Part shown: piece after piece, positions 1 through 64,000 of the stretch
Numbering within the stretch: the first letter of the stretch is position 1
How the letters are laid out: the number at the start of each line of letters is the position of its first letter
Position numbers and translations under genes: made by a program
DNA from: Patescibacteria group bacterium
GTDB taxonomy: Bacteria > Patescibacteriota > Patescibacteriia > Magasanikbacterales > GWA2-37-8
DNA: 64,000 bases
Direction of reading: 5' to 3'
Assembly: GCA_041649475.1 (NCBI GenBank)
Contig: JBAZNA010000001.1
Span: 124,267 to 188,266 of the forward strand
Notes under the pieces: model-generated
What the model was told of the DNA's origin: nothing
Seen by the model: only the letters and a program-made list of their open reading frames with translations
The model's database searches: none

Positions 1-380
1 TGACAAATTTTTTAGTTGGTGTTTCCAGTCAGAATATATCGCCACTAGTGACGGTATGGTTTGCCCATTCCTTGATTGCAATAATTATGGGGGTACTTAT
101 AGCTGCTAAAGGCGAGCTCCCCAAGCTTATTTCTGATTTGCGCAAACACCCCGGCCCGATTGCCGGTCAAAGTTTTTTGGATAATGGCGCCTGGGTGGCT
201 TTTGCCTTTTCAACCACTTATATTCCCTTATCAATCTCCACAGCCATCACCGAGAGCTATGTTGCCTTAGCGGCCCTTTTGGGGATTTTATTAAATCGGG
301 AAAAATTGAAAAAATCGCAAATGGTTGGTGTCGCGCTCGCGCTCGTTGGGGTAATTATCCTCTCATATTTTTCCTCTTAA
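1..380 (+). CDS. DMT/EamA-family transporter, C-terminal fragment; the frame is open to the window start
   Basis: ORF 48..380 shows an EamA-like TM repeat; no stop upstream in frame, so the 5' end is outside the window; AT-rich host composition. Confidence 0.45.
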   Translation, partial: TNFLVGVSSQNISPLVTVWFAHSLIAIIMGVLIAAKGELPKLISDLRKHPGPIAGQSFLDNGAWVAFAFSTTYIPLSISTAITESYVALAALLGILLNREKLKKSQMVGVALALVGVIILSYFSS

Positions 381-460
381 TCTGGCGGAAGCGCCGGCTT
401 GAACTTAAGGGGGAATAGTGTTAGTGTGTAAATATCGGGTTTATTCTTAATCTTGTCTAT

Positions 461-1219
461 ATGTACTACGTTCTTGCCGCAGTGGTTGTGCTGATTTTAA
501 TCAGCATTCGTCAGGTAAATCAGTATCAAAGAGGGGTTAAGTTTCAATTGGGAAAATACGTAAAAATGGTTGATCCGGGCTGGAGATTGATAGCCCCGAT
601 TTTTCAAAGTATGGCCAAGGTGGACATCCGCGTTAAAGCGGTTGATGTGCCCTTGCAGGAAGCAATTACAAAAGACAACGTGTCTTTAAAGATAAACGCG
701 GTTATTTATTACAAGGTGGTGGATGTGGCCAAAGCGGTTTTGGAAGTTGAAAATTTTTATTACGCCGTAAATCAATTGGCGCAAACCACGATGAGAAATG
801 TGGTGGGTGAATTGGAATTGGATGAATTATTGGCCAATCGCGAAGCCGCGGCTAAAAGAATTAAAGAAATTGTTGATGCCTCTTCTGAATTATGGGGCAT
901 TCAGGTAAACAGTGTAGAGTTGAAAGATATTTTACTGCCGGAAAACATGCAAAGAACCATTGCCAAACAGGCCGAAGCCGAGCGCGAACGCCGGGCTGTG
1001 GTTATCAAAGCGGCCGGAGAGGTGATCGCGGCCGAGAATTTGTCCAAGGCCGCCAAGATGTTGGCTGAAACACCCGGGGGTTTGCATTTACGAACATTAA
1101 ACACCATAAATGATGTAAGTTCGGATGAATCAAACACTATAATTTTTGCCATTCCGGTGGAGATCTTGCGCGCTTTTGATGCGGTAGCGAAAAAAGTATC
1201 GGAGAAGTCGCCTGAATAG
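461..1219 (+). CDS. SPFH/Band-7 (stomatin/prohibitin-like) membrane protein
   Basis: N-terminal TM, then typical SPFH core (QYQRGVKFQLGKY...VDIRVK...) and coiled-coil tail. Confidence 0.85.
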   Translation: MYYVLAAVVVLILISIRQVNQYQRGVKFQLGKYVKMVDPGWRLIAPIFQSMAKVDIRVKAVDVPLQEAITKDNVSLKINAVIYYKVVDVAKAVLEVENFYYAVNQLAQTTMRNVVGELELDELLANREAAAKRIKEIVDASSELWGIQVNSVELKDILLPENMQRTIAKQAEAERERRAVVIKAAGEVIAAENLSKAAKMLAETPGGLHLRTLNTINDVSSDESNTIIFAIPVEILRAFDAVAKKVSEKSPE

Positions 1220-1237
1220 AAATTTGTATTTTAAATT

Positions 1238-2431
1238 ATGCTATTTCGCTGGGCAGTAATTGCTTTTATTGTCTTACTACCAAGCTATTTATTGCGCTTT
1301 AAAATTGGACCTCTGCCAACCACAGTGTTGGAGGCGGTTTTTGGTCTGATTTTTTTGATTTGGCTGATACAGTATAGCCGGAAGGATTGGCCGATTTTAG
1401 TCAGCGTGATTAAGGCGCATAAATTTTTATTTGTCTGTATCGGTTTATTTTTTATTGCTTCAATTTCCAGCATTTTTATCAGTGATATGCCGATTCCGTC
1501 GCTGGGTCAGTGGCGGGCGTATTTTTTGGAGCCGATAATTTTATTTTTAATTTTAGTGGCACACAAAAATGAGATTAAGTTTAAGGATTTGATGTGGGGT
1601 TTGGGTTTGTCTACTTTAAGCATCAGTATTTATTGTATTGTGCAAGAGTTTACGGGCTGGGGCATTGCCACGCCGGAGTGGACGGCTCTGGCTACTAGGC
1701 GCGCTACGGCTTTTTTTAGCTCGCCCAATGCGGTGGGGTTGTATCTGGCGCCGGTTTTGATTTTGATGGTAAGCTTGTTATATAAAAAATTTCGGTTTTC
1801 TTTTTTCTTGATTGCGGTTTTTTCAGCAGTGGCTTTGGTCTTCACAAAATCCCGCGGCGCGTGGGTGGCAGCGGCAGTGAGTTTGGTGGTGTTTTTATTT
1901 CTGGTGGGTTATAAAAAAATTGCGGTGGCTATTGCGGCGGTGGCGGTGGTCGGCGCGCTGGGCGTTTTGGTTATCCATCCGATCAACTTGGACAAATCCA
2001 CCCAGAACCGGGTGACTTTGTGGAGATATTCCACGACTTTCTTAACACAATCTCCCAAGAATTTTATTTTTGGCACCGGCATCCGGCAATTTTTCAGGAA
2101 AATTCAAAAACCGTATTATAACGACAAGGTGATGGAGCGGTTAATTTATCCACATAATATATTTTTAAATTTTTGGACAGAGATCGGATTGGTTGGTATG
2201 TTGGCTTTTATGGGGATTTTGGGCTATGGATTTTACTTAGCGCAAAAAATCAGAAAATATGATAAAATAATCGGCGCGGGGCTGGTGTGTGTGTTGGCAA
2301 CGCTCGTTATTCACGGTTTGGTTGATGTACCGTATTTTAAAAACGATCTGGCCATGCTTTTCTGGGTTTTAATTTTTACAATTTTGTTGGTATATGAGAG
2401 TTTACGTCAAAGCCAAACCCATGGCGTATGA
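1238..2431 (+). CDS. O-antigen ligase (Wzy_C/WaaL-like) family polytopic membrane protein
   Basis: About 10 TM helices with a periplasmic loop carrying the FTKSRGAW motif typical of O-antigen ligase family. Confidence 0.65.
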   Translation: MLFRWAVIAFIVLLPSYLLRFKIGPLPTTVLEAVFGLIFLIWLIQYSRKDWPILVSVIKAHKFLFVCIGLFFIASISSIFISDMPIPSLGQWRAYFLEPIILFLILVAHKNEIKFKDLMWGLGLSTLSISIYCIVQEFTGWGIATPEWTALATRRATAFFSSPNAVGLYLAPVLILMVSLLYKKFRFSFFLIAVFSAVALVFTKSRGAWVAAAVSLVVFLFLVGYKKIAVAIAAVAVVGALGVLVIHPINLDKSTQNRVTLWRYSTTFLTQSPKNFIFGTGIRQFFRKIQKPYYNDKVMERLIYPHNIFLNFWTEIGLVGMLAFMGILGYGFYLAQKIRKYDKIIGAGLVCVLATLVIHGLVDVPYFKNDLAMLFWVLIFTILLVYESLRQSQTHGV

Positions 2432-2612
2432 GGAAAAGGTGGAAAAAATTGATGATACGCATTTTGTTGTCCATGTAAAAGAACCGCCACAGAATGGTTT
2501 GGCCAACAAAGGCATTGCCAAAGTGTTGGCAGAGTATTTTCAGGTGGCGCAAAGCCGGGTAAGGGTAGTAAAAGGATATACATCAAAACAAAAAATAATT
2601 GAAATAATTTAA
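2394..2612 (+). CDS. DUF167/YggU-family small protein
   Basis: 72 aa, VKAKP...NGLANKG...LAEYF pattern resembles UPF0235/YggU. Confidence 0.5.
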   Translation: MRVYVKAKPMAYEEKVEKIDDTHFVVHVKEPPQNGLANKGIAKVLAEYFQVAQSRVRVVKGYTSKQKIIEII

Positions 2613-2617
2613 ATTGT

Positions 2618-3769
2618 ATGGCAGACAAAATTTACAGCGACTCATTGGATTTGCATAAAAAATTTCACGGAAAATTGGAAATAAAAAGTAAAGTTCGGTT
2701 GAATAACCGTCAGGATTTATCATTGGCCTACACTCCGGGTGTGGCCGAGGTTAGCCGGGAAGTTGGCAAAGACAAAAAATTGGCCAGGGAATATACAATA
2801 AAGAGAAATTCAGTGGCGGTGGTATCTGACGGGTCAGCAATTTTGGGATTGGGAAATCTGGGGCCATACGCGGCTATGCCGGTGATGGAAGGAAAAGCAG
2901 TGCTGTTTAAGGAATTTGGCGGGGTTGATGCTTATCCGATTTGTTTGGATACGCAGGACACCGAGGAGATTATAAAAGCGGTGAAAAATATCGCGCCCGG
3001 GTTTGGCGGGATAAATTTGGAAGATATTTCCGCGCCGAGATGTTTTGAGGTTGAAAGACGATTAATAGATGAGTTGGATATTCCGGTGATCCACGACGAT
3101 CAGAGGGGAACAGCCACCGTGGTTTTGGCGGCGCTGATTAATGCATTAAAGTTGCGCCAGGATGACGGCCAGCCGACCAAGGCGGTTAAAATTGTGATAA
3201 ATGGAGCTGGCGCGGCTGGCACTGCTGTGGCCAAAATGCTGATGAAGTATGGTTTTAAAAATATTTTTGTTTGCGACACAAAAGGTTTGGTGTATGAAAG
3301 CCGAGGCGATTTAAATTCAGCGAAAATTGAATTAGCAAAACTCTCCGGCGCCCAAATGATCGGGGATAATTCTTTAAAAGATGTGGTGAAGAACGCAGAT
3401 GTTTTTATCGGCGTCAGCGCGCCCGGGGTTTTGACCAAGGAAATGGTGCAAACTATGGCCAGCAAGCCGGTAATTTTTGCCATGGCCAATCCGGTGCCGG
3501 AAATTATGCCTGACGAGGCCAAAGCGGGCGGTGCGTTTATTGTTGCCAGCGGCCGATCTGATTTTCCCAACCAAATTAATAATGTTTTGGCTTTTCCGGG
3601 AATATTTCGGGGTGCGCTTGATAATGGCGTAGCCAAAATTACCGATGAAATGTTGATTCAAGCGGCCGAGAATTTGGCCGGCTGCGTTAAGAGGCCCACG
3701 ACCGATCAAATTGTGCCAAATCCGTTTGACAAGGAAATTGTCAAAGCAGTGGCACGGGCGATTAAATAA
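2618..3769 (+). CDS. NAD(P)-dependent malic enzyme (short bacterial form)
   Basis: Malic enzyme N-terminal and NAD-binding motifs (LAYTPGVAEV, VVSDGSAILGLGNLG, GAGAAG). Confidence 0.85.
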   Translation: MADKIYSDSLDLHKKFHGKLEIKSKVRLNNRQDLSLAYTPGVAEVSREVGKDKKLAREYTIKRNSVAVVSDGSAILGLGNLGPYAAMPVMEGKAVLFKEFGGVDAYPICLDTQDTEEIIKAVKNIAPGFGGINLEDISAPRCFEVERRLIDELDIPVIHDDQRGTATVVLAALINALKLRQDDGQPTKAVKIVINGAGAAGTAVAKMLMKYGFKNIFVCDTKGLVYESRGDLNSAKIELAKLSGAQMIGDNSLKDVVKNADVFIGVSAPGVLTKEMVQTMASKPVIFAMANPVPEIMPDEAKAGGAFIVASGRSDFPNQINNVLAFPGIFRGALDNGVAKITDEMLIQAAENLAGCVKRPTTDQIVPNPFDKEIVKAVARAIK

Positions 3770-3771
3770 AT

Positions 3772-4209
3772 TTAGCGGATCTTTTTGTTTTTGATTTTTT
3801 CCGGAACGGATTTTTTGAACTTACTGTCATCAAACATCAGCAGAAGCAGAACTAAAACGCTTGTGGCTATTGAGAGTATATAAAATTGTAAACCAGAGGC
3901 CATGCCAATTGCCGCGGCCATCCATAATCCGGCAGCTGTGGTCAGTCCTTCCACACGATCTTCTTTGCGTAAAATTGTGCCCGCGCCCAAAAAGCCGATA
4001 CCGGTAACAATGCCAGCGGCTACCGGGGCGTTGTTTGGGCCAAAAGCGGTCACTGACAGAAGCGTAAACAAAGCGGATCCGCCCGCGACCAGGGCGTGCG
4101 TGCGCGGACCGGCCCACTTGCCTTGTTTTTCTCTTTGCCAACCGATGAGGCCGCCTAAAATAATCGCGTAAACTATAGGGATAAGGAGGGCGAGTTCTTC
4201 TGTGTACAT
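3772..4209 (-). CDS. MgtC/SapB-family membrane protein
   Basis: ILGGLIGWQRE...RTHALVAGGSALF motif block of the MgtC family. Confidence 0.75.
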   Translation of the reverse strand: MYTEELALLIPIVYAIILGGLIGWQREKQGKWAGPRTHALVAGGSALFTLLSVTAFGPNNAPVAAGIVTGIGFLGAGTILRKEDRVEGLTTAAGLWMAAAIGMASGLQFYILSIATSVLVLLLLMFDDSKFKKSVPEKIKNKKIR

Positions 4210-4284
4210 ATTTTTATTTTTACTGGAGCGAAAATTTAGTTTAAATTTACCTTTTATTCATTATACCACTTGTTGACTTTTATG

Positions 4285-6006
4285 TTAATTACTGGTATTG
4301 TATTTTTGTTTTAAAAGCGATTTTTTGGGGATGACGGGCCGATAGCTCAGTTGGTAGAGCATCGCGTTTGCAACGCGAGGGTCTGGGGTTCGAGTCCCCA
4401 TCGGTCCACGATTCTCGGCATCCCCCCTCTTGAGAAGGATGTCGAAGCCCTCCTTTGCCCTAATCTCAGCTATGTTCCCATCTTCAATCACCAGTTCGGA
4501 AAGCGCCGTTGTCAAGATACCGTGCTTCTGCCGCTTGGAAGCGTACTCGTAGCAAGAGCTAGCCAAACGAACGAGTTCGGAAAGGGAAATCACCGTTGCC
4601 AGTTTGTCCTCGTCCCCAACCTCCTCCTTGCGCCGCTGCGAAGCGTTGAGGTCCTCCAGCTCCGCTTCGAGCCGATGCAGCTCTGCCATGAACTCGACGC
4701 CGCTGTAGACGCCGTCCCTGAGAAGGGCGATCTTATTGTCCGTGAGGTAGGTCAGGTCGCGATTGATCACGCGGCGCCGGCTCTCCAGAGCCTTCTCTTC
4801 ATCCACCTGCTTGGTCCTGCGTTGGGCGAAGAACCGCGGCGCACGCTCGGTGAGAAGCCGCTCCTCCTCCGGTGATAGCTGGGCCTGGCTGAGCACATCC
4901 TTCACCAGCTTGTCGATCCTGAACTCCGCGAGCGTTCGGCTCTGGTTCCCGCAGTGACCCAGGCAGGGGACCGTGTAGTACACGTGCCCCTTCTTCGTGT
5001 AGGGGGAGTATGCCCTTCCGCACCCGCATCGCAGGAACCCTCGGTAGAGGTAGAACTGCTTGTTCACGTAGTGCACGCCCTGCGTTCGCTGCCGCAGCAC
5101 CTCCTGGACCTTGAAGAACAGCTCGGGCGAGATGATGGCTTCATGGATGCCCGGAGCCAACTCGTCCCCGTGTCGGATGAAACCCGCGTAGAACGGGTTG
5201 TGGAGAATGGCCTCCATCGTCTTCTCCGTCACCGGCCTGGTTACCGGCTCACCCACCTGTCCGATCTCAACGCCCGCAGCCACTTCCTGCGGGGTCCGGT
5301 TCCGACACCGCGGCTTGCTCGTCAGGCCAAGAGGTGCGGCCCACTGAGCGAGCTGAGCGTAGCTCCACTGACCCGTCGCGCAGCGCTCAAAGGCCCCCGC
5401 GACAATGTCAGCCTGGGAACGATCAACGGGCTTGTTGCTTGGACCGTGGTCCAGGTAGCCCATGGGCGCCCGGGTCGTGCACTTGCCCTCCAGTCGCAGC
5501 TTGGAGTTCGCAGCCCGGATGTTCTCGCTGACCTTGTCCGAGTAGTGCTTGGCGAACACGCCGTCGATCGACTTGTGCAGCCGGCCAGAGCTCGACTCAT
5601 CATAGTTCGCCAGCACGTAGCGGACATCACGTCCGCCCTCGGTGAGCGAGTCAATGACACCCTCGTCCTGCTTGTTCCGGCTCAACCGATCCAAGCACAA
5701 CGAGATCACTCCCTTGAACTTGCCCTGGTCGAGCAGTACGGCCAGTCGCCGGAACTTCGGGCGGTCGATCTTCCGTTTGACTGTGCCGTCAGCGAGAATC
5801 CGCGGCCGTTTCGTCTTGTACGCGGTATGCTTCTCAATGATGGCGCCGTGTTCGCAGAAGCCCACCTCAGTGAAGTCAGCGATCCGGAGGCCATTGACCC
5901 GGGCGTGCTCGCGCCCTCGTTGGAGTTGATACTCGATGGTGTTCTGTTGATTATCAACGTCGGCAGTACTTCGTCGTGCGTAGAGTAGGTATTCATCTTG
6001 ATACAT
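4285..6006 (-). CDS. Large serine recombinase (integrase); the 3' end reads through the att junction into antisense tRNA-Ala
   Basis: N-terminal resolvase catalytic domain (YARRSTADVDNQ, catalytic Ser), recombinase domain and Cys-rich zinc ribbon (CGCGRAY...CLGHC), coiled-coil; likely start at ATG 6006 (ORF open from 6072); the last ~35 codons are encoded by tRNA antisense and host DNA. Confidence 0.85.
   Translation of the reverse strand: MYQDEYLLYARRSTADVDNQQNTIEYQLQRGREHARVNGLRIADFTEVGFCEHGAIIEKHTAYKTKRPRILADGTVKRKIDRPKFRRLAVLLDQGKFKGVISLCLDRLSRNKQDEGVIDSLTEGGRDVRYVLANYDESSSGRLHKSIDGVFAKHYSDKVSENIRAANSKLRLEGKCTTRAPMGYLDHGPSNKPVDRSQADIVAGAFERCATGQWSYAQLAQWAAPLGLTSKPRCRNRTPQEVAAGVEIGQVGEPVTRPVTEKTMEAILHNPFYAGFIRHGDELAPGIHEAIISPELFFKVQEVLRQRTQGVHYVNKQFYLYRGFLRCGCGRAYSPYTKKGHVYYTVPCLGHCGNQSRTLAEFRIDKLVKDVLSQAQLSPEEERLLTERAPRFFAQRRTKQVDEEKALESRRRVINRDLTYLTDNKIALLRDGVYSGVEFMAELHRLEAELEDLNASQRRKEEVGDEDKLATVISLSELVRLASSCYEYASKRQKHGILTTALSELVIEDGNIAEIRAKEGFDILLKRGDAENRGPMGTRTPDPRVANAMLYQLSYRPVIPKKSLLKQKYNTSN
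4336..4408 (+). tRNA. tRNA-Ala (anticodon TGC)
   Basis: Cloverleaf folds by eye: acceptor GGGCCGA/TCGGTCC with G3:U70 Ala identity pair, anticodon loop TTTGCAA, T-loop GGTTCGAGTCC; CCA not encoded. Confidence 0.9.
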
Positions 6007-6025
6007 ATGATTGTGATTAGTTGTC

Positions 6026-6277
6026 TTACGTAATACCATCGCCACAGTCGGCTGGGGGAACAAGCTGCCCATCGCGCATCACGAATCCTCGCGCGAGCAG
6101 CTCGTAGAGGATTGTACGAATCGCAGTGAGAAAACCGAGTAGCTGGTTCGCGGCCTCGTTTGATATGCCGCCAAGGGCTTCCGCAGATTGAGATGGTCGT
6201 GGTGAGCGTGTGTCATGAATCATAGACTCATCACGATACGCCATGTTCCTGGTCGGCGTAAGTAGTGAAATCGGCAA
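6026..6277 (-). CDS. Hypothetical small protein upstream of integrase (possible Xis/RDF-like; speculative)
   Basis: 83-aa ORF co-oriented with and immediately upstream of int; no recognisable motif. Confidence 0.25.
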   Translation of the reverse strand: MPISLLTPTRNMAYRDESMIHDTRSPRPSQSAEALGGISNEAANQLLGFLTAIRTILYELLARGFVMRDGQLVPPADCGDGIT

Positions 6278-6364
6278 TCCTGTGCGAGACCATCACCCCT
6301 TGCTGGTATCGGTCGGCTGTGGTACAATAAGGGCACTTGCTTATTAACTTAACAATGCACCGGT

Positions 6365-6688
6365 ATGGAATCAACCAAGTACAAGGTCGCCTCCCGAGCA
6401 CAGTACGGCATGCTCTATCTAGACCCTTCGCACGTGACCCAGGTACCAGACATTGAGTCCGGTCGAACGTATGAACTCGATCCGGTCCAGGTTGGCCGGG
6501 TATTTGGTCTTCTGAAGGAGGTTTTGGGTTTCAAGAGCAACAGGGAACTAGCACGCTACCTTCATCTTCAGGAAGGTCTCGTTGAGCGTGTGCTCGCCGC
6601 GGACAGGAGGAGCATCAGGAACGGCTTGCGCCTACCCCATGGCAAGGAAAAGAACAGCGAGCTGCCCTCTGCCTTGTCCTCCGGCTAA
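6365..6688 (+). CDS. Hypothetical protein with possible HTH
   Basis: 107 aa; helix-turn-helix-like segment SNRELARYLHLQEGLVERVL. Confidence 0.4.
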   Translation: MESTKYKVASRAQYGMLYLDPSHVTQVPDIESGRTYELDPVQVGRVFGLLKEVLGFKSNRELARYLHLQEGLVERVLAADRRSIRNGLRLPHGKEKNSELPSALSSG

Positions 6689-6699
6689 GCTCATGCAAT

Positions 6700-7149
6700 A
6701 TGGTTGACGATCCTAGATTCGAGAAACCGTCTGAACTGACCCCCAGGATCTTGTGGTTTCTCTACACGCTCCTGGACTTTGATCATGCCGGCGTTGACGC
6801 AGGAACTCGTTGCCGTCCACCGGCGGTCAAGGCAGCCCTGGACAAATGGCCGACCTACCGGTTCGACTGGTTCAAGCCTGAGCTGGTTGAGGTGCTTCGG
6901 CCAACATTCGAGCAGCTGGTCAAGCACCTGGGCGGCAAGTGGGCTATCACCAGAGGGATCCACCCGGAATTCAGGACTCCCTTCCTGGGACGCGGGCCGC
7001 TTCCCTTGAAACCAATCATACTCCACCGCATTAGCTGGATGATCAACAATCAGATGAGGAACTACAGGTTCGACTGGTCTATCGTTGACCGACTGTCTCA
7101 GCCACCGCTGACCGATGAGATGAAACGCGGGAGGGTACTTATCGATTGA
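6700..7149 (+). CDS. Hypothetical protein
   Basis: 149-aa ORF with protein-like composition, co-oriented with neighbours. Confidence 0.35.
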   Translation: MVDDPRFEKPSELTPRILWFLYTLLDFDHAGVDAGTRCRPPAVKAALDKWPTYRFDWFKPELVEVLRPTFEQLVKHLGGKWAITRGIHPEFRTPFLGRGPLPLKPIILHRISWMINNQMRNYRFDWSIVDRLSQPPLTDEMKRGRVLID

Positions 7150-7515
7150 CGAAGCAGTGACGGCGTCCCACTGCGGTACCGTACCCTGCACGTCATCGTC
7201 CTCTGGCCACAGTAACAAGAAGCCTCTCTGCGAATGCGGGTGAGGCTTCTTGTTATGCTTGTCGCTTCCATTTCGAATTCACTTATCCACAGCCAACGAC
7301 GGAGTACCGCCGTTTGTACTACTGTGCCACTCCGCTCACTTCAAGGTAAGCTGTATTATGATACCCGGATGTGGAGGATTGGTGTGAAACGAGACGGGTT
7401 GTTTTCATGCCACCCCCGCATCTATGAGTAGGAGGTTCCCCAGCACAGGGTCCAATCTAAACAAAGAAGGGAGGTGACATAGACACTCTTACAGATAATC
7501 AGATTACTGTCAAGA

Positions 7516-7896
7516 GTGGCTACCATGACAAACATATTTGCAACAAGAAGCCACGACCAGGAGAACTCCGATGAAATCGATACGAGCCCCCTGGGTTTTC
7601 ACATACGCAGACTGCGTCAATGGTACGGAGAGGGAGGCTTGTCCCAACGTGAGCTGGCCGACCTGGCCGATGTTTCTCCGCGCCAGCTGAGGATGTACGA
7701 AAGCTGTCGCATGCTCCCCGAGCCGATCAGCTTCCTGCTTTCTCTCGCCCTCGCCTTGAGGGTTCCCCTCGAGTCCCTCATCAACGAGACCGTCGTGAAC
7801 AGGCTCAGGGCCGAGATCGAGCGCCGTCGGCCGTTCGTCGAGCAGGGAGCGCGACAACGCGCCCTGGACCTGCCGAGTCGCGGGTATGGCGCGTAA
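7516..7896 (+). CDS. XRE-family HTH transcriptional regulator
   Basis: LSQRELADLADVSPRQLRMYESC helix-turn-helix. Confidence 0.6.
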   Translation: MATMTNIFATRSHDQENSDEIDTSPLGFHIRRLRQWYGEGGLSQRELADLADVSPRQLRMYESCRMLPEPISFLLSLALALRVPLESLINETVVNRLRAEIERRRPFVEQGARQRALDLPSRGYGA

Positions 7897-8401
7897 TCCC
7901 CGCCCTGCCAGACGGGTTCTCGTCGCCTGCTACCGCTTTCGTACCCTGGCGGTGGTCGAGCTCACCGAGGGCGAACGCCCCTTCGTGCTCAAGCACTGCA
8001 TCAGGGGGCTCCGGAGAAATCTCGCGAGAGCTGTGGCGTTCGTGCTGCGCGACGCCAACACATCCCGTCCGCGCCTCATCGTTGCCGACAACGCGCTGCT
8101 CGCTGACGAGCTGAGGAAGACCATCTGTGCGGTCCCGATCCAGACCATCACCATCGCGACCGCCAAGGAGGTTCTCCTCCCTGCGGAGCATCGCCCGAAT
8201 CACCACGACCTCTACCACCACCTGCTTCGACAACATCCGCATCTCCGGCGATACGTGACCGTGATCCCGTCCACGGGTCACATCGCCGAAAGCGAGAGGT
8301 GGCGAACCGTCGTCCTTCTCGCCGTCGCCCTCGGCCTCGCTGCCCAGCAGCAGGCCCGGGGCGGCAACCACCGGCGGCCTACCGGCCGACCGGTGGCGTA
8401 A
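7886..8401 (+). CDS. Hypothetical protein
   Basis: 171-aa ORF; the opposite-strand ORF 7805..8428 is low-complexity G/R/D-rich and was rejected. Confidence 0.3.
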   Translation: MARNPRPARRVLVACYRFRTLAVVELTEGERPFVLKHCIRGLRRNLARAVAFVLRDANTSRPRLIVADNALLADELRKTICAVPIQTITIATAKEVLLPAEHRPNHHDLYHHLLRQHPHLRRYVTVIPSTGHIAESERWRTVVLLAVALGLAAQQQARGGNHRRPTGRPVA

Positions 8402-8422
8402 TTCACCGTAAGTCATCGACCT

Positions 8423-8656
8423 ATGCACGTCTTCAACAACGACTCAACCCGAGTCACCAAAATCGAGAGGCTCCTTCGAGTCCTCGGAGATCACGACTGG
8501 CACTCCACCAGGGAGTTGGTTCGCCGAGTAGGCCATGCCTTCGGCGTGGCCAAGTTCAGGCTGGTCCACTCCTACCACTACGACATCGAGCGCCGGCACC
8601 ACCCCGCCCGGCGGTTTCAGTTCCAGTACAGGCTGCTCAAGGATCTCGACGAGTAG
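8423..8656 (+). CDS. Hypothetical small protein
   Basis: 77-aa ORF. Confidence 0.3.
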   Translation: MHVFNNDSTRVTKIERLLRVLGDHDWHSTRELVRRVGHAFGVAKFRLVHSYHYDIERRHHPARRFQFQYRLLKDLDE

Positions 8657-8695
8657 GAGGAGCTGGCCGTCCTCCACGCCATCCGCTGGTCGTTC

Positions 8696-9064
8696 TCAGC
8701 TTGAGACTCCCGAGGCTCCCGGCTTGCATCGCTTCAGCTTCAGTGCCAATCGTGCGACCGGCGTGCTCCGGTCGTCCTCCACGGCTACGGGAACGGCGGC
8801 ATTGCGCTCGAGCTCTTCGACAACCTGTCTCAGCGCAGCCACGATTGCTTCAGCTTGCGGCTCACCGCAGGTTCCGGGAAGCATCCGTGGCAGAATCAGG
8901 TCGACCGCAACGAGGACCTGATCTCGCGTCGCGTCCTCCGGCCCAGCGCTGACCTCCCGTAGCGCCTGGAGCAGCAGCTGTCTTGCCTGCTCCTCGGGGA
9001 GAAAGCATCGCAGCTCCTCGAGGCAGCGCAAGAACAGCAGACTCTCGGGCATCCCTGACCTCAC
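8696..9064 (-). CDS. Hypothetical helical protein
   Basis: 122-aa ORF, helical, regulator-like composition. Confidence 0.3.
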   Translation of the reverse strand: MRSGMPESLLFLRCLEELRCFLPEEQARQLLLQALREVSAGPEDATRDQVLVAVDLILPRMLPGTCGEPQAEAIVAALRQVVEELERNAAVPVAVEDDRSTPVARLALKLKRCKPGASGVSS

Positions 9065-9264
9065 CGCACATCGCCGCCCCCGGATCGATCATCTCCGATA
9101 CGCGGAGCGGACGTCTGTGGCCCTCGCTACAAGTCACCCGATTCGTCCCGTACCTCGACGGGCCCTGGCCTCGTGTGCAACTTCCTCGCCGTAACGGACG
9201 AGGAGGCGCACGACGAGCCAACGGGTCAACAACCGCTAACCTACGGGCTAGGAAAGCGACGATT

Positions 9265-9293
9265 GTCGGGGGCGGAGCCCCCGACGTTTTTCT
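9265..9293 (+). terminator. Rho-independent terminator-like hairpin (GTCGGGGGC-GGA-GCCCCCGAC, then a T-run)
   Basis: Perfect 9-bp GC stem, 3-nt loop, TTTTT tail. Confidence 0.55.
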
Positions 9294-9351
9294 GGCATCA
9301 AGGTGGGTCCCGGCGGTTCATCCGAGGGAGAACGCGCCACCCTTCCATGAG

Positions 9352-9408
9352 CCAGAAAAACGTCGGGTGCCGCTGCGCGCTCCGCGCTCCGCGGCCCCAC
9401 GACAATCG
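9352..9408 (-). repeat. Inverted, expanded copy of the 9251-9296 terminator-like element, giving convergent terminators
   Basis: ccagaaaaacgtcggg...ccccacgacaatcg is the reverse complement of cgattgtcggggg...cccccgacgtttttctgg with a GC-rich insert in the loop. Confidence 0.45.
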
Positions 9409-9535
9409 CGCAGCGGGTTACCCCGAGGAGGCGCCGGACACCGATTCCCGACTGCGTCGGGACCGGGTCCGTCACCTCCATCGAGGACCCAACGGCGAAC
9501 GGTCGAACGACCGACGCCAGGAACCAACAACCACT

Positions 9536-9640
9536 ATGCCAACGTCCCAAGGAGAGAAACAGATCGTGCTGACGTACGTCTACATCATCTGCATCTACCT
9601 CTTCTACGTCTGGTGCAGCGGCCCACGGCCCAGGCACTGA
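9536..9640 (+). CDS. Possible 34-aa hydrophobic peptide (type I toxin-like or leader peptide; speculative)
   Basis: MPTSQGEKQIVLTYVYIICIYLFYVWCSGPRPRH; a single TM helix; AT-richer codon usage than the surroundings; 76 bp upstream of the RepRelax gene. Confidence 0.2.
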   Translation: MPTSQGEKQIVLTYVYIICIYLFYVWCSGPRPRH

Positions 9641-9715
9641 GCTCGCCTCTCGCGAGCGTGCGGCTTCGAGCCGGCCGTCGACCCCCTGTCCCTCCATCAC
9701 CTAACTCCATCCACC

Positions 9716-10654
9716 ATGCGTCCATCACGCTTCATCCGTCCGGATCAGGCCACCGGTCTGGTTCTCCAGCCCCGCGACCGGGCAATCCTGGTGTCGGTGT
9801 TCAAACACCGATTCATGTGCAGCGACCATCTCCATCAGGTTCTGTGCCCGAATGTCTGCCTCCGGGTGCTCCAGGTCCGTCTCCGCAAGCTCTGGGAGCA
9901 CCAGATGCTCGACCGGCACTTCATCCCGTTCGTCCTCGACGGCGTGCACAAGCCGCCCAAGAGGGCGAGTCAGCCCATCTACAGCCTGGCGCCGGCCGGC
10001 GCCGCGGCTCTTGATGAGGAGTCGAGGAAGGAGAGCGAGCAGCTCGCGAAGCTGCGGCCAGCCGGGAGCGCGCCCGCGCTCCTCGAGCACAATCTGGTCG
10101 CCACCGACTTCCTGGTCAGCGTCCAGGCCGCGTGCCGCGGCCGCGCTGACGTTCAGGTCGAGTGCATCGAGGCCGAGACGTCGCTCTGGCGCAAGGTCTG
10201 GAACTGGCGACAGCGAACCGGCAGGGACACCGGCTTCATCATCCCTGACGCCGCAGTCGTTCTCCGACTTCCAGCCACTGGCGAGCGCCTGGCGTTCTAT
10301 CTCGAGGTCATCCGATCCGACATCAAGGGCGGCAACCGACGGCTGCTCGTCAAGCTCAAGCGCTACACCGAGCTGCTCAGGCAGGGGTTCTTTCGCCAGG
10401 CCTTCGGCCACGAGCGAGTTCGCGCGGTGCTGGTTGCGACCAGCACGGAGACCAGGGCCCAGAACCTCAACGCCCTGGCTCAAGAACTCGCTCACGGCCG
10501 CAGGTTGTTCTGGTTCGGGGCCTACGAGCACAAGGACAGCGACGGCCGCGGAGCCACCAACTTCACGGCCGGCACGACCCTCTCGCCGATGTGGAGAACG
10601 ATCGAGGGCGAACTAGTGTCGCTTGAGCAGGGCCGCGACAAACCGCCAGCGTGA
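9716..10654 (+). CDS. Replication-relaxation family protein (copy 1)
   Basis: N-terminal LQPRDRAILVSVFKHRFMCSDHLHQ matches the Replic_Relax signature (LTxRDxxIL..HR.LtxxQ). Confidence 0.7.
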   Translation: MRPSRFIRPDQATGLVLQPRDRAILVSVFKHRFMCSDHLHQVLCPNVCLRVLQVRLRKLWEHQMLDRHFIPFVLDGVHKPPKRASQPIYSLAPAGAAALDEESRKESEQLAKLRPAGSAPALLEHNLVATDFLVSVQAACRGRADVQVECIEAETSLWRKVWNWRQRTGRDTGFIIPDAAVVLRLPATGERLAFYLEVIRSDIKGGNRRLLVKLKRYTELLRQGFFRQAFGHERVRAVLVATSTETRAQNLNALAQELAHGRRLFWFGAYEHKDSDGRGATNFTAGTTLSPMWRTIEGELVSLEQGRDKPPA

Positions 10655-10667
10655 GCCGGTAATCCAC

Positions 10668-11549
10668 TCACGCAGCCGGTGCCGTCTCCGCCACGTTGAT
10701 CTTGATCGTCGCGTCGCAGTCATCCGGCCGAGTGGCTGCGATGGGGTCATTCTGCTGAGTGTCGAACCGTATGGCCGGACGGAATCGCAACTTGGCCCCG
10801 GTCGCCGCTGGGCCGTGGAAGGAGACAACCAGCACGCCGTGCAGCGCGGGCCCGTACTCATCCAGCACCGTCTTGGTGATGTTCCACTCCACGGCCAGGG
10901 AGCCCGATTCGGCATCCAAGAAGCGGTAGATCCACCAGTTGCCGGGTGATGGGATGAGACTGTTGATTACCGGCACGCCAAGCGCGACCGCGCCCTTGAT
11001 GATCGACTCAGTTCGCGACGAGCCAAGGCCTTTGGAGCCCTCCTTCAGGGCTGCCAGCATGCAGTCCCAGACGGACGCCGAATTGCGGGAAGGGTGTAGG
11101 GCGATCAGGCCTGCCGCAACTTCAGTAAAGACCGTGCGAGAAGGTTCTGTGCCATTCTTGTCGGAGGGGAAGTCGAAGATGAGCTGGGCCTTGATAGCAG
11201 GACTCTTCGCCAAGGTCTTCATCCAGTCGAAGGACGACCCATGGGGTGACGCGAGGGCGAGATTCCAGTCGTACCGATAGACGTCCGGTGACTCGCCGTG
11301 TCGACCCGCACTGGAGCTATCCTTGCTGGATGGCGGTTCCTTCGCTTCGGGCGCAGGCTCAATGGGGGCAAGGGCCGAGGCACAAGGGTTGCCCTCACCT
11401 GCGACGCCGTACTGGATCACGATGGCTTCGTCGACACCCTTGGGGGCAGCTTGGCGTGGTGCCCAATCGTGAGCCTCGGCGCTTGGACGCTGGTCCTCGG
11501 GCCGTCGGATAACCCACAGCTTGCGCTTCTGCTCAACCAGCAGGCTCAT
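10668..11549 (-). CDS. Hypothetical protein
   Basis: ORF 10668..11654; likely start at ATG 11549, preceded by AAGGAGG; no recognised domain. Confidence 0.5.
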   Translation of the reverse strand: MSLLVEQKRKLWVIRRPEDQRPSAEAHDWAPRQAAPKGVDEAIVIQYGVAGEGNPCASALAPIEPAPEAKEPPSSKDSSSAGRHGESPDVYRYDWNLALASPHGSSFDWMKTLAKSPAIKAQLIFDFPSDKNGTEPSRTVFTEVAAGLIALHPSRNSASVWDCMLAALKEGSKGLGSSRTESIIKGAVALGVPVINSLIPSPGNWWIYRFLDAESGSLAVEWNITKTVLDEYGPALHGVLVVSFHGPAATGAKLRFRPAIRFDTQQNDPIAATRPDDCDATIKINVAETAPAA

Positions 11550-11671
11550 CCCCAGCCTCCTTGTCCAATCCTGACGAACCCCGACCCGTGACGTGGCAGC
11601 CGGACGGTACGCAGAGTGGCCAGCTATGTCAACGACGAGGAGGATCTCACTCACTATCCCTTCATCCCCCT

Positions 11672-12997
11672 ATGCCACCAGCCTACATCCTCACGCCCCC
11701 GCAGCCGGCCTCGGAGAAGCTACTCATCCTCGGGGAGACGACCTGGAGGGGCAAGCATCTCCGGTTTGGGCTCCTTCCCGATGATCGGCTCCGCCACCTC
11801 TGGCTCCTCGGCAAGACCGGCTCGGGCAAGTCCACGCTCCTCGCCAATCTCGTGGCCCAGGATCTGGCGGCCGGCACCGGCCTCGCTCTCCTCGACCCGC
11901 ACGGCGATCTGGTCGACAGCGTGCTCCCTCTTGTCCCTCGGAGCAGGACCAACCAGGTCCTGTTGTTCGCTCCGGAGGACAGGGAGTTTCCGCTGTCGTT
12001 CAACATCTTCCGTCGGGGAAGACAGCCTCACCCGGACACTGCTCTCCTGGCATCCCAGCTCGTCTCGGTCTTTCGCAAGTACTGGGCCGACTCCTGGGGC
12101 CCGCGGCTCGAGCACATTCTGCGCAACGCGATCCTCGCGGTCGCGCCTGATCCGAGGGCCACGCTTCTGTTCCTCTACCGGTTCCTGACCGATGAGGGGC
12201 TGCGGGAGAAGGTCACCTCGTCGATCTGTGATCCGGTTGTCTCTCAGTTCTGGACCAAGGAGTACCCGGGCTACACCAAGGCCCTGCAGAGCGAAGCCGT
12301 GGCGCCGGCCCTCAACAAGCTCGGCGCCTTCGTAGCCCACCCGGTGGTGCGCAACATTGTCAGCCAGGAGCGTTCGCGTCTGGACCTCGTCGAACTCATG
12401 AGCGATCGGGGCATCCTGCTCGCCAACCTGGCCACCGGACGGATAGGGGAAGATGCCAGTCACTTGCTCGGCGGACTGCTTCTGTCAGCCGTTCAGCTCG
12501 CGGCGATGGAGAAGCCACGAGGAGGACCGCCGTTCATGGTCTATGTCGACGAGTTCCAGCACTTCGTCACCGACTCGTTGGCCACCATGCTGTCCGAGTC
12601 CAGAAAATTCGGCTTGGGCCTGACGCTGGCACACCAGTATCTGGCCCAACTGACTCCTGCCATCCGCGACGCGGTTCTCGGGAACATCGGCACCTCGATC
12701 ATTTTTCGCCTCGGCGGGCACGATGCACTGATGCTTGAGCCAGAGTTCGCGCCGGCCTTCACGGCTCGCGACCTGCAGGCCCTCGAGCGCTACCATGTGG
12801 CCGTGAAGATGCTCGCGCGCGGCGAGAGTCTGAAGCCGTTCTCTGCCTGCACCTTGCCGGCGATCGTTCGACCGGCAGATGCCGACGACACGAACATCAG
12901 GATCAGGGAGCAGTCGCGTGCGCGGTTTTGCTCGCCGCGGGAGCAGGTCGAGGCGGCAATCTCTGCCAGCTGCGGCATCGCGGGCGCTGCCGTATAG
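11672..12997 (+). CDS. FtsK/TraD (VirD4)-type conjugative DNA-translocase/coupling P-loop ATPase (copy 1)
   Basis: Walker A LLGKTGSGKSTLL, Walker B VYVDEFQ, AHQ motif; ORF open from 11561, start uncertain. Confidence 0.65.
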   Translation: MPPAYILTPPQPASEKLLILGETTWRGKHLRFGLLPDDRLRHLWLLGKTGSGKSTLLANLVAQDLAAGTGLALLDPHGDLVDSVLPLVPRSRTNQVLLFAPEDREFPLSFNIFRRGRQPHPDTALLASQLVSVFRKYWADSWGPRLEHILRNAILAVAPDPRATLLFLYRFLTDEGLREKVTSSICDPVVSQFWTKEYPGYTKALQSEAVAPALNKLGAFVAHPVVRNIVSQERSRLDLVELMSDRGILLANLATGRIGEDASHLLGGLLLSAVQLAAMEKPRGGPPFMVYVDEFQHFVTDSLATMLSESRKFGLGLTLAHQYLAQLTPAIRDAVLGNIGTSIIFRLGGHDALMLEPEFAPAFTARDLQALERYHVAVKMLARGESLKPFSACTLPAIVRPADADDTNIRIREQSRARFCSPREQVEAAISASCGIAGAAV

Positions 12998-13024
12998 TGC
13001 GGTCACGCCGTTTGGGAGGAAGCC

Positions 13025-13363
13025 ATGGCCAAGGTAGACGCAGACGAAATCTCTGCCGCCATCAGAGAGGTGCTCGCGAACGCGTCCACGGGAAAGGGAA
13101 CCACTCGCGCATACCTCACCGCGTACCAGATCCTCAAGCGCCTCCCACAGGCGCTACAGGACACGTTGCAGGCGGAGTACGGAAGGAGCGGGAAGGGTGG
13201 TGGTTGGCCCTTCGGACCGGCCACCCGCGTTGCACAAGTGGCATCGGGCCTGCACGGGGTCCACCACGTCTCTCTCGACACGCGCGGTCTGCAATTCGAT
13301 GTCGGCCAGACTGACGAGGTGGAGGCCGGCTACAACCTCTGCGCACTCTTCCGCCTCACGTAG
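13025..13363 (+). CDS. Hypothetical protein
   Basis: 112-aa ORF following the coupling-ATPase gene. Confidence 0.35.
   Translation: MAKVDADEISAAIREVLANASTGKGTTRAYLTAYQILKRLPQALQDTLQAEYGRSGKGGGWPFGPATRVAQVASGLHGVHHVSLDTRGLQFDVGQTDEVEAGYNLCALFRLT
13239..13255 (+). promoter_or_regulatory. Candidate sigma-54 (-24/-12) promoter TGGCAT-N5-CTGCA
   Basis: GG and GC elements at the canonical 10-bp spacing; about 415 bp upstream of the sigma-54 activator gene. Confidence 0.2.
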
Positions 13364-13668
13364 ACCACGACACCGCTCTTGCTCTCGTAGTCGCATCGCT
13401 TCATCTCGTCGCTCCTCCTGAAGAGCCCTCTTTCGGTGTTCACACACCGACACCGCCCGTCTCTGACGGGCCGTCCCCTCTGACTCGGCCGCTAGCCAAT
13501 GCCGGTCGTGGCGCTTGCCCCGTCTGGTCACGGGCCTGCGCGCATCGGTCGCCTCGGGATCAGCCGAGGACCGGTGCTCAGAGGGGACGGTACCCCATCG
13601 GGGGGTGCTGCCGATCGCTCTTTCACGCACGCACCCCGGCGAGGAAGTCGGGGAAGGGAGGTGTACCC

Positions 13669-14688
13669 ATGGAAGCTCTGCACTGCAGCCGGCCCAGGCA
13701 CTGGCGCGACAACATCGTCGCGGTCAGCCAGCCCATGCGCCGGCTGCTCTCCCTCATCGACAGGATCGCACCTTCGACTCTGCCGGTCCTCATCCTCGGT
13801 GAGACTGGCACCGGCAAGGAAGTGCTCGCCCACGCCGTCCACGAGGCCAGCGGCCGCAGTGGGCCGCTCGTGGCCCTCAACTGCGCGGCGGTTCCTTCCG
13901 GTCTGGCCGAGAGTGAGCTCTTCGGCCACGTGCGCGGCGCTTTCACCGGCGCCTCGAGCGCCGTCCCGGGCTTGTTCGAGCAAGCCGACCACGGCTCGTT
14001 GTTCCTCGACGAGATCGCCGAGCTCGGCCTGCATCTGCAGGCGAAGCTCCTGCGCGCTCTCGAAGAGGGCACCATCCGTCGGCTCGGCGCCACGGCGCTC
14101 GTCACGATTGACGTTCGCATCATCGCGGCCACCAGCCGGAACCTCTCCTACCTCGTTGACCTCGGCCGGTTTCGCGACGACCTCGTGCAACGGCTCGCTG
14201 GCGTCGTGCTCCAGATTCCGCCGCTTGCTCAACGGCCCGCAGACATCGAGCCCCTGGCTCTTCGCTTCCTGCGCCAGGCCGTGGGAGACAGGAGGCCACC
14301 GGAGGTATCGCCCCTGGTCTGGCCCTGGCTCACGAGCCAGCCCTGGCCCGGCAATGTTCGTCAGCTCAAGCTGGCGGTCGAGCGCGCGGTCGCGCTCGGC
14401 GAGAACGTCCTTTCGCCGCAGCACTTCGAGACCGGAGGCTCCAGTTTCCGCCTCTGCGACTCGGGTGTTCCGGAGGCTTGGCTCGAGAACAGGAGCTGGC
14501 TCCGGATTGAGCGGGAGATTCTGGCCTGGGCCGTCCGGCACTACGGCTCTATCCGAGCCGCAGCCCGGGCACTCCAGCTGCCTCGCTCGACCCTCGCCGG
14601 GCGCGCTAGCAAGCTCGAGATCAGGGCGAGCGCTCTCGCACGAGGCGCCGACATCCCGCTCACCGGCCACAACCCCAACCAGGAGTAG
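13669..14688 (+). CDS. Sigma-54-dependent transcriptional activator, AAA+ core plus C-terminal HTH, no sensor domain (PspF-like)
   Basis: GETGTGKE Walker A, ESELFGHVRGAFTGA (GAFTGA motif), C-terminal Fis-type HTH. Confidence 0.8.
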   Translation: MEALHCSRPRHWRDNIVAVSQPMRRLLSLIDRIAPSTLPVLILGETGTGKEVLAHAVHEASGRSGPLVALNCAAVPSGLAESELFGHVRGAFTGASSAVPGLFEQADHGSLFLDEIAELGLHLQAKLLRALEEGTIRRLGATALVTIDVRIIAATSRNLSYLVDLGRFRDDLVQRLAGVVLQIPPLAQRPADIEPLALRFLRQAVGDRRPPEVSPLVWPWLTSQPWPGNVRQLKLAVERAVALGENVLSPQHFETGGSSFRLCDSGVPEAWLENRSWLRIEREILAWAVRHYGSIRAAARALQLPRSTLAGRASKLEIRASALARGADIPLTGHNPNQE

Positions 14689-14692
14689 ACCC

Positions 14693-14908
14693 ATGACACC
14701 ATGTGTGATTGTCGTCCAGTTTCTCGACGGTACCGTCGATGTTGTGGGGCCCTTCCAGAACGACCAGGAGGCCCATGAATGGCGGCGCATGCATCCGACC
14801 ATTCCCCGCGGCCTGTGCAACGTGCAGCCGATTGAGGACCCCGCCAGCTACAGCTGGCCGAGGAAACGTCGGCGTCGTCGCACCGTCCGCCTGATCATCA
14901 CCCCCTGA
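14693..14908 (+). CDS. Small protein with Arg-rich C-terminal tail (paralog 1)
   Basis: MTPCVIVVQFLDGTVDVVGPFQNDQEAHEW...RKRRRRRTVRLIITP; RBS AGGAG 8 nt upstream. Confidence 0.45.
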   Translation: MTPCVIVVQFLDGTVDVVGPFQNDQEAHEWRRMHPTIPRGLCNVQPIEDPASYSWPRKRRRRRTVRLIITP

Positions 14909-15063
14909 TGATCGTCTCGCTCTCACGCCCCGCAGCCCAGGCGCTCCAGCTTCCCCCCCCAACCCTCGCTGGCCGCGTCAGCAAGCTCGAGATAAGCATC
15001 CGCTCCCACGCGCACCTCACCGACTCGGAACCCATCAACCGCAACCTCGACCAGGAGTAGACC

Positions 15064-15279
15064 ATGGGACTCTGCGTGATCATCGTCCGCCTCTTCGGCC
15101 TGACCTGCGACATCGTCGGCCCGTTCGACAACGACGAGGAAGCCTACGACTGGGTGCGCAAGCACCCGAGCGTCACCCGCGGCAGCTGGGATCTGGAGCC
15201 CATCCGGGATCCGGCCAGCTACCGCAGGCCGAGGCGCCCTCGGCGCCGCCGCGCCATCCGCCTCGTCATCGCCAGGTGA
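15064..15279 (+). CDS. Small protein with Arg-rich C-terminal tail (paralog 2)
   Basis: MGLCVIIVRLFGLTCDIVGPFDNDEEAYDW...RRPRRRRAIRLVIAR; about 50% identical to 14693..14908. Confidence 0.45.
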   Translation: MGLCVIIVRLFGLTCDIVGPFDNDEEAYDWVRKHPSVTRGSWDLEPIRDPASYRRPRRPRRRRAIRLVIAR

Positions 15280-15342
15280 CGTCGGCGATGTGATGAGCCA
15301 GGTGGTCAAGCCTGGGCTCGTCGGAAAGGAGAACCACGACCT

Positions 15343-16434
15343 ATGAGTGAATGGGTCAACTTCGCGGAGATCCGCGCTCGGGTTTCACTCGAGGACGTGA
15401 TCTTCCGCCTCTACAAGATCGACACCCTGAAGCGTGTCGGCAACAAGCTCACCGGACCCTGTCCGGTCCACGGCGGCGATTCGCCCACGGCGTTTCGCGC
15501 CGACCTGGACAAGAACGTCTGGTACTGCTTCACCAAGTGCCGCAAGGGCGGCAACCAGCTCGACTTCGTCGCGGCCATGGAGAACATCACGGTCCGCGAT
15601 GCGGCCCTCAAGATCCAGGCGTTCTTCCTCGGCAACGGGCCGGACAGGACCAGCACCGAACCGCCACCGAGTGGCACAACGATGCCGCCGGCTCCGCCCT
15701 CGCCCGTACCTGCATCACCGCCCGCCACACCCACCACCAAGCCCACCGACGAACTTCCTTCCCAGGAGAACCCGCCCCTGAGCATGACGTTGGACCTCAA
15801 GTCCGACCACCCGCACTTGATCGAATTTCGCAAGCTCAAGCTCGAAACCACCCAGCTCTTTGGGGTCGGCTACTGCAGCCGCGGCATCATGCGGGGCACG
15901 ATCGCCATCCCGATCCACGACGACGATGGCCATCTGGTGGCCTACGCCGGCAGACGGCTCAAGCCCGTCGACATCAAGGAGTACGGCAAGTACAAGTTCC
16001 CCAAGGGCTTCCGCAAGGACCTCGTCCTCCATAACCTGCATCGGGCGAACGAGCACGGCTCCGACACCGGCATCGTCCTTGTCGAGGGCTTCTTCTCGGT
16101 CCTGAAGCTCCATGAGGCCGGGCTCCCGAACACGGTCGCGGCCATGGGCTGCGACCTGTCCGAGGCCCAGGCTCGGCTCCTCGCTGACGTCAAGGAGGTG
16201 ATCATCATCTTCGACGGCAACGAAACCGGAAGAAACGGAGCCCAGGCAGCCAGGAAGCGGCTCGAGGACCTCAACGTCCCGGTCCGCCTCGTGCACCTGC
16301 CCGAGAACCTGGAGCCCGAGGATCTGCCGCCGAAAGGACTGCGCTGGCTGGTCAACGGCATGACTGGCCTGGACCTGGCCGAGGTGAGCTTCACCCTGCG
16401 CCAGCCGAAGGGAGGTGAGACACCCAAGACCTGA
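15343..16434 (+). CDS. DnaG-like DNA primase (CHC2 zinc finger plus TOPRIM)
   Basis: CPVHGGDSPTAF...WYCFTKCRKGGNQLDF zinc finger; TOPRIM acidic motifs VLVEGFFS, IIIFDGNETG; RBS AAAGGAG. Confidence 0.8.
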   Translation: MSEWVNFAEIRARVSLEDVIFRLYKIDTLKRVGNKLTGPCPVHGGDSPTAFRADLDKNVWYCFTKCRKGGNQLDFVAAMENITVRDAALKIQAFFLGNGPDRTSTEPPPSGTTMPPAPPSPVPASPPATPTTKPTDELPSQENPPLSMTLDLKSDHPHLIEFRKLKLETTQLFGVGYCSRGIMRGTIAIPIHDDDGHLVAYAGRRLKPVDIKEYGKYKFPKGFRKDLVLHNLHRANEHGSDTGIVLVEGFFSVLKLHEAGLPNTVAAMGCDLSEAQARLLADVKEVIIIFDGNETGRNGAQAARKRLEDLNVPVRLVHLPENLEPEDLPPKGLRWLVNGMTGLDLAEVSFTLRQPKGGETPKT

Positions 16435-16517
16435 TCGACCACGCATCCATCCGCACCACGTTCCCCGCCCATCCGTCCGGTAACACCAATCCCATCACCG
16501 ATAGGAAGGACAAGCAC

Positions 16518-16715
16518 ATGAGCAAGAGCGAGAGGCTGAACGTGTACGCGCTCGTCGAGCGCGAGGAGAAGAAGACCATCTGGCTGCGCGTCGGCACGGC
16601 CTTCGTCAACAAGGACGACAGCATCAACGTCTACCTCGATGCCGTGCCCCTGGCCGGCAAGCTCCAGATCCGGCGTCCGTCCGACAACAACAAGGACGCG
16701 GACTCCGAGCAGTAG
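16518..16715 (+). CDS. Hypothetical small protein
   Basis: 65 aa, RBS AGGAAGG. Confidence 0.4.
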   Translation: MSKSERLNVYALVEREEKKTIWLRVGTAFVNKDDSINVYLDAVPLAGKLQIRRPSDNNKDADSEQ

Positions 16716-16723
16716 TCCGGCCG

Positions 16724-17422
16724 ATGGCAGGGAAGACGTCTGGGAACCAGGATGAGCGCACATCCGTGCTGCTCATCGACGCGCTCGCGCGCATCTGGTC
16801 CAAGATCCGCGAGCTGCACCCGAGAGTTCCGGGAGTGGTCCTCCTGGCCGCACCTGCGGCCAGGGAGACCGTCAACGCACTTGGCTACTTCGCCGCCCTG
16901 CGGTGGAGCGCCAAGAAGAAAGGAGGATCGCACCTTCACGAAGTGGCCGTGGTGGCCGAGCACCTGAACCGTCCGGTCGAGGAGATCGTGGAAACCCTGC
17001 TTCACGAAGCAGCGCACGCCATGAACTTCGAGCTGGGCATCAAGGACTGCTCAGCCTCCCAGTACCACAACCAGCGCTTCCGTGATGCGGCCCTGCGCCT
17101 CGGACTCGAGGTCACGCAGGTCAGGCACTACGGCTACGCGCTCACCAAGATGCCGCCGGAGACGGCGGCCATCTACAAGGAGGAGATCGAGTCGCTCACC
17201 CAGGTCCTTGTGCACAGACGGCGGATGACGCCGTTCGGCACAGGACCGACGCCAAAGGGCGGAGAGGAGGGCGACGACAGTAACGACAACGACAACAGGC
17301 CACGCTCACGCAACCTGAAGGCCGTGTGCGCCTGCGGGTTCATCATTCGCGTGAGCAAAGCCACACTCGAGAATACGGTAATTCGCTGCGAGAGCTGCGG
17401 AAAGCCGTTTTACGTCGGCTAG
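16724..17422 (+). CDS. SprT-like zinc metallopeptidase with C-terminal zinc ribbon
   Basis: HEAAH motif; C-terminal CACG...CESCGKPF ribbon. Confidence 0.6.
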   Translation: MAGKTSGNQDERTSVLLIDALARIWSKIRELHPRVPGVVLLAAPAARETVNALGYFAALRWSAKKKGGSHLHEVAVVAEHLNRPVEEIVETLLHEAAHAMNFELGIKDCSASQYHNQRFRDAALRLGLEVTQVRHYGYALTKMPPETAAIYKEEIESLTQVLVHRRRMTPFGTGPTPKGGEEGDDSNDNDNRPRSRNLKAVCACGFIIRVSKATLENTVIRCESCGKPFYVG

Positions 17423-17428
17423 TCTCAA

Positions 17429-17456
17429 GGAGCCAACCACCAGGGAGGCTCCTTTT
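17429..17456 (+). terminator. Rho-independent terminator (GGAGCC...GGCTCC, then TTTT)
   Basis: Hairpin directly after the stop of 16724..17422. Confidence 0.55.
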
Positions 17457-17501
17457 CAATGCTGCATCAGCATCTCCAGGTCCGCCGAACTTGGCCGTGA
17501 C

Positions 17502-17531
17502 TTGATTGGAGAGCGGGATTTCTGGTAGAAT
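17502..17531 (+). promoter_or_regulatory. Sigma-70-like promoter with extended -10 (TTGATT-N18-TGgTAGAAT), followed by palindromes
   Basis: Sequence match; downstream palindromes AGGGACGAATGTCCCT and TGACCAATCATGGTCA. Confidence 0.35.
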
Positions 17532-17648
17532 GCTAATAAGGGACGAATGTCCCTCGTGGGCTTCTAAGAAGGAGGTGTGAGAAGTCCAAGAGGGTACGGA
17601 CTTCCTACTGACCAATCATGGTCAGAGCGCAACCCAAACGAGGTACTA

Positions 17649-18398
17649 ATGAAGGAAAGGAGTGCCATAGGAGGCCATTCTCGTTTTTCCAAAGAGTCAG
17701 ACCATGCATCCGCGCAGACCGCAAACATACCCAACCCAGATGTCGCGCGTGTGCCTGACCGTGACGAGCACCGCACGAAGCAGCACCAATATGCCCGGCC
17801 CCCCGTTGCGCGGCCCCTTCCCGACGCGCTCGTGACAACCTCGGAAGCGTTCGTCGGTCTGCTCGTGCGGGTGCGCTGCCTCGCAGGTGGATTCTGCTAC
17901 TCCGGGCCAGTAGTCTGGAGAATAAGCCCAGGCTTCCTTCGCGCGGAGGACATTGCCTCAATGTGGCATGGTGACCAATTCGGATCCTCGGATCTAGCCT
18001 TGGGCGAGCTTCTCCGCCCGGAGCACACGCCCGACTCGCTGGCAATGTTCATTCCACGATGGTTCGTTGACGCCGTCTCCCTGCGACTGACTCAGGAAGC
18101 CGCCGTGGTTGCTGCGAAGATCTCTCATCTTGGACTGCCCGCGGCGCTCCTCCTACGTCGAGCGACTCTATCCATCATGCTGGCCCTCCTTCATTCGTAC
18201 GCCCTGACGTTCGGGGAGCCGCTATCATTGCTTCCCTTTTGGATTCGGACAGGGACCATCCTCCGTGATGGAAGACGGATCCAACTGTCCAGCGGACGAG
18301 ATGGCCCGCTACTCAGGGCCGTCCAGGACGACTCGAGTGACGACACCCACACGATTGCATTTCCTCTCGTGTGTGGCGCGTTCAAGGAGTGGACGTAG
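17649..18398 (+). CDS. Hypothetical protein
   Basis: ORF 17577..18398; likely start at ATG 17649 with GAGG RBS; no recognised domain. Confidence 0.3.
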   Translation: MKERSAIGGHSRFSKESDHASAQTANIPNPDVARVPDRDEHRTKQHQYARPPVARPLPDALVTTSEAFVGLLVRVRCLAGGFCYSGPVVWRISPGFLRAEDIASMWHGDQFGSSDLALGELLRPEHTPDSLAMFIPRWFVDAVSLRLTQEAAVVAAKISHLGLPAALLLRRATLSIMLALLHSYALTFGEPLSLLPFWIRTGTILRDGRRIQLSSGRDGPLLRAVQDDSSDDTHTIAFPLVCGAFKEWT

Positions 18399-18404
18399 GC
18401 TACC

Positions 18405-18434
18405 GAGACCCCGCAATCGTGGGGTCTCCTTTTC
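18405..18434. terminator. Bidirectional terminator hairpin (GAGACCCC-N8-GGGGTCTC, then CTTTTC) between convergent genes
   Basis: 8-bp perfect stem, T-rich tail. Confidence 0.5.
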
Positions 18435-18441
18435 TAATTGC

Positions 18442-19458
18442 CTATTGGCATCTACCTTCAGAGGGGGGGACAGGTTGCCTCTCGGCCGCGAACGCCTTCT
18501 CCACAACCTCGCGCAGCACTAATCCCTTCCCGAACTCGCGAAGCGAGGTCACGATTGGAGCAGAATACCCATACGACACGCGCCTGTACGCGCTTGGTAC
18601 GGGATAGAGAATACGCACCGCCGGGTGCTTGGACCAGTAGAAGTACAACCCAAGACATTGGATCTTGGTGCAGATTGGTACCACCACGATTCGTGGTTGA
18701 ACTCGCCACAGTCGAAGAACACGTTCGCGATGCTGAGCGATGATATCGCGCAAGCGTGATGAGAAGTCGCGTGGTGAAAGGCTGGGCACAAGTTCGGCAA
18801 ACACGTTGTGATGTGCAAGCAGTGGACGATTGACTTCCAGCGCAGTCGTCACGTAGGTCATCGCTACTTCCGGTTGCGTCCAGGGGACGCCTATGGCGGC
18901 AACCGCTATTGCAGGGTCGAGTTCGAGCATGGTTGACAGTCCGCGATCCCCCTCGTAGCCCGCAAGTATGACGGCGAGCAGGGGGGACTGAGGGCTGCAA
19001 AGACCCTCGAATCCAAGCACAGCAACACATTGACGGTGACCAGTACCGGACTCGCCCTGAGCATGTGCCGTATGTCTGGAGCCGCCAACATAGACGACAT
19101 GGCTGATGCGGCCGTACAGCTGATGCAGCAATCGCAGTATGTGGAGCTTGGTCAGACAGGAAATATCAAGGACTATCTCCTTCGCGTCTCCAGCACAGGC
19201 CGCGACTGACCTGACAATCTGGATCTGTGACGAGATGTCACTGCGTATTACCTCATGCCGCACGCCCGCGTCAGCGACCATGAAATCGCATCGATTGACA
19301 TTCGCTATCAGTGCCGGTACCAGCTCCTCGGCTGTCTGATCATAGCGAATCGACAAGACGAGGTCGGGTCTGAAGTTCGACAGGCCGTACTCAAGTGCAG
19401 GCGCACACCGCTCCTCGAAGCTGTACGCATGCACCAAGACTCTAGATGCGTTCGTCAT
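18442..19458 (-). CDS. Hypothetical protein, co-translated partner of the SIR2-STAND gene
   Basis: 338 aa (ORF extends to 19548; start ATG 19458 with GAGG RBS); 17-nt overlap with the upstream gene; no recognised domain. Confidence 0.55.
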   Translation of the reverse strand: MTNASRVLVHAYSFEERCAPALEYGLSNFRPDLVLSIRYDQTAEELVPALIANVNRCDFMVADAGVRHEVIRSDISSQIQIVRSVAACAGDAKEIVLDISCLTKLHILRLLHQLYGRISHVVYVGGSRHTAHAQGESGTGHRQCVAVLGFEGLCSPQSPLLAVILAGYEGDRGLSTMLELDPAIAVAAIGVPWTQPEVAMTYVTTALEVNRPLLAHHNVFAELVPSLSPRDFSSRLRDIIAQHRERVLRLWRVQPRIVVVPICTKIQCLGLYFYWSKHPAVRILYPVPSAYRRVSYGYSAPIVTSLREFGKGLVLREVVEKAFAAERQPVPPSEGRCQ

Positions 19459-21832
19459 TGGGGACCTCAGACTCGCCAGCGAGAGGCAGCTGCATTTGAA
19501 GCGCGTCCGAGGGCAAGAGTGCCGCGAGGAACCCCTGCGGGTTCTCAACAGCCAGCTTCAAGTGCTTGGCCTGTAGTTCTCTCTGATGATGGTCCTCCAA
19601 GCTCAAATGGTACCGAGGGCACAGCAGGCGATGCAGCCGGTACGCGCTCATCGGAGTCAGCTGCGCTGGCGATAGGGACTGCCGGAGATTGGCACGCTGT
19701 AGTACTCCCAGCGTCAAGCAACCTTCAAGCAGTTCCCGAGTCGCCACGTCGAGATTTCCCGGGTCGGTGACGACGAAGCGGAGCGTCCTTTGAGATGTCT
19801 TCTCGGCGCGGCGCTTGCTGTACTCCGCCAGACTATCGAGCAAGATTCCTATGCGATGGCCGGCGGCGCCTCCCCTGCGAGTCTCAGACGAGAAGACGTG
19901 CGAATGGTCGCTGATGACGCGACTCTGAATACGAACGTCAATGGGAGACGACAGGCGCTTGGGCTCGACGTTGACGCTTCCTTGTGCGTCGGTGACGATG
20001 TCTTTGCACAGCTCGAGGAACTTCGAAATGTGACCAGATGAAAGCCGGACGATTTCGTTGAAGCCTGCGTACCCGCTCTCCGGGGGAGTCTCAAACGCAG
20101 GCAGAAGCTCCCTTATCGACGCAAGCGCAGAGCCGAAATTGGAGAGGCGTCGGTTGGCGATGTCCTCAACGTAATGGGGATATCGTTGGCTTGCGCCCCC
20201 GAAGAGCAGCTCATGGTCAAGGTCCGCAATTCGATAGTCTTCATTGGGCTGCAGGGTTCCGAGAGCGGCTCCCGACAACGCGGAGTATGCGCACGCAACC
20301 TTGACGTCGAACCTCCTTGCGGAGATCCAAGAAGCGATGGGATCGAACTGCTCATCGGAGCCCTCGAAGTCGTCGATCATCAGGACGAGGCGTTGGCGTG
20401 CAAGCGGTGGAACCTGTGCGGTGAGAAGAGATACCAGGTCAGAAACGGTGGTGGCCCCAGTACAAGCAGACGCATCAATCCTAGAGCGGTCAATCAGAGA
20501 ACGGGCCTTGCGGATCTCGAACGGTAGGTGTTGGAGAGGAACCTCAGCCGCATCGTCGGTCAAGCGGAGCAGGACGCAAATATCGCGCAGTGTTCGGGCT
20601 CCGGCGAGCAATGTCGGGAAACGATTGCACACCGCGCACAGGCACTCCATGATGCTCTCTGCTACGACTAGGTTCAGGTAATGCTGATAGAAGAGCCGCC
20701 ATTGGCCGGGGTTCTCTTCGGTCAGTCGTTGAGTAGCCATCCGGATATCGCGTCCGAGCTTCACGTAGACGGCCAGGGTAGCAAGTGCGGACGGGTCCGC
20801 CATCGTTTCGAGGTGCCCCCGCGTTGTGAGGGCTCGGAGAAGCATGGATTTCCCGGTGCCTCGCCCTCCGAGCAGGATTGTGTTGCCCGGCGACGTGACC
20901 GTGCCGGTCACGGTCGGGTGGTTAATGAACAAACTCACAACTAGGGAGTCATCTGGAATCTGGTCTGTTTTCCAAAACAAGAACGGATTGGTCGCCTCGG
21001 GCAGGGTCTCCTTCTCATGACGGGCCAAGGCGCGCCCCACTACGGGCTCGTTTGTTTGAAGTGCCTGCGTGTGACTTCGCAGCGCGCGGAAGAACTCACT
21101 CGCATTCATGGGTACTGGTACTACTTCGGCGAGCTCGCGAAATCGTCCTACATCCTCGAGATGAGGATGAGGATTGACGACGAAGAGCAGCGGTTTCTGA
21201 CCAGAGGCTTTCAGGGAGAGAAACCACCGTATGCAGTTGGCATCGCGGCCACGGAAGCCAACGAACACGAGGGGACCGCCTACGCAGAGCGTGACGATTC
21301 TCGGCAGTACGAGTTGCAGGTACTTGACGCATCTCTCCTCGATGTCAGAGTCGGTAAGACAATAGGGGCCCGCCCGGTTGATGCACCCATATATTTTGTA
21401 GAGCTTGCGACTAGTCGGTCGCTGGTCAGCCTGAGGAATATCCTGATCGCAGGTCACCACTTCTAGGTGCGTCGAGTCGTGTACCGTCTCTAGGAGCGTG
21501 TCATAGTTGGTCGTGACGATGTTGTCGATTCTCTCCAAGTCACGGAATAGCTCATAGGGCTGGCGACTCGCGGCCTTCTGGCTCTCCTTCAGTGTGTTCT
21601 GAACGAACGCGTCAAGTTCCACCCTCATGCGTCCCGTGCCGAGGAACCGCTCAGCGACCATCCCGAGGTCGTCCGTAGGGGGAAGCTCGAATCTCTTCGC
21701 GATTAGGCGAGCAAGTTGAGCCGCGCTCGGAAGGCCCGCGTCGATGCCGACGCCAGCACCGAGGAAGAACATCAGCCTGCCTTGCCTCAGGTAGTCGGCC
21801 AAGATGCGGACGGGATCGGGTACTTGGCTCAT
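19442..21832 (-). CDS. SIR2-like (SIR2_2/DHS-like NAD-binding) domain fused to STAND-type P-loop NTPase, Avs5-like architecture
   Basis: N-terminal FFLGAGVGIDAGLP...IVTTNYDTLLE...YKIYGC...FVGFRGRD (SIR2_2 motifs); central Walker A LLGGRGTGKSMLL and Walker B LVLMIDDFE; helical C-terminus; RBS AAGGGGG. Confidence 0.75.
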   Translation of the reverse strand: MSQVPDPVRILADYLRQGRLMFFLGAGVGIDAGLPSAAQLARLIAKRFELPPTDDLGMVAERFLGTGRMRVELDAFVQNTLKESQKAASRQPYELFRDLERIDNIVTTNYDTLLETVHDSTHLEVVTCDQDIPQADQRPTSRKLYKIYGCINRAGPYCLTDSDIEERCVKYLQLVLPRIVTLCVGGPLVFVGFRGRDANCIRWFLSLKASGQKPLLFVVNPHPHLEDVGRFRELAEVVPVPMNASEFFRALRSHTQALQTNEPVVGRALARHEKETLPEATNPFLFWKTDQIPDDSLVVSLFINHPTVTGTVTSPGNTILLGGRGTGKSMLLRALTTRGHLETMADPSALATLAVYVKLGRDIRMATQRLTEENPGQWRLFYQHYLNLVVAESIMECLCAVCNRFPTLLAGARTLRDICVLLRLTDDAAEVPLQHLPFEIRKARSLIDRSRIDASACTGATTVSDLVSLLTAQVPPLARQRLVLMIDDFEGSDEQFDPIASWISARRFDVKVACAYSALSGAALGTLQPNEDYRIADLDHELLFGGASQRYPHYVEDIANRRLSNFGSALASIRELLPAFETPPESGYAGFNEIVRLSSGHISKFLELCKDIVTDAQGSVNVEPKRLSSPIDVRIQSRVISDHSHVFSSETRRGGAAGHRIGILLDSLAEYSKRRAEKTSQRTLRFVVTDPGNLDVATRELLEGCLTLGVLQRANLRQSLSPAQLTPMSAYRLHRLLCPRYHLSLEDHHQRELQAKHLKLAVENPQGFLAALLPSDALQMQLPLAGESEVPNDERI

Positions 21833-21927
21833 GAAGCACCCCCTTACAGAGGCAGCCTATCATGGTCAAGGAGCCACGTCAGCTGCGTGAGGAAGTTGGC
21901 CGGATGCCGGCTTGGCCAGGCAGGATG

Positions 21928-21950
21928 CGCGTGTAATTCCAATTACATGC
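21928..21950. repeat. Recombinase-site-like element CGCGTGTAATTCCAATTACATGC (7-bp inverted arms); left partner of 23577..23599
   Basis: TGTAATT-CC-AATTACA internal palindrome; inverted partner downstream; third partial copy GTGATTCCAATTCC at 21997. Confidence 0.4.
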
Positions 21951-22019
21951 TATTATGTGATTGACACGGGCAAGCGAGCGCGTAAGCTCGGAGCCGTGAT
22001 TCCAATTCCTCCCCAGGAT

Positions 22020-23012
22020 ATGAATGAACTGGCTCGGTCCTTTGAGGGCTATCTGCGCGTCGAGCGCGGCCGTAGTCCGATGACCATCAAGCGCTATCTC
22101 TCGACCCTCACCAAGTTCGCCGCCTATATTGACGCGGAGAACGCGGACCTGGTTCTTGAGAAGGTGGTCAAGGCCGACCTGGTCAAGTTCCTGCGGCAGT
22201 CAGCCGGCGACGGTAATGAGCCGTCGCGGACCACCTGGAATCTGGCCCTCGCTTCGCTTCGCTCGTTCTACGAGTATCTGTTCAAGACGGAGGTCATCAA
22301 CGTGAATCCGGCCATGCGTATCGACCGGCTCAAGACCAATCTTCGAGAGCCGACCCCTCTGTCCCTGGACGAGTACCTTGCCCTGGTCGAAGCAGCGGAG
22401 CAGCTATCAGCCAAACCTGTGCGTTCGCGGAACGCGGTCATCATCCACGTCCTGTTTCACTCCTCGCTCCGCGTGCGTGAGGTCTGCTCGCTCAACCTCG
22501 ACCACCTGGACTTTGACAATCGATGGTTTTCAAACATCAGGACTAAGGGAAGCAAGTGGCTGTCGCTTCCCTTCAGCGACCTGGTATCGGCCGCCCTTGA
22601 GCGCTATCTCAACGATCGCACTCATCTGGCGGCCAACAAAAAAAACGGCGAGCCCGAGCTCGCCCTGTTTCTCTCCACCAGAGGCACCCGCCTCTCAATC
22701 CGCGCCATCGAGGAGATGGTCACAAACTGCGCCCAGCAAGCGGGGATCTCTCGTTCGGTCGGCCCCCACCTGGTCCGCCACTCTGGGGCCACCGGAATGT
22801 CCGAGTTGGGTACCCCGCTATCCGTTGTTCAGGAAATCCTCGGCCACGCGTCAGTATCGACGACCCGTCGCTATGTCCATGTCCGCGACGTTGCCAGGCG
22901 AAACGCGGTTGATTCCCTCGGGAAGGAGGTCACGAAGCGACTTCGTGACCGAACTCGCAGGCCGTCTCGTCGTTCCACCAGCACACCCGACGTCGGATTC
23001 AACGAGCAGTAG
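22020..23012 (+). CDS. Tyrosine recombinase, XerC/XerD-like
   Basis: N-terminal SAM-like domain (FEGYLRVERGRSPMT...), catalytic RVREV..., LVRHSGAT, HASVSTTRRYVHV (R-H-R-Y). Confidence 0.8.
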   Translation: MNELARSFEGYLRVERGRSPMTIKRYLSTLTKFAAYIDAENADLVLEKVVKADLVKFLRQSAGDGNEPSRTTWNLALASLRSFYEYLFKTEVINVNPAMRIDRLKTNLREPTPLSLDEYLALVEAAEQLSAKPVRSRNAVIIHVLFHSSLRVREVCSLNLDHLDFDNRWFSNIRTKGSKWLSLPFSDLVSAALERYLNDRTHLAANKKNGEPELALFLSTRGTRLSIRAIEEMVTNCAQQAGISRSVGPHLVRHSGATGMSELGTPLSVVQEILGHASVSTTRRYVHVRDVARRNAVDSLGKEVTKRLRDRTRRPSRRSTSTPDVGFNEQ

Positions 23013-23095
23013 CAAGACGAGCGGATAGGATATCGATGGACAGGCACCATGGCTTCCGATAGCATCGCAGCAATCCACTAGGAGGCCTGACGAGA

Positions 23096-23566
23096 ATGGC
23101 GCGTCCACGAAAAGGTGATTTCAAGGCCGAGCTTCGACCAATCGTTGAAGACTTCGTCGAGCGCATCGCGCAGTTGATGCAGACTCGCGCTCGTGATGAG
23201 ATGAGGGGCAAGCTCGAGGTTCTTCTCGAGGAGACTCCGCCCATCGCGACCAAGGGAACCAGGGGACGCAAGGGCCCGCGCAAGGCCAAGCCTTGCAGGG
23301 TTCCCGACTGCGGCAAGCCCAGCAAGGGCCCGCGCTTCAACTTCTTCTGCGCGGACCACTGGGAACTCCCAGCCGAAGAGAAGGCCAAGATCGTGGCCGC
23401 GGACAAAGCCGCCAAGAAGGCCGCCAAGGCTTCCGGTCGGACTGGCGGTGAGCAAGCCGGCTCTGGCGAAGGCGCAGCAGCCAATGGCACCAAGCCAGCC
23501 GCCAAGCGTGCCGCGACCAAGAAGGTCGGCAACGCCAAGAAGCGACGCAAGTCAGCCAAATCCTAG
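23096..23566 (+). CDS. Lys/Ala-rich histone H1-like DNA-binding protein with a Cys/His zinc-knuckle
   Basis: KAAKKAAK repeats, CRVPDCGKPSKGPRFNFFCADHW. Confidence 0.5.
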   Translation: MARPRKGDFKAELRPIVEDFVERIAQLMQTRARDEMRGKLEVLLEETPPIATKGTRGRKGPRKAKPCRVPDCGKPSKGPRFNFFCADHWELPAEEKAKIVAADKAAKKAAKASGRTGGEQAGSGEGAAANGTKPAAKRAATKKVGNAKKRRKSAKS

Positions 23567-23576
23567 ATCGGCCGAC

Positions 23577-23599
23577 CGCGTGTAATTGGAATTGTCCGC
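23577..23599. repeat. Recombinase-site-like element CGCGTGTAATTGGAATTGTCCGC (inverted partner of 21928..21950)
   Basis: Reverse complement GACAATTCCAATTACACGCG matches site 1 at 17 of 20 positions. Confidence 0.4.
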
Positions 23600-23737
23600 A
23601 ATAGTTAGTGGGTGTGGATAACTCCACAGTGAATTGCGTGCCCATAAGACCAGGAGGGAATGACAACGCAAGGCTTATAGCTCTATCCGGATTCGTCACA
23701 ACCAACGGCAATGCAGGTCGCGAAAGGGGAAACAGTC

Positions 23738-24247
23738 ATGAGGGTGTGTAGCGTCACTATCCTATCCGTAGTCCTCGCAGTGGCAGGCATAGGGTGCGGG
23801 CTGATGAGCGACGGATCGAAGGGCTCGTCGACGCCTGCCGCAAGTTCGGCCAAGCCGGCCTCTCTCGACGCTTACCAAATGGCACCCTACAAGAAGCTCG
23901 GCAGCGAGGCGTTCGTCGACGAGTACAAGGGGAAGTACATTCGCTTCAAGGCCATGTTCATTGGCGAGTGGACAATCGTCAACAACTACAAGCTCGGCGG
24001 GATTGAGACCGATGGCCGTGTCTTCGTGAACCACCGCGATGCCGACTACCAGACGACCGCCACGCCCCTCGGCCCGAGTGATTCTGAGTTTCCGCCGTTC
24101 GTCCTCTCTGTGCCCAAGAGCGCCAGCGACTTCGTCTATTCCTCGAAGCGCGGCGACATCATCGAGGTCTGGGGGAGGGCTGAGGAGGCCAACGTTCCGG
24201 GCAAGCACACTGTGCACATCCTCGTAGATAGGATCCAGAAGCCGTAG
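23738..24247 (+). CDS. Secreted lipoprotein, hypothetical
   Basis: Signal peptide with lipobox-like LAVAGIGCG; RBS AAGGGG 8 nt upstream of ATG 23738. Confidence 0.5.
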   Translation: MRVCSVTILSVVLAVAGIGCGLMSDGSKGSSTPAASSAKPASLDAYQMAPYKKLGSEAFVDEYKGKYIRFKAMFIGEWTIVNNYKLGGIETDGRVFVNHRDADYQTTATPLGPSDSEFPPFVLSVPKSASDFVYSSKRGDIIEVWGRAEEANVPGKHTVHILVDRIQKP

Positions 24248-24337
24248 CGCCGCGAGGCTCGCCGGGATTCCTACAGGCGGGCCAGGGGGCCCGACAGGCC
24301 ACACCATCCCTCCCTGCTCTCCCATCAAGGCTGCAAT

Positions 24338-24475
24338 TCTCGTAGCTGGCCGAGTGCTCCTAGTCGCCCCGAACGCGATCTCGCTTGCCGTGGCCGCATG
24401 ACGGTGCGTAGGATCGAATCAGGCTCCACGGAGCCTGGTCGCCGGCCAGCTGCCCCCCAGGCTGGTCGGCGGCCA
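24338..24475 (+). repeat. Direct repeat copy 1 (about 140 bp) with conserved hairpins
   Basis: About 75% identical to 24938..25077; contains CAGGCTCC-AC-GGAGCCTG and GCCGGCCAGC...GCTGGTCGGC stems. Confidence 0.5.
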
Positions 24476-24643
24476 CTTCCTCGGAGGCAGATTCTCCCTC
24501 AAGCAGAGAGGCCCTCCTTCCGATGAAGATGTTCGTGGCCAGGGACTCGGGGCCAACGCGGATCATCGTCGATGCCGTCCCTCCGACAGGTGGGCAGGCT
24601 TGCAGATCGACATTGCGGCGAAACTCAAGGGCGCGAGGTCAAG

Positions 24644-24853
24644 ATGGCTTGGGTCACTGAATTCGATCTCAATGGCAAACAAGTCGTCCTTTTCGTCGTG
24701 AGCGTGGTGCCGCCGAGCGAGCTGGGCATGCTGGAGTACTCCGACCCGCTGACAGGGACGAGGAAGAGGTTCAGCGGCAACATCCTGACTTGGCAGGAGC
24801 ACACCGGATCGTGCCCTGACGGTGCAGCGCTTGCGCATCCGGTCCATGAATAG
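24644..24853 (+). CDS. Hypothetical small protein between the direct repeats
   Basis: MAWVTEFDLNGKQVVLF... about 70-aa ORF. Confidence 0.3.
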   Translation: MAWVTEFDLNGKQVVLFVVSVVPPSELGMLEYSDPLTGTRKRFSGNILTWQEHTGSCPDGAALAHPVHE

Positions 24854-24937
24854 GAGGCAGGCAGGGAGACACGCTTCTTGCCCCGACGCGCCCGAGAACC
24901 GACCGCGGCGCCTTCTCGCTTGCCCCCCAGGGCTGTG

Positions 24938-25077
24938 TTCTTGTAGCTGGCGGAGCCGCTCCTTGTCGGCGCGATCGCGATCCCGCTTGCTCGGTCCTCA
25001 TCGCCGCGCGTAGGGTCGAATCAGGCTCCATGAAGCCTGGTCGCCTGCCAGCCGCCCCCACAGGTTGGCAGGCGACC
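24938..25077 (+). repeat. Direct repeat copy 2 (about 140 bp), hairpins maintained by compensatory changes
   Basis: TCGCCTGCCA...TGGCAGGCGA stem replaces the GCCGGCCAGC...GCTGGTCGGC stem of copy 1. Confidence 0.5.
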
Positions 25078-25145
25078 GATGTTTCTCTCGCAGGAGCGGA
25101 CCGCTGTGTCACTAGGGGACGCCGCTTCTACGACAAGGACGATCA

Positions 25146-26606
25146 CTATTCCTGAGAAATGCAGGTCCTCATGCGCCAGTATTCCTGAAGCGCCAGTGCA
25201 GCGAGGTTCATCCATTGACGGCCGCTATCGTCCTGACGCCAGTTGGCGAGTAAGTTGAAAACTGAGCGCCTGTCAGTGCTAATCCAGTCCAAGCGGCCGT
25301 GCTCGAACACCGCTTGGCAAGCCTCGACGCGTTCCACTATCTGGCTCTCAGGGAGTCGGGCGCGAACGTGCGCCACGACGTGTACCAGAGGGCCATTGAG
25401 ATTGTACCCGAACCAGGATACCTGTATGGGGCCGTGCTCACTTGGCATGAGTCCAACTTCCTCGTTCAAGCAGCGTTCTGCCAGATGAACTAAATCCTCC
25501 TGATAACCAGAAACCGCAAGCGGCGAGACCATAGTTTCATTCGGGCCAATGGTCCACATGTTCTGTGACGTTCTGACTGAACGTGAGCGTTTGATGGCGA
25601 GCAACCGACCGCTACTCGCCAATACCACTACATTCATGGCAATCACGGACCGCGGGGCGCGCCTTACCACGTCGCGCGGGGCGCTCGTTCGGAGACGCTG
25701 CTCCACATGGCTTCTTTCGTCACTTGTCATGCAGGCGTTGGCGGCCAGGAAGTCGCCATAGACGCTCGGAGCAATGTACATTCGAAAGACTTGGCCCCGC
25801 ACACTTTCGCGATGATCGATTTCGTAGTCAACGAGATGGGAGGACGGACCTCCGGGATCGGTGACGTCCTTGGTTGCGTTGGCCAGTCGTTTGGGATCCA
25901 CCCAGTCCTGTGTTGAGGGCGGGTGGACGACCACTACTTCCTGCCGATCACGCGTGAGCTGCCTTGCCGGAGACCAGCGGTTGAGGCAGATGAGGTGCTC
26001 CTGCTCGGGTTCAAACAACGGCAGCTCGCCAGTAGTCACCTGATCAGCAACCGCAGAAGCCGCCCGCCCTGTTCTCTGCTGGCGCGGGTTAGGCAAGCCG
26101 CGCCTTAGGGGGCCGCCGATTTTTCTCACCGCCAACCGCTGTGGTCGTTCGTGGAGAAGATGTCGGAACTCCCGTTGTTCTCCGGGAGTGAAGAGGAGCC
26201 TGTGGTACTTGGACCCAGCCTGCTTGATCGCATTACCCCCTTCAAACGCTTCCCACTTGCGAGCAGAACTCGCAATGCGAAACGCTTTGACTTCCTCCTC
26301 AGTGAAATTGCCCTCGATGTACTTTGAGAGAAGCTCGAAAACCGCGCGTCGGCCTGCCTTCTTGTTGGCTACCGCGGCCCAGATGACCATCTGACGTACG
26401 CCCTCGGCTATTGTTGTCTCGCGATTCTCCTTGGCCAGGGCAATGACGCGTTTTGCAAACCGATGCTGGTGTTCGGTAGCTCCCGCAGCATGCACCCCGT
26501 TGAGAGTTGCCTCTCGTCTGCGACCGCTGCCGTGATGGAGTGTCGTTGAACTGCTCCTGATCTTCACGCTGCGTCGACTGCCAGAACCTCGGGAACCGCG
26601 AGACAT
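25146..26606 (-). CDS. Large hypothetical protein with C-terminal NUDIX-like box
   Basis: 486 aa; GPNETMVSP...AERCLNEEVGL resembles GX5EX7REUXEEXGU; rest unrecognised. Confidence 0.45.
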   Translation of the reverse strand: MSRGSRGSGSRRSVKIRSSSTTLHHGSGRRREATLNGVHAAGATEHQHRFAKRVIALAKENRETTIAEGVRQMVIWAAVANKKAGRRAVFELLSKYIEGNFTEEEVKAFRIASSARKWEAFEGGNAIKQAGSKYHRLLFTPGEQREFRHLLHERPQRLAVRKIGGPLRRGLPNPRQQRTGRAASAVADQVTTGELPLFEPEQEHLICLNRWSPARQLTRDRQEVVVVHPPSTQDWVDPKRLANATKDVTDPGGPSSHLVDYEIDHRESVRGQVFRMYIAPSVYGDFLAANACMTSDERSHVEQRLRTSAPRDVVRRAPRSVIAMNVVVLASSGRLLAIKRSRSVRTSQNMWTIGPNETMVSPLAVSGYQEDLVHLAERCLNEEVGLMPSEHGPIQVSWFGYNLNGPLVHVVAHVRARLPESQIVERVEACQAVFEHGRLDWISTDRRSVFNLLANWRQDDSGRQWMNLAALALQEYWRMRTCISQE

Positions 26607-26856
26607 CGATTCGTTCTCCTCGGTATCCGCTTACCAGAAGCTTACCACGCACTGACCGTGTACTTACCTTCGCGCGCGCGGGCTCGCGGAAAATGAACGC
26701 ATACGAAAAAGCACCCTCTGCGCGAGGGTGCGACGAACAAGGAGAAACGCGAACGGATATCAACGAGTGAAAATGTGAGGAGCCGCGACTCGGCGCAACG
26801 GTGTTAGAGCACCGCCGCTAAGGAACGGCACACGCAACCCCCTTACAGGCAGGAGG

Positions 26857-27837
26857 ATGCACATGCAGCACCGACCGAAGACGCGGCCCCTCGGGCTGGG
26901 CGTCAAGTACCCGCGCAACCCGAGTGGCCACATTCCGGCAACCTTATCCCACATGTACCACAATGTGGGCTCCTTCGTCAATCACCCCGCTGTGGATAAC
27001 TCTCCCTGCTTCTTGGTCATGCTGTCGACCGTTGGCCTGTTGCTGGCTTGTCTGTTCGCCGCCGGCTGCATGCCTGACGCCCCGTTGTCGCCGGCCTCGT
27101 CCGACACCGTCGGGTCATTGGCGTCTCCGTCCTCGCCAGCATCCACCACCTCCCCGATTTCAACGAGGAAGCGGCGCGAGGTGGGGGTGCTCGTGCATGT
27201 TGTCGACCAGAGCACATCCACCTCGGCCGACTGGCGCTGTGAGGAGGTGCTCGCCCGTGTCATCTCCACGATGAGCCTGCCGGGCATACGCGCGCTCGAT
27301 GTCATGGTTCTGGGCACCGGCGGAGCATTCAACAACGAGCCGAGCATCATCGTCCCATGGATCCGCTTCCGGCCGCGTCACGACCCCTTCACTCCCGGCG
27401 ACAGCATCGAGGTCCAGCGCCAGCGCTACCTCAAGGACATCCACGCCCAGTGCTCGGCGCACATTTCGCGGACCCACAGCTCGCCGATTTTCACGGCCAT
27501 CGCCCGCGGGGTGGAGAGCCTGCGCGCGCACTGCTCGGAGGTGGAGCGCTCCGGCGATCGGTGCACCCGCAAGCACGTCTCCGTCGCCTCGGACATGCGC
27601 GAGAACGGCCAGGCGTCGATCACAGCGCGCCTCTACCGGCGCCACCCGCGCTTCTCCACCGGCACGCTGCCGGTGATTGAGATCGACAACGACATCACCC
27701 TCAGCATCTGCGGGGTCGCCAACTACTCGGACACCGATTCCGTCTCCGGCTCGCGCCTGCGCGCCGTCTGGACCGAGGTGTTCAGCAACCGGCTGCCGGC
27801 CTTCGACGCTGCCTGCGCCCGCACCTCGGTGCAGTGA
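26857..27837 (+). CDS. Lipoprotein, hypothetical (first gene of a 4-gene membrane cluster upstream of coupling ATPase 2)
   Basis: Signal peptide plus lipobox LLLACLFAAGC; RBS AGGAGG. Confidence 0.5.
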   Translation: MHMQHRPKTRPLGLGVKYPRNPSGHIPATLSHMYHNVGSFVNHPAVDNSPCFLVMLSTVGLLLACLFAAGCMPDAPLSPASSDTVGSLASPSSPASTTSPISTRKRREVGVLVHVVDQSTSTSADWRCEEVLARVISTMSLPGIRALDVMVLGTGGAFNNEPSIIVPWIRFRPRHDPFTPGDSIEVQRQRYLKDIHAQCSAHISRTHSSPIFTAIARGVESLRAHCSEVERSGDRCTRKHVSVASDMRENGQASITARLYRRHPRFSTGTLPVIEIDNDITLSICGVANYSDTDSVSGSRLRAVWTEVFSNRLPAFDAACARTSVQ

Positions 27838-28949
27838 TGACCGACACGTCTGCTCCGGTCCCACTGGTTCTCGGTGCCGACACTTCCGAGAGCTACTCCG
27901 TGATTGTGCCGTCGGCCACGGCACAGGACGTTCACGACGTAGTCGGCCGTGTGGCGTCCTGCACACCCTCACCTCAGCTCGCCAGGGAGGTCGAGGCCTA
28001 CGCCGTCGCGCAGGTCGAAGCTGGCGCCCCGCTTTCGCTCGAGGAAAGCCGCATCACCGACCAGCTTCAGCGCGCCAACCTGAGCGTGCTTGATCATCTC
28101 CGCGTTCGTCTCACCGACGCCGCCGAGGCGGCCAGAGACGCCTACTACCGGGCCCGGAGCGCCACCTCCCAGTGCCTCAAGGGACTGCCCTGGCTTTGGC
28201 ACCTGCTCATCGTGGCCGGCGGCCTTGTCTTTGGCGCCTTCGCCGTCCGCGCTGCGACCTACGTGCTCTCGCTTCCGATGGAAGGAGTTGTCGTTCGACC
28301 GGCTCTGGACTCGGGTGCTCTCGATCCATCGGCCGAGTCGTGGCGGATGGCGATCAACATGTCGCAGGCGTTCGCCATCATCGCTGTCGCGCTTCCGATC
28401 GGATCCGCGATCTCGACCGGCGGCCGGTTGCATTGGTTCCTGAAGGTGCTGTGCATCCTCGTCGACCTTCTGTTCTCGGTCGCCTTCGCCGGCATCCGCT
28501 CCGAGCGCGGCTTCACTACCACGGCCATCTACTACACCGCCTTCGAGTTCGTCACTGTCTTCGGCTCCGCCATCTACGCCTTCGCGCTGGGCTCGATCCT
28601 CAAGGTGCATACCGACAGGAACGAGAAGAGGAAGCTGGCCGAGGCCGAGGAGGCGGCTTCGAAGCTCGAATACGAGGACAAGGTCCACGAGGCGCGGGCG
28701 GGCGACGAGGCGTTCGTCAAGCAGTACGACATCGTCGCGGCCCGCGAGCAGGCCGATGTCCGCCTGCCGCGCATCAAGGCCCTGCAGGCGGCCGTGGCCC
28801 GGAGGGAGTTTCTCGTCGCCCACGCCGAGATTTCCGAGCATGCAGTGGGCGGCCTCGTCGACGAGCTCGACGACACCGCTATTCGCGACCACCTGACCCA
28901 AGAGCTCGCCGAGCTGACGCAGAAGGAAGGAAACCATGTCAACGCTTGA
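27834..28949 (+). CDS. Polytopic membrane protein with coiled-coil C-terminus, hypothetical (possible mating-pore component)
   Basis: About 4 TM helices, charged coiled-coil tail; start overlaps the upstream stop. Confidence 0.45.
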   Translation: MMTDTSAPVPLVLGADTSESYSVIVPSATAQDVHDVVGRVASCTPSPQLAREVEAYAVAQVEAGAPLSLEESRITDQLQRANLSVLDHLRVRLTDAAEAARDAYYRARSATSQCLKGLPWLWHLLIVAGGLVFGAFAVRAATYVLSLPMEGVVVRPALDSGALDPSAESWRMAINMSQAFAIIAVALPIGSAISTGGRLHWFLKVLCILVDLLFSVAFAGIRSERGFTTTAIYYTAFEFVTVFGSAIYAFALGSILKVHTDRNEKRKLAEAEEAASKLEYEDKVHEARAGDEAFVKQYDIVAAREQADVRLPRIKALQAAVARREFLVAHAEISEHAVGGLVDELDDTAIRDHLTQELAELTQKEGNHVNA

Positions 28950-29439
28950 TGTTGAGGATCCGATCTTTTCACCTTTGGCTCGTCTCGATTCGGCTGAAGT
29001 GCTCAACGCGCGGCGGCGCATCTTCGTGGCGCGGCTCAAGCGCGTGCTCGCCCGTCTGGTCGCCGAGGCACTCATCGACGAGTCCCGGTTCAAGATCAAC
29101 GCGGCCGAGGATGCCGCTGCGATGCCCTGGCGGCCGTCACGCCCGCGCACCTCGTGGTGGCGCCGGTTCAGAGCAAACATCGGCCTCGACTCCGCCCAGC
29201 CCGTGGATGCCAGCGCGGGCGATCGGCTTTCCCTCGCCGAGGCCCGCGTCAAGACGGCGAAGGCGCAGCACGAGCGTCTCATCCACTTCGATCTCCCCGA
29301 ACTGCTGCGCCGGGCCGAGGAGACCGCCGACTCCGTCGAGAAACTCGACGGCCGGACCGCTGGGGTTCAGCCGGACCAGGACGCGCAGCCGCCGAAAAAC
29401 GGACGCCGGGCCAGCGGCCAGTCGCAGGTGCGGAGCTAG
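28936..29439 (+). CDS. Hypothetical protein
   Basis: 167-aa ORF in operon context. Confidence 0.4.
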   Translation: MSTLDVEDPIFSPLARLDSAEVLNARRRIFVARLKRVLARLVAEALIDESRFKINAAEDAAAMPWRPSRPRTSWWRRFRANIGLDSAQPVDASAGDRLSLAEARVKTAKAQHERLIHFDLPELLRRAEETADSVEKLDGRTAGVQPDQDAQPPKNGRRASGQSQVRS

Positions 29440-29442
29440 ATC

Positions 29443-29754
29443 ATGCTCGGCTGCATCCTGCTCATCGGCATCGTTGTCGGCGGCATCTTGATGATGCTTG
29501 GCTTCACCTCGGCTGCGAAGCGCCTGGGCGTCGTCATCCTCCTCCTCGCGCTCGCTGGCCCTCTCGTCATGGCCGTCGTCGACGGGCTTCACTGGGTCCG
29601 CCTCGATTGGCTCGCGTGGGCTGTCGTTCCGCTGCTTGTCCTCGGCTTCATCGTCGCCTTCGTGCAGTTCACCAACCGTCGGCGGGCGGTGAACAAGTGG
29701 CTCGGCGAGAAGAAGACCTCGGCCAAGACCCGGCTGGACAGCGATGACGCTTGA
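29443..29754 (+). CDS. Small membrane protein (3 TM), hypothetical
   Basis: 103 aa, hydrophobic helices, basic C-terminus. Confidence 0.45.
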   Translation: MLGCILLIGIVVGGILMMLGFTSAAKRLGVVILLLALAGPLVMAVVDGLHWVRLDWLAWAVVPLLVLGFIVAFVQFTNRRRAVNKWLGEKKTSAKTRLDSDDA

Positions 29755-31294
29755 TTTTTCCAACCTTCGTCTCATCTTCCGTCGGGGCGGGGCCACGAGT
29801 GAGCCAGTCGCTCCGGCGGAAGATGAGGTCGTCATCGGCTACACCGAGAACAAGCGACCCGTGACCCTCGGCAAGCCCTCGCAGGACCGAGGGCACCACC
29901 ACCTTGTCGTCGGGGCCACCGGGTGCCACAAGACGGTGCTCCTCTCTGCAGCCCTCGCCACTGAAGTCGCCCGAACGCCCAGAGAGGAACTCGGCTTGGT
30001 GCTCGTCGATCCTAAGGGGGATCTGCTGACCTTTCTCCATGCGCTGGCCGCCTGCGCCCCAGACCGGCTCGCCGACTGCGTTGTGATCGACCCCTTTGCC
30101 GTCAGCCCGTTCCCGTTCAACCTCACCAGGCTGGACCGCACCGGCGTCCCGCTCGAACTCCGCGCGCTTGAGCTTGCGCTCCTGTGCGCATCGCTCAGCA
30201 CGGAACAGGGCAGCCAAAAGAGCCTCGGCGCCGGCAGCCGCCAGATCGACGTCACGCAGAACGTCCTCGCGGCCGTTCTCGCTGCCGATCACGCCAAGGC
30301 GAATCCCACCTGGGCCGTCGACGCGCTCGTCGCTCCTCGGGGCAAAGGGTTGAAGCAGTTGGCTGAGTTTGCCGCGGGCGCGGGCCGGGCCAAGCAGTTC
30401 CTCGAGACCGCCTTCTTGAGTGACGAGCTCGCGGCGTCGTGCGCTGCGCGTCTCCGCCTGGCCTTCACGGCGTCGACCGCGATCGAGCGCATGATGGCTG
30501 CAGACACCTCAGTCCAGTTTGCGGACCTGACTGCACCGGGTCGCATCGTGCTCATCGACTGCAGCCGCCCGACCGCCGGCCTGAGCGCCCTGCAAATCTA
30601 CTGGGCCAGTCTGCTCACCCGGCTCCTTCTCTCCCACCTCATCCAAGCCAGGCCATGCCCGTCCCGAGGACACCACCACCTGAGAATCGTCGTTGACGAG
30701 GCGCCCATGGTACTTAACTCGACGATCGTGGCCGAGGCGGTCAACACCTTGGTCACCACGGGCCGTTCGCGCAACCTGTCCATCGTTCTCATCTGTCAGG
30801 GCACGAGCCAGATCCAGGACCCGGCCTTGCTCTCGATTCTCGTCGGCAACACCACGCGCATCGTGGGCCGATGTTGCGCCAAAGATGCCGACCTCCTTGC
30901 CCGCGATGTTGCGCCCGGCGCCGGCGTTGACGAAAGCGCGTCGTCGGTCAGGGCACGCGTCAGTTCGTCGATTTCGAATCTCGCCGACGGTGAGTTCTAT
31001 CGCTTCGGCCCGGGTCGAAGGGAGAGGTTCACCAACATCCAGGTGGACATGAACGCCTGGAAGACGGCGGCCCAGCGCCACGCCGCGGCGATCGGGGCGG
31101 CCAGGAACCGGCTGGCCATGCCGCCGGATTTCAGTCCTCGCGTCAGTCTCGCCGACGCCCTGGCCGAGCGTCGGGCTCAGCAGAAGAGGCAGGACAAGTC
31201 CTCGCCGAGCAAGTCGCGACCGCGCTCCGGCTCCGCTGCAACCAGCGACGAGTCGACGGGGCCTAAGCCGAAGCCGCGCTCGAGGTGGGGCTGA
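29744..31294 (+). CDS. FtsK/SpoIIIE-TraD-type DNA-translocase/coupling ATPase (copy 2), atypical Walker A
   Basis: HHLVVGATGCHKTVLL (H in place of the second conserved Gly), Walker B RIVVDEA; C-terminal Ser/Arg-rich tail. Confidence 0.6.
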   Translation: MTLDFSNLRLIFRRGGATSEPVAPAEDEVVIGYTENKRPVTLGKPSQDRGHHHLVVGATGCHKTVLLSAALATEVARTPREELGLVLVDPKGDLLTFLHALAACAPDRLADCVVIDPFAVSPFPFNLTRLDRTGVPLELRALELALLCASLSTEQGSQKSLGAGSRQIDVTQNVLAAVLAADHAKANPTWAVDALVAPRGKGLKQLAEFAAGAGRAKQFLETAFLSDELAASCAARLRLAFTASTAIERMMAADTSVQFADLTAPGRIVLIDCSRPTAGLSALQIYWASLLTRLLLSHLIQARPCPSRGHHHLRIVVDEAPMVLNSTIVAEAVNTLVTTGRSRNLSIVLICQGTSQIQDPALLSILVGNTTRIVGRCCAKDADLLARDVAPGAGVDESASSVRARVSSSISNLADGEFYRFGPGRRERFTNIQVDMNAWKTAAQRHAAAIGAARNRLAMPPDFSPRVSLADALAERRAQQKRQDKSSPSKSRPRSGSAATSDESTGPKPKPRSRWG

Positions 31295-31677
31295 TGTTGA
31301 AGACCGTCCTCGTCATGCCGCTCAAGCTGCTCTGGTGGACCATCAGGATCACCGCCCGGCTCGCACTCCTTCTGCTCGAGTCCGCCTTCTGGTTGTTCCA
31401 TGCGGTGCGGTGGCTCGTCACCATCGCCGACGACTTCTTCAAGGCGAAGCGCTTGATGCCTGCCGGGGAACTGCACTGTCCGCGCGGTCATCTGGTCCTG
31501 CCGGCTCGCGAGAAACAGGTGGCCAAGTGCGAGGCCTGCGGCTGGACGTTTGAGGCGTCTGGGTTCGACATCCTCGTGTGCAAGAACCCCGAGTGCGTCA
31601 GCCCTCAGACTTCGTACATCAACTGCCCCACCTGTGGTCTAAGCGTCCGCAATCCTTATAGGCTTGGTCGCCCATGA
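31285..31677 (+). CDS. Membrane-anchored zinc-ribbon protein, hypothetical
   Basis: N-terminal TM helices; CPRGH...CEACG...CKNPEC...CPTCG cysteine pairs. Confidence 0.4.
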   Translation: MGLMLKTVLVMPLKLLWWTIRITARLALLLLESAFWLFHAVRWLVTIADDFFKAKRLMPAGELHCPRGHLVLPAREKQVAKCEACGWTFEASGFDILVCKNPECVSPQTSYINCPTCGLSVRNPYRLGRP

Positions 31678-32546
31678 GCGTGCGTGCGGCCAAGCGGTCG
31701 AGGACGGTCCGGTGCAAGGGTAAGCACGGCCTCGAGATCACCGAGCGCGACACCGCTATTCTCATCCTCCTCGGCAACGTCCGGTTCGCCACTCCGAACC
31801 AGATCAGTCGCGAGCTGTTCTCGAGCCTCGACCGCTGTCGCCGACGCCTTCGACAACTCTTCGACGCCGGCTACATCGTCATCACGATCTCCTCCTCGCG
31901 CCACCCGAACCTCGTCTCGCTCACGAAGGCCGGGCTTGACGTCGCCAGCCAGGCTGCGCCTCACGTCGCAGACCGGCTCAGACTGGCTGGTGCCATTAGG
32001 CTCGCCGGCATCGAGCACCACTTGCTGTGCACCGACATTCGGCTCTTTGCGGTCGCTCTCGGCGAGCTTCGGCATGCGCCCCTGGCTCGCTGGGCCAACG
32101 CAGGCGGCGACCTCGTCCGCGAGCTCGATCTTGCTCGCTTCCACATCCAGCCCGACGCTGTCGCCCAGTACACCATCAATCCCTCCGGAGACGCGATCCA
32201 CATCGCCATCGAAGCGGACTGCGCCACGCAGTCGGTCTCCTCGGTCCTCGTCGGCAAGCTTCGGCGCTACGCTCAGGCTGCCGCGCAGACGAGTCTCGAC
32301 GCTCTGTGGTTGGTGACCTCCGGCGGGGAGCAGCGGCGGGCGAACATCGACGCATTGTTGAACCAACAGGGACTCGAGCAGTTCGTGCGGGTGCTGTCGC
32401 GCGCGCACGTCATCGCCCGACCGGTTCGGGAGCTGCCGGCGCGCGGGGGGAGTAGGGCCGTTCAAGGCCCTATTACGACCTCCTTCCTCGACTCTGATTC
32501 TAGTTGCACCTCGCGGTGTTCAAACACCGAGGGTCGCAGTCGGTAG
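31674..32546 (+). CDS. Replication-relaxation family protein (copy 2)
   Basis: ITERDTAILILLGNVRFATPNQISREL signature. Confidence 0.7.
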   Translation: MSVRAAKRSRTVRCKGKHGLEITERDTAILILLGNVRFATPNQISRELFSSLDRCRRRLRQLFDAGYIVITISSSRHPNLVSLTKAGLDVASQAAPHVADRLRLAGAIRLAGIEHHLLCTDIRLFAVALGELRHAPLARWANAGGDLVRELDLARFHIQPDAVAQYTINPSGDAIHIAIEADCATQSVSSVLVGKLRRYAQAAAQTSLDALWLVTSGGEQRRANIDALLNQQGLEQFVRVLSRAHVIARPVRELPARGGSRAVQGPITTSFLDSDSSCTSRCSNTEGRSR

Positions 32547-32751
32547 GCGGGCCGATGGGCGGGTTCGATAGGACGGGCGGACACGAACACCGACGGTCGG
32601 CCTACTCGCCGCGCGCCCGGGAACCCCAGCTCGTCGATCTTCCGCTCATCATCGACATCATCCGTGAGGTTCTGCGTGAGGAGCTCAGCGCGTGTGCTAT
32701 GCTCGCAGCGACTGAACTCCCGTCGCGCCGAAGAGAGGAGGGTGAACAATC

Positions 32752-33963
32752 ATGGCGCGACCCAAGGAAGGACCACGCGTCCGAGGTCCGTACCGCTACG
32801 ACGGAGGACGACGATGGCGAGTCGACGTTTTCAAGGGCAGAGGCGAGGAGGATCCTGAGCTCCACTACTACGAGACGGAAAAGGAAGCTCGGCAGGTAGT
32901 CCAGTCGCTGAGAAGAGCGATGGGTCAGCAGCAGGACCGCACCATCGACGACGCCTTGAAGGAGTACGAGCGGCACATGCGGGAGAAGGGGAACAAGCCG
33001 AAGTCGATCACGGAGACGACCCGCAGACTCCGACTCTTCTTCCCGGACCTCGAGATGCCGCTCGCCGCGTTCAACTCCAGCCGCGCTCAGACGTACTACG
33101 ACGAGCTCTGCCAGCGACCAACGATGCAGCCGAAGCGGCAACAGGTCGACGGAGACGAGGTGGCGTCGCTGCGTGAACAGAAGCTCTCGTGGCGCGACAT
33201 CTGTGCCAAGCTCAAGTGCGGTCGGTCGGCTGCGATGCGCGCGCTAGAGCAGCGAGGCCAGCCCGAGCCCGAGTCCCGCAAGCTGTCAGTCGACAGCCAT
33301 CGCAACATGCTCGCCGAGGCCAAGTCGTTCACCCGCTGGTGCACGGAGGACAAGCGCTGGCTCAAGGCGAACCCCCTCGAGGCCGTCAAGGGCAAGGGCA
33401 AGCGCAAGCACGGCAAGCTGCAGCTGCGCATCGACGAGACGCGCAAGTGGGTCGCCAAGGCGCTCGAGTTGGCGGGGCAGGGCGAGGAGGGCGCGATCGC
33501 GGCCCTGCTCACGCTGTACCTCAACCTGCGCTGCAGCGAAGTGGTGACCCGAGTCGCGCGCGATGTCGACGACAACGGCCGGGTGCTCTGGGTGCCGGAC
33601 AGCAAGACCGAGAAGGGCAAGCGTACGCAGGAAGTCCCGCCGGAGTTGCGGCCGTTCCTCTTGCAGCTCACGTCGGGCAAGACCGCCGATGCCAAGCTGT
33701 TCGGCTGTGCCTCGCGCGACTGGCCGCGTCATTGGGTGCAGCGGATCTGCGCCTTGGCGGGAGTGCCCGTCGTCTGCGCTCACGGCATGCGCGGCACTCA
33801 CTCGAGCATCGCGCACGCCTTCGGCTTCACGAGCCGCGCCGTCGCCGACGCGATGGGGCATGAGTCCGAGAAGACCACGATCGAGAGCTACACGGACCCG
33901 TCGGTCGTGGCGAACGCGCAGCAGAAGCGCATGCTGCAGGTCCTGAATGGGGGCCGAGCTTGA
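32752..33963 (+). CDS. Tyrosine integrase (phage-integrase family)
   Basis: C-terminal catalytic block: RCSEV (R), HGMRGTHSS (H-x-x-R), GHESEKTTIESYT (Y). Confidence 0.8.
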   Translation: MARPKEGPRVRGPYRYDGGRRWRVDVFKGRGEEDPELHYYETEKEARQVVQSLRRAMGQQQDRTIDDALKEYERHMREKGNKPKSITETTRRLRLFFPDLEMPLAAFNSSRAQTYYDELCQRPTMQPKRQQVDGDEVASLREQKLSWRDICAKLKCGRSAAMRALEQRGQPEPESRKLSVDSHRNMLAEAKSFTRWCTEDKRWLKANPLEAVKGKGKRKHGKLQLRIDETRKWVAKALELAGQGEEGAIAALLTLYLNLRCSEVVTRVARDVDDNGRVLWVPDSKTEKGKRTQEVPPELRPFLLQLTSGKTADAKLFGCASRDWPRHWVQRICALAGVPVVCAHGMRGTHSSIAHAFGFTSRAVADAMGHESEKTTIESYTDPSVVANAQQKRMLQVLNGGRA

Positions 33964-34005
33964 CAACGAAACGTCTCGTTTCGTTGTCAGCGGGCCCGGA
34001 CAACA

Positions 34006-34039
34006 AGAAGGGGTTTCGCATCTCTGCGAAACCCCTTCT
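34006..34039. terminator. Perfect 15-bp palindromic hairpin (AGAAGGGGTTTCGCA-TCTC-TGCGAAACCCCTTCT), a bidirectional terminator-like structure
   Basis: Between the integrase stop and the tRNA-fragment 3' end. Confidence 0.5.
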
Positions 34040-34046
34040 GTTCCGG

Positions 34047-34080
34047 TGGAGCTGAACGGGATCGAACCGTCGGCCTCCTG
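34047..34080 (-). other. tRNA 3'-end fragment (T-arm plus acceptor, ...GACGGTTCGATCCCGTTCAGCTCCA), att-core-like and not a complete tRNA
   Basis: Canonical TTCGATC T-loop with 5-bp stem and 7-nt acceptor 3' strand; no matching 5' acceptor, D or anticodon arms upstream; flanked by repeated TTTCGTTGTCAGC motifs (33978 and 34130) and palindrome 33961-33989. Confidence 0.55.
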
Positions 34081-34352
34081 AATGCCATTCGTCGGGAAAG
34101 CAGGGGGCTACGAGTAGTTGTCAGGTGGTTTCGTTGTCAGCCGCGACGGGAGTTCAGTCATTCTCGTGGCTTATAGCTGACAAGGATTCGTTCGGTGACC
34201 AATCCTAGCATGGGGTTCAGCAGTTGTGGTGATCGGGTTGTCGTCGTGCAACACCGCGGACTGTCACGCGGAGACGCGATCTCCGTCGGGAGCATGGTCT
34301 TCACCTGCGGTGGGACTTGAAACCTGAACGGATGATCTGTAGCTTGGCCGGC

Positions 34353-34916
34353 ATGTGGTACTTGAACCTGAGCGGCTTGAACATGAAGCTCGGCCCCTTC
34401 ACGACCGAGGGCCTCCGCGATGCGCTGAGCAAGGGCGTGCTGCGCGCGGATACGGTGGTCGAGGACACCGGGGGCCGCCGGTCTTCGGTCGGTGACATCG
34501 TGGGCGCACCCGGGACGTCGACCCTGGAGAACGTCATCCTTGGGGCACTCGCCGTGGGAGGGGCCGCCGCCATCCTCCACAGCATCTTCGGCAAGAAGTC
34601 GCGCGTTGGAATCTCGAAGGAGGAGCGGAACAGCATCCTTCGGTCGGGGCGCGTACACGAACGGCAGGGCGCCTTGCTCGTCTGCATGGACCATGTGCCG
34701 GCTGCCTGCCCGCCCCCGAAAGTTGGTAGACGGCGGCCCGATCTGGTCGCCTACTACGACGACAAGATTGTCGCGGAGGAGCACGAGACCATCGCGACCG
34801 TCTTCAAGAAGCACTCGGTTGAACAGAACCGGGATCTGCGCAGAGAAACGAAGCGCTGCGGCTGGGAGTACCGGCAGGTCATCGCCGAGCTCCCAGACTT
34901 GGACCTCAACGACTGA
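34353..34916 (+). CDS. DUF4339 (GYF-like) domain protein
   Basis: MWYLNLSG...GPFTTEGLRDALSKGVL matches the DUF4339 W-Y...GP...L...G pattern. Confidence 0.4.
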   Translation: MWYLNLSGLNMKLGPFTTEGLRDALSKGVLRADTVVEDTGGRRSSVGDIVGAPGTSTLENVILGALAVGGAAAILHSIFGKKSRVGISKEERNSILRSGRVHERQGALLVCMDHVPAACPPPKVGRRRPDLVAYYDDKIVAEEHETIATVFKKHSVEQNRDLRRETKRCGWEYRQVIAELPDLDLND

Positions 34917-34928
34917 CTGGTCGGTTCC

Positions 34929-35195
34929 TCACACACCCGCAGTCTGAATCACGTAAAAGCCCTGGGGGTGGACGTATTCCCGCTCGAGGCCATGGGCGAT
35001 GGCCGAAGCCATCGCCTGGGTGCGGTGCTGGCTCATGATGTCCCATCGCATGCGGTCGTTCGCGCAGTCCCAGTGCCGGACCGCCTTGGTGATGCCCACG
35101 CAATGGGCGCCGTCGCGCCGCGCGACAGGGTCCTTGGATACGCCGAAGCAAACCTCGCCCTGATCGTAGTTGATAGCGCGATAGACGAGGAACAT
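34929..35195 (-). CDS. Small GIY-YIG-like nuclease domain protein
   Basis: MFLVYRAINYDQGEVCFGVSKDPVARRDGAH fits the GIY...YIG...R...H pattern. Confidence 0.4.
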   Translation of the reverse strand: MFLVYRAINYDQGEVCFGVSKDPVARRDGAHCVGITKAVRHWDCANDRMRWDIMSQHRTQAMASAIAHGLEREYVHPQGFYVIQTAGV

Positions 35196-35359
35196 CTCGG
35201 ACCTCTCTCTTCGAACCCGACTCCCAGCTGCGGCGATGAACGCGTACAGGAGCAACTACTACTAGCGCAGACACGAAAACAGGCCCGAGGGGTATCACCC
35301 CGGGGCCCGTTCATTGGCTTTTCACATCAGGTTGCCTGAAGCAAAACAGAAGGCCTCTC

Positions 35360-37648
35360 CTACCCGAGCTGCCCGTAGATCAAGGTCCGCTTGACGAAGG
35401 TTTCGAGCTCAATCGGGTTCACCACCGGCGGCGCTCCTGGCCCGTTGTGGTGGAACTGCTTCGAGTAGTCGTTGATGTCCGTGAGCTCCTGCACACGCGG
35501 TTGCAGACCCACGAGGAGAGTGCCGGCGCCCGCGTTGCGGATTCTGCCGATGAAGTCGCCCAGGTAGTCCGTCGCCGGAAACGCGTCCGGGAACCGGCCC
35601 CGCAGCTGGCCCTCCAGGTACGGCCGGATCGCCCGGGCAATGGTCAGAAGGTCCCCACCAGTAGAGAGTCCCTCGTCCAGGTAGCGGCGCAGGAGGAAGA
35701 AGTCGCGGTAGGCCGCCTCCAGGCACGCCTTGAGGATGTCCCACTCCTTGATGGCGTAGGTCGCGCCGTCGCGTGTGACCTGCAGGGACTTGATCGTGGC
35801 CTTGTCGATGTTGGTGTCGTAGATGTGCTTCAGGAAGTCCGCGTCATGCGACAGGACCACCACCTGCTTGGCCTGACTGCCCAGGCGGCAAATCTCCTGC
35901 TGGGTGCAGGCTGTACGGAACACGTCGAGGCTCGAGAGCGGGTCATCGAGGACGATGACCTTCTGCGCCAGCAACGGGTCCTGCTCGAGCCGCGCCAAAA
36001 AGAATGCCAGCGCCAGGGTGCTCTTGTCGCCAGAGCTTAGGGCCGTCCGGAAGCACGGCGTGCCGCGGGGTGTCTTCTCGTCCCCTAGGTTGACGGGGGT
36101 GTTGTTGATGGAAATTTGGTAGGTGGAGCTGGCCCGGCCGCCCTGGAAGCTCGGCTTGGTACCGGTGAGGGTAAAGTTGGCGCCGAACTTCTGCAGCAGG
36201 CGGTTGATCGCCTGCTCGTACTTCTGGAGGATCGAGCCGGCGATGGTCTCCAGCTGGCTACGCGTCTTCTTCTTCTCGTCCTCGTAGTTCTTCTTCTGCT
36301 GGCGCCCGGCGGTCAGCTTGGCGCACAGGTCAGTGGCCTCGGGCTGCTGCCGGATCTGCATGTTGCGGAACCGGCGCAGCTCCCGCTCCAGCACGTCCTC
36401 GCCGGTGGCCGCGGCCTGCTTCTTGATGTCGGCGATCTGCTCGTTCGCGCGCGCGATCTGCTCGTTGACCTTGCGCACGGCGGCCGCCGCCTCCTCGAAG
36501 TCGTGGAGGGCGGCCTCCAGGTGCTCATCCTTGGACGGGGGCTCCGACGGATTGGCCAGCCGGCGCTTGAGGGCGTCGCGCAGGACCTCGCGGACGTGCC
36601 GCCAGGCATGCTCAAGCGCGTCAGTGGAACAGGTGGCGTAGCTCAGGTCGGCCAAATCTGCCCAGCCGCGGATCAGGCCGTCGTTGGCCAGCACTCGCTT
36701 CTGGACGCCGTGGAGCGCGTCGTCGCCGAGCGTCTGGTCCAGGGCGTTGATGGCTCGCTCGATGAGGACGACGTGGTCGCGGTACTTGGTCGAGAAGTAG
36801 TCGCGCAGGAGGGCGACCAGCTCGACCTTCTCGGTGGACTGGGTGCAGAACGGACAGGCGTGGTCCTCCTTCAAGTACTCGAGGCCTTGCCGCAACCACT
36901 GCTCGCCGCGACCGTCGAGGTCGTCCTGGATGTGCTGACGGACCAGCTTGTCGCCGCCCTCCGTCTTGCGCTCGACCGCGACCTGGAGGATGTCGATGGA
37001 CTTGGCCGGAACCTCAGGCACCGTGAGCGGGTCCAGCTCGCGCCGAGCGACGATCTCCCTCGACTTGCGGACTGCGCTCAGGCGAGTGGTCCGCTCGCTG
37101 ATCTTCTCCTCGAGCCCGTTCTCGGGGACGAGCGTGAGGAACTCGTCGACGCTGAACGGCGCCTGGATGATTCCCCGCAGCTTCGTCTCCAGCTCGGTTA
37201 TGTCGTGCGCCGCGGTCCGGCTCTTGGTGTCGATCTCGTCCACCTGGTGCGCGAGCGCGACCGCAGCCGCGCCCACCACGACCTCGTAGAGGTGCTTGCG
37301 GTGCTCGGACTCGACGCGGTCGCCGGTGTAGACGTTCTCGTTGATGAAGGTCGAGTCGAATATCTCCAGGTCGGGCATGGTCTGCGACCACTGGCCGCCC
37401 TGGAAGCTGGCGTTGCCCGCCGCCAGCCGGATCTCGACCGCCGGCGAGCCGTTCACGCCGAGCGTAGCGCGCTCCTGGACGTAGGCCGGGTCCCCGGTCT
37501 GCAGGGAGCGCAGGATGCCGGCGAGAGTGGTCTTCCCGTGCCCGTTGTCGCCGTAGATGAGGGTCAGCCGCTTGAACTGAACGTCTGCCTTGGCTGCCAG
37601 TTTGACGAACCGACCGACGTTCTCCACCTTGATGATTTTCTCTATCAT
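35360..37648 (-). CDS. AAA_13-family ATPase with long coiled-coil, RloC/PrrC-like (putative anticodon-nuclease or abortive-infection protein), divergent from hsdM
   Basis: N-terminal KIIKVENVGRFVK...LIYGDNGHGKTTL (AAA_13), extensive coiled-coil, conserved C-terminal domain; genomic linkage to the type I R-M. Confidence 0.6.
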   Translation of the reverse strand: MIEKIIKVENVGRFVKLAAKADVQFKRLTLIYGDNGHGKTTLAGILRSLQTGDPAYVQERATLGVNGSPAVEIRLAAGNASFQGGQWSQTMPDLEIFDSTFINENVYTGDRVESEHRKHLYEVVVGAAAVALAHQVDEIDTKSRTAAHDITELETKLRGIIQAPFSVDEFLTLVPENGLEEKISERTTRLSAVRKSREIVARRELDPLTVPEVPAKSIDILQVAVERKTEGGDKLVRQHIQDDLDGRGEQWLRQGLEYLKEDHACPFCTQSTEKVELVALLRDYFSTKYRDHVVLIERAINALDQTLGDDALHGVQKRVLANDGLIRGWADLADLSYATCSTDALEHAWRHVREVLRDALKRRLANPSEPPSKDEHLEAALHDFEEAAAAVRKVNEQIARANEQIADIKKQAAATGEDVLERELRRFRNMQIRQQPEATDLCAKLTAGRQQKKNYEDEKKKTRSQLETIAGSILQKYEQAINRLLQKFGANFTLTGTKPSFQGGRASSTYQISINNTPVNLGDEKTPRGTPCFRTALSSGDKSTLALAFFLARLEQDPLLAQKVIVLDDPLSSLDVFRTACTQQEICRLGSQAKQVVVLSHDADFLKHIYDTNIDKATIKSLQVTRDGATYAIKEWDILKACLEAAYRDFFLLRRYLDEGLSTGGDLLTIARAIRPYLEGQLRGRFPDAFPATDYLGDFIGRIRNAGAGTLLVGLQPRVQELTDINDYSKQFHHNGPGAPPVVNPIELETFVKRTLIYGQLG

Positions 37649-37756
37649 ATTAGTATTCTCAATATGTTAGCCTGCGGGCCTGGGTTCTTTGCTTAGCTCT
37701 GGGATTTCTTGCCAGGCCCTTGACGTTATCTTTGCTATAACATAAACTACAATCAT

Positions 37757-39568
37757 ATGTCAACCACAACCTCATCATTCGGCGATCGCGTCCAGCTCCT
37801 GCGCAAGCGCCTGAACCTCAGCCAGGAGCAGCTCGGGACGCGGCTGGACGTCTCCTTCGCAACCATCAGCCGCTGGGAGTCGGGCAAGTCGCAACCGCAG
37901 AAAGCCCAGCTCGCGACCTTCGACCGTCTCTGGGAGGAGACCGGCCTAGACCACGACGAAGCCGCTACGACCGCGACAACAGGCCAGCGTCGCCGTCGCG
38001 GCGTTCATCGCAGCTCCGTGCTCAGCAACAAAAGCATGGAGCAGATGCTGTGGGACGCCGCCTGCTCGATCCGAGGCGAGAAAGACGCCCCCAAGTTCAA
38101 GGATTACCTTCTGCCGCTTCTTTTCATCAAGCGGCTATCCGATGTCTTCGACGACGAGGTCGAGCGCCTGACACAGACCTACGGCGACCGCGACACGGCC
38201 CTCACCGTGCTGGAAGCCGATCACGAGCTCGTCCGCTTCTACCTCCCGCCCGAGGCGCGCTGGGCCGTCGTCAGCGGACGCGAGCCCTTCGACTGGCCTG
38301 CCACCCTCCGGCCGAAATCACTCGGCGAGCAACTCACCACCACCATCCGCGCCGTCGTGAAGCACAACCCCGAACTCGCCGGCGTCATCGACATCGTCGA
38401 CTACAACGAGACGCGCAACGGAGAGCGCGAGATCAGCGACGCCGCTCTTAAGGGCGTCGTTGAGACGTTCTCCGATCCCCGCTACCGCCTCGGCCTCCAC
38501 AACGTCGAGCCCGACTTCCTCGGCCGCTGCTACGAGTACCTCCTCCGGAAGTTCGCCGAGGGCCAAGGCCAGAGCGCGGGCGAATTCTTCACGCCGCGTG
38601 AGGTTGGTTTTCTCATGGCGGAGATCATGCGGCCCCGCCCGGGCGAGGAGTGCTACGACTATGCCTGCGGCTCATTCGGCTTGCTCATTAAGCTCCAGCT
38701 CGTTTGCCGTCGTCTGAACCCCCTCAGCAAGGTGCCACTACAGCTCTACGGCCAGGAGCTCACCGGCTCCAGCTTCGCCATCGCCTGCATGAACCGCATC
38801 ATCCACGACATGGAGGGCCAGGTCCTCCGTGGCGACTCGATGCGCAACCCGAAGTTCAGGGATGCTGACGGTCACCTCAAGAAGTTCGACGTCGTGGTCT
38901 CAAATCCAATGTGGAACCAGCCGTTCGACCCCGAGGTGTACGAGAACGATCAGTTTGGCCGCTTCGTTGAGCACGGAGGCATCACCACCAGCAAGGCCGA
39001 CTGGGCCTGGCTCCAGCACACGGTTACGTCATTGAAGGACAACGGACGCGCCGCTGTGGTCCTCGATACCGGCGCAGTCACACGCGGCAGCGGCAGCAAG
39101 AACGAGGACAAGGAACGCAACATCCGCAAGTGGTTCGTCGAGCACGACCTGATTGACGGTGTGATCCTCCTCCCTGACAACCTCTTCTACAACACCATGG
39201 CCGCCGGGGTGATCCTTATCCTTTCCAAACGGAAGCCCAAAGAGCGACGTGGAAAGATCGTCCTTGTCAACGCTAGCAACGAGTTCACCAAGGGCACACC
39301 GAAGAACTACCTCACCGACGAGGCCGTTCAGAAGATCGGGGCTGCGTTCGTGGCAGGGAAGCCCGTTGAGGGCTTCGTGGCAGTCATTACCAACGAGGAA
39401 GCGCTGGCAGACGACTACAACCTATCGCCGTCGCGTTTTGTGCAATTCAACGGCACACGTGGCACAAATCGACCCTTGCCAGAGATTGTGGCCGACCTAG
39501 ACGCCATCGATGCCGAGCGAACGCGAATCGACAAGGAACTGCGGCGGGTTCTGGAGCAGCTACTATGA
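37757..39568 (+). CDS. hsdM: Type I restriction-modification N6-adenine DNA methyltransferase HsdM, with an N-terminal XRE-type HTH extension
   Basis: First about 65 aa, [31 protein letters not shown] (HTH); then the HsdM N-domain ([11 protein letters not shown]...[15 protein letters not shown]), SAM motifs, NPMWNQPF catalytic motif. Confidence 0.9.
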
Positions 39569-40857
39569 CCAACGCTGCTCCCAAGGGATGGACAGAAGTA
39601 CCACTCGGAGAGATCGCCACCTGCCAGGGTGGATCAGCATTCTCTCCCGCGTTGCAGGGGCGCACTGCCGGTGACATTCCCTTCTTCAAAGTGTCCGACA
39701 TGAACCTGCCAGGAAACGGTTGGTTCATGCGTCGGGCAAACAACTACGTAAGCCTCTCCGACACGTCCCGTATCCTCGGGGCAGAGAAGCCATCTGGCTC
39801 TGTCATATTTCCCAAAGTAGGCGCTGCCGTGCATACGAATAAGAAGCGCCAGCTCACACAGGATTCCTTCGTAGACAACAACGTCATGGCCGTATGGTCA
39901 AAGGACCCCGAGCGCTGTCGTCCAGGATTCCTTTACTTGTATTTTCTAACGGTTGATCTCTCGACGATGTCCAACCCCGGACCCCTGCCGTCAATAAACA
40001 ACAGCAAGGTCTATGAGCAGACTATCCGTCTCCCTACGTCACTTGAGCAGGACCGCATCTGCGCCACGATGCTCACCATTAGACGCGCGATCGAGGCCGA
40101 GGAGAAGGCGATCACACTTATCCGCGAAGTGAAACAGGCCGCGCTGCTGCGCCTCTTCAGTCAGGGACTGCGCGGTGAGTCACTGCGTGACACCGAGATC
40201 GGTCTTGTGCCAGCCAGCTGGGATATTCAGCCCTTCGCCGAGCTTCGCGAGTTCTTGCAGTACGGGACCTCCGTGAAGTGCGACTATGCGCTAGAAGGGA
40301 ATCCTGTCCTGCGCATCCCGAACGTGGTTGACGGTCGAGTTGATTACCGTGACCTGAAGAGATGTCGCCTCGACAGCGATACGGTCGCCTCTCTGTTGCT
40401 CGAACCAGGCGACATTCTGTTCATTCGGACGAACGGAGTGCGCGAACGGGTGGGCACCTGCGCAGTCTACGACGGCGTTCCGGAACAGGCGCTATTCGCC
40501 TCCTACCTCATTCGGGCCCGACCTAAGCGCGGTGTTCTCAACCCCCAATACCTCCAGTACTTCACGGCAACACGCACAGGCGCATCCCAGCTCGCCGGAC
40601 GATCCTCACCGGCTGCAGACGGCAAGTTCAATATCAACACGAAGTCCATCGATGCCGTGCTAGTCCCGATCCCGTCGGAGGCCGAGCAGAACGACATCGT
40701 CGGCGTGCTCGAGACGATCGATGCTGCCGCAACCTCCTATGAACGCCGGCGAGCGACCCTCTCGGAGCTATTTGCCACGCTTCTCGAGAAGCTCATGACC
40801 GCCGACCTTCGCGTGGACCACCTCAACATCGACACTTCGCTAATGACGGCAGCCTAA
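39565..40857 (+). CDS. hsdS: Type I R-M specificity subunit HsdS (two target-recognition domains)
   Basis: ATGA overlap with hsdM; duplicated TRD architecture with conserved central and C-terminal helices. Confidence 0.85.
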
Positions 40858-40859
40858 CT

Positions 40860-43772
<2,913 letters not shown>

Positions 43773-43777
43773 CACGT

Positions 43778-44116
43778 ATGCGCACTCCCGTGACAACCGA
43801 AGTGAAGATTGAGTTCAAGGCCAGGGTTCGTGCCTGGGCCGTTCGCATTCGAGTTGAGCCAAAGCAGGTCCGTGTCCAGGCCATGAGGCGCAAGTGGGCA
43901 TCATGCTCGAAGCGCGGATGGTGTACGTTCGCGCACGACCTGCTCCACGAGTCACGTCCCTTCCAGGACCACGTTATCGTCCACGAACTACTCCATCTGC
44001 GATACCGCAATCACGGGAAGCTCTACCGGGCCGCCCTTCGTTCTTATCTCTCGCCGGCCAAAGCAATGCACCTCGACGTTGTCGGGGACCGCTGCCTTGT
44101 CCGCCGGGAGTCGTGA
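43778..44116 (+). CDS. DUF45/YgjP-family metal-dependent hydrolase (short form)
   Basis: WASCSKRG...VIVHELLHLRYRNHGKLYRAAL (HExxH); typical position downstream of hsdR. Confidence 0.6.
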   Translation: MRTPVTTEVKIEFKARVRAWAVRIRVEPKQVRVQAMRRKWASCSKRGWCTFAHDLLHESRPFQDHVIVHELLHLRYRNHGKLYRAALRSYLSPAKAMHLDVVGDRCLVRRES

Positions 44117-44125
44117 GGCCTTCCT

Positions 44126-45346
44126 ATGAAAGAGTACCTCTTCTGTTCCCGAAACCTGTCCGACGTGATGGAGGACAGGCTCCAGAAGATGAAGCGCGAA
44201 CTGGAAGACTACGCGCCTGATCGGCTCCTCAACACCTCGACTGAGGATCTCGTGGAGTACTGTGGTAATGAGTACGGGATGGAGCCCGTGGTTTTGCACG
44301 AGGAACAAACCGAATGCGATCAGCATGAGCATCAATTGGACGTGAGCCAAGACCCTAACAGGTTCATTTTCGATTCGAGCCGTCCCTTCTATGTGCCGTC
44401 CTACCTTTTCGAATTCTTCGTGCCGTTCAGCGGTGATCCCGAGGTCCTCGAATCGCGGACGATGAGCTACGATATGAACCCGCCACGCGCCGAGATTCGT
44501 GAAGGCCAGCTGAGGTTCGCGGCTATCCTCGAGAAGCCAGACGGCGAGGCTGCCCGTGAGCAGTTCCACAATGAACTAAAGAAAGTGCGAACCTACCTGT
44601 CGCGTGGTGAGGCGACCATCAGCGATTACAACAAGCGGGTGAGGACGACATCTCAGGCGCAGATTGAGGCACGCAAGCAGCGGCTGCTGGCGGGAAGAAA
44701 CGTAGCCGCGTCCCTCGGATACCCCATGCGGGTCCGAGCCGATGCTCCCCTCACGTACGCTGCCCCTGCCATTAGAAGGAAGATGGTTGCTCCACCGCGG
44801 GCTAGTTCGGGAGCGTTCTCTCCTGAACCCGTGATGCTAATTGAAGACTACGAGCATATCCTGGGCATCATCGAGACTATGGTGCTTATGTTCGAGCGCA
44901 GTCCGGCGACCTTCAAGAACATGAAGGAGGAGGATCTGCGAAATCACATCCTGGTGCAGCTCAACGGCCACTATGAGGGCGCGGCGACTGGTGAGACGTT
45001 TAATGGTGGCGGGAAGACGGACATCCTCGTCCGAGTCGATAACAGGAATGTCTTCATCGGCGAGTGTAAGTTCTGGGCGGGACCGGTCACGCTCGCTGAG
45101 ACTATTGACCAGGTTTTCGGGTATGCGTCCTGGAGAGACACCAAGATCGCGATCATCTTGTTCAACCGCAACAAGGACACGTCGGCAGTGCTGGCGAAGA
45201 TCCCCGACGCACTCAGAAGCCACGCGAATTTCAAACGGCTCGAGAAGAGCGCCGCAGAGACGCGCTTCCGAGCGGTCTTGCATCAGCCGGGAGACGTAAA
45301 TCGCGAGGTAAGCTTGACCGTGCTGGTGTTCGATGTGCCTGCTTGA
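44126..45346 (+). CDS. Hypothetical protein with C-terminal PD-(D/E)xK nuclease-like motif
   Basis: GGGKTDILVRVDNRNVFIGECKFW (D...ECK); N-terminal region unrecognised. Confidence 0.5.
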   Translation: MKEYLFCSRNLSDVMEDRLQKMKRELEDYAPDRLLNTSTEDLVEYCGNEYGMEPVVLHEEQTECDQHEHQLDVSQDPNRFIFDSSRPFYVPSYLFEFFVPFSGDPEVLESRTMSYDMNPPRAEIREGQLRFAAILEKPDGEAAREQFHNELKKVRTYLSRGEATISDYNKRVRTTSQAQIEARKQRLLAGRNVAASLGYPMRVRADAPLTYAAPAIRRKMVAPPRASSGAFSPEPVMLIEDYEHILGIIETMVLMFERSPATFKNMKEEDLRNHILVQLNGHYEGAATGETFNGGGKTDILVRVDNRNVFIGECKFWAGPVTLAETIDQVFGYASWRDTKIAIILFNRNKDTSAVLAKIPDALRSHANFKRLEKSAAETRFRAVLHQPGDVNREVSLTVLVFDVPA

Positions 45347-45380
45347 GGCTGAGCGATTGCGATGGGCAACGAGAGTAGCA

Positions 45381-45488
45381 GGGTTCTAAGGCAGTCCCGA
45401 CATGCCCGCATCGTGAGACACGCACAACACAAGCACTCGTCGGAGCGCAACACCAAGATCACCCCGGCACAGGGTGATCTTTCGTTTG
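45381..45488 (+). ncRNA. Candidate structured RNA / attenuator element, copy A (conserved boxes plus covarying hairpin plus U-tract)
   Basis: GGGTTCTAA...GCCCGCATCGTGAGACA...GATCACCC-N7-GGGTGATC-TTTCGTTTG; paralogous to 55024..55134 with compensatory stem changes. Confidence 0.4.
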
Positions 45489-45941
45489 CTCGAGCGCGAT
45501 GTTCCGAGGATACCGGCGAGCGCCACCGCAAAGTGTCGCCCTCCGGGCCCCCAGGGTGGACGGGACTCGAACCTGCCGACCAATCGACAAAAACACGTGT
45601 AGTGGCCGCGCCTTAGCTCCAAATTCGAGTCTCGCGCCCCTGTCTTTCCTGTCCAGCAGTTACACGCAGTTGCGACCAAGTGCGGCGGAGCTTGGGCAGC
45701 AGTTGGGCAGTGCTCTTTCCGCTGGGCGGCAGGTTGTTACGTCAGCCTGCGCCTTTCCCAATGGGGACTTGCGTCGGGAGCCGCCGTTCCCCGATAGCGC
45801 CCAGCCTTCATCCTGGCGGCCCAGGGATTCGCACACTCCCCTTGCAGTGGCGCCGCGAGATGCGTATCTTGGTGGAGTCAGGATTGGAGTCAGGATCCCG
45901 TTCCGCTACCGGCTGGCGCTCTGCGCCCAACGGAGGTCCTG

Positions 45942-46814
45942 ATGGCCAGCACACGTATAGTACTGTTCGATCAGATCACGCTCGACTTCGCAGTGGCACG
46001 TGATGGCGACGGCGGGTACGCAGTCCGTCGACTTCTCGCCCTCTTTCCCGATCGACGCTGCCATCCGCATCTCAGCCTGTTCGCGGCCCCTCGTTTCGAT
46101 CTGCACTTCACAGCCGCTGGTGGGGGGCGCGCGTTTCGACGTCGGTTGTTGGACTTGCCACTCCAGAACGTGGCCGAAGGCGCAGGTCGTCTCGCGGCTG
46201 AGACCGGCCGCAGGTTCGTGACCGCACTTGAGCCGGTCGACCTCGATGAGATTGAAGCGTGCGGCTGGATGGCGCACGCCGCTGATTCCCGCGTCCTACT
46301 GCGCTGGGCGCGGCGCGCCGCCCGGAGTCAGGAGGTCCACGTCAACATCGAGAGCGTCGTGGCTCTGACATCTCATGTTCTCGAAAATGCCGCTCGTCCC
46401 AGTGCGCTCAAATCACTCGCCGATGGCAATGGGCGTCGGTTCCTTGCGGCGCGCCATAGGTCCGACGCTGACCGGGACCTTCGACAGCTCCTGTGGTACC
46501 CGGATGGCTACTGGACGCAGAGCGAGCCGGATGGAAAGGCCCACATGTCGCGTCCGCCTGGATGGTACTGGTACAATTTCGGCTCGACTGACCAAGCCGG
46601 ACTGCAAGATCTACTGCCTGTAGAACTGCTCAAGCGCAAAGCTGCTGAGATTGGGAAGTACCTGCGACGCTTTCCCCGAAGGGGGACTAGCATCCCATCG
46701 GTTCCCCTGGACCAGATTCCACGCTTCGTCTCAACGATTGCCGGGTTCTATGCCGGCGACCTTCTCACTGCGCTACTGATCGCTCGCGAGGAGAACTCCT
46801 ACCCAACCCAATGA
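45942..46814 (+). CDS. Hypothetical protein
   Basis: 290-aa ORF, RBS GGAGG. Confidence 0.4.
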   Translation: MASTRIVLFDQITLDFAVARDGDGGYAVRRLLALFPDRRCHPHLSLFAAPRFDLHFTAAGGGRAFRRRLLDLPLQNVAEGAGRLAAETGRRFVTALEPVDLDEIEACGWMAHAADSRVLLRWARRAARSQEVHVNIESVVALTSHVLENAARPSALKSLADGNGRRFLAARHRSDADRDLRQLLWYPDGYWTQSEPDGKAHMSRPPGWYWYNFGSTDQAGLQDLLPVELLKRKAAEIGKYLRRFPRRGTSIPSVPLDQIPRFVSTIAGFYAGDLLTALLIAREENSYPTQ

Positions 46815-46862
46815 TCCGGCGAACTGGCGATTCCATCCCCACAGCGGCCTCGGAGGATCTGG

Positions 46863-47786
46863 ATGAGCACGACCAGCAAGCAACGGCGAGATCAGAAAAA
46901 GAAACGAGCCGCAAAGCGAAGCAATCGGCGTCGAGCCGAGGCGAGCGCCGCCCGGTCAGCGCGTCACACTACTGCGACCCTGTTCTCCGAACGGAAGAGA
47001 TACGTGGACCGATGGCGAGCCACCTCCGACCATCTGTTGGCCGGAGGCCATTATGCATGGATGGCGAGCTTCGTGCGGGGTTTCCCGCGCGTCCTGGAGA
47101 TCGGTACGGGTGTTGGCAATGGGACGATTGTGCTGCTTCGAGACGGCCATGCCGTCGTCTCGATTGATGAGAATCCGGATTGTCTCGCTGCCGCTATGGG
47201 GCGTATCCAACACGCAGGGTTCCCATGTGTTTGTTTGACCCGAGGAACGGTGCACCAGGAGATCCACGGGCATCGGATTGAATATGATGAAGTCGATACC
47301 GCGCCGGCCTCCGAGGGCGCGACCCTGATCGAAGCTGATCTCGTGAACGATCCACGCTGGGTATCGTGGGTCAAGGCACTACTCCCCTTTGACGCTGTCG
47401 TCTGTTGGCTGGCCGGGAGCCACAGAGCACGACCGCTCAACGTCGCCTTGACAGGGATCGGGAGTCCGCAGGAATTGCGTCTGTCCGTACAGAACCGCGC
47501 GTACACACTAGCAGACGAAGTTCTGCGCCCAGGTGGAGTGCTCCATGTGGTTGATCGCCGTGAGCCAATGGCAAACCATGAGCTTCTTCGATCGGACGCG
47601 CTTCGAGCTCATCGAGAGCAGGCTTCACCGACGAATCTTGTGATTGCGGATGATGCTATCGAGGAAAGACTGTATGAGGAACCGCGCGACGGCGGCGTGG
47701 AGATGATCGTATCTGCAGGCATATCAGGTCGCATGCCAGACATGACCCAGCTAGCGTTGACCTCGATAATCAGCAGAAGGATGTAG
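46863..47786 (+). CDS. Class I SAM-dependent methyltransferase with basic N-terminal tail
   Basis: VLEIGTGVGNGTIVL (motif I), acidic residue after beta2 (VVSIDENPD). Confidence 0.55.
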   Translation: MSTTSKQRRDQKKKRAAKRSNRRRAEASAARSARHTTATLFSERKRYVDRWRATSDHLLAGGHYAWMASFVRGFPRVLEIGTGVGNGTIVLLRDGHAVVSIDENPDCLAAAMGRIQHAGFPCVCLTRGTVHQEIHGHRIEYDEVDTAPASEGATLIEADLVNDPRWVSWVKALLPFDAVVCWLAGSHRARPLNVALTGIGSPQELRLSVQNRAYTLADEVLRPGGVLHVVDRREPMANHELLRSDALRAHREQASPTNLVIADDAIEERLYEEPRDGGVEMIVSAGISGRMPDMTQLALTSIISRRM

Positions 47787-48509
47787 CCTGGCTCGACCTG
47801 GCCTGGCATGGCCGCAGCGGGCCTGGTCGCGCTGACGATGCGGTCCCGGTCGACATCGAGTTGGCGGGATGATACTTGCTGCGGTCGCCCTGAGCGGCTG
47901 CGGCCCACTGCGCGGTGCCCTCGGCGCACAGGAGTTCCCGCTCATGCTCGACCGCGACGCGGACGTACGTCTTGACACGCGGTCTTGTCGGCCACGACCA
48001 GCGCATCGAGCCGGGCGGCGATCAGTGGCGAGTACGGTCTGGGACGCGGGCTAGTCAGCGCGTACGTACCTGCGCCGACAGCGCGACCGACGGCGTCGAC
48101 CCGTTCCAGCCTCGCGCTGTGTGGAAGCTTGCCCAAAACCACCCGCTAGTGTAAATGAGTGTCTCCATGCGCAGGTTCTACCCGCTCAACAGACCAGCCC
48201 CGCAGCATCCGGCTCTCGCTGTGCCGTCCGGCGCTGCATGGTCACGTGCGATACGGTCGAGGCTCTGCCGCTGATCGCGCCCGAGGAGAAGCATGATCCT
48301 CCCGCCAGAACCCCGAGTGGGTGATTTGTCTCATCGGTTGAGACCGCTTTCTCATGCGAAAAGCTGGGTCACGAGCTGATCTTCGAGCCTGCTTTCTCGG
48401 CGAAGGGAGTCTTGCGAAGGAATCAATCATGCGGGTCGTGCACGTTCTAGTCCGCGTTGTGCGCCGCCATATCGAGGTTTCAGCAGACCCTGCGGAGCAA
48501 TTCTAGGCA

Positions 48510-49460
48510 ATGGCTCGGCACCCCTCTACGTCGGCAATGGCAAGCCGCCCAGCTCCACAGGAGCCCGTGCGACTCCTCTCCGTTCCAACCGTTTCAGAGC
48601 CAGCGGTTCAGCATTCTCCTCCCGTCCACGGATTGCATTCCTGGGAGGGCCACACCTCCGCGGGCATCCGCTGGCGGGTACACAGAGGAGATGCGCGACA
48701 AGTCATGGCGACCATACCAGAAAAAAGCTTCAACTGCGTCGTCACTTCTCCGCCCTACTACTGGCAACGCGACTACAACGTTCCAGGCCAGCTTGGGCTG
48801 GAACCGACCCCTGACGCGTACGTTGCCGCGATTGCGGACGCCATGGACGAGGTCCGTCGCCTCCTTCGCAAGGATGGCCTTCTCTTCCTCAACCTTGGCG
48901 ACACGTACTACTCCAAGAAAGGCAAGCCGAAAGGACGCGACAAGAAGAATTGGGCTCGCCGCTTTGGTCGTCTCAGAGCAGTCGACACGAGCGGGTTGGG
49001 CTTACCCAGAAAAACAGCCATTGGCATTCCGTGGCAGGTCGCGCTATGCATGATTTCTCGGGGGTGGACACTCCGCTCTCCAATTATCTGGAAGCGCGAG
49101 CACGCTCAACCAGAACCCACTGCGCGCGACCGTCCCTGGCGGTCATATGAGATGATGTTCATGTTTAGCAGGAATCCCGTATACTACTTCTCTCGCGCTG
49201 CTCTTCAGGGCGAAGAGGATATCTGGACTGTACACTCGCAATCAAAGCATACGGACAAGCTCCGTTCGGCCTATTTTCCCGAACAGCTCGTACGAAGGTG
49301 TCTCGAGATAGGGTGTCCCCCCCATGGTGAGGTGCTAGACCCTTTCGCAGGGAGCGGCACAGTGCTCCGTGCAGCGGTCGCAGCCGGTCGGCCAGCGACT
49401 GGGATCGACCTCAGTGATTCCTACTGCAAATTCATGGCGGGCGATCTGAAAAAACTGTGA
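48510..49460 (+). CDS. DNA methyltransferase (N6-adenine/N4-cytosine, beta-class), orphan or R-M remnant
   Basis: Motif IV TSPPYY precedes motif I VLDPFAGSGTV (N6_N4_Mtase family); start uncertain (48510 or later ATG). Confidence 0.8.
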   Translation: MARHPSTSAMASRPAPQEPVRLLSVPTVSEPAVQHSPPVHGLHSWEGHTSAGIRWRVHRGDARQVMATIPEKSFNCVVTSPPYYWQRDYNVPGQLGLEPTPDAYVAAIADAMDEVRRLLRKDGLLFLNLGDTYYSKKGKPKGRDKKNWARRFGRLRAVDTSGLGLPRKTAIGIPWQVALCMISRGWTLRSPIIWKREHAQPEPTARDRPWRSYEMMFMFSRNPVYYFSRAALQGEEDIWTVHSQSKHTDKLRSAYFPEQLVRRCLEIGCPPHGEVLDPFAGSGTVLRAAVAAGRPATGIDLSDSYCKFMAGDLKKL

Positions 49461-51337
49461 GCACCCGACCAGCATACATATCTCTGCCCCAGCTTCGGTC
49501 CTCGCTGGACCGCCTCAAGCTGGTGCACCCCTTCTTTGGGATCGCATTCCTCAGCTTCAAGCTCACGCACTTGCCTGTTGGCCGTTCCACGACACTCAAC
49601 TTCTCATCAATAAACCGAGAGTTTCTCAACAGCCACTTTCGTGTGTCCTCATCCTACGCCGGCTACTATCACCCATTTCAATCCGTCACCGGTTGGGTCG
49701 CCCCGGAGTATTCGCGCACCTCGCTGCAGAGAATCTGCGCGGACACGTTCAAGGATGCGTTCATTCATCCGAATGGAACGTCCCTGTGGGGATTCGCCAG
49801 GGGATACGTTGACGCCCTAGTCCGTCATTTGTCCCGAACCAAGATACCGTTGTTCGACCTAGCCGTTTGGATCTATCGGACAGTAGAGTGGAAAACCACA
49901 GTAGCGCCCGCTGACCTGCGCGCGAGATTGGTTAGCGAATTCGGAATCACAGATGACGAGCGTTCCAACTTGTTCGACGAATCTGCCGGCCCGATCACTG
50001 ATTGGCGCTCCGCCAGTCCTCTCTCAGAGGACGAGATCATTTCGCTCACCGGCCTACCCCCAGGCACGCCGCCCAAGACCGGCGCGGCGCTTCGCTTCCT
50101 GGCGGTAACAGGGGTCGGGCCCGCTAGGAGCCTTCGTTATGAGCCTGGTCCGAAGCTCAACATAGTCACGGGCGACAACAGTCTAGGCAAGACATTCCTC
50201 CTAGAACTAATCTGGAGTGCGCTTACAGGCAACTGGCGGGAATGTGCGCTACTCCCCCGCGAAAACGCATCGAAGTCCGGGTCGCGAGTTGTCTACGGCG
50301 TTACAACGGGACTCGCCAGTTTGCACGAAACCACAGTAACCTACGACTGGGCGCGGCAAGCCTGGCAGGGCAGCCTCAAGCCAACTGCTTTGCCCGGGCT
50401 TGTGATTTTCGCCCGATTCGATGGCTCCTTCTCCGTATGGGATCCCGCTCAGACAGCCAAGGACTCACCTAGTCCAGGGCTTCGGTTCTCGCGGAGCGAC
50501 ATTTGGGACGGTCTGGCTCTGGACATCGGTGGTGAGAGGCGCCCGGTGTGTAATGGCCTAGTGAGAGACTGGGTAACCTGGCAGACTTCGCCTCGACATC
50601 AGGACAAATTCGCAGCCTTGCGGGCCGCCCTGAGTTGCATGTCGCCAGCTCCTAACGAGGAAATCAGGCCGGCTGAGCCAACGCGGCTTCCCTCGGACAG
50701 TAGGGAGATTCCTACGGTTGAGATGTCGTACGGGATCGTGCCAGTCTTACACGCCTCAGCTGGCGTACAGAGGATAATCGCACTTGCCTATTTCCTTGTC
50801 TGGGCCTGGTACGAGCACCTTGCGCTGACGTCACGCATGCGGCGGGAACCACAACGGAGGATCATACTGCTCATTGACGAGATAGAAGCTCACCTTCACC
50901 CACGTTGGCAGAGGGTCATCGTTCCTGCCCTGATGGCGGCTGTCGAGAAGATCGAGGCATCCGTTGCGCTGCAGATTCACCTAGCCACACATTCACCGTT
51001 AGTACTGGCCTCCGCAGAAACCACGTTCTCGAGCAAGACGGACTGTCTGCATCACTTGTCGCTCGAGGCAAACACCGTACGGCTCGAGACGCTCGAGTTC
51101 GTGAAGCGTGGGCGCGCCGACCTTTGGCTTATGTCCAGTGTGTTTGGCCTTGCACAGCCGCGTTCCGTTCCCGCGGAGGCCGCAATGCACGATGCGAAGT
51201 CGCTGCAGCTTAAGGGCGAATCAGATCCGAAGGTGATCGCCGAGGTTCACGCGCGCCTGAAGGCCAATCTGCCGCAGGATGATGAGTTCTGGCCCAGGTG
51301 GCTCTATTGGGCGGAGCAGCGCGGGGTGAAGGATTGA
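49457..51337 (+). CDS. ptuA: Septu PtuA-like AAA (ABC/AAA_15-type) ATPase
   Basis: Walker A GDNSLGKTFLLE, Walker B ILLIDEIEAHLHP, LATHSP H-loop; followed by an HNH partner. Confidence 0.7.
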   Translation: MSTRPAYISLPQLRSSLDRLKLVHPFFGIAFLSFKLTHLPVGRSTTLNFSSINREFLNSHFRVSSSYAGYYHPFQSVTGWVAPEYSRTSLQRICADTFKDAFIHPNGTSLWGFARGYVDALVRHLSRTKIPLFDLAVWIYRTVEWKTTVAPADLRARLVSEFGITDDERSNLFDESAGPITDWRSASPLSEDEIISLTGLPPGTPPKTGAALRFLAVTGVGPARSLRYEPGPKLNIVTGDNSLGKTFLLELIWSALTGNWRECALLPRENASKSGSRVVYGVTTGLASLHETTVTYDWARQAWQGSLKPTALPGLVIFARFDGSFSVWDPAQTAKDSPSPGLRFSRSDIWDGLALDIGGERRPVCNGLVRDWVTWQTSPRHQDKFAALRAALSCMSPAPNEEIRPAEPTRLPSDSREIPTVEMSYGIVPVLHASAGVQRIIALAYFLVWAWYEHLALTSRMRREPQRRIILLIDEIEAHLHPRWQRVIVPALMAAVEKIEASVALQIHLATHSPLVLASAETTFSSKTDCLHHLSLEANTVRLETLEFVKRGRADLWLMSSVFGLAQPRSVPAEAAMHDAKSLQLKGESDPKVIAEVHARLKANLPQDDEFWPRWLYWAEQRGVKD

Positions 51338-51966
51338 TCCGGGTCGGCCGCCAACCGGAACCCGACGACTTCGACGTGCGAGTGCGCAAACGCGGCAAGG
51401 CGTTTCTTGCGCGCGTTCCGCACCCGACCCCGAAGGAGTGGGCGAATCACGACTACTGGGTCGACATCCTCGGCGAACTTCACTCGCGGTACACTCGTAT
51501 CTGCGCCTATAGCTGTCTGCGCATACCCTACGTTGACGGCAGGAGTGTCGACCACTTTCATCCAAAGGCCAAGTATCCAGGCTCCGCATATGAATGGGAC
51601 AACTACCGCCTGGTCTTTTCCACACTCAATGGCAGGAAGGGGACCTACGAGGATGTCCTCGATCCATTCGAGGTCGAGGATGGGTGGTTCATGATTGAGT
51701 TCCCGTCGCTGCTGGTCCGCCCTTCGCCGACCCTGACACCTGGCTTGCGGAGCAAGGTGATTAATACCTGCAAGCATCTTGGTCTCAATGAAGAGGACAC
51801 GTGCCTTCGGGAGCGGTATGACTACGTTCGACTGTACTGTCGGAACCTGGCCAGTAGCGACGAGGGAATTCCGTGGGCTACCCTGGTTTCCTGGGCTCCA
51901 TTTCTTGCAAGAGAGTTGGATCGTCAAGGGCTTCGTGGCACAATCAACCAGATCATGAATCTGTAG
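51298..51966 (+). CDS. ptuB: Septu PtuB-like HNH endonuclease (TIGR02646-type)
   Basis: CAYSC...DHFHPKAKYP...WDNYRLVFSTLNGRKG matches the HNH/TIGR02646 pattern; possible TTG start at 51334 overlapping the ptuA stop. Confidence 0.7.
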   Translation: MALLGGAARGEGLIRVGRQPEPDDFDVRVRKRGKAFLARVPHPTPKEWANHDYWVDILGELHSRYTRICAYSCLRIPYVDGRSVDHFHPKAKYPGSAYEWDNYRLVFSTLNGRKGTYEDVLDPFEVEDGWFMIEFPSLLVRPSPTLTPGLRSKVINTCKHLGLNEEDTCLRERYDYVRLYCRNLASSDEGIPWATLVSWAPFLARELDRQGLRGTINQIMNL

Positions 51967-52307
51967 TTCGGCAACGGGGCTTCTGATAGCTGGCCAATCG
52001 CTCGCCTATCGCTTCCATCAGGACCGAACAATCCGCCTACAGGACGTGGGGCCTCCGCCCCAGAGTGCAACGTATCGCCCTCAAGGTGCTTGCCCAGAGG
52101 TCCGCCGCTAGCGACCGTGCATCAGTCTGCGTTTGGCTGCTCAGTACTCTCAATCAGCTCTCCCGGAGAGCAGAGCTCCAAGTTCTAAGGGGTGTGGATC
52201 CCATCCTGCGCAGGAACAGCCTAATCGCGTGTCCAGGTTAGACGTGAACTTGAACACGGGGCAGATCCATGCCATCGCAGCGTGGCTCAGTGTTGCCGCT
52301 CATGTCA

Positions 52308-52937
52308 TCAGCTACACCCGCAGCTCCCTTGGGGGAACCTCACTTGATGACGTCGCCCTCCGAGGGTTGCGCAAGCGCGGTCATCCTCGGCGTTGCGAAG
52401 CGCGGGCAGCACACTCAGCGGCAACCACCTGCGGATGGCCCCTTGCCCTCCAGTGTTGTCGGGGTTATCCCCACCGTAGATGAACCACTCGTAGTCCGCA
52501 TCCCGTACGGGAGGTCCTGCTAGTTCTGGCTTCGGCCGGAAGAGATAGGTCAGCTTGGCCACCATTGGCCTCGACGCCACCAGGCATCCGCCGAGCAGGG
52601 CAACATGCGCTTCGTTCTGCTCAAAGTCGCTCAGGTATACGCAGATGCTGATGATCGCATCATTGCCCGGCGTCAATTGCATTCTCCACGATGGGGAGGT
52701 GTAATTGTCGCCGGGCACATCATCCTCCAAGGGACGAGCCAGACCATCCCAGAAGTCCTCAATGCGAAGCTGTCGCTCTGAGTCGGGAAGCGTCGGATCC
52801 AGGATCAAGCGCAAACCGAAAAGCAGGTTCGATTTGCCGACCTTGTTTGCCCCGACTACGACGATATTCTCGCCGAGATCGCATGCCGCGTCTGAGAAGT
52901 TGCGGAAATTGTGTGGTTCAATTCTGCTTAGCCTCAT
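52308..52937 (-). pseudogene. AAA ATPase N-terminal region (OLD/Gabija GajA-like AAA_15), apparently truncated at 209 aa
   Basis: MRLSRIEPHNFRNF...VVVGANKVGKSNLLFGLRLIL; no downstream continuation ORF, so a fragment or degraded gene. Confidence 0.4.
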
Positions 52938-52996
52938 TCCTGAATTACAAACCTGCTATTGCAAGGCGGTCAACATGTCGGCTGCCACTATGTGTG

Positions 52997-53026
52997 TTGA
53001 CCGGACACTCTCTGTCGTTGTATGAT
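52997..53026 (+). promoter_or_regulatory. Sigma-70-like promoter TTGACC-N18-TATGAT; start codon about 10 nt downstream (leaderless)
   Basis: Same architecture as the 60861..60890 promoter for the paralogous gene. Confidence 0.4.
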
Positions 53027-53035
53027 TACCAATGT

Positions 53036-53452
53036 ATGAGTAGTTCACCATCTCAGTCTTCACTGCATCCGCGAATCGCAATAACGAAACAACGTCTCTG
53101 GTATCTCTACTGCTTTGCGAGTCTCAACAAGTCAGATATCGAGCGCCTCACCAAGTGGTCTCGAGGAATGATCGATTACCGACTTCACCAGTGGAACCTC
53201 ACCCTGCGTTCCTCCATCTCGCTCGCAACGTGGAGGTGGATGGAATGGCGACTCGCCCGTCGCCTCAACATCCCGCGTCAACCCGACACCGTTGGAAGTT
53301 TGGAGGCCTGGCGAGCCCGCTTCTGCGACCAGTTGCGCGGTCGTCTTCTGGACAAGCCGATCAACTGGGCCGAGATTGACCGTGATCCAGGGTTGCGGGA
53401 GATTGAGGCCCATCTGTCAGAGAACCAATCTCAGACAGCAGAAGGGTTCTAA
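53036..53452 (+). CDS. Hypothetical Trp-rich helical protein, paralog of 60901..61287
   Basis: ITKQRLWYLYCFASLNKSDIERLTKW... conserved with the second copy. Confidence 0.5.
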   Translation: MSSSPSQSSLHPRIAITKQRLWYLYCFASLNKSDIERLTKWSRGMIDYRLHQWNLTLRSSISLATWRWMEWRLARRLNIPRQPDTVGSLEAWRARFCDQLRGRLLDKPINWAEIDRDPGLREIEAHLSENQSQTAEGF

Positions 53453-53797
53453 GATCCTCCTTTCTTGTCCACACCGCAACGAGTAGGCAAGGCCTCGGCA
53501 TTTGCCTCAACTCAGCCAATTCATCCGAGCAAAAAGGGCCTTTGTCACCCATCGCTGGGGATTGCCTGTCAAACCGATTTGGCTACATTGAGCCAGATTC
53601 ATGTTCAATTCCACCTGGCTATCTCGGATTAGAGCGAGGGTGGCGGCGCGCGCGCATTCCCGGTTGCCAGCGGCCTTGTCGGTGATCGCGTCTTTGTGCT
53701 ACACTTATATAAGTCGGGGAGCGATCCTCCGCACGAGGACAGCCATGGCACCAGTTGCCGAGCGCGACAACTGTGGGTTCAACAGGGGAGGACTGCG

Positions 53798-54547
53798 ATG
53801 ATGACCAAGATCCCTCCACTCGTTTCCCTGGTGGCACTGTTTCTTTCATCTGGCTGCATGTCTGGGCCGCCCCCGGAGGAAACCTGGTACGACCCTCCTA
53901 CGACGTACACCTACTCGATTGTGGTTGACACGGACGAGCATGGCAACTTCTATACCGAGTTCTCGGACGGAACCTACTTCACGGATTACGCTTCGTACGA
54001 GAGCTACGTGCCTCAGTTTGTTCTCGATGAGGCCTACTACTACGGCTACGAGCCCCCGGTTCAGCTCGGTGAATACATCTCCGGACTCGCCGAGGAAGGG
54101 TACTCTTACCCCAACACTGAGTCAGGGACAGACCAAACCACCGCCGACATTGGCGACGGCATCTCCCGTAGCGTCCATGAACTCGTTCTCCGTATCGGCA
54201 ACTACATCGTCACTACCGGTCCCCTTGCTAATGGAGCCCATGTAGCAGGATGCATTGGTCAAGTTACCGACTATAAGTACAATATTCGCCTGAATCGAAA
54301 GAACCCGTCAGCCAAGCTCTTCGACCTGCATCTGGCGACTTACACCAAGGGTGGTCAATGGTGTTTCGGCGCATATGAGAGTCAACGCAACCTCATTGAC
54401 TACTGTACCTGCGCTTACATAGACAAGGATGGGTTGCGCGACATAATAATCACGGTAGCCGTTGGTGCAGCCGTCTTAGATATAGCGGCTGCAATTATCG
54501 CCGACATCGCAGCGCCTATCGTTGCATTGGCGATTCTGGGCCTCTAG
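53798..54547 (+). CDS. Lipoprotein with Tyr/acidic-rich region and C-terminal hydrophobic helix
   Basis: ORF 53696..54547; RBS GGGAGG then ATG 53798; LSSGC lipobox. Confidence 0.5.
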   Translation: MMTKIPPLVSLVALFLSSGCMSGPPPEETWYDPPTTYTYSIVVDTDEHGNFYTEFSDGTYFTDYASYESYVPQFVLDEAYYYGYEPPVQLGEYISGLAEEGYSYPNTESGTDQTTADIGDGISRSVHELVLRIGNYIVTTGPLANGAHVAGCIGQVTDYKYNIRLNRKNPSAKLFDLHLATYTKGGQWCFGAYESQRNLIDYCTCAYIDKDGLRDIIITVAVGAAVLDIAAAIIADIAAPIVALAILGL

Positions 54548-54582
54548 TCTCACTACTCACATCTGCATTTCACGCTCGTGGT

Positions 54583-54987
54583 ATGCCTTTCGCAATATAC
54601 ATCGAGAGAAGGGATTACGACATTGTCATCGGATGGCGGGACAAGCAAATGGCCACCGTCCGTTTTGTGTTTGAAGGCTGGAAGGACAGGACGGCGGCAG
54701 ACAGGTTTCACGAAAGCATCAGCTACCTGGACGCTGAAACCGCTGCCAAGAGAAACCCGGGGCCAGATGGCATGTATTGCATCAGGTGCCGCGGCAAGGG
54801 CGAACCGACAAGAGACGCTGTTCTAGAGGTGACCTACGACAACGCGCTATGTGACCCCGAGAAGCTGGACATGTTTTTCGCGACGAGTGGGGTCGCTGTA
54901 CACCATGCCGATCCTTTCTTCAAACCTGTGAAGAGCCTGTGGCAGGCATTGGCCCAGCGTCGGATTCCCAAACCGAAAGCTAATTAG
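54583..54987 (+). CDS. Hypothetical protein
   Basis: 134-aa ORF. Confidence 0.4.
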   Translation: MPFAIYIERRDYDIVIGWRDKQMATVRFVFEGWKDRTAADRFHESISYLDAETAAKRNPGPDGMYCIRCRGKGEPTRDAVLEVTYDNALCDPEKLDMFFATSGVAVHHADPFFKPVKSLWQALAQRRIPKPKAN

Positions 54988-55023
54988 GTTCCGTCTCATC
55001 CCCAGAACTGACATCCGTCGCCT

Positions 55024-55134
55024 GGGTTCTAACATAGTCCATCCACGCCCGCATCGTGAGACAACGTCCAACCGCTCGTCACCGCGCCGCAATGCAAGGA
55101 CCACCGCAGCTGCAGAGCGGTGGTCTTTCGTTTG
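55024..55134 (+). ncRNA. Candidate structured RNA / attenuator element, copy B
   Basis: GGGTTCTAA...GCCCGCATCGTGAGACA...GACCACCGC-N9-GCGGTGGTC-TTTCGTTTG; 36 nt after the upstream stop, 66 nt before the PP2C start. Confidence 0.4.
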
Positions 55135-55200
55135 TCCAGGCGCGCCATTCAGATGCCGCGCCGGACCTCGCGGTCGGATCGCGTAGGCGTGTCGGGCGAG

Positions 55201-56427
55201 ATGGCTTGCAGCGGCGCGTCCAGGCGCCTACCATCGCCCCCAATGGCGCCTGTCACAGATCTTGAGGATCTCGTCCGAAGATGGGTTGCGGGGTCGGGAA
55301 ACGGTGCGCAGCCCGCAGCCGATCAATCCTCGTTCTCCCTCGGCTCTCAAGCAGGCCTTGTCCGGAAGGAGAACCAAGATCGTGTTGCCCATGCGCGCTT
55401 CTACTTTGGTGGTGAGCCCGCCTCGCTCTCCATCGTGTGTGATGGGATCGGCGGCATGGCCGACGGTGCGCGATGTGCCGATTTGGCAATAGGGGCGTTC
55501 CTTTGCAGCGTTGTCGCTTCGTCGCCCGCCCGTGGCCCAGAGGCGCTGCTAGCCCACGCCGCATTCGTCGCCAACTCCCGTGTCTTCGACCTCGTCGGTG
55601 GCCGAGGCGGCACTACCTTGGCGTCAGTGCTCTGCTGGGCGGGACAGGAGTTCGCGTGCCACGTCGGCGACAGTCGCGTGTATGCAACCGCCCCTGACGG
55701 CACCCTTCCTCAAGTCGGAGTCGACGACACCTTCCAGGCTCGTCTTCAGGCGATGGCGGCGCCCGCGGCGCACCAGCCCCTCGACTCCGAGCGCCTGGTC
55801 CAGTATGTCGGCATGGGCTCAGACATGGAGCCACATGTGAAGAAGATCGAGGTGCCCGCCGACGGCAGGATTCTACTCACCTCTGATGGCGTACACGGCC
55901 CCGCAGGATCTGTCCTGCCGACTCTGGTTCGCCATGCATCGACGCCGCGCAGGCTCGTCGAACGCGTGCTCGCGCTTACCTTGTGGCTCGGTGGTCTCGA
56001 CAATGCAACGGCCCTCTGCATCTTCCGAGCGTCAACTGGTGGGGAGGCCGAGGCAGGGATCAGAGATCAGCTGCTTTGTGAAGTATGGAGTCCGGCCGGA
56101 AGATTGGTCGTTCCGCTACTCGGTCGAGATTCTCTGACTCAGACGAAGCGAGCGGTGCCGATGCCAGAGCCACGCCGCTCCTCTGATCCCCACACCCACG
56201 GACGTCGATCGAAGGGGAAGCCCCGGGGCGGGACGCGAGAGCGCGCGAAAGCTCCCCCGCAGACCCCGCCCGCGAGCCAGCTCTCCATCGAGGTGGTGGT
56301 CGGCGACACGCCCCAGACCGCAGCGAGTAGTAGCCCACCGTCAGTTCAGGACACGACCCGCGACAGCGCGAGTAATCCTCACTCGACCTCCGGCGATGCA
56401 GACAGTGCGAAGCCGCACGGCAAGTGA
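55201..56427 (+). CDS. PP2C-family Ser/Thr protein phosphatase with low-complexity C-terminal tail
   Basis: VCDGIGGMADG, HVGDSRVY, LLTSDGV metal-binding motifs. Confidence 0.8.
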   Translation: MACSGASRRLPSPPMAPVTDLEDLVRRWVAGSGNGAQPAADQSSFSLGSQAGLVRKENQDRVAHARFYFGGEPASLSIVCDGIGGMADGARCADLAIGAFLCSVVASSPARGPEALLAHAAFVANSRVFDLVGGRGGTTLASVLCWAGQEFACHVGDSRVYATAPDGTLPQVGVDDTFQARLQAMAAPAAHQPLDSERLVQYVGMGSDMEPHVKKIEVPADGRILLTSDGVHGPAGSVLPTLVRHASTPRRLVERVLALTLWLGGLDNATALCIFRASTGGEAEAGIRDQLLCEVWSPAGRLVVPLLGRDSLTQTKRAVPMPEPRRSSDPHTHGRRSKGKPRGGTRERAKAPPQTPPASQLSIEVVVGDTPQTAASSSPPSVQDTTRDSASNPHSTSGDADSAKPHGK

Positions 56428-56448
56428 GGCGATCAGGGGGCAGCTGCG

Positions 56449-57540
56449 ATGATCTACGGTGGCCGATACGAGAGCATTGGTACCTCTGGAAGCTCGGGGG
56501 GTACGGGCACGGTCGTGATCTGCGAGGATCCGAACCTCAAGCGCAAGGTCGTGATCAAGTTTCTGCAGGCAGTCAGCCAGAAGCGGCGCATCTACGACGA
56601 GATTCGCGCTCTTCAGCGCGTTCGGTCGAAACACGTCGTTCAAATCTACGACATCGTCGTGCTGCAGCCGGGCAACCAACTCGGCATCGTGCAAGAGTAC
56701 CTTCCTGGCGAGGATCTTCTTGCTGTGGCGGCGTCGAAACCCAATCTCGACAAGTACCTCCTGCTCCTGTACCAAGTCGCCTGCGGGCTCGCCGACATCC
56801 ATGATCTCGCCATCATCCATCGCGACGTGAAGCCCAACAACATCAAGCTTGATGAGGAGGGCTTGGCGAGGATCTTCGATTTCGACTTGGCCAGAACCGG
56901 CGGCGGAGACGCCAAGACGGTCGGTTTCATCGGGACCCCTGGGTTTGCCGCTCCGGAACTCTACCCCGGGTATGGTGGAGGAGGTACGGTGGCCTTCACG
57001 GAGGCCGTCGATGTTTACGCATTTGGCGCCACTGCTCTCTACTGCGCTGAGAACGACCTTCCGGCCGAGCTTGCTCGACATCCAGACCCTCCCGACCCTG
57101 ACGCGTGGGTGGCTCGTCAGGGGTTCTCTGGTGTGCGAGTGAAGCTCCCGGCACAGGTCGCGGACGTGTTGAACGCCTGCATTGCGCGCGACATTCGCTA
57201 TCGTCCCAAGTTGGCTCAGGTAAGGACTGTGTTGGGGGCGTATCTTGTTCGAGGGAAACACCGAGCCCTTCTTGTTCACCGTGGAAAGACATTCGTTTGC
57301 GACGAGAAGCAAGCTGCCGTTCGCCTCGCGTCAACAGGTGTTGGAGAGATCCACGTTGGCTACGACGGGCTGGGCTTCGGCGTTACATTCGTTCGCGGCG
57401 ATGTGTGGATCAATAACCAAGTGGCGAGCACAGGCGCGACAATCCCGGGTTCCTGTGTGATCACCATCGGGGCGCCCCGCCTGGGGCCTGCGCGTGACTT
57501 TATCACGCTCGACACATCTCATCCGGAGGTCGTCCTGTGA
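56449..57540 (+). CDS. Hanks-type Ser/Thr protein kinase
   Basis: VIKF (VAIK-like), IIHRDVKPNNI, DFDLAR, GTPGFAAPE. Confidence 0.8.
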   Translation: MIYGGRYESIGTSGSSGGTGTVVICEDPNLKRKVVIKFLQAVSQKRRIYDEIRALQRVRSKHVVQIYDIVVLQPGNQLGIVQEYLPGEDLLAVAASKPNLDKYLLLLYQVACGLADIHDLAIIHRDVKPNNIKLDEEGLARIFDFDLARTGGGDAKTVGFIGTPGFAAPELYPGYGGGGTVAFTEAVDVYAFGATALYCAENDLPAELARHPDPPDPDAWVARQGFSGVRVKLPAQVADVLNACIARDIRYRPKLAQVRTVLGAYLVRGKHRALLVHRGKTFVCDEKQAAVRLASTGVGEIHVGYDGLGFGVTFVRGDVWINNQVASTGATIPGSCVITIGAPRLGPARDFITLDTSHPEVVL

Positions 57541-58637
57541 CTACGACGATCCACAAAGCCGGAGATACGGTGGCCGGGCGCTACGACGTGAAGGCGTACG
57601 TTGACGCTGGGGGTATGCAGGAGGTCTACCGAGCAGTAGATGGCGTCCTGAAGCGTGAGGTCGCCCTCAAGGTCCCGAAGAATGCCTCTGCCGAGCGGCG
57701 TTTCGCGCGAAGTGCGATCTTGAGCGCCAGGATTAACCACCCAAACGTCGCCAAGACTCTCGACTTCGTCGAGGACAACAACAGGCCGTACCTGATCGAG
57801 GAGTTCATCAAGGGTGAGGATCTTCAGCGCGTGCGGCGCCGCCTAGCCATCATGGATCCCTATCTGGCGGCTCATCTGCTTCACCACATGGCGCGCGGAG
57901 TAGCAGCCTCGCACCATGCGGGCGTCGTGCACCGGGATCTGAAGCCGAGCAACATCATGGTCGCGCCCGACCTGTCGTTCGCCTTCGTGAAGATCACGGA
58001 CTTCGGCATCGCCAAGATGGCGCAAGAGGAGATCGCTGCTGCAGCTGGTGCCGGGGAACGCGAGATGACCAGCAGCCAAACGGCTGTCGGTGCGCTGCCG
58101 TACATGGCTCCAGAGATGATTCTCACACCGCGAAGCACCGACACGCCCTCGGATGTCTGGGCACTAGCGTCGATGGCCTACGAGTTCGTCAGCGGGAAGA
58201 AGCCATTTGGTGCAGGCTGGGCCGCTGCGGCGAACATCATCAACGGCACGTTCCCCGGACTGCCACCAGAACTGAACAAGACGCAATTCAAGGGCCTCGG
58301 CGAGGAGGTGTTCGCGCTTGTCCAGCGATGTTGGGCTCGGGATCCGGCTGAACGTCCCACTGCCGACGAACTCGTGAAGCTGTGCGGTCAGCTATGCTAC
58401 CCACCTTGCAGTCGAAGCCAAGGCGTCGTCGCGCGTGTCAGTTACGACGCGTATGGCTTCATCGACTCAGACTCGGGTAGCGTGTTCTTCCACATGGACA
58501 GCGTGTACGGCCCTCGACCGGCCGCGGGCGACACCGTCTGCTTCGCAGCATTCGATGGTCACCCGGCGCCGCGGGCGCACCCTGTCGTCACGATGCGGAG
58601 CGATCCCGCTGTCGCCACTTCATCGGTGGCGCCGTAG
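57537..58637 (+). CDS. Hanks-type Ser/Thr protein kinase (second, tandem)
   Basis: VALKV, VVHRDLKPSNI, DFGIAK, YMAPE. Confidence 0.8.
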   Translation: MTTTIHKAGDTVAGRYDVKAYVDAGGMQEVYRAVDGVLKREVALKVPKNASAERRFARSAILSARINHPNVAKTLDFVEDNNRPYLIEEFIKGEDLQRVRRRLAIMDPYLAAHLLHHMARGVAASHHAGVVHRDLKPSNIMVAPDLSFAFVKITDFGIAKMAQEEIAAAAGAGEREMTSSQTAVGALPYMAPEMILTPRSTDTPSDVWALASMAYEFVSGKKPFGAGWAAAANIINGTFPGLPPELNKTQFKGLGEEVFALVQRCWARDPAERPTADELVKLCGQLCYPPCSRSQGVVARVSYDAYGFIDSDSGSVFFHMDSVYGPRPAAGDTVCFAAFDGHPAPRAHPVVTMRSDPAVATSSVAP

Positions 58638-59031
58638 CGTTCAGATCAGACTCGCGTCTCGCCCTCTTGGGCCACGTAGTCGGGTGGCCGAGGGCCGTCC
58701 CCGAGCAAGTTGACTTCTGCTGATCCGAGGATCTGAATCCTCGGCATGCCATCCAAGCGTCCGGTTTGCGTACAGTGCGGCATCGACGCCAGCCCTACCT
58801 GCGATTGGCTCTGGTACGGCAAAGAGGTCGAGGTCCTCGCGGGCGCACGCGGGGGCCCGCGGCGGAAGGTGTTGTAGCTGTGCCCTGAGTGCGCGGAGGA
58901 GTTCGACACCGCCGAGGTGCGGTTCTTCGCCCGCGTCGTCACTGGCGAGCTGAAGCGGTGACCGCGGGCGCCGAGCTATTGCGCTCGTCTCGGAGTGTGT
59001 CAACGACTTTGAGACACTGGCCGGGACGCAT

Positions 59032-60357
59032 TTACTGACTTTCCTCGTCCGCTGCCGACACCGGGGGTAGCTGCAGCGGGGGTGGGTTGATCCAGACGGC
59101 CGTGGGCGGCTGTGCTGGCACGGGCGGGCGACGTACGAAGCGCTCCGGGTGCTCTTGCCAGGCCGCCGAGAGTACCAGCTGCCGTTGCGCGAGCACGTGC
59201 GGCCCGCGGCCGTAGTGCACCATCTCGGGCGTCAGCAGGCCGAGGCCCGTGTGGTGGTGTTCGGTGTTGTACCAGGCGAAGAAGGGGCCGCAGAAGGCGC
59301 GTGCGTCCTCGACGCAGCCGAAGCGGTCGGGAAACTCCGGCCGGTACTTGAGCGTCTTGAATTGGCTCTCGGAGAAGGGGTTGTCGTTGGAGACGTGCGG
59401 GCGGCTGTGCGTCTTGGTGACGCCGAGGTCCGCCAGCAGCAAGGCGACTGGTCGGCTCGTCATCGACGTGCCGCGGTCGGCGTGCACCGTCACCATCCCT
59501 GGCCTAATCGCCTGCTTCTCGCAGGTCTCGTAGATGAGCTGCTGTGCGAGCTGCGCGGTCTCACGCTGGGCCACCATCCACCCGACGACGTAGCGGCTGA
59601 AGATGTCGAGGATCACGTACAGGTGGAAGTAGGTCCACTTCACCGGCCCGAGTAGTCGGCTGATGTCCCACGACCACACCTGGTTGGGCCGGGTCGCGAG
59701 GAGCTCGGGCTTGGCGTAGGTCGGATGGCGGAGCTGGTCGCGGCGCTCGCGCAGCTCATTGTGTGCGCGGAGCAGGCGGTACATGGTCCGCACTGAGCAC
59801 AGGTACCGTCCCTCGTCGAGGAGCGTGGCGTAGATTTCGCGCGGCGCCTGGTCGACGAAGCGCGGGCTGTGCAGCTCGGCGAGCACCGCCTCCCGCTCCG
59901 CGGGCTGCAGCGCCCGCGCCGGCGTAGCGCGCGGCGCGGTGCGCGTGGGCGGGGGCGCGGCGGCGGTCCGCCGGCGCCGGTACAGGGTCGCGCGCGGGAT
60001 CCCCAGCGCCGCACAGGCGGGCGCTGACCCGATCTCGCGCGCCAGCGCGAAAGCGGTCGGCATCAGTCGTTCTCGTCGTCGCTGGGGCGGGTCAGCGGGA
60101 TCCCCAGCAACTCCGAGGCTTTTTTTTGGACCGCGATGACGATCTTCGCCCGGGTCAGCTGCTTCTGCAGCCGTGCCTTCTCGCGCTCCAGCTGCGCCAC
60201 TCGTCGCGCCAGCGGATTGCGCGTCGGTTTGGGACCGCGGCGCGGCCCCAGCCCGCCCAGCACGCCCAGGCGGTTCTGCATCCGCCAATCCGCCAGGTGC
60301 GAGGAGTACAAGCCGTGGCGCCGCAACAGCGCCCCCACCTCGCCGGGCGTGGTGCAC
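59032..60357 (-). CDS. IS3-family transposase OrfB (DDE integrase core); expressed as OrfAB by -1 frameshift
   Basis: DDE core (WSWDISRL...TVHADRGTSMTS...NDNPFSESQF); -1 frame relative to orfA at the A AAA AAA G heptamer (plus-strand T-run 60120-60127). Confidence 0.75.
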   Translation of the reverse strand: MHHARRGGGAVAAPRLVLLAPGGLADAEPPGRAGRAGAAPRSQTDAQSAGATSGAAGAREGTAAEAADPGEDRHRGPKKSLGVAGDPADPPQRRRERLMPTAFALAREIGSAPACAALGIPRATLYRRRRTAAAPPPTRTAPRATPARALQPAEREAVLAELHSPRFVDQAPREIYATLLDEGRYLCSVRTMYRLLRAHNELRERRDQLRHPTYAKPELLATRPNQVWSWDISRLLGPVKWTYFHLYVILDIFSRYVVGWMVAQRETAQLAQQLIYETCEKQAIRPGMVTVHADRGTSMTSRPVALLLADLGVTKTHSRPHVSNDNPFSESQFKTLKYRPEFPDRFGCVEDARAFCGPFFAWYNTEHHHTGLGLLTPEMVHYGRGPHVLAQRQLVLSAAWQEHPERFVRRPPVPAQPPTAVWINPPPLQLPPVSAADEESQ

Positions 60358-60596
60358 GCATCGGCTTCTTCGACGATGCGGCGCTTGAACTCCGCGGTGA
60401 AGGTGCGGCGCCCGGGCCGCTCGACCACCTCGGAATCGGGCGCGGCGTCGCCGCTCGGTGGCGCGGCCGCCGTCGGTGTTGCGCTCGACTGCGGCGGCCG
60501 CGCGATCGACAGCGTTGTGCTCGTCCGATCGGGAGTGCCTGCTCTCTCCAGCGCGTGCAACCGGGGCCTCCCTGCCTGCTTCTCACCGTTGCTCAT
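60063..60596 (-). CDS. IS3-family transposase OrfA (HTH)
   Basis: RRTFTAEFKRRIVEE HTH; leucine-zipper-like C-terminus; the N-terminal extension is probably not all translated. Confidence 0.65.
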   Translation of the reverse strand: MSNGEKQAGRPRLHALERAGTPDRTSTTLSIARPPQSSATPTAAAPPSGDAAPDSEVVERPGRRTFTAEFKRRIVEEADACTTPGEVGALLRRHGLYSSHLADWRMQNRLGVLGGLGPRRGPKPTRNPLARRVAQLEREKARLQKQLTRAKIVIAVQKKASELLGIPLTRPSDDEND

Positions 60597-60860
60597 CCAC
60601 GAGCGCCTCCCCGCCCTCTTCTACACTAAACTCGGGAAGGCCAAGTGTCTCATGTCACGTTGGCACGGAGGGTCTCTCGACGCCCTCGACAGAGAAGAGG
60701 TTTCGCGGCGCGCTTCATTCCCGTTGTGATGCCTGCGGCGAGCTCAGCGTACTGGGTCGCTCGGATATCCTTGGGTAGCAGCCTCGAGCCTCGTCTGCAC
60801 GCGCCCAGACGCCTAACGCCGAATCCAATGTCTAGCGCGCGGCACAGAAGTCGCGCGCCG

Positions 60861-60890
60861 TTGACGCACTTGTTAATCACGTGCTATTAT
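60861..60890 (+). promoter_or_regulatory. Sigma-70-like promoter TTGACG-N18-TATTAT; ATG 10 nt downstream (leaderless)
   Basis: Sequence match; parallels 52997..53026. Confidence 0.4.
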
Positions 60891-60900
60891 ATAGACACGT

Positions 60901-61287
60901 ATGGTGTCATCGATCAGCAATCCACATCCTGAGATTACGAAGCAGCGCCTCTGGTACCTCTTCTGCTTAGCATGTTTGACCGAGTCTGACATTGAGACTA
61001 TCACCGGTTGGCCCCGCAAGCTGATTGAGGAACGCCTGCAGACATGGGGACTGACATTCCTGTCCCCGGTTTCTCGTTGCACAACACGGTTCCTTGAACG
61101 GCGCATGGAGAGGTCCATCGTCACGCCACTCGGCTCTCTCGCCAAGGTGGAGTTCGTAGCTTCAATGCGAGAGCATCTGCGCAGCCTCATTCTGGACAAT
61201 CCCGTGCACTGGAAACGCATCGACCAGATTCCCTGGTTGCCGCAGATTGAGGCTGAGGCCGCAAGCGTGCCACCGATACCCGAGTGA
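60901..61287 (+). CDS. Hypothetical Trp-rich helical protein, paralog of 53036..53452; last gene of the island
   Basis: ITKQRLWYLFCLACLTESDIETITGW... Confidence 0.5.
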   Translation: MVSSISNPHPEITKQRLWYLFCLACLTESDIETITGWPRKLIEERLQTWGLTFLSPVSRCTTRFLERRMERSIVTPLGSLAKVEFVASMREHLRSLILDNPVHWKRIDQIPWLPQIEAEAASVPPIPE

Positions 61288-61445
61288 TGGCAGTCTCCAC
61301 CAGGCTGGCAATCTACGCGAGACGTCAGCTGTGAGTTAAGCTGAGCTCCGGTGCGGCGCGTAGGCGCTCTATGCTTGCAAGCACGGGACCGTAGATGTTA
61401 TCGAGTTCGGAAAGGACCCAATATCCTCCACTTAATCTTTGATTT

Positions 61446-61952
61446 ATGCCTACCAATCTTTCCAAAGGAAATGTTAATACCGGTGAAATTGTCTATACCT
61501 GGACGGTTAAGGAATATGAAAAATATGAAAGAAGCCGGCGCTGGTATTGGCTGATGGGAATAGTCGGGGTGTCTTTGCTGGTTTATTCCATTATAGACGC
61601 GAATTATTTGTTCGTTTTAATCATAGTACTGTTTGGTATAATTTTATTTTTACAGGAAGTGCAGGAACCGATGGATGTGACCTTTGCCATTACTGAAACC
61701 GGCATTGTGATGGGCAGAAAATTTTACAGTTATTCGGAATTGGAAAATTTTTGGATGATATATAATCCGCCTATGGTCAAGACCTTATATTTTTTAACAA
61801 AAGATTTGTTAAAACACCGTTTACAGATTGCTTTGTTTGATAATGACCCCCGGCCGATTCGCGATTTTTTGAGTCAATATTTAAAAGAAGATTTAGAACA
61901 GGAAGATGAGCCGCTTAGCGACAAGATGGGGAGGACGCTGAAGCTGCACTAA
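61446..61952 (+). CDS. Host AT-rich small membrane protein, hypothetical
   Basis: 168 aa, two central TM helices; low-GC codon usage like the left flank. Confidence 0.5.
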   Translation: MPTNLSKGNVNTGEIVYTWTVKEYEKYERSRRWYWLMGIVGVSLLVYSIIDANYLFVLIIVLFGIILFLQEVQEPMDVTFAITETGIVMGRKFYSYSELENFWMIYNPPMVKTLYFLTKDLLKHRLQIALFDNDPRPIRDFLSQYLKEDLEQEDEPLSDKMGRTLKLH

Positions 61953-61956
61953 TAGC

Positions 61957-62028
61957 GCCCCCGTCGTTCAATGGATAGGACACTAGCCTGCGAAGCTGGA
62001 AATCTAGGTTCGACTCCTAGCGGGAGCA
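61957..62028 (+). tRNA. tRNA-Arg-like (anticodon GCG), with a C3-A70 acceptor mismatch and a 4-nt variable loop
   Basis: D-arm GTTC/AATGGATA/GGAC, anticodon loop CTGCGAA, T-arm CTAGG-TTCGACT-CCTAG, acceptor GCCCCCG/CGGGAGC; unusual anticodon and mismatch reduce confidence. Confidence 0.5.
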
Positions 62029-62114
62029 CAAGTAAAAATTGATTTTTAAAAGCCGAGGTGATAAAATTGCTTCGGCTTTTTGATAACACAAACAAACGCA
62101 CGAGGAGGCGAACA

Positions 62115-63413
62115 ATGCGGCTGACGAACATCATTGACCTGGCATGGGGCGACAACGGCAAAGGCAAGGACACTCTCTTCTGGACCATCTTCTTGTCTGC
62201 GGTGGCTGTGGCGCGGTATTCGGGGGGCAACAACGCCGGCCACGCCTTCACCGATGATGATGGTGTTGAGCACCGTTTGAGCGTGCTCACCGCGGGAATC
62301 GCGGTGGACGGGGTCAAGGTGGTTCTTGGTAACGGCATGGTCATCTCCCCCGAGAAGACGATGGAGGAGATCCGGCGCTACATGGCGTATGGCAAGGACG
62401 TTTCTCCTGACAGGATCTTGCTTTCGCACGAGGCCCACATCATCCATCCCGGGCATCGCGCCATTGACGAGATGATGGAGGCCCTCCGCTCCAAGGGCGG
62501 TTGCGCAATCGGTACGACCAAGAATGGCATCGGTCCTGTCTATGCCGCCAAGGCTCTGCGAGTGGGCATCCGCGCCGAGCAGATGCTTGATCCTAAGGGC
62601 TTCGGCATGGCCGCGGCCGAGATGGCGGACGAGGCCAACCAGTTGCTTCAGATGCATGACCGGCCCCTGCTGAACGCGGAGGAAATCGGCCGGGCCTACA
62701 CCAAGTATGCGGAGTTGCTTCGGCCCTACGTGACCGACACCTCGCGGTACCTGGTGGGTCTGCCTGAAGATGCCGACGTGATCGGTGAAGCGTCCCAGGG
62801 AACGCTCCTGGACGTGGATCACGGCACGTACCCATTCGTCACCAGCTGTAACTGCACCATCGGCGCGGCCTTCTCCGGCCTTGGTATCGGTCCGGAACAT
62901 CTGTACCGGAACATCGGTCTGGTGAAGGCGTACTACACCCGCGTGGGTGGTGGTCCGTTTCCGACCGAGATCCCGCCCGGCCCGACTCTGGATCGCATCC
63001 GCGGCGACAAAGGCGTACTGTGGGCTGAATACGGCACAGTCAGCGGCCGGCCCCGGCGCTGTGGCTGGTGGGACTCGGTCCTGGCCCGGTACGCGCTCCG
63101 CATCAACGGCACGCAAGAGATCCACCTCATGAAGATGGATTGCCTGGCGGGTATCTCGCCCATCAAGATCTGCGTGGCCTACGAGGTGGACGGGGAGCGT
63201 TTCGTGAATCTGCCGATGGGCTTGCACAATTTGGAACGCTACCGGCCCATCTACGAGGAGATGGAGGGCTGGGGCGACATCCGGAACGTGCGAGTGTACT
63301 CGGAACTGCCCTCGCCCGCCCGAAAGTACATCCAGCGGATTGCACAACTGACTGGCAAGCCCGTGACACTCATTTCCCATGGTCCGGGCAGAGGAGAAGT
63401 GATCATCAAGTAG
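62115..63413 (+). CDS. purA: Adenylosuccinate synthetase
   Basis: WGDNGKGK P-loop, GGNNAGHAF, TTKNGIGP...; RBS AGGAGG; GC about 60%, unlike the AT-rich surroundings. Confidence 0.9.
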   Translation: MRLTNIIDLAWGDNGKGKDTLFWTIFLSAVAVARYSGGNNAGHAFTDDDGVEHRLSVLTAGIAVDGVKVVLGNGMVISPEKTMEEIRRYMAYGKDVSPDRILLSHEAHIIHPGHRAIDEMMEALRSKGGCAIGTTKNGIGPVYAAKALRVGIRAEQMLDPKGFGMAAAEMADEANQLLQMHDRPLLNAEEIGRAYTKYAELLRPYVTDTSRYLVGLPEDADVIGEASQGTLLDVDHGTYPFVTSCNCTIGAAFSGLGIGPEHLYRNIGLVKAYYTRVGGGPFPTEIPPGPTLDRIRGDKGVLWAEYGTVSGRPRRCGWWDSVLARYALRINGTQEIHLMKMDCLAGISPIKICVAYEVDGERFVNLPMGLHNLERYRPIYEEMEGWGDIRNVRVYSELPSPARKYIQRIAQLTGKPVTLISHGPGRGEVIIK

Positions 63414-63436
63414 AAGTTCTACAAGGAGTAAGCAGG

Positions 63437-63468
63437 CCTGGTGTTTGGGGGGACACCGGGCTTTTTTT
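63437..63468 (+). terminator. Rho-independent terminator after purA (CCTGGTGT...ACACCGGG, then T7)
   Basis: Hairpin plus TTTTTTT. Confidence 0.6.
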
Positions 63469-63518
63469 ATGTCCGATTTCTGCTATAATTACGGGCAGTG
63501 AATCAAGTAAAAAAGATA

Positions 63519-64000
63519 TGGAATTAAACACTCCGGTTTCGGACTTAAGCCGGGTCGGGAAAACCGTTTTCAGCCGTCTCAAACGTCTTGGTGTTACTAC
63601 CGTGCGCGATTTGTTGTATTATTTTCCGTTTCGCTATGAAGATTTCAGAAAAATTGTGCCGATTGCGGATTTGCAAGACGACCAATTGGTAACAGTTTGC
63701 GGTTTGGTGGAACTCATTTCCAACAAACGCAGTTTTCGCACCCGGAAAATGATTACCGAGGCATTGGTATCGGACAAGAGCGGAACTTTGAAAGTGGTCT
63801 GGTTTAATCAGCCATTTTTAACCAAAAATATCCATCCGGGTGAGATTGTTTATTTATCCGGCAAGGTGAAGAGCGATATGCTGGGGCCGCAATTGGTCAG
63901 TCCGGTTTATGAAAAATTTTCAGCCAAGGGCGCTTCCGGCAAAGAAACCGTGCACACGGCCCGGCTGGTGCCCATTTACCCGTTAACCTATGGCCTCACC
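63519..64000 (+). CDS. recG: ATP-dependent DNA helicase RecG, N-terminal part; the 3' end is outside the window
   Basis: MELNTPVSDLSRVGKTVFSRLKRLGVTTVRDLLYYFPFRYEDF is a typical RecG N-terminus/wedge domain; AT-rich. Confidence 0.7.

Follow-up and report, generated by a model that had tools for sequence, protein, structure and literature searches.

Almost all that is understood of CARF domains concerns their role as receptors for the cyclic oligoadenylates of type III CRISPR systems, in which the nucleases Can1, Card1 and Can2 carry a fused effector domain. With regard to SIR2 effectors, Thoeris uses a fused SLOG domain, a Rossmann-type small-molecule sensor, to gate the SIR2 NADase ThsA, and has the TIR protein ThsB as partner, whereas Avs5 (AVAST type 5, SIR2-STAND) fuses an N-terminal SIR2 effector to a P-loop NTPase switch. 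PUA-Cal-HAD (PMC12871103) and Kongming, whose SIR2 protein is KomC, combine a cyclase-less sensor of an infection-derived nucleotide with a nucleotide- or NAD-depleting effector. The signal of PUA-Cal-HAD is m6-dAMP from degraded Dam-methylated DNA (PMC12871103), and that of Kongming is, judging from a title in the references of PMC13069673 (Zeng et al. 2025), a base-modified nucleotide. The closest relatives of the gene pair described here are the ORC-CDC6-like/CARF6 conflict systems, of which no experimental study was found in the literature. Since the Pfam accessions of their ATPase (PF24389) and of the associated 'conflict effector' domains PRTase-CE (PF24390) and HD-CE (PF24391) are consecutive, we infer a common source paper, Nicastro, Burroughs, Iyer & Aravind 2023 (NAR 51:11479), which is cited as the source of Calcineurin-CE (PMC12871103).

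The window, i.e. the whole stretch of 64,000 nucleotides that was analysed, contains two overlapping genes, A and B, with the following features.

18405..18428: GC-rich hairpin (stem of 10 bp) where gene B and gene 17577-18398 converge, between their 3' ends; T-run on the plus strand only.
18442..19458, minus strand: gene B, 338 aa, a stand-alone tandem-CARF protein of the CARF6 family.
18529..18996, minus strand: C-terminal CARF-like half of B, about residues 155-310, with the equivalent motifs GYEGDR (E169, R172) and PICTK265.
19069..19458, minus strand: N-terminal CARF-like half of B, about residues 1-130, based on secondary structure and invariant columns.
19442..19468, minus strand: A/B junction, with GAGG at 19468-19465, the B start codon ATG at 19458-19456 and the A stop codon TAG at 19444-19442; translational coupling.
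19442..21832, minus strand: gene A, 796 aa, ATG start, comprising SIR2_2, an ORC-CDC6-like AAA+ ATPase and a conserved helical C-terminal region; NCBI MFA5061665.1, 'MAG: SIR2 family protein'.
19445..20095, minus strand: C-terminal helical region of A, residues 580-796, within the C-terminal part of the PF24389 model, with conserved LSSG and YRLHRLLxPR motifs.
20096..20947, minus strand: ORC/Cdc6-like AAA+ ATPase core of A, residues 296-579, the best PF24389 stretch, with Walker A GGRGTGKS and Walker B LVLMIDDFE.
21053..21832, minus strand: SIR2 domain of A, about residues 1-260, from Pfam SIR2_2 and PADLOC ThsA1.
21833..21911: divergent intergenic region, 79 bp long, separating gene A from the tyrosine recombinase gene (21912-23012, plus strand), from ORF coordinates.

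The initial annotation had described a 796-aa protein overlapping a 338-aa partner by 17 nt, and both the reading frame and the exact length of the overlap are confirmed by reading the sequence. GAGG lies 6 nt 5' of the B start codon. Independent gene callers in two other assemblies also called the 338-aa frame with the same overlap, and public assemblies contain a protein identical to the gene A product; in contrast, the NCBI record of gene B comprises its C-terminal 162 aa only (MFA5061663.1). Full-length homologues with 42-49% identity recur as an overlapping pair of this kind on unrelated contigs, with an overlap of 14 nt. These homologous pairs, together with the Pfam matches, show that genes A and B are not chance ORFs. 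The description of the pair as bounded by terminators holds in part: one strong hairpin is present, but its orientation, with the T-run on the plus strand, suits the convergent gene 17577-18398, and the other side is the divergent region shared with the integrase gene. This region is presumably the promoter region of the pair, and no consensus sigma-70 site was called in it. The view of the pair as mobile-element cargo in a defence island was correct, as the window comprises a tyrosine recombinase (21912-23012; integrase Pfam, 1.1e-34), a large serine recombinase adjoining a tRNA, a relaxase-like gene, a primase, a TraG-like ATPase, a Type I R-M system and AAA_13.

The P-loop NTPase of gene A exhibits both motifs reported for it, the Walker A motif at residues 322-329 (K328) and the Walker B motif at residues 482-490 (D487/D488). 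The P-loop contains an arginine and fits the motif GxRGxGKS, and the Walker motifs are kept in an alignment of seven family ATPases. The domain is, however, ORC-CDC6-like rather than STAND-like: gene A matches Pfam PF24389 in two stretches (E 6e-42, 144.6 bits, cut-off 27), has no NACHT, NB-ARC or nSTAND match in Pfam, and matches AAA_16 below the cut-off. The PADLOC model CARF6--CARF_STK_AAA matches three of eight family ATPases (best E 1.8e-5). No solved structural relative of this ATPase family was found.

The partner was said to have no recognisable domain, which is true of Pfam and NCBIfam, neither of which gives a domain match. However, the PADLOC CARF6 HMMs (E 1.1e-18) and the predicted fold, which is CARF-type and Rossmann-like, identify gene B as a tandem-CARF protein and not an orphan. 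CARF6 is among the families of Makarova et al. 2020 (NAR 48:8828), whose models are carried by PADLOC. The PADLOC CARF6 HMMs match 107 of 107 members of the gene B family, which comprises 576 representatives at the 50%-identity level in bacteria and archaea. In CARF domains, strand 4 is followed by the signature [DN]x[ST]xxx[RK] and strand 1 by a polar motif (PMC4012209). In the N-terminal half of B, S13-F-E-E-R17 (E15, R17) follows strand 1 (6-11), and D98-I-S100-C-L-T-K104 follows strand 4 (94-98) and corresponds to the signature. The two halves are an internal duplication, as hhalign of the N-half against the C-half profile gives a probability of 93.7% (E 1.9e-7, 122 columns).

The pairing of the two genes was followed in 19 loci, of which 11 are lineages found from gene B and eight are genomic loci found from the gene A ATPase. 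The ATPase is directly upstream in all 11 of the former, and CARF6 is directly downstream of the PF24389 ATPase in all eight of the latter, so that the partner is kept beside homologues in 19 of 19 loci, archaea included, and in none of 72 loci with SIR2-only genes. The two reading frames often overlap or abut in relatives. The view of gene B as an obligate, translationally coupled partner of gene A is supported. The family has an invariant core, a PF24389 AAA+ ATPase followed by a stand-alone tandem CARF6 protein, to which an exchangeable nucleotide- or NAD-targeting effector is added. The effector either forms the N-terminal part of the ATPase protein or has its own gene immediately upstream, and at this one position we observed SIR2 or an unknown domain in fused form, and HD-CE, PRTase-CE or Metallophos as genes of their own.

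The pair in the window has the same ATPase family, the same downstream CARF6 gene and an effector at the same position as the described conflict systems, and it is very probably a member of this widespread family. It differs from its relatives in that the effector is a fused SIR2 and not a separate HD-CE, PRTase-CE or metallophosphatase gene, in the His148Tyr/His118 swap of this SIR2, and in the absence of a DNA methyltransferase or DUF6884 module. The window clade, which includes the pairs of loci L001 and L002, is a stripped-down two-gene form of the family. The initial annotation considered the pairing uncatalogued, but the PADLOC CARF6 and Pfam PF24389 models already cover both proteins and the pairing is computationally known.

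In comparison with Can1, Card1 and Can2, gene B has no fused effector domain and an identity of approximately 13%, and neither the gene and Pfam tables for the 19 loci nor the Pfam scans of the window neighbours show cas genes or Cas10. The resemblance to Thoeris lies in the ThsA-like SIR2 and in what may be an analogous logic, a Rossmann-type sensor gating a SIR2 NADase, with a further echo in L001, the only locus with a TIR_2 gene, which is located just downstream of the pair. In contrast to Thoeris, the sensor in the window is a separate tandem CARF and not a fused SLOG domain, an AAA+ ATPase is interposed, and the catalytic histidine is replaced; no TIR gene adjoins the pair in the window, and the ThsA match covers the SIR2 part only (residues 12-199). 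PUA-Cal-HAD and Kongming may be analogous in sensing an infection-derived nucleotide without a cyclase. Nevertheless, their sensor is a PUA or other domain and not a CARF, they have no ATPase switch, and homology is limited to SIR2. Two other assignments were rejected. Membership of MADS (methylation-associated defence system) was discarded because the window ATPase has no mad match, mad8 giving weak matches in only four of eight family ATPases (best E 3.3e-4) and the L008 and L006 proteins matching no mad model besides mad8. A type III CRISPR ancillary module was discarded for lack of linkage to cas10 or type III cas genes in the 19 loci and the window neighbours.

A defence role of the pair is probable. 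We propose that it is a ligand-gated, ATPase-driven, NAD+-depleting abortive-infection module, and the chances that this whole chain is correct appear about even. Gene B would be made in fixed proportion to gene A through translational coupling, and its product would associate with that of gene A. The pseudo-dimeric CARF pocket of B would bind a nucleotide-derived small molecule arising in infection. The window module encodes no signal-generating enzyme (Cas10, mCpol, CD-NTase or TIR), and because it lacks a cyclase, the ligand would be phage-made or damage-derived. Ligand binding would either release or promote the ATP-dependent oligomerisation of the AAA+ module, which would gather the SIR2 domains and turn on NAD+ consumption. 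This consumption would arrest a cell infected by phage or invaded by a competing mobile element.

The last step depends on the SIR2 domain, which is present as initially described (Pfam SIR2_2, E 3e-14, 53.8 bits, cut-off 24.5; PADLOC ThsA1, 9.5e-12) with all the quoted motifs, GAGVGIDAGLP (25-35), TTNYD (107-111), KIYG (146-149) and FVGFRG (190-195). The NAD-binding G-rich loop (25-35) and the catalytic asparagine, N109 in TTNYD, are both in place. The KxYG-like segment is indeed found at 146-149, but it marks the absence of the catalytic histidine of the K-h-H-G motif, with Tyr148 at that position: KIYG aligns under the KLHG, KFHG and KFHG of 7uxt, 9v0g and KomC, the last being one of the best-matching PDB sequences for the domain (6.7e-5). 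According to PDB entries, this column holds the histidine mutated to inactivate KomC (H146N) and DSR2 (H171A). Because of this replacement, NADase activity, which the initial annotation had taken as given, is less certain and, judging from the sequence, may be altered or lost. An alternative is that the SIR2 domain is not an NADase but an NAD- or ADP-ribose-binding regulatory domain, or one performing other chemistry such as ADP-ribosyl transfer, and that the output lies elsewhere, for example in the ATPase acting on DNA. The tyrosine is shared by all three lineages of the clade (window, L001 and L002), L002 also has a threonine in place of the catalytic asparagine, and the TIR_2 gene of L001 could supply NADase or signalling activity, all of which is consistent with this alternative. 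Against it, the domain is clearly constrained, with 39-45% identity to close homologues and every SIR2 motif except the catalytic histidine kept. The window pair encodes no further effector, and its relatives always hold a catalytic effector at that position. Furthermore, position 148 is a histidine in L009, L021, L022 and L024, and these four sequences exhibit Tyr118, whereas His118 is found only in the three that lack His148, a reciprocal pattern that suggests a relocated catalytic residue and not decay. We consider a SIR2 domain without NADase activity unlikely.

The DNA methyltransferases of relatives are relevant to a second alternative, a DNA-sensing system resembling restriction-modification, in which the ATPase, by way of a putatively DNA-binding C-terminal region, would recognise unmodified foreign DNA and fire the effector, CARF6 would be a modulator or off-switch, and the window clade would have lost its own methyltransferase and rely on a host enzyme in trans. 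Methyltransferases of three classes (Dam-like D12, N6_N4 and C5 Dcm) are found beside the core in eight of 19 lineages, and a gene C/DUF6884 module in three of 19, in another clade; both hint at a self/non-self discrimination based on DNA modification that has no counterpart at the window locus. The varying class of the methyltransferase fits self-marking better than the sensing of one modified nucleotide. ORC/Cdc6 proteins bind DNA, and the window has orphan-looking methyltransferases elsewhere (48510-49460; hsdM 37757-39568). However, no methyltransferase, gene C or DUF6884 homologue was found in the modules of the window, L001 and L002, which sit in differing neighbourhoods, the ability of these ATPases to bind DNA is putative, and the conserved CARF pocket points to a small-molecule input. 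This explanation is thus quite improbable.

The initial annotation favoured an Avs5-like logic, with a sensor NTPase and an NAD-depleting effector. In a single-protein sensor of this type, the C-terminal region of A would recognise a phage protein, with B as an accessory. The order of SIR2, P-loop NTPase and helical C-terminus, which is confirmed, does resemble that of Avs5, and the sub-threshold AAA_16 match points in the same direction. Nevertheless, the NTPase matches no STAND model, there is no AVAST or Avs model among the PADLOC matches at E<=1, and the partner is strictly conserved and itself a sensor-type domain. The C-terminal region is without repeats and is the best conserved part among close homologues (55% and 47% identity, against 45% and 39% for SIR2) and not a variable one, and homologues match the C-terminal part of PF24389 (profile positions 410-564). 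A single-protein sensor is very unlikely, and the locus is better described as a small-molecule sensor, an AAA+ switch and an effector. Least probable of all is an addiction module that stabilises the integrative element, with B restraining a toxic A that is freed when the element is lost: the genes are overlapping, translationally coupled and located on a mobile element beside recombinases, and the L002 pair is beside ParE-like and HTH genes, but typical labile antitoxins do not resemble B, a large structured protein with the features of a ligand sensor. The family is also modular, its modules including effectors of the defence type and methyltransferases, and non-mobile contexts occur as well (L002, by NADH dehydrogenase genes). 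An addiction role is compatible with defence, and the two are not mutually exclusive.

In one tentative and rather doubtful form of the abortive-infection proposal, the pair derives, reduced to two genes, from a family otherwise equipped with DNA-modification genes, and it couples a cyclase-less, non-CRISPR CARF sensor reading a phage- or damage-derived nucleotide, via the AAA+ switch, to a SIR2 domain with a relocated histidine (His118/Tyr148). The gain in annotation is smaller, namely that the NCBI record shortens the CARF gene and that both genes are uninformatively named. This is a large CARF family without neighbouring cas genes or a cyclase in the loci examined, always tied to one AAA+ ATPase and a swappable effector, and the ligand of CARF6 proteins would reveal the infection signal to which such systems without a cyclase respond. 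For cloning, the two-gene SIR2 form of the window is the simplest version, and its reciprocal His/Tyr swap bears on whether a SIR2 NADase works with a relocated catalytic residue. If the reading of a cyclase-less CARF sensor and a relocated histidine is true, the family would provide a new class of CARF input ligand and a non-canonical SIR2 active site.

Gene A and gene B, which overlap on the reverse strand, are real open reading frames with the following layout:

18405-18428: strong hairpin between convergent 3' ends, with a T-run on the plus strand
18442-19458 (-): gene B, 338 aa, CARF6 partner
19442-21832 (-): gene A, 796 aa, ATG start, SIR2_2 domain and ORC-CDC6-like ATPase
5' of gene A: 79-bp divergent region common to the pair and a tyrosine recombinase gene

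The terminators said to bound the pair are thus reduced to the one hairpin, the 5' side being the divergent region. The 17-nt overlap proposed in the initial annotation was read in the sequence (ATG of gene B at 19458-19456, TAG of gene A at 19444-19442), and a Shine-Dalgarno-like GAGG is located at 19468-19465, within the last codons of gene A. The longest open reading frame of gene B begins with a TTG at 19548, but homologue starts coincide with the ATG at 19458, giving 338 aa. The same overlapping 796-aa and 338-aa pair is called in two independent assemblies (ENA ERZ27247363 and Logan SRR8542065). At NCBI, gene A is MFA5061665.1, 'MAG: SIR2 family protein [Patescibacteria group bacterium]', and gene B comprises only the C-terminal 162 aa (MFA5061663.1), whereas homologue alignment and other gene callers favour 338 aa.

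The lack of any gene B match in Pfam and NCBIfam explains why the initial annotation reported no recognisable domain. However, the PADLOC 'CARF6--CARF_CARF_CARF' models cover nearly all of the protein (1.1e-18 and 1.8e-18). When 1.84 billion cluster representatives were searched with a profile, 576 relatives passed E<=1e-3, of which 128 also passed E<=1e-10; among the best 150 of the 576, nearly all stand alone and are about 300-350 aa long. CARF6 models match 107/107 aligned family members (best 1.3e-164). The two halves of gene B are homologous to one another (hhalign 93.7%, E 1.9e-7, 122 columns). The first half exhibits S-F-E-E-R17 and D98-I-S-C-L-T-K104, which fits the CARF signature [DN]x[ST]xxx[RK] after strand 4 (PMC4012209), and the second half exhibits G-Y-E-G-D-R172 and T-K265, so that both halves retain the paired motifs by which CARF ligand sites are defined. 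With such a putative site in each of its homologous halves, gene B is a tandem-CARF pseudo-dimer. It resembles the tandem CARF of Can1, but lacks the fused effector. An AF2 model of gene B based on a three-sequence alignment (pLDDT 52) was not used, and the prediction was rerun with 107 sequences. A BFVD viral fold search with gene B gave only generic Rossmann and methyltransferase matches.

The ATPase of gene A belongs to the Pfam family ORC-CDC6-like (PF24389), where it scores 144.6 bits (E 6e-42; cut-off 27) and its best stretch covers residues 296-579. In all contexts recovered from gene B homologues, a PF24389 ATPase is encoded immediately upstream (handles of the form L001 denote homologous loci from other genomes or assemblies).

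Contexts of gene B homologues with a PF24389 ATPase upstream.
L001: 49% identity
L002-L005, L013/14: 42% identity
L009, L021, L019/20
L006/7 (Bosea)
L008, L010 (Pseudomonas)
L015, L018
L016/L017 (Spirosoma rhododendri plasmid NZ_CP051679.1): complete operon, Dcm methyltransferase / HD-CE / ATPase / CARF6

The Spirosoma ATPase gene crosses the origin of the NZ_CP051679.1 record, so that the gene table of the plasmid does not list it. In a genome scan from gene A that returned 80 loci, CARF6 was found directly downstream in 8/8 ATPase-bearing loci (E 2e-43 to 7e-93), which originate from Halobacteria, Methanobacteriota, Thermoplasmatota, Terriglobia, Bryobacterales, Armatimonadetes, Pyrinomonadaceae and Hydrogenedentales, and in 0/72 SIR2-domain-only loci. 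The expectation that the partner is kept beside homologues thus holds from both sides, and the ATPase-CARF6 pairing is a property of the family. Word-indexed homologue searches gave very few matches, a genome scan with the gene B profile gave none, and no homologues were found in viral contigs. Among plasmids, gene B and the ATPase of the window had no match; one distant gene B homologue was found, on the Spirosoma plasmid.

Seven aligned family ATPases share the Walker A motif G-x-R-G-[ST]-G-K-S, with an arginine within the P-loop, the Walker B motif hhhhD[DE], and the C-terminal motifs LSSG and YRLHRLLxPR. An older description connects this type of ATPase with CARF as a Rosetta-stone link, and its P-loop matches that of the family; the PADLOC model tied to it, CARF6--CARF_STK_AAA, matches 3/8 family ATPases. 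PDB sequence and profile searches with the ATPase gave P-loop-only matches, and a solved relative was not found.

All SIR2 and NTPase motifs quoted in the initial annotation are present in gene A, and Pfam places SIR2_2 at residues 104-219 (E 3e-14). Nevertheless, Tyr148 (KIYG; 21388-21390) aligns with the catalytic histidine of solved defence SIR2 proteins, for two of which PDB entries name inactivating mutants of this residue (KomC H146N and DSR2 H171A). Tyrosine is present at this position in the window, L001 and L002, the last of which also exhibits a threonine at the catalytic asparagine, whereas L009, L021, L022 and L024 retain the histidine. A second site shows the reciprocal swap: His118 (21478-21480) in the Tyr148 clade is a tyrosine in the His148 clade. 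Canonical SIR2 NADases exhibit alanine or leucine at the equivalent of position 118 and histidine at that of position 148; the SIR2 active site in the clade of the window is non-canonical. This lends weight to a first main alternative, namely that the SIR2 domain of gene A is not a NADase. However, the swap, in three versus four sequences, is suggestive of a relocated catalytic histidine rather than of simple decay.

The effector slot of the ATPase-CARF6 family is exchangeable.

Effectors associated with the ATPase-CARF6 core.
SIR2, fused to ATPase: window, L001, L002, L009, L021, L022, L024
HD-CE (PF24391), separate gene: Spirosoma, L063
PRTase-CE (PF24390), separate gene: Bosea
Metallophos, separate gene: Pseudomonas
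215-250-aa domain, fused to ATPase: L026, L031, L045

The N-terminal domain common to L026 (4260-5000), L031 (4359-5000) and L045 (4350-5040) occupies the SIR2 position without a Pfam match and is a candidate new effector domain. The ATPases of these three loci are of Acidobacteriota type, with a DNA methyltransferase downstream of the CARF6 gene. The Bosea PRTase-CE effector (L006 3076-3999) matches PADLOC 'PRTase_III-A' models (8e-34), which links this non-CRISPR effector to the type III-A CRISPR-associated PRTase family.

DNA methyltransferases (D12 Dam-like, N6_N4 or C5) accompany the ATPase-CARF6 core in eight lineages, which suggests a second main alternative, restriction-modification-like DNA sensing. 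Instead of a methyltransferase, the His-type SIR2 clade always encodes a ~370-aa protein without a Pfam match and a DUF6884/YaaA-like protein (L009 661-2613; L022 8472-10020; L024 8407-9732, where both are fused); this form of the system, with four genes, is conserved. In the window and L002, no homologues of the methyltransferase, gene C, DUF6884 or TIR are found in or near the pair; the clade of the window is the minimal form of the system. In L001, the closest homologous locus, a gene encoding a 277-aa TIR_2-domain protein (4723-5556) is located 292 nt downstream of the CARF gene; this protein may generate a signal or act as a second NADase.

The setting had been described as mobile-element cargo resembling a defence island, which is supported by the recombinases, Replic_Relax, primase and Type I restriction-modification genes of the window:

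4285-6072: large serine recombinase gene, Resolvase and Recombinase domains
4336-4409: tRNA-Ala
21912-23012: tyrosine recombinase gene
32752-33963: second integrase gene
35360-43772: AAA_13 ATPase gene (762 aa, -) together with the adjoining Type I restriction-modification genes
37757-43772: complete hsdMSR, hsdM with an N-terminal HTH
48510-51337: N6_N4 DNA methyltransferase gene overlapping the start of a 626-aa AAA_21/AAA_15 ATPase gene

The GC content rises from ~0.43 to ~0.6 right after the tRNA-Ala, beside the serine recombinase gene. The step probably marks where a large integrated element of high GC content begins, on its left side, within a genome of lower GC content labelled Patescibacteria; otherwise it is a chimeric join, and an att-site search did not find a repeat of the tRNA-Ala 3' end. 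The high-GC region first comprises genes for a TraG/TrwB-like ATPase, a sigma-54 activator, a CHC2/Toprim primase and a SprT-like protein, then the pair, the tyrosine recombinase, a Replic_Relax gene and the second integrase. The AAA_13 layout that follows is reminiscent of PrrC/RloC-type modules, and the genes at 48510-51337 are another candidate defence pair. A Nudix-like motif seen by eye in the open reading frame at 25146-26606 is not supported by Pfam. Between the sigma-54 activator and primase genes, a 134-nt direct repeat (14558-14691 and 14930-15063, 71% identity) encodes paralogous small open reading frames of ~70 aa with the motif VGPF.ND.EA..W...HP, and a contig of one independent assembly ends nearby. 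A 40-nt direct repeat (45381-45420 and 55024-55063, 83% identity), with copies 9.6 kb apart, may flank a nested element. Given this cargo setting, a third main alternative is that the pair serves the mobile element as a toxin-antitoxin-like addiction module.

The Avs5-like model of the initial annotation, with a STAND-like NTPase as sensor, is a further main alternative but an unlikely one, as gene A matches no NACHT, NB-ARC or nSTAND family in Pfam and no AVAST/Avs model in PADLOC at E<=1, and its C-terminal third, in contrast to the hypervariable sensor of Avs, is its best conserved part (55%/47% identity with close homologues, against 45%/39% for SIR2). AAA_16 is below the Pfam threshold, NCBIfam gives nothing close to a cut-off, and the PADLOC matches of gene A are to SIR2-type models only (PDC-S25, 6.7e-12; ThsA1, 9.5e-12, residues 12-199). 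In membership tests, the pair fitted none of Avs5, Thoeris, DSR and type III CRISPR accessory systems, and tests against the MADS models rejected it as well.

The pair belongs to a family already encoded in the PADLOC CARF6 models, which we take to derive from Makarova et al. 2020, and in Pfam, where ORC-CDC6-like, PRTase-CE and HD-CE are consecutive entries. 'CE' abbreviates conflict effector, which can be followed via PMC12871103 back to Nicastro et al. 2023. Full-text literature searches, whose reach excluded Makarova 2020 and Nicastro 2023, found the system neither described nor experimentally tested. The pair is thus a variant of a computationally predicted family, and its SIR2-fused form or the His/Tyr swap may have been described earlier.

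Domain identities, pairing and modularity are direct observations; for complex formation, ligand, direction of regulation and SIR2 chemistry, we reason from CARF effectors, oligomerising SIR2 defence proteins and cyclase-less sensors, a recent example being PUA-Cal-HAD, a nucleotide sensor that reads m6-dAMP (PMC12871103). By this analogy, the pair most likely couples a CARF-sensed ligand, through AAA+ assembly, to NAD+ consumption by SIR2. The composite CARF pocket of gene B would sense an infection-associated, nucleotide-type ligand and hand the signal to the AAA+ module of gene A, the ATP-dependent assembly of which would switch on the SIR2 domains and thereby consume NAD+.

Follow-up and report, generated by a model that had tools for sequence, protein, structure and literature searches.

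Positions 32695-34190 of the window, by which we mean the whole 64,000-nucleotide stretch of Patescibacteria DNA that was analyzed, most probably (we estimate about 80%) constitute a complete integration module with an unrecombined attP, i.e., a tyrosine integrase gene (int) together with its own attachment site, the core of which copies the 3' portion of a tRNA-Ala(GGC) of Myxococcota. The module is ordinary, textbook mobile-element machinery, and its unusual part is the target, a gene of another phylum. The features of the module are the following.

32695-32703, plus strand: extended -10-like element TGCTATGCT upstream of int, read from the sequence, putative int promoter
32710-32727, plus strand: first copy of an 18-nt motif, M2 (GACTGAACTCCCGTCGCG), located past the -10-like element and before the ribosome-binding site of int
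32752-33963, plus strand: tyrosine integrase (Int), 403 amino acids, PF00589 (29.0 bits against a cut-off of 27.1)
33961-33989, no strand assigned: P' arm, which overlaps the stop codon of int (33961-33963) and has two arm-type sites in inverted orientation (TGACAACGAAACG tct CGTTTCGTTGTCA)
34006-34039, no strand assigned: perfect 15-bp hairpin with a 4-nt loop (z = -6.8 and -7.4 on the two strands)
34047-34090, minus strand: attP core, a 44-nt copy of tRNA-Ala(GGC) positions 30-73, comprising the last 2 nt of the 5' anticodon stem, the loop ATGGCAT (34082-34088), the variable region, the T arm, the acceptor 3' strand and A73
34128-34141, plus strand: proximal arm-type site of the P arm, GTTTCGTTGTCAGC, about 50 nt from the core
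34142-34159, minus strand: second M2 copy, in the P arm, a perfect 18-nt inverted repeat of the first
34176-34186, minus strand: distal inverted arm-type site of the P arm, some 93 nt away from the core, GCTGACAAGGA (minus-strand reading TCCTTGTCAGC)

Int belongs to the tyrosine recombinase/phage-integrase superfamily, as seen from its profile and fold matches and from the presence of all six catalytic residues (R260, K285, H344, R347, H370, and Y380), which are invariant in an alignment of 13 homologous sequences. It matches the integrase family phrog_1 with an E value of 1.3e-31. In an AF2 model of the protein (pLDDT of 82.7), the N terminus forms strands at residues 9-16, 21-27, and 36-40, followed by a helix at 43-62, and a GPY..WRV motif is conserved in the N-terminal part of the alignment. 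The solved structures that Foldseek ranked best against this model were Tn1549 Int (E = 2.5e-7) and full-length lambda Int (E = 9.5e-7). We predict from the model that the N terminus adopts an arm-binding-type fold; in a Pfam search, this domain matched no arm-binding family. As modeled, Int resembles lambda Int (1z1b, 1z1g) in having a small N-terminal beta-sheet-plus-helix domain, a helical core-binding domain, and an R-K-H-R-H-Y catalytic domain, but the two share only ∼12% sequence identity, and the subfamily studied here carries an HTH-like insertion of ∼45 amino acids in its core-binding region. Among the INPHARED phages the Int protein found matches of only 20 to 25% identity, and among the PLSDB plasmids none; neither set includes a described element that carries this integrase, and a plasmid search for closely related DNA returned nothing. 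Pfam models recognized no excisionase gene among the neighbors of int, although an HTH_17 gene lies next to int in the relatives L002 and L108, and no Xis or IHF sites were identified in the attP of the window.

A first-pass annotation of this DNA had pointed to four features just downstream of int, namely, a palindrome, a 15-bp hairpin, a tRNA-like fragment, and a repeated motif, and all four are present where it placed them, none being a product of chance. It had also measured the tRNA fragment on the minus strand as 34 nt long, which falls short of the true 44-nt block (34047-34090). This block is separated from the int stop codon by 84 bp, in an attP of ∼230 bp, and is followed after A73 by CCG (34044-34046), so that the encoded 3' end is CCG and not CCA. 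The 25-mer originally quoted from it occurs once in the window (34047-34071), with 0 occurrences expected by chance. The core is identical at 44 of 44 positions to tRNA-Ala(GGC) of Myxococcota/Polyangia, compared with 22 of 44 for the host tRNA-Ala(TGC) encoded in the window; the earlier statement that the fragment does not match tRNA-Ala is thus right for the host gene and wrong for tRNA-Ala(GGC), from which the piece derives. A scan of 185,579 species genomes with a 35-mer of the core yielded 93 loci, nearly all from Myxococcota, Polyangia, or “Deltaproteobacteria,” of which 51 are intact tRNA-Ala(GGC) genes, 19 are intact tRNA-Ala(CGC) genes, and 19 hold the fragment only. The full identity of the core to real tRNA-Ala(GGC) genes rules out that the fragment is a chance TTCGATC motif. 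The cognate tRNA is that of another host, as had been anticipated, but it was found in Myxococcota/Polyangia and a few other “delta-proteobacterial” lineages rather than in actinobacteria.

The 5' half of the tRNA is absent from the window site, where ARAGORN found no tRNA or tmRNA and where Rfam gave only a tmRNA-like alignment below threshold (15.9 bits against a gathering score of 47) and, in a scan of the whole window, no match. A hidden full tRNA or mini tRNA-like RNA at 34044-34145 was rejected on these negative results and on the fold of the 102 nt, which does not surpass that of shuffled sequence (z = 0.18). Both arms of the element are contiguous around a single core, which bears out the earlier view of an uninserted site and identifies the attP as unrecombined. 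An element-borne copy of a tRNA from anticodon loop to 3' end, adjoining int, is what defines an anticodon-centered tDNA attP. In tDNA integration, the element carries a tRNA copy that regenerates the tRNA and displaces the 3' fragment, and anticodon-centered islands account for 2083 of the 3919 islands in Islander (PMC4383910). The module resembles the anticodon-centered (“A” subsite) integrases of islands, ICEs/IMEs, and phages (Williams 2002; PMC4383910) in the extent of the copy next to int and, in its relatives, in the regenerated tRNA and displaced fragment. It differs from them in its target, the tRNA-Ala(GGC/CGC) of Myxococcota, and in that the copy seen here is unrecombined and sits inside another island, in a different phylum.

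Integrases that are 40 to 56% identical to Int lie ∼100 to 130 bp downstream of, and convergent to, intact tRNA-Ala(GGC/CGC) genes in many Myxococcota MAGs, at more than 12 loci in all, and displaced tRNA fragments of 43 to 47 nt are found elsewhere in Myxococcota genomes with these integrases. Pairs of an int-tRNA locus and a displaced fragment within one contig or MAG are L069/L029, L071/L059, L079/L084, L080/L076, and L058/L052. The displaced fragments (19 fragment-only loci, with 18 fragments counted as genuine) are identity blocks that start at the anticodon loop, like the 44-nt block of the window. At these loci the relatives are integrated, with an intact tRNA beside int and a 3' fragment of the same extent elsewhere. 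The expectation that the same int-att module would be found at the cognate tRNA in other genomes was therefore borne out at this level of identity, whereas the search for integrated copies turned up no relative with more than 60% identity, and the P arm of this particular element has accordingly not been observed at any attR junction. Among the 93 genome loci, the P arm was matched by none except L001, and its pattern had 0 matches in viral contigs.

L001, on the 17,374-bp contig JBAZOP010000063.1 / Ga0265297_10006285, is the only other copy of the module and is also unrecombined. The window is 83% identical to it at the nucleotide level over 32661-34162, with DNA homology stopping at 34162, and beyond int-attP the L001 backbone is unrelated or only ∼25% identical. 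The idea that L001 is the same element elsewhere was rejected, as int-attP is all that the two have in common, which makes the int-attP cassette the conserved unit. A metagenome scan added only L100 (the same contig as L001), one 2-kb contig ending just past the int stop codon, and distant matches. The module defines a previously undescribed integrase family, directed at the tRNA-Ala(GGC/CGC) of Myxococcota, whose attP layout is well resolved.

The candidate arm sites are copies of a 12-mer, GTTTCGTTGTCA, which occurs three times in 64 kb, always within 33961-34139, against 0.24 occurrences expected. Two of the copies form the palindrome at 33961-33989, with 13-nt arms that are 100% complementary around a 3-nt spacer (RNA fold of -20.8 kcal/mol, z = -4.45), and the longer form GTTTCGTTGTCAGC is exact at 33978-33991 and 34128-34141. 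The arm-site list of the first-pass annotation was incomplete, since a degenerate copy beyond the three exact ones lies further out at 34176-34186; L001 has CGTTGTCAA at this position. The P' arm is the same in L001 except for changes in spacer and flank, and the proximal P-arm site is kept there, in contrast to the 38 nt separating it from the core, which have diverged. The comparison thus leaves a footprint in which arm sites and M2 are conserved and the spacer next to the core is not. An additional GTTGTCA at 34117-34123 is specific to the window. Repeats of arm type that flank the core on either side and differ from it in sequence are the pattern of a heterobivalent integrase, to which Int would accordingly be assigned by its site layout. 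In the integrated relatives, the P arm (upstream of the displaced fragment) carries AACGA-type sites at -48 and, inverted, at about -95 to -110, and the P' arm, which lies between the end of the tRNA and the stop codon of int, carries an AACGA-type pair at +37 to +90. The same layout is found in the window and in L001, but contiguous around the core, which argues for a genuine unrecombined attP of the common anticodon-centered class. Together with the 44/44 core, it upholds the proposal of an attP built from an element-borne tRNA 3' copy plus arm sites. The attP of lambda is comparable in size (∼240 bp) and also has repeated arm sites on either side of its core; the arm motif and its spacing are, in contrast, specific to the family described here.

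The 15-bp hairpin had been counted among the attP arm features as well, which the comparison does not support. It is followed on its minus strand by TTGTTGT and is 94% identical to the sequence after the intact tRNA-Ala(GGC) of the Polyangia MAG SMAG_U4743 (L063). By this resemblance, the hairpin is most likely not an arm site but a terminator that accompanies the 3' end of the tRNA and would serve the reconstituted gene, and it may also be the end point of int transcripts.

A new feature of the module is the link that M2 forms between the 5' region of int and the P arm. A simple sigma-70 scan found no promoter upstream of int. The putative promoter is the extended -10-like element, an equivalent of which (TGnTAnnnT) precedes int in the corresponding position in L001, L080, L058, L033, L036, and L003. 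M2 is conserved in L001, and its two copies covary in relatives (L080/L076 and L058/L052). M2 is, in our view, most likely an operator common to the two regions, through which int expression would be tied to the attachment-site complex. Links between int regulation and factors acting at the attachment site are known from P4 Int/Vis, P2 Cox, 186 Apl, KplE1 IntS/TorI, and the sib retroregulation of lambda, where the promoter overlaps the att site or lies directly next to it. M2 is comparable in being common to the int 5' region and an attP arm, as expected if a single protein regulates int and also contributes to the intasome; alternatively, were int expression to sense an intact attP, copies inverted on a read-through transcript would be predicted, and the copies are indeed inverted. 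It differs from all of these systems in that the copies are 1.4 kb apart, and either protein binding or RNA pairing at M2 would be proposed by analogy.

Modeled on lambda-type and anticodon-centered tDNA integrases, the reaction would proceed as follows. The N-terminal domain of Int would bind the arm-type GTTTCGTTGTCA sites, of which two are inverted on the int side and one proximal plus one distal inverted site lie opposite, while the core-binding and catalytic domains would bind around the anticodon-loop sequence. The enzyme, presumably active given its intact active site, would then exchange strands with a tRNA-Ala(GGC) gene of the chromosome, the crossover falling within the 7-nt anticodon loop or directly beside it. 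Upon integration, the 44-nt copy of the element and its hairpin terminator would take the place of the native 3' part, thereby keeping the tRNA intact, and the native 3' fragment would move to the far end of the element. Since both arms still flank one core, this reaction has not happened here. Int probably has no target in the host genome, given the mismatch between the core and the tRNA-Ala of the window, the one host tRNA-Ala that was compared.

To place the module in its surroundings, the neighboring genes and the edge of the outer island are given below.

4285-6072, minus strand: large serine recombinase with Resolvase and Recombinase domains, left edge of the outer island
4336-4409: host tRNA-Ala(TGC), abutted by the serine recombinase
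29744-31294, plus strand: FtsK/TraD-like coupling ATPase (TraG-D_C and FtsK_SpoIIIE matches below the cut-offs; weak VirD4-like NCBIfam match)
31294-31677, plus strand: small Zn-ribbon protein, part of the Pfam-annotated backbone
31674-32546, plus strand: Replic_Relax protein (PF13814, 55.9 bits against a cut-off of 25.3)

None of the ten proteins neighboring int matched a structural or packaging family of PHROGs; the sole neighbor with any match was the Replic_Relax protein, with weak similarity to two families, one for replication and the other of unknown function (E = 3.5e-5 and 8.8e-5, respectively). The element is therefore not a prophage, having a coupling ATPase and Replic_Relax in place of phage structural or packaging genes. 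As far as the gene content tells, int-attP belongs to a small non-phage backbone (coupling ATPase, Zn-ribbon, and Replic_Relax) that is predicted to be mobilizable. AICEs such as pSAM2 and other IMEs combine int, a replication/relaxation protein, and an FtsK/TraD-like ATPase. The element shares with these a compact non-phage set, with int at the end by a tRNA-derived attP, Replic_Relax, a single coupling ATPase, and no T4SS genes, but its lineage is associated with Myxococcota and not with actinobacteria, and its putative coupling ATPase matches below curated cut-offs. No convincing direct repeats delimiting the inner element were found inside the island; an inverted match of 22 nt and 86% complementarity that pairs the left junction with 46997-47018 was attributed to chance.

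This backbone is a passenger inside a high-GC island of ∼57 kb (GC of 0.62, against 0.44 in the left host flank), which presumably entered the Patescibacteria chromosome at tRNA-Ala(TGC) by means of the large serine recombinase. The ORF of the latter crosses the junction into the tRNA, as does its homolog P0124, and in sister islands the homologs adjoin tRNA-Val and tRNA-Arg. With a Myxococcota core carried in this island, the view that the module was aimed at the tRNA of another host and is borne by a larger element stands.

An intact attP could also be read not as baggage but as a second landing system that has been kept in working order. The island would then be a dual-host, dual-integration composite, using its serine recombinase for tRNA genes of Patescibacteria and Int/attP for the tRNA-Ala(GGC) of Myxococcota, possibly the host of the episymbiont. 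We regard this as improbable, even though it fares best among the alternatives. The pairing does recur, as L108, a third island of the same sample, has a 47%-identical serine recombinase against tRNA-Arg and, within 10 kb, a homologous backbone trio (coupling ATPase, 39% identity; Zn-ribbon, 36%; Replic_Relax, 47%) followed by HTH_17 and another tyrosine integrase. The active site of Int is intact and the attP complete, the high-GC modules are unameliorated in a host with a GC of 0.44, and Myxococcota belonging to the same ENA assembly series also have relatives of Int. However, the tyrosine integrase of L108 is of a different family (a search with its 93-amino-acid N terminus found no homologs), a physical association of this Patescibacterium with a Myxococcota host would have to be assumed, and L001 carries the int-attP cassette on a backbone that is otherwise unrelated, which indicates modular shuffling rather than a fixed design. 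A wider version of the same idea, speculative and just as doubtful, would make the 57-kb island and its sisters vehicles between an ultra-small Patescibacteria episymbiont (by serine recombinases) and its Myxococcota host (by Int/attP), in which case the core would be a pointer to the host of the symbiont and M2 might sense the intactness of attP in the manner of lambda sib.

We hold it to be very unlikely that the site is a decayed attL or attR, left by an element that had integrated into an island-borne tRNA-Ala(GGC) whose 5' half was later deleted. The missing 5' half would fit such a history, as would the degraded cases in Myxococcota, where truncated integrases lie by tRNA-Ala in L069, L071, and L021. 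Yet the 5' side of the core has P-arm features at the correct distances (the arm site at -50, M2, and the inverted arm site at -93), which a deletion would not create, and the sequence of this side is conserved in L001 in a different context.

Comparably small is the chance of an assembly or binning artifact, in which the high-GC block would be myxobacterial DNA misjoined into a Patescibacteria contig. The GC step from 0.44 to 0.62 is sharp, and all relatives of Int are from high-GC organisms, but both island-host junctions, near 4410 and 61415, lie inside the window, on a 963-kb NCBI contig, and they appear to have been assembled independently in a short-read ENA assembly: L106 is 100% identical to the window at the left junction, and L107 has its exact integrase ORF and matching gene order and is long enough to span the right junction. 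Moreover, another two islands belonging to this family are found against different host tRNA genes, and the serine-recombinase ORF spans the junction into the tRNA, as it does in P0124.

As tmRNA and tRNA-Ala have a common G3:U70-type acceptor ending, CAGCTCCA, the piece might be taken for the 3' end of a tmRNA (ssrA) or a chance T-loop motif, with a weak Rfam alignment in its favor (15.9 bits, E = 2e-4), but this can be dismissed, since the alignment leaves out 322 model positions and scores far under the gathering score of 47, and identity runs through the GGC anticodon loop at 44/44 to real tRNA-Ala(GGC) genes. An ssrA-targeting element, suggested by the same ending and Rfam match, was ruled out by the intact tRNA-Ala of L003, which has the same 35 nt, and by the 70 intact tRNA-Ala genes of the genome scan.

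The complete int-attP module that we favor has several implications. The covariation of M2 across the family suggests a regulatory link from int expression to the state of the attachment site, which is directly testable, and the int-attP layout could offer a site-specific integration tool for myxobacteria. The attP core serves as a provenance tag, as it marks unameliorated DNA of myxobacterial type in a 963-kb Patescibacteria genome, within islands that use serine recombinases, presumably, to enter host tRNA genes. This provides a concrete, testable case of cross-phylum mobile-element traffic into CPR bacteria.

The features that the first-pass annotation listed downstream of the tyrosine integrase gene (int) are not chance occurrences. 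One is a palindrome (arms, 13 nt; spacer, 3 nt) that overlaps the int TGA stop codon; this palindrome and a perfect 15-bp hairpin both form much more stable folds than shuffled sequences do (z from -4.5 to -7.4). The repeat motif GTTTCGTTGTCAGC is present in two copies, and all three copies of the 12-mer GTTTCGTTGTCA in the 64 kb (0.24 expected) fall within 180 bp. A tRNA-like segment indeed lies on the minus strand, the 25-mer given for it being unique in the window with 0 expected. The tRNA 5' half is missing, as had been noted: ARAGORN called no tRNA at the segment, Rfam gave only a sub-threshold tmRNA-like alignment at the fragment and, when run over the whole window, no match there, and the 102 nt at 34044-34145 fold no better than shuffles (z = 0.18). 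The features of the module are as follows.

32695-32703: extended -10-like element TGCTATGCT
32710-32727: first copy of the 18-mer M2, between the -10-like element and the int Shine-Dalgarno sequence
32752-33963, plus strand: integrase ORF, 403 aa
33961-33989: palindrome, on the int side of the core (P' arm)
33978-33991: first copy of GTTTCGTTGTCAGC
34006-34039: 15-bp hairpin
34047-34090, minus strand: tRNA-like core
34128-34141: second copy of GTTTCGTTGTCAGC, proximal site of the P arm, -50 from the core
34142-34159: second copy of M2, immediately adjacent to the proximal site of the P arm
34176-34186: distal site of the P arm, an inverted degenerate copy, -93 from the core

The core block comprises 44 nt, from the last two 5' anticodon-stem bases and the loop ATGGCAT through to the discriminator A, and is identical at 44/44 positions to tRNA-Ala(GGC) positions 30-73, versus 22/44 for the host's own tRNA-Ala(TGC) (4336-4409). 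It is therefore a piece of tRNA-Ala from another isoacceptor and another phylum; the earlier statement that the fragment does not match tRNA-Ala holds for the host gene but fails for tRNA-Ala(GGC). The acceptor strand CAGCTCCA is common to tmRNA and tRNA-Ala. A tmRNA 3' end, suspected from this strand and the weak Rfam alignment, is ruled out by the tRNA-Ala identity, and the view of the core as a tmRNA fragment or a chance motif is refuted.

To locate carriers of the 3' 35-mer of the core, we scanned one genome per species (185,579 species). This yielded 93 loci, comprising intact tRNA-Ala(GGC) genes (51/93), intact tRNA-Ala(CGC) genes (19/93), fragment-only copies (19/93) and copies cut by contig ends (4/93). 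Almost all are labeled Myxococcales, Polyangia, Myxococcota or "Deltaproteobacteria," a few come from Thermodesulfobacteriota/Deferrimicrobium and other bins, and none of the 93 bears a Patescibacteria label. The proposed derivation from the tRNA of another host is thus borne out, with a cognate tRNA-Ala(GGC) whose carriers are of Myxococcota type, not actinobacterial as had been envisaged. In the Polyangia MAG SMAG_U4743, tRNA-Ala(GGC) occurs once intact and once as a 47-nt fragment at another site (L063 1077-1170, L098 2097-2178), each followed by a hairpin 93 to 94% identical to that of the window and then by a shared TTCAGGGGGYCGACGG block. No natural setting closer to that of the window's core and its probable terminator was seen than these two sites. 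Neither has an integrase nearby, and they are probably relics of a related element.

The suggested look for integration at the cognate tRNA in other genomes was answered at the level of the family by a tblastn of the window Int against the fetched loci. Homologs with 40 to 56% identity to the window Int are convergent to intact tRNA-Ala(GGC) or tRNA-Ala(CGC) genes, with about 100 to 130 bp between int and the tRNA 3' end (L080, L007, L056, L093, L058, L036, L033, L079, L035, L088 and L003-L006), and truncated integrases lie at tRNA-Ala in L082, L071, L069 and L021. At L003, an intact tRNA-Ala(CGC) lies downstream of the integrase (P0026, 46% identical), and its 3' 35 nt equal those of the window. 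Among the fragment-only loci, 18 have a GGC or CGC anticodon loop, and in these the block of identity starts at that loop and is 43 to 47 nt long; the blocks of the window (44 nt) and of its close relative L001 (45 nt) both fall inside this range. No relatives of the family were found in phage and plasmid collections. At Myxococcota tRNA-Ala, the family follows the standard pattern of tDNA-targeting islands, in which integration rebuilds the interrupted gene and leaves a displaced fragment at the far end of the element (Islander, PMC4383910); an anticodon-centered subsite is the commonest class there, with 2083/3919 islands (PMC4383910).

For a comparison of the arms, we used MAGs and contigs holding both junctions, taking the sequence upstream of the displaced fragment as the P arm and that separating the int stop from the tRNA end as the P' arm. 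Each integrated relative has its own variant of an AACGA-containing motif (e.g., CGGAACGATTGCGG, GAAACGATT or GGGGAATGATTG) at fixed positions, with one copy about -48 from the core, an inverted one between -95 and -110, and a tandem or palindromic pair at +37 to +90 on the P' side. In the window the layout is the same but uses a motif of its own and is uninterrupted around one core. This uninterrupted arrangement recurs in the only close relative (L001/L100), a module of 83% identity carried by a 17-kb contig of GCA_041648665.1; between the two modules, the arm sites are conserved and about 38 nt adjoining the core have diverged. Since both flanks of the core are of element type, whereas an attL or attR would have element sequence on one side only, the site is an attP, and the earlier reading of it as uninserted stands; a decayed attL/attR junction is excluded by the element-type P arm. 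Judged from sequence, the module would in kind be an anticodon-centered tDNA integrase/attP of the lambda-type heterobivalent class, of which all defining features readable at this level appear to be present.

Absent from the first-pass list was M2 (GACTGAACTCCCGTCGCG), whose two copies form a perfect inverted repeat. L001 retains both (9791-9807 and 11230-11246; 17 nt, 94% complementary), and more distant family members carry other sequences at the two places, with copies matching each other per lineage: GACTGACATCCTGTCG upstream of int in L080 and GACTGACATCCTGCCG in the P arm of L076, TGCTGACGAATCGCCG in L058 and TGCTGACGAATCTGCCG in L052, and GCTGACGTTTCTC in both L056 and L059. This covariation argues for a function. 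We favor M2 as a shared operator, to be recognized by Int or a directionality factor that would repress int and join the intasome by analogy with P4 Vis, P2 Cox or KplE1 TorI, where one factor does both. Less favored is a pairing between the two copies within an int transcript that reads through both, by which int expression may depend on an intact attP, much as it depends on the state of attP in lambda sib.

In an alignment of the window Int with 12 homologs, the catalytic residues R260, K285, H344, R347, H370 and Y380 are invariant and an N-terminal GPY...WRV segment is conserved. The NCBI annotation (P0001, 347 aa) starts at M57 and would lack this domain; given its conservation and a GGAGG motif 10 nt upstream, the 403-aa start is favored. 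The AlphaFold model (mean pLDDT, 82.7) has three N-terminal strands and a helix, a predicted arrangement like that of arm-binding domains, then a helical core-binding domain and the catalytic domain; the closest solved structures are Tn1549 Int and full-length lambda Int. The window Int and its 83% relative P0002 share an insertion of ∼45 aa (residues about 125-172; window 33120-33270) that is absent from the other 11 homologs, P0013 having a shorter one at the same point. It is predicted to form three short helices with a weak HTH_23 match and may be an extra DNA-binding module.

The int-attP module is nested in a larger element, as had been proposed, in the middle of a block with a GC content of 0.62 (about 4410 to 61415). 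The window is a segment of a Patescibacteria chromosome, with P0001 annotated on a 963-kb "Patescibacteria group bacterium" contig. On the left flank are genes for SPFH, an O-antigen ligase and malic enzyme (GC, 0.44), and on the right flank are tRNA-Arg and purA. The 1 kb over most of host purA (62058-63413) has a GC content of about 0.60 (62001-63000), versus 0.44 in the left flank and 0.33 to 0.44 in the adjoining intergenic and ORF region. The left edge is formed by the gene of a large serine recombinase (4285-6072, minus strand), which directly adjoins the host tRNA-Ala(TGC) and extends into it in antisense orientation. A family of large serine recombinases lies against the 3' ends of host tRNA genes at Ala-TGC, Val-CAC and Arg-TCG in this Patescibacteria genome or sample:

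Window 4285-6072, minus strand: serine recombinase abutting a tRNA
L104 8251-9922: serine recombinase abutting a tRNA
L108 10001-11658: serine recombinase abutting a tRNA

Each is at a high-GC island edge, with its ORF antisense into the tRNA and a C terminus reading LLKRGDAENR and then GPMGTRTPDPRV; the homolog P0124 ends in a similar antisense-T-arm peptide. A 14-nt direct repeat, CGAGTTCGGAAAGG, lies inside the serine recombinase gene (4572-4585; LSEL) and exactly at the right GC transition (61402-61415), where the minus strand continues as LSELDNIYGPVLASIERLRAAPELSLTHS*; this copy could be an alternative C terminus in a circular form or the remnant of a second recombinase gene.

Among ENA short-read contigs, one reproduces the left junction (100% identity over window 1-14583), and a second, 101 kb in size, contains the window's integrase ORF unchanged, with its neighboring genes in the same order, and is long enough to reach from ∼14.5 kb to well past the right junction. 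Two sister islands come from the same sample, one at tRNA-Val(CAC) with a 71%-identical recombinase and 87 to 93% nucleotide identity to window 9.2-14.6 kb, and one at tRNA-Arg(TCG) (L108) with a 47%-identical recombinase and a backbone homologous to that carrying the window int, after which come HTH_17 and a tyrosine integrase other than that of the window. The junctions at both ends, the two assemblies and the existence of sister islands indicate that the island is real and make a misassembled join unlikely.

Within the island, int-attP ends a row of genes for a coupling ATPase, a Zn-ribbon protein and a Replic_Relax protein, without phage structural matches. A second mobilization set lies nearer the serine recombinase (Replic_Relax, 9716-10654; coupling protein, 11561-12997; primase; SprT-like protein). 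To the right of int-attP are defense-type genes (AAA_13 ATPase, type I R-M, methyltransferases, AAA_21/15 ATPase, and a PP2C phosphatase with two Ser/Thr kinases). The island is rich in such cargo, which also includes a SIR2 and ORC/Cdc6-like ATPase fusion, a complete type I R-M system (HsdM with an N-terminal HTH, HsdS and HsdR) and an N6_N4 methylase followed by an AAA_21/AAA_15 ATPase; defense-type stretches lie at 19442-21832 (minus), 35360-37648 (minus), 37757-43772, 48510-51337 and 55120-58637. A third recombinase, XerC/D-like (21912-23012; TIGR02224, 206 bits, below the equivalog cutoff), lies between the SIR2 defense gene and the inner element. Direct repeats occur at 24356-24457/24958-25059 (102 nt, 81% identity, 602 bp apart) and 45381-45420/55024-55063 (40 nt, 83% identity, 9.6 kb apart), of which the latter could mark an inserted segment or repeated promoters. 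A tRNA-Trp called by ARAGORN (60212-60294, 83 nt) is inside an rve-family transposase ORF (59032-60357, minus), has no Rfam tRNA match and is almost certainly a false positive.

Most likely, the module constitutes the integration machinery of a mobilizable element of Myxococcota type that would now travel as a passenger inside the serine recombinase island. The island would have inserted at the host tRNA-Ala(TGC) without using the module's attP, which would be intact because that insertion did not involve it, and Int is probably without a target in the Patescibacteria host. No repeats delimiting an inner element were found inside the island. The int-attP cassette is common to the window and L001, whose backbone is otherwise unrelated, which makes modular exchange of the cassette likely. 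We consider it improbable that the island has a dual-integration design, with the serine recombinase serving Patescibacteria and Int a myxobacterial partner: the serine-plus-tyrosine pairing recurs in L108, but the idea is otherwise unsupported. Besides the intact copy of this module located in a Patescibacteria genome, what appears to be new here is a family with putative tRNA-Ala(GGC/CGC) specificity in Myxococcota and a candidate promoter/P-arm element that covaries. The tRNA-targeting serine integrases of CPR bacteria seem to merit separate study, and the interest of the module comes mainly from its cross-phylum context.

Follow-up and report, generated by a model that had tools for sequence, protein, structure and literature searches.

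The protein described here is closest to RloC, studied in Geobacillus kaustophilus and Acinetobacter baylyi (Davidov & Kaufmann 2008; Klaiman et al. 2012, 2014), and can also be compared with the anticodon nuclease PrrC. For few defence proteins has a connection been proposed between Rad50-like DNA-end sensing and translation shut-down; RloC is one of them, and only two orthologues have been studied. The published work shows self-regulation. A CX2C motif (C291) regulates the nuclease of the G. kaustophilus protein (PMC2610378, PMC3458546), and neither silencing nor activation of RloC is altered when hsdR or hsdM is mutated in A. baylyi (PMC3874168). Mobile elements often carry the rloC gene with no silencer beside it. 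PrrC (EcoPrrC, linked to the EcoprrI type Ic restriction-modification system) has about 340-416 aa and no coiled-coil or zinc-hook insert; its gene is always linked to restriction-modification (R-M) genes and lies between hsdS and hsdR. Mutation of the R-x3-E...H pattern abolishes activity in PrrC and in RloC. The R-x3-E part corresponds to R320/E324 in PrrC and R692/E696 in RloC (PMC2610378), and PrrC residues H295, R349, and N352 are further nuclease-domain residues common to both (PMC3025547).

The window (the whole stretch of 64,000 nucleotides that was analysed) carries on its minus strand a gene whose product is a further member of the already known RloC family. Most likely it encodes a "suicide" enzyme in which a Rad50-like ATPase is combined with a probable tRNA-cutting domain. 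About 65 full-length homologues and at least 403 genomic relatives show that the ORF is a real gene and rule out a chance ORF. Its components are listed below; the conservation counts refer to 136 relatives from many phyla with 25-100% identity.

35360..37648, minus strand: RloC-family gene, 762 aa (ORF and translation), with a Rad50-like ABC ATPase, a zinc-hook insert and a putative C-terminal anticodon-nuclease domain
37526..37552, minus strand: Walker A / P-loop GDNGHGKTT (G33-T41), within LIYGDNGHGKTTL (residues 30-42); N35, G38 and K39 invariant in 136/136 relatives
36188..37309, minus strand: helical (coiled-coil-like) insert splitting the ATPase head, residues ~114-487 in the AlphaFold model
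36845..36856, minus strand: CPFC (C265-C268), putative zinc hook; C265, P266 and C268 invariant in 136/136
35843..36043, minus strand: ATPase C-lobe with signature LSSGDKS (S538/G540/D541), Walker B VIVLDD (D568-D569), D-loop SSLD and switch His H601
35363..35815, minus strand: C-terminal domain, residues 612-762, putative nuclease; a beta-hairpin followed by a five-helix bundle, model pLDDT 90.9
35600..35626, minus strand: R675-x3-E679-x3-R683, putative catalytic Arg and Glu on one helix; R675 in 135/136, E679 in 136/136, R683 in 118/136 plus 10 with K
35447..35473, minus strand: N726-x-Y728-x4-H733-H734, putative catalytic His at a helix end; H734 in 136/136, H733 in 123, N726 in 124, Y728 in 120
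35284..35304, minus strand: terminator-like hairpin, 56 nt past the stop codon; a consensus match, with 2 found against 1.7 expected by chance

The initial annotation described a 762-aa protein with an AAA_13 N-terminus, a long coiled coil, and a conserved C-terminal domain, and all three parts of this description held. AAA_13 (PF13166) was found by Pfam search with E=3.1e-46 and 158.9 bits, the cut-off being 36. The AlphaFold model (pLDDT 87.7) matches SMC, Rad50, and LmuB heads with coiled coils (E=3e-10 to 1e-6), and long helices (114-160 and 375-487) border the helical insert of ~370 residues. A separate domain, predicted with confidence, is made up of the C-terminal 150 residues and is kept in 838 cluster representatives (50% identity, many phyla). 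In the ATPase, S538/G540/D541, D568-D569, S573/D575, and H601 are invariant in 136/136 relatives. The full-length protein matched only ABC ATPase cores, or chance sequences, among PDB entries. Homologues bear the automatic JGI COG label "wobble nucleotide-excising tRNase" (COG4694). The best PADLOC match is the PDC-S06 model PDLC04895 (1.6e-70; residues 1-687 against profile positions 1-709 of 784). PDC-S06 is a bioinformatic "guilt by embedding" candidate without published phenotype or mechanism, so the match gives a label and adds no function; PADLOC carries the whole 838-cluster clade only under this candidate name.

The protein had also been called RloC/PrrC-like, and here only the first half of the name stood. 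Like RloC, it has the ABC ATPase motifs, a head split by a helical insert with CX2C (zinc binding is predicted here), and a C-terminal Arg-x3-Glu...His. Its 762 aa, and the 750-790 aa of its relatives, lie within the size definition of RloC, 658-897 aa (PMC2610378). Compared by published residue positions only, K39/C265/D568/R675/E679/H734 are placed much as K44/C291/D572/R692/E696/H737 of the G. kaustophilus protein (PMC2610378, PMC3458546). With PrrC the protein shares an ABC ATPase with a DD Walker B (D215-D216 in PrrC, PMC3025547) and the R-x3-E...H triad, and the two C-lobes could be aligned (hhalign E=9.5e-5). However, PrrC identity was rejected. The PADLOC PrrC model recognises authentic PrrC at 4.9e-144 over 5-395, whereas here it gives 6.9e-6 and covers only residues 534-628, the ATPase core. 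The protein is larger than PrrC and has a ~370-aa insert, and the gene lies upstream of hsdM in divergent orientation rather than between hsdS and hsdR.

The C-terminal domain always lies at the end of ~760-aa proteins and was never found apart from the ATPase among the 838 cluster representatives. Short PrrC-like proteins with this domain were considered as well; the PrrC-sized candidates proved to be N-terminally truncated fragments without Walker A. The Arg/Glu/His triad, which the initial annotation had proposed to look for, is present. R675, E679, and H734 are the sole near-invariant polar residues of the domain in the 136 relatives, while the remainder of it drifts, and R675-x3-E679 resembles the published R-x3-E. 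Other features depart from RloC. E679 and H734 stand 54 residues apart, which exceeds the published range of 36-52 by 2, and the residue ahead of H734 is His733 where RloC often has Ser (PMC2610378). The R-x2-N-x3-H motif of PrrC and RloC (R349 and N352 equivalents) is absent: in the 136 relatives no conserved Arg was found 4-7 residues before H734, and N726, conserved in 124/136, lies at -8 and not at the -4 expected for an N352 equivalent. No invariant upstream His was found that could correspond to PrrC H295 (position 647 is His in 47/136 only).

Searches with the domain gave little. Alone, it had zero matches in Pfam and PADLOC at E<=10, and 25 diverse members searched singly against Pfam had scattered chance matches only. 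The best-scoring PF13166 stretch ends at profile position 580 of 713, and the domain has no match to the C-terminal part of Pfam AAA_13. Its profile gave chance matches only against PDB sequences. Nothing significant was found among PDB folds, where the best compact matches by TM-score (0.40-0.50) were HEPN toxins; the HEPN motif Rx4-6H (PMC3710099) is absent from the domain in the 136 relatives (K/R occurs at -4 in 93/136). Comparison by hhalign with the PrrC nuclease domain gave a probability of 0.5% and no alignment. The full-length comparison, with authentic PrrC sequences drawn from metagenomes with the published peptide KYGDSNKSFSY, covered the ATPase motifs only, and its low-confidence extension failed to place R675/E679 on R320/E324. 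Because the domain has neither significant similarity to PrrC, Pfam, or PDB entries nor Rx4-6H, its nuclease activity is one that we infer by analogy with the known enzymes. Less probably, the domain may represent a distinct nuclease variant (no Rx4-6H; R-x3-E-x3-R and HH), whose substrate may be other than the tRNA-Glu/Gln of known RloCs.

By our preferred explanation, which we give a probability of about 0.6, the gene encodes a single-gene abortive-infection-type defence protein of the RloC family (COG4694, AAA_13, PDC-S06), self-latent and tRNA-cutting, which forms a modular two-layer cassette together with the R-M system. On the model of RloC from A. baylyi and G. kaustophilus, the protein would keep itself latent through its zinc hook and ATPase. 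Binding of DNA ends (of phage DNA, or of breaks arising from infection or restriction) and ATP hydrolysis would then switch on the C-terminal domain, which would cut tRNA anticodon loops, and translation would stop in the infected cell.

It is also necessary to consider that the protein may be a sensor and motor only, with a non-catalytic C-terminal domain of regulatory or binding function, and may act on DNA or recruit an unlinked effector. Such proteins are Lamassu LmuB, Septu PtuA, and PARIS AriA, Rad50/SMC-like ABC ATPase sensors to which the present protein is similar in head structure and by partial HMM matches. Here, the head resembles the Lamassu LmuB structures, the weaker PADLOC matches (LmuB and mad3) are partial, and the C-terminal domain has no detectable homology to any nuclease. 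However, the effectors of LmuB, PtuA, and AriA are encoded separately, while in our case the presumed effector domain is fused and no conserved partner gene accompanies it in 80 loci. The only invariant polar residues of the domain make up the R-x3-E...H pattern, which is essential in PrrC and RloC, and its constant union with the ATPase also speaks against a role of this kind, which we consider rather unlikely.

The genomic surroundings of the relatives bear on how the preferred defence protein might work. The gene is patchily distributed across unrelated phyla and lies in defence islands or mobile elements with BREX, DUF1156/DUF499, Eco57I-type enzymes, integrases, and resolvases, again like RloC, which travels as mobile-element or defence-island cargo. 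Across the 80 loci no neighbour or partner gene is conserved, including any of Mre11/SbcD type, and neither is synteny. This pattern fits a protein acting autonomously, as a single gene without a conserved neighbour. The closest relative (P0002) has an integrase and a Replic_Relax gene alongside, not detectably homologous to the backbone genes of the window. The following features surround the gene in the window.

31674-32546, plus strand: Replic_Relax gene, a mobile-element marker by the locus
32752-33963, plus strand: tyrosine recombinase, a mobile-element marker by the locus
37649..37756, no strand: AT-rich divergent intergenic region with one promoter-like site each way (minus strand 37662..37635, plus strand 37720..37748; 2 found against 0.3 expected)
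37720..37748, plus strand: hsdM promoter TTGACG-17 nt-TAAACT with the spacer element GTTAT-N7-ATAAC (37726-37742)
37757..39568, plus strand: hsdM with an N-terminal XRE-type HTH (aa 8-58); N6_Mtase 7.4e-79, HsdM_N 7.9e-22, HTH_3 8.7e-10
39565..40857, plus strand: hsdS specificity subunit; Methylase_S 6.6e-16 in two stretches, PADLOC Specificity_I 8.4e-68
40860..43772, plus strand: hsdR restriction/translocase subunit; TIGR00348 2.9e-126, above cut-off; HSDR_N, SWI2_SNF2, T1R_D3-like
43778..44116, plus strand: YgjP-like (M48-type) metallopeptidase fragment at the cassette end; PF01863 7.8e-21

Two small ORFs between the RloC-family gene and the integrase (34158-34814 and 34906-35298) match nothing in Pfam and lack counterparts in relatives.

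As the initial annotation stated, the RloC-family gene is divergent from the hsdM of a type I R-M operon. The distance to the hsdM-hsdS-hsdR-YgjP operon is 108 bp, and the R-M system is complete, all three hsd genes exceeding Pfam and NCBIfam thresholds; the YgjP-like gene after hsdR is kept in all related cassettes. In the small sample of 13 cassettes on the R-M side, seven carry a suicide-type module at this divergent site, with 41-108 bp between it and hsdM. The module is an RloC-like gene in three of them, from two subclades ~33% identical, and CBASS in four (L137/138, L152, L153-156, and L142). In L139 and L140 the RloC-like gene belongs to the other subclade (32-35% identical) and is divergent from a 77%-identical HTH-hsdM; subclade B matches the same PDC-S06 sub-model. 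One slot can hold either an RloC-like gene (3/13) or CBASS (4/13), and the most fitting reading of the proximity to hsdMSR is a modular defence cassette with two layers and an interchangeable slot, in preference to a silencing complex of the PrrC type. The idea of a second-line suicide module paired with R-M finds some support in the genome organisation. In more general terms, a very common HTH-hsdM type I cassette appears to carry interchangeable abortive-infection modules (two RloC-like subclades and several CBASS types) at a conserved promoter and putative operator.

It could be argued that the two systems are chance neighbours, unrelated cargo of a defence island, linked neither in function nor in regulation. 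The surroundings of the relatives are highly variable, and the hsdMSR-YgjP block alone is shared between loci, the window having no element backbone in common with L081 or L139. But chance hardly accounts for the exact divergent position of the suicide-type module in 7/13 cassettes, nor for the fact that sequence conservation of the cassette ends exactly at the -35 element of the hsdM promoter. We find this explanation just as doubtful as that of a sensor and motor.

The initial annotation proposed that the protein is held in check by the type I R-M, that is, as a latent PrrC-style holoenzyme: bound and silenced by the adjoining R-M complex, it would be freed, and would cleave tRNA, once R-M is disabled by a phage anti-restriction protein. 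The genetic association with type I R-M and the concept of second-line defence are indeed common to PrrC and the present locus. The gene adjoins a complete hsdMSR across a common 108-bp control region, and L139 and L140 again have a gene of the RloC-like family beside this cassette. The name RloC originally denoted restriction-linked ORFs, and the authors of the RloC studies leave cooperation with R-M possible. Nevertheless, within 10 kb of the gene, type I hsdM is present in just 7 of the 80 relatives and not in any of the six closest, an occasional linkage close to the published 8/72 for RloC, and R-M is also absent near subclade-B relatives elsewhere. The limited reach of the PrrC model into the ATPase core and the A. 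baylyi hsdR/hsdM mutants (PMC3874168) count against it too. Moreover, the two subclades beside near-identical R-M cassettes share only ~33% identity, and the same place can be filled by CBASS; both points argue against a co-evolved protein-protein interface with R-M. We find no support for silencing by R-M and regard it as quite unlikely.

A housekeeping SMC/Rad50-like chromosome or repair ATPase, named by the initial annotation as the contrary outcome, is very improbable in spite of the fold match to SMC and Rad50 heads, since the gene is patchily distributed, lies in variable defence and mobile contexts and has no conserved synteny, no Mre11/SbcD-type partner is conserved, SMC and Rad50 have no such C-terminal domain, and the scores with the NCBIfam models for SMC and RecF fall well short of the cut-offs.

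Returning to the two-layer cassette, we can ask how its halves might be connected. The hsdM promoter and the GTTAT-N7-ATAAC element are near-invariant in five cassettes, whatever lies upstream, and the element possibly serves the HsdM HTH domain as operator. A further, speculative and unlikely step is that the HsdM-fused HTH binds this element and that the same operator also controls the divergent suicide module (RloC-like or CBASS), so that second-line expression would be set by how abundant the methylase subunit is or by its occupancy. One operator would govern both directions because the intergenic region is as short as 41-108 bp. If true, this would be a transcriptional counterpart of the protein-level coupling of PrrC, and a plug-in slot for varied abortive-infection modules. 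With one divergent slot abutting a conserved promoter and putative operator, the coupling of first- and second-line defence is directly testable with reporter fusions.

Two short intergenic palindromes (I1 and I2) near the RloC-like start are not conserved in L139 or L140. At the other end of the gene, the terminator-like hairpin weakly suggests a monocistronic unit. The locus offers a clean, intact, apparently monocistronic example with the putative active site mapped precisely to R675, E679, R683, N726, H733, and H734.

The cassette can also be compared with the RptR-hsdMS-DarTG-hsdR-M48 island of EPEC (PMC12255303), in which a type I R-M system likewise ends in an M48/YgjP-type peptidase, contains a suicide module and has an HTH repressor, bound in EPEC at the hsdM-side promoter. 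The EPEC repressor is a small protein of its own, and DarTG lies between hsdS and hsdR; in the window HsdM itself carries the HTH, as a fusion, and the second module lies upstream in divergent orientation. This HsdM domain set, HTH included, is common to more than 120 clusters with 71-79% identity.

The initial annotation described a 762-aa ORF with an AAA_13 N-terminus, divergent from hsdM, and every feature it described is present in the window. Only 108 bp separate this ORF from a complete, oppositely oriented type I restriction-modification (R-M) operon:

31674-33963, Replic_Relax gene and tyrosine recombinase, on the far side of the RloC-like gene from the hsd operon
35360-37648, minus strand, RloC-like ORF of 762 codons (Pfam AAA_13, E=3.1e-46)
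37757-39568, plus strand, hsdM of the complete type I R-M operon
39565-40857, plus strand, hsdS of the same operon
40860-43772, plus strand, hsdR of the same operon
43778-44116, plus strand, YgjP/M48-like peptidase fragment directly after hsdR

The AAA_13 match clears its cut-off of 36 with 158.9 bits, and the P-loop GDNGHGKTT lies at the N-terminus (residues 33-41). The exact protein and its HsdM neighbour are both already on public record, from a MAG; the former has about 65 full-length homologues, and at least 403 relatives occur in species-representative genomes. The best PADLOC model, PDLC04895 of the candidate system PDC-S06, matches over the full length (1.6e-70); this family has no published test, and the large clade to which the window gene belongs figures in current defence databases only as a candidate. 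Several homologues carry the automatic JGI name "wobble nucleotide-excising tRNase", which is the COG4694/RloC label.

Conservation was evaluated in an alignment of 136 relatives from many phyla (25-100% identity), drawn from the homologues and 73 genomic loci. The ATPase is intact, with invariant N35/G38/K39, S538/G540/D541, D568-D569-P570, S573/D575 and H601, and C265-P266-x-C268 in the mid-protein helical insert is invariant as well. In the last 150 residues the sole invariant or near-invariant positions are R675 (135/136), E679 and H734 (136/136 each), which form an active-site-like R-x3-E...H in a separate C-terminal domain; R683, P687, L696, G697, N726, Y728, H733 and E747 are strongly, not absolutely, conserved. 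In the full-length AlphaFold model (63-sequence alignment, pLDDT 87.7), a helical insert at approximately 114-487 interrupts the ABC head. Residues 612-762 modelled alone (pLDDT 90.9) give a beta-hairpin followed by five helices, where R675/E679/R683 share helix 667-685 and H733-H734 end helix 711-732. Exhaustive phmmer with this domain retrieved 838 cluster representatives (351 at E<=1e-10), and in essentially all of them it sits at the extreme C-terminus of proteins of about 750-790 aa. The PrrC-sized proteins with such a domain proved to be N-terminally truncated fragments starting within the insert.

As defined in PMC2610378, an RloC carries the motifs of an ABC ATPase, measures 658-897 aa, has a CX2C zinc hook within a coiled-coil insert and shows Arg-X3-Glu-X36-52-His towards its C-terminus, the His often preceded by Ser. 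The key residues of G. kaustophilus RloC, K44, C291, D572, R692, E696 and H737 (PMC2610378, PMC3458546), have counterparts here in K39, C265, D568, R675, E679 and H734, and thus both architecture and triad match RloC closely. The C-terminal domain nevertheless deviates from the canonical motif set: Glu and His are 54 residues apart rather than 36-52, and the residue in front of the conserved His is His instead of Ser. PrrC H295, R349 and N352, the additional residues common to PrrC and RloC (PMC3025547), have no clear counterparts in the 136-relative alignment. Since no conserved Arg occurs 4-7 residues before H734 in the same alignment, the HEPN Rx4-6H motif is absent too.

For comparison with PrrC, 35 complete PrrCs were recovered from metagenomes by scanning with a back-translation of the EcoPrrC peptide KYGDSNKSFSY known from the literature. 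One of 396 aa has R320, N321, E324, R349, N352 and H356 exactly as published. The PADLOC PrrC model matched authentic PrrC, our control, over its whole length (4.9e-144) but the window protein in the ATPase core only (6.9e-6). In full-length hhalign the two proteins align at Walker A (3.8e-5) and from signature to switch (9.5e-5), with a weak collinear extension; comparison of the C-terminal domains gave a probability of 0.5%. These results rule out PrrC identity. The "RloC/PrrC-like" of the initial annotation is supported in its first half, by architecture, triad, PDC-S06 and the COG4694 label, and fails in its second. The peptide itself, the "lysine anticodon recognising peptide" of EcoPrrC, is exact in 48 metagenomic loci whose PrrCs otherwise share only 59-80% identity with the 396-aa reference, which points to strong constraint on the peptide.

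Taken together, we give a probability of about 0.6 that the window gene is an RloC-family, anticodon-cleaving enzyme, kept latent by zinc hook and ATPase and activated by DNA ends. By analogy with characterised RloCs, its own zinc hook and ATPase would maintain latency, DNA ends with ATP hydrolysis would activate it, and the C-terminal domain would then cleave anticodon loops, arresting translation in the infected cell. That this domain is non-catalytic is unlikely in our view. What ties it to the RloC/PrrC nuclease is the invariant triad together with the architecture, evidence of the sort from which, with "manual adjustment", the RloC-PrrC link was originally drawn (PMC2610378).

Is the pairing with R-M meaningful? 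Judged from the RloC side, it is not. That rloC genes can be linked to type I R-M was already recognised when they were named. The published frequency is 8/72 (PMC2610378), and similarly tblastn for HsdM in flanks of up to 10 kb around 80 genomic loci of relatives found an HsdM-like gene in seven, divergent and adjacent in only two. The genes that recur in these flanks encode other DNA-modification or restriction functions or recombinases: N6_N4/DUF1156 methylases (17 loci), Eco57I-type enzymes (8 and 5), SNF2 helicases and resolvases. The six closest relatives examined (49-58% identity) have no type I R-M beside them:

P0002, within an integrase/Replic_Relax element, beside a DEAD/ResIII helicase
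P0009, immediately 3' of a BREX operon
P0011, 3' of a DUF1156-DUF499 system
P0040, adjoining an Eco57I-type methylase
P0042 and P0014, no recognisable neighbours

The gene has a defence and mobile-element context. Pure coincidence of its neighbourhood with R-M is as improbable as a non-catalytic domain. Not supported, and a shade more doubtful, is the proposal of the initial annotation that a type I R-M complex masks the nuclease in the manner of PrrC. The divergent arrangement recalls it, but type I R-M is absent by the six closest relatives examined, and in A. baylyi hsdR and hsdM mutants leave RloC silencing and activation both unchanged (PMC3874168). RloC has an internal switch, the zinc hook with a DNA-dependent ATPase, and moves as mobile-element cargo without a silencer (PMC3458546). 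A housekeeping SMC-like ATPase, the alternative named at the outset, is hardly credible, since no neighbour family is conserved across the 80 loci; in its favour, Foldseek (E=3e-10 to 1e-6) matches the model to heads, with their coiled coils, of SMC and Rad50 as well as of JetC and Lamassu LmuB.

Of more interest is the R-M side, compared by sequence in 13 distinct HTH-hsdM-hsdS-hsdR-YgjP cassettes (the window, six metagenomic or genomic contexts and six viral contigs). The window HsdM has an N-terminal XRE-type HTH domain (aa 1-58; 37757-37930), and its family is very common and conserved (>120 clusters, 71-79% identity, identical domain set). The divergent slot upstream of hsdM, 41-108 bp away and abutting a conserved promoter and putative operator, holds an RloC-like gene in three cassettes (window, L139, L140), an identically placed CBASS operon in four (L137/138, L152, L153-156, L142), and a GmrSD enzyme, recombinases or unknown genes in six. 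The CBASS operons (L137 1778-6939; L152 204-4910; L153 2077-4959; L142 2498-5106) differ in type (Cap2/JAB; SAVED+SMODS+ThiF+JAB; CD-NTase+patatin) and lie 41-90 bp upstream of hsdM.

The L139 and L140 RloC-like proteins align with the window's over the full length (E~1e-130), keep the triad and fall in the same PADLOC sub-model. Their subclade is only 32-35% identical to the window protein (74% between the two), while the adjoining HsdM and HsdR show 70-82% identity. Relatives of this subclade at other loci have no R-M nearby, and the window and related loci have no backbone genes in common. This pattern agrees with suicide-type modules having been inserted or exchanged repeatedly in a single slot by the cassette, and disagrees with joint inheritance of a co-evolved pair. 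In L139 a second ABC ATPase gene (2792-4555, minus strand; 587 aa, AAA_15/AAA_21) lies 3' of the RloC-like gene on the same strand, with an integrase next in line; this ATPase gene could be a defence gene in its own right or encode a partner.

Upstream of hsdM we found TTGACG, 17 nt and TAnnnT, with a conserved element in the spacer. The window promoter (37720-37748, TTGACGTTATCTTTGCTATAACATAAACT) includes GTTAT-N7-ATAAC between -35 and -10. Across five cassettes this region hardly varies, regardless of upstream content, and it is recognisable in three more; conservation ends at the -35 element. Such a spacer suggests a binding site, and the HsdM HTH domain plausibly binds GTTAT-N7-ATAAC as a putative auto-operator. 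The intergenic region is so short that the divergent promoter must overlap the conserved region; the RloC-like gene has its own promoter-like sites and terminator-like hairpin, as weak evidence. A documented precedent, in which an HTH protein governs type I R-M along with a suicide module, is the EPEC RptR-hsdMS-DarTG-hsdR-M48 island (PMC12255303); regulation of the RloC-like gene by the fused HTH is speculation.

Between this gene and the integrase, minus-strand ORFs of 218 aa (34158-34814) and 130 aa (34906-35298) match nothing in Pfam or in the related loci and, in such GC-rich DNA, are possibly spurious; the terminator-like hairpin (35284-35304) overlaps the start of the latter. The region 3' of the YgjP-like gene (44126-47786) holds same-strand ORFs of 406, 147 and 290 aa without Pfam match and one of 307 aa, with sub-threshold methyltransferase matches only; these may be further island cargo. 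ARAGORN predicted tRNA-Ala(TGC) at 4336-4409, tRNA-Trp(CCA) at 60212-60294 and tRNA-Arg(GCG) at 61957-62029, none of which adjoins the integrase (32752-33963). Since the first falls within a long ORF called on the minus strand (4285-6072), either this tRNA or that ORF is probably a false call. GC is 44% in positions 1-4000 and 56-67% in the remainder, and this sharp boundary near 4 kb suggests foreign DNA or another island. With approximately 62% GC and nearest relatives in Sandaracinaceae, Anaeromyxobacter and Planctomycetota, the label "Patescibacteria group bacterium" of the source MAG looks doubtful.

Follow-up and report, generated by a model that had tools for sequence, protein, structure and literature searches.

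Two copies of a non-coding element lie on the forward strand of the window, the 64,000-nt stretch of DNA analysed here, copy A at 45381-45507 and copy B at 55024-55153. They are homologous, same-strand paralogs, and by its anatomy and position the 3' end of each is predicted to be an intrinsic (Rho-independent) terminator. Our best reading, in which we place moderate confidence, is that they are paralogous modules of 3' UTR and intrinsic terminator at cassette junctions, and that their 5' block has a second, probably RNA-level role.

Pairwise blastn aligns the copies at 68.7% identity over 134 columns (E = 5e-13, or 5e-6 against the whole window). Identical columns (73 of 118) are clustered in runs of 17, 11 and 9; when the match vector is shuffled, a 17-column run arises with P = 0.0056 and all three runs together with P = 1.5e-5. 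Conservation between A and B exceeds chance and also exceeds what uniform decay of a duplication would leave, with particular boxes preferentially kept. Some of these form a 40-nt 5' block, 33 of whose 40 positions are identical (45381-45420 in A, 55024-55063 in B) and which has the structure GGGTTCTAA-N14-GCCCGCATCGTGAGACA. Box 1, GGGTTCTAA, occupies 45381-45389 and 55024-55032, and box 2, GCCCGCATCGTGAGACA, occupies 45404-45420 and 55047-55063. The spacing between them is exactly 14 nt in both copies, and the spacers have in common the pentamer AGTCC (45393-45397 and 55036-55040). Copies A and B hold the sole matches to GCCCGCATCGTGAGACA in the window, even with 3 mismatches allowed (0.37 expected). 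A variable centre follows (45421-45454 in A, 55064-55096 in B), within which two boxes common to both copies can be picked out by eye: CTCGTC, at 45436-45441 and 55075-55080, and GC(G/C)GCAA, read as GCGCAA at 45445-45450 in A and as GCCGCAA at 55086-55092 in B. The putative terminator follows. In copy A (45455-45488) it consists of the stem AAGATCACCC/GGGTGATCTT, the loop CGGCACA and the tail TCTTTCGTTTG at 45478-45488; in copy B (55097-55134) it consists of the stem AGGACCACCGC/GCGGTGGTCTT, the loop AGCTGCAGA and the same tail at 55124-55134.

The first-pass annotation had described two copies with shared boxes and an identical tail, and we recover both where it placed them. The unit is longer than it supposed, since repeat-family and blastn comparison detects residual similarity for some 20 nt past the tail (45489-45507 in A, 55135-55153 in B). 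Its observation that a stop codon lies 34-36 nt ahead of each copy is also borne out: copy A starts 34 nt past the TGA of the PDC-S54 gene (44126-45346, + strand) and copy B starts 36 nt past the TAG of an orphan 134-aa gene (54583-54987, + strand), so that the preceding stop codons end at 45346 and 54987. Because the tail is U-rich and perfectly conserved on the + strand, while the matching stretch of the - strand is less conserved, we take the + strand to be the functional one.

Each copy thus carries the sequence features expected of an intrinsic terminator, a GC-rich stem-loop and a U-rich tract located 3' of a co-directional gene. The hairpins have stems of 10 bp in A and 11 bp in B, with predicted energies of -14.3 and -18.7 kcal/mol, respectively, and the tail, identical in the two copies, has 7 U in 11 nt. 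This U-tract is interrupted by a C and a G (UCUUUCGUUUG), which are conserved base for base. A generic terminator scan caught just the inner part of the B hairpin and missed the A hairpin. Between the copies the stem arms differ by two double, compensatory changes and by two one-sided G-U changes, in keeping with the earlier claim that the arms diverge yet stay complementary and that an intrinsic terminator closes the element. In the RNAalifold consensus the terminator stem has 10 shared pairs, 2 of them changed on both sides and 1 with a G-U change. An outer GCAA/UUGC helix in the same consensus shows 1 G-U change, and a third helix, GGGU/GCCC, is invariant between A and B. RNAfold additionally pairs UCGUGAG of box 2 with the CUCGUC box in both copies (with CUCGUCG in A), again with invariant bases.

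Because they are invariant between A and B, the predicted helices outside the terminator stem carry no covariation signal, and folding of the whole element is no better than that of dinucleotide shuffles (z = -1.70 for A and -0.78 for B). The first-pass annotation had read the compensatory change as the signature of a functional RNA structure in general. That stands for the terminator stem and fails for the remainder of the element: the compensatory signal shows selection on the terminator hairpin and nothing more. We also folded the nascent RNA up to, and without, the 3' arm of the hairpin. These folds differ between A and B, no shared helix captures the 5' arm, and no mutually exclusive antiterminator helix is common to the two copies.

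Whether the element is the tail of the operon before it or the head of the operon after it can be judged from its surroundings. Copy A lies 453 nt from the next called gene; an uncalled 147-codon ORF after it has GC contents of 0.63, 0.64 and 0.66 at the three codon positions, which is not coding-like. After copy B, gene callers place the start of the PP2C gene at 55132 or 55153. Residue 72 of this long form aligns with residue 30 of the nearest homolog (44% identity), as would be expected if translation began at the ATG at 55243, 108 nt after the copy B tail, which is the most likely local start. Just upstream of that start we noted by eye a TTGCAG-17-TACCAT motif (55206-55234), and together the start and the motif would give a nearly leaderless mRNA. 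In L048, the sole related operon for which DNA was read, a longer operon ends with the PP2C-kinase-kinase genes, and the PP2C gene overlaps an upstream AAA_23 gene by 4 nt and so has no leader. Because of the 453-nt gap, the probable PP2C start, the arrangement in L048 and the lack of an antiterminator shared by the two copies, we favour the end of the upstream operon over a leader of the downstream one. The same observations weaken the proposal of the first-pass annotation that the element is a leader of riboswitch or attenuator type.

Both copies are located inside a mobile/defence island of approximately 57 kb, of 56-67% GC, that lies between two tRNA genes. Its core flanks are of 44-56% GC: one has Band7, Wzy_C, malic enzyme and tRNA-Ala (at 4336), the other tRNA-Arg (at 61957) and PurA. 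The island carries a serine recombinase, a TrwB/HerA-like ATPase, a primase, a SIR2-ORC/CDC6-like protein, two tyrosine integrases and an IS3-family element with its transposase. From 37.7 to 58.6 kb nearly all called genes are on the + strand. An AAA_13 ATPase gene (- strand) is followed by hsdM-hsdS-hsdR-ygjP, by the PDC-S54 gene (PADLOC E = 1.8e-150; the exact protein is annotated as a hypothetical protein at NCBI) and by copy A. Then come genes for a 290-aa protein, a 307-aa methyltransferase-like protein and a type II methyltransferase with PtuA and PtuB (Septu), a truncated GajA gene (- strand), the orphan 249-aa and 134-aa genes, copy B, and finally PP2C with two Ser/Thr kinases. The genes that flank A are unrelated to those that flank B, which disposes of the idea that the two sets are themselves paralogs, and no PP2C remnant was found after copy A. 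All nine genes between the copies have a GC3 of 0.61-0.69, compared with 0.69-0.91 for the six genes to the left and 0.69-0.74 for the three to the right. A fragment resembling a tRNA 3' half (GGTTCGAGTCC at 45563-45573, - strand) lies 64 nt after copy A. A second, different tRNA fragment is found at approximately 34.0-34.08 kb, followed by a perfect terminator hairpin and adjoining an integrase gene. Such tRNA-fragment scars are as expected from nested integrations. The GC3 values and the tRNA scar fit a placement of A and B at the seams between separately acquired cassettes.

A covariance model built from A and B and run with filters off scores the two true copies at 130.5 and 132.9 bits. 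It found no further full copy in the window plus 10 kb more of the contig (~74 kb in all), the best other site (53442-53497) scoring 13.5 bits with E of 0.03-0.08. This site has an exact GGGTTCTAA and the same 14-nt spacing (53444-53483, + strand). Of 24 further positions at which A and B agree it matches 12 (background P = 0.01), and in pairwise blastn it aligns to A with E = 0.007 and to B with E = 0.05. An uncalled 138-aa ORF (53036-53452) has the TAA of this GGGTTCTAA as its stop codon. We consider the site a possible, marginal case of a decayed third copy, comprising the 5' block without a terminator. Our account of the element is based on the two full copies and this possible partial one.

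Searches by exact pattern or BLAST recovered no relatives of the element in any of the collections covered. Among GTDB representative genomes the two-box pattern gave five matches, in Proteus and Moellerella, none of which we accept as a relative; the one inspected (L001) is low in GC, coding-like and without resemblance to the element. The exact 17-mer had 36 matches in JGI metagenomes, none accompanied by box 1. Three patterns run against IMG/VR gave one chance match and two empty scans, and blastn against plasmids and phages returned nothing beyond chance matches of 20-40 nt. The 45 loci assembled from the JGI, Proteus and viral matches score at most 22 bits under the covariance model, compared with ~130 for the true copies. 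At one JGI locus (L042) the 17-mer precedes an RNase P RNA gene by 12 nt. As a lead towards a promoter this was dropped, the box 1 spacing being different and the extended -10 (TGAGACAAT) being kept in neither A nor B; because a few intergenic matches are expected among 36, we regard it as chance. The nearest relatives of the neighbouring proteins are distant (50% identity for PDC-S54, 44% for PP2C), the 134-aa protein is an orphan, and the neighbour-gene route led to no closely related island whose non-coding DNA could be compared.

In the reading that we favour, each copy would be transcribed as the 3' end, that is the 3' UTR, of the co-directional operon before it, copy A closing hsdM-hsdS-hsdR-ygjP-PDC-S54 and copy B closing the orphan 249-aa/134-aa gene pair. 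The GC hairpin and U-rich tail would act as a Rho-independent terminator that ends the upstream operon; that termination takes place we infer from the sequence. The terminator would thereby insulate the next cassette, which after A is the 290-aa/methyltransferase/Septu group and after B is PP2C with its two kinases. The terminated 3' UTR would include the 5' block and the central boxes, which would be held by selection for a second function, probably exerted in RNA rather than in DNA. The likeliest roles for the 5' block would be a recognition site for a protein or an RNase, or the single-stranded seed of a ~110-nt 3'-UTR-derived small RNA. The paralogs would mark cassette junctions of a composite mobile island, having presumably spread by the recombination that assembled it. 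Some observations count against parts of this account. The U-tract interruption in UCUUUCGUUUG is one. The account also offers no reason for two unrelated operons to have a 40-nt upstream block in common. The fixed 14-nt box spacing is as compatible with a DNA-binding protein as with an RNA role, and copy B has a sigma-70-like CTGACA-16-TAACAT motif (55008-55035, overlapping box 1) that would fit an independent transcript.

This motif is the starting point for an alternative in which the copies are free-standing small RNA genes, the 40-nt block serving as promoter and/or 5' seed of a 70-110-nt RNA and the paralogs acting in trans. We consider it unlikely. In paralogous sRNA pairs, OmrA/OmrB among them, the 5' segment is likewise identical and the terminator conserved on either side of a variable middle, and CATCGT in box 2 keeps, by eye, the A and T that are most important in a -10 hexamer. 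However, copy A reads TAAGGC where copy B has its -10, and when sigma-70, ECF, sigma-54 and FliA promoter types were inspected by eye, no -35/-10 pair at legal spacing was present in both copies on either strand. Just 34-36 nt separate the preceding stop codon from the element. Complementarity to box 2 within the window extends to 11 nt at most (58588-58598, in a kinase gene), about chance level, and no homologs were found. The small RNA gene proposed by the first-pass annotation is still a candidate, but one with no promoter common to A and B. A cis-regulatory leader of the downstream operon appears to us slightly less probable than such a gene; it would be an attenuator or riboswitch, or else a nut-like antitermination site, with conditional read-through, and in the nut-like version box 1 would be boxA and a small CA(U/C)G-CCCGCAU-CGUG hairpin would be boxB. 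In its favour, the PP2C-kinase operon follows directly on copy B and another cassette follows copy A; in both copies a conserved RNA segment has the terminator as its 3' end; the 4-bp hairpin keeps its pairing, by eye, despite a U/C difference; and in lambda nutR-tR1, too, a stop codon is followed by a nut site and then by a terminator. In addition, GGGUUCUAA resembles boxA sequences (lambda CGCUCUUAA), but the likeness spans 9 nt and includes one mismatch and one deletion. Searches with Pfam, NCBIfam or PADLOC identified no N-, Q-, RfaH- or LoaP-like gene in the island, and the distance from copy A to its next gene, the leaderless L048 operon, and a PP2C gene that probably starts at 55243 behind a motif of its own all speak against a leader, as do folding no better than that of shuffles and the lack of an antiterminator common to both copies. 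Rfam, a search of which the first-pass annotation had called for, offers this alternative no help either. At gathering thresholds Rfam 15 finds only two tRNAs in the whole window; in an 11-kb scan nothing with E <= 10 overlaps A or B; and the elements alone, searched at E = 10, give only 10-13-bit matches to eukaryotic and viral RNA families. A segment GGGUUCUA...CCC that resembles the preQ1-I aptamer was dropped as a candidate, having no covariance model match and no A-rich tail. The idea of a short protein-coding gene, which the first-pass annotation had named as an alternative, we regard as refuted by the sequence. One + strand frame is stop-free across most of both copies, but it is the only frame open in both, it has no ATG, GTG or TTG, and in A it is closed by a TAG at 45376, three bases upstream of the copy. 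The other frames carry stops, one of them the TAA of box 1; mismatches between A and B show no 3-periodicity, and the frame in which the CTCGTC box would be read is not the same in A as in B. On the - strand, the ORFs over A and B are in different frames and have a flat GC content across the three codon positions.

A further alternative places the function in DNA, the copies being direct repeats that result from or serve the insertion of the 9.6-kb segment between them, or binding sites for a recombinase or regulator; in its insertion form, Campbell-type or site-specific recombination would have taken place between related junctions with the identical 17-mer as crossover core. We hold this to be as improbable as the free-standing small RNA genes. 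In its favour, the direct repeats flank nine genes of distinct GC3, the box spacing is fixed, tRNA 3'-half scars are present 64 nt from A and near 34.05 kb, and the recombination genes of the island include those for a serine recombinase, two tyrosine integrases and an IS3-family transposase. On the other hand, no recombinase was found between A and B (Pfam, NCBIfam, PADLOC), and similarity extends to both sides of the 17-mer, unlike in a simple attL/attR pair. Both copies are contained without a break in a Logan contig that comes from the same sample and corresponds to ~34.06-59.4 kb of the window. The compensatory stem changes and the strand-specific U-tail point to RNA. An integron attC site requires an R'' 5' end (RYYYAAC) that is complementary to an R' 3' end (GTTRRRY). 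Here TTCTAAC (B) and TTCTAAG (A) stand at the 5' end and GTTTGTC and GTTTGCT at the 3' end, so that by eye the ends are not complementary beyond AAC/GTT; no IntI was identified, and we reject this class. A repeat of MITE or REP type is likewise rejected, as we see by eye no terminal inverted repeats and no target site duplications, and there are just two full copies in ~74 kb and none in the 45 other loci. Nor did inspection by eye reveal attC-type or dif-type symmetry or a T-arm-like fold of box 1. The most speculative possibility, which we think very doubtful, is that the copies are dedicated junction modules of a modular defence island, with boxes that a factor encoded in the island would read as a recombination core or else as a nut-like RNA site. 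If true, it would imply attC-like swapping of multi-gene defence cassettes, or conditional read-through between cassettes, and a repeated non-coding part of a hitherto undescribed kind would connect the defence operons.

Among known systems, the element resembles Rho-independent terminators in its 10-11-bp GC-rich stem, 7-9-nt loop and U-rich tail, in an upstream A-rich stretch that can pair with the tail, and in its location a few tens of nucleotides past a stop codon on the coding strand. It is unlike them in that the terminators of unrelated operons are not homologous and have no 40-nt upstream block in common, and in that its interrupted U-tract is conserved base for base. It resembles 3'-UTR-derived or paralogous sRNAs of Hfq/ProQ type in being a ~110-nt unit that ends in the mRNA's own terminator, with the block pattern of OmrA/OmrB; unlike these, it has no predicted target and comes from an organism in which no such chaperone is known, and no family members were found outside the island. 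Lambda nutR-tR1 and HK022 put are antitermination RNA sites located ahead of a terminator. With them the element has in common its status as a paralogous short site in one mobile element, its place after a stop codon and before a terminator, and a loose boxA likeness; it differs in that its boxB-like hairpin has just 4 bp, no N, Q or Nus-recruiting partner was identified, and A and B stand in series in one gene array, not one per promoter. It is similar to attC, REP and MITE junction repeats in spanning 110-130 nt just past a cassette stop codon and in having a hairpin and conserved end boxes that enclose a variable middle. It is dissimilar in its non-complementary end boxes (AAC/GTT in B only), its lack of terminal inverted repeats, target site duplications and IntI, its multi-gene 'cassettes' and its low number of copies (2-3). 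Copy B also recalls the RNA antitoxins of type III toxin-antitoxin systems, ToxI and AvcI (PMC10511110), in that a short non-coding RNA with a terminator would lie directly upstream of a defence effector gene. This likeness is confined to copy B, and unlike those antitoxins the element has no tandem repeats, precedes two unrelated cassettes with the same RNA and is absent from the L048 operon. The nearest functional analogies are terminator-sharing 3'-UTR sRNAs and paralogous sRNA pairs.

On the evidence at hand the element is no more than a lineage-specific curiosity, and it belongs to no Rfam family. If it solely terminates transcription, it would be a routine insulator between horizontally acquired defence operons, useful for the annotation of operon boundaries. 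If the 5' block is functional as well, be it as an sRNA seed, as a protein-binding site or as a junction for cassette exchange or conditional read-through, the element would count as an RNA or DNA part outside the known classes and would connect otherwise unrelated defence systems (type I R-M/PDC-S54, Septu and PP2C-kinases) within a mobile island of a candidate-phyla-radiation genome, a setting in which non-coding regulation is almost unexplored.

The two homologous non-coding elements considered here, copies A and B, lie within a mobile and defence island of ~57 kb, bounded by genes for tRNA-Ala (4336-4409) and tRNA-Arg (61957-62029), with a GC content of 56-67% against about 44-56% in the surrounding core. 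Its gene content comprises a serine recombinase, a TrwB/HerA-like ATPase, a primase, 2 tyrosine integrases, an IS3-family element and many defence genes. The contig is 963 kb long and belongs to a metagenome-assembled genome that NCBI labels as Patescibacteria; a large, compositionally foreign island of this kind is unusual in a CPR-sized genome. The Logan contigs of the core end within the two tRNA genes (window positions 4372 and 61971). The border between core and high-GC island may be a chimeric join, although a 101-kb contig from ENA crosses the right-hand junction.

Two different tRNA 3'-half-like fragments on the minus strand, neither of them called by ARAGORN or Rfam, are likely att-site scars from nested integrations. 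One, GGTTCGAGTCCCGTCCACC, is at 45552-45600; the other, GGTTCGATCCCGTTCAGCTCCACC, at about 33990-34080, lies directly past an integrase gene (32752-33963), with a perfect terminator hairpin after it. An 83-nt tRNA-Trp called by ARAGORN within the IS3-family transposase region (60212-60294, plus strand) is probably a false positive, because the Rfam tRNA model gives it no support.

Retron association occurs in some PtuAB systems. Upstream of the methyltransferase-PtuA-PtuB (Septu) genes, about 0.7-0.9 kb of 64.6% GC holds no called gene (47787-48704), and no reverse transcriptase was seen. For structured RNA, the stretch was covered by the Rfam scan, which puts only two tRNAs of the window above threshold. 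Further along, a 209-aa ORF (52308-52937, minus strand) matches the GajA model (E 5.6e-54) over only the first 165 of its 596 positions and has no GajB nearby; it is a truncated remnant of a Gabija ATPase. The weak match to the DUF3800-XI RNA motif inside this remnant (52460-52498, minus strand; 16.2 bits, E 7.4), which is below the gathering score of 37.8, is most likely due to chance.

The 9-mer that opens the 5' block of both copies, GGGTTCTAA, recurs at 53444, where its TAA is the stop codon of an uncalled 138-aa ORF (53036-53452, plus strand) with no Pfam match. Directly ahead of this ORF is TTGACC-18-TATGAT (52997-53026, plus strand), the best of the region's sigma-70-like sites, so that the mRNA of the ORF would be nearly leaderless. 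The 17-mer box shared by both copies, GCCCGCATCGTGAGACA, has an exact match in an unrelated metagenome contig (L042, 8219-8601). There it precedes a gene for class A RNase P RNA by 12 nt, and TGAGACAAT would form an extended -10; we judged this occurrence coincidental.

Downstream of copy B, the start of the plus-strand PP2C gene is called at 55132 or 55153, and alignment with a homolog suggests that the true start is the ATG at 55243. With this start and TTGCAG-17-TACCAT just upstream (55206-55234, plus strand), the PP2C transcript would be leaderless. PP2C and two Ser/Thr kinases stand on their own in the island (55243-58637). In the nearest relative (locus L048, 2266-10239) they are the distal part of an operon that runs Cap4-nuclease, 182-aa protein, AAA_23, PP2C, kinase, kinase and 236-aa protein. 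This longer operon appears to be a multi-gene defence candidate, only part of which has been kept in the island.
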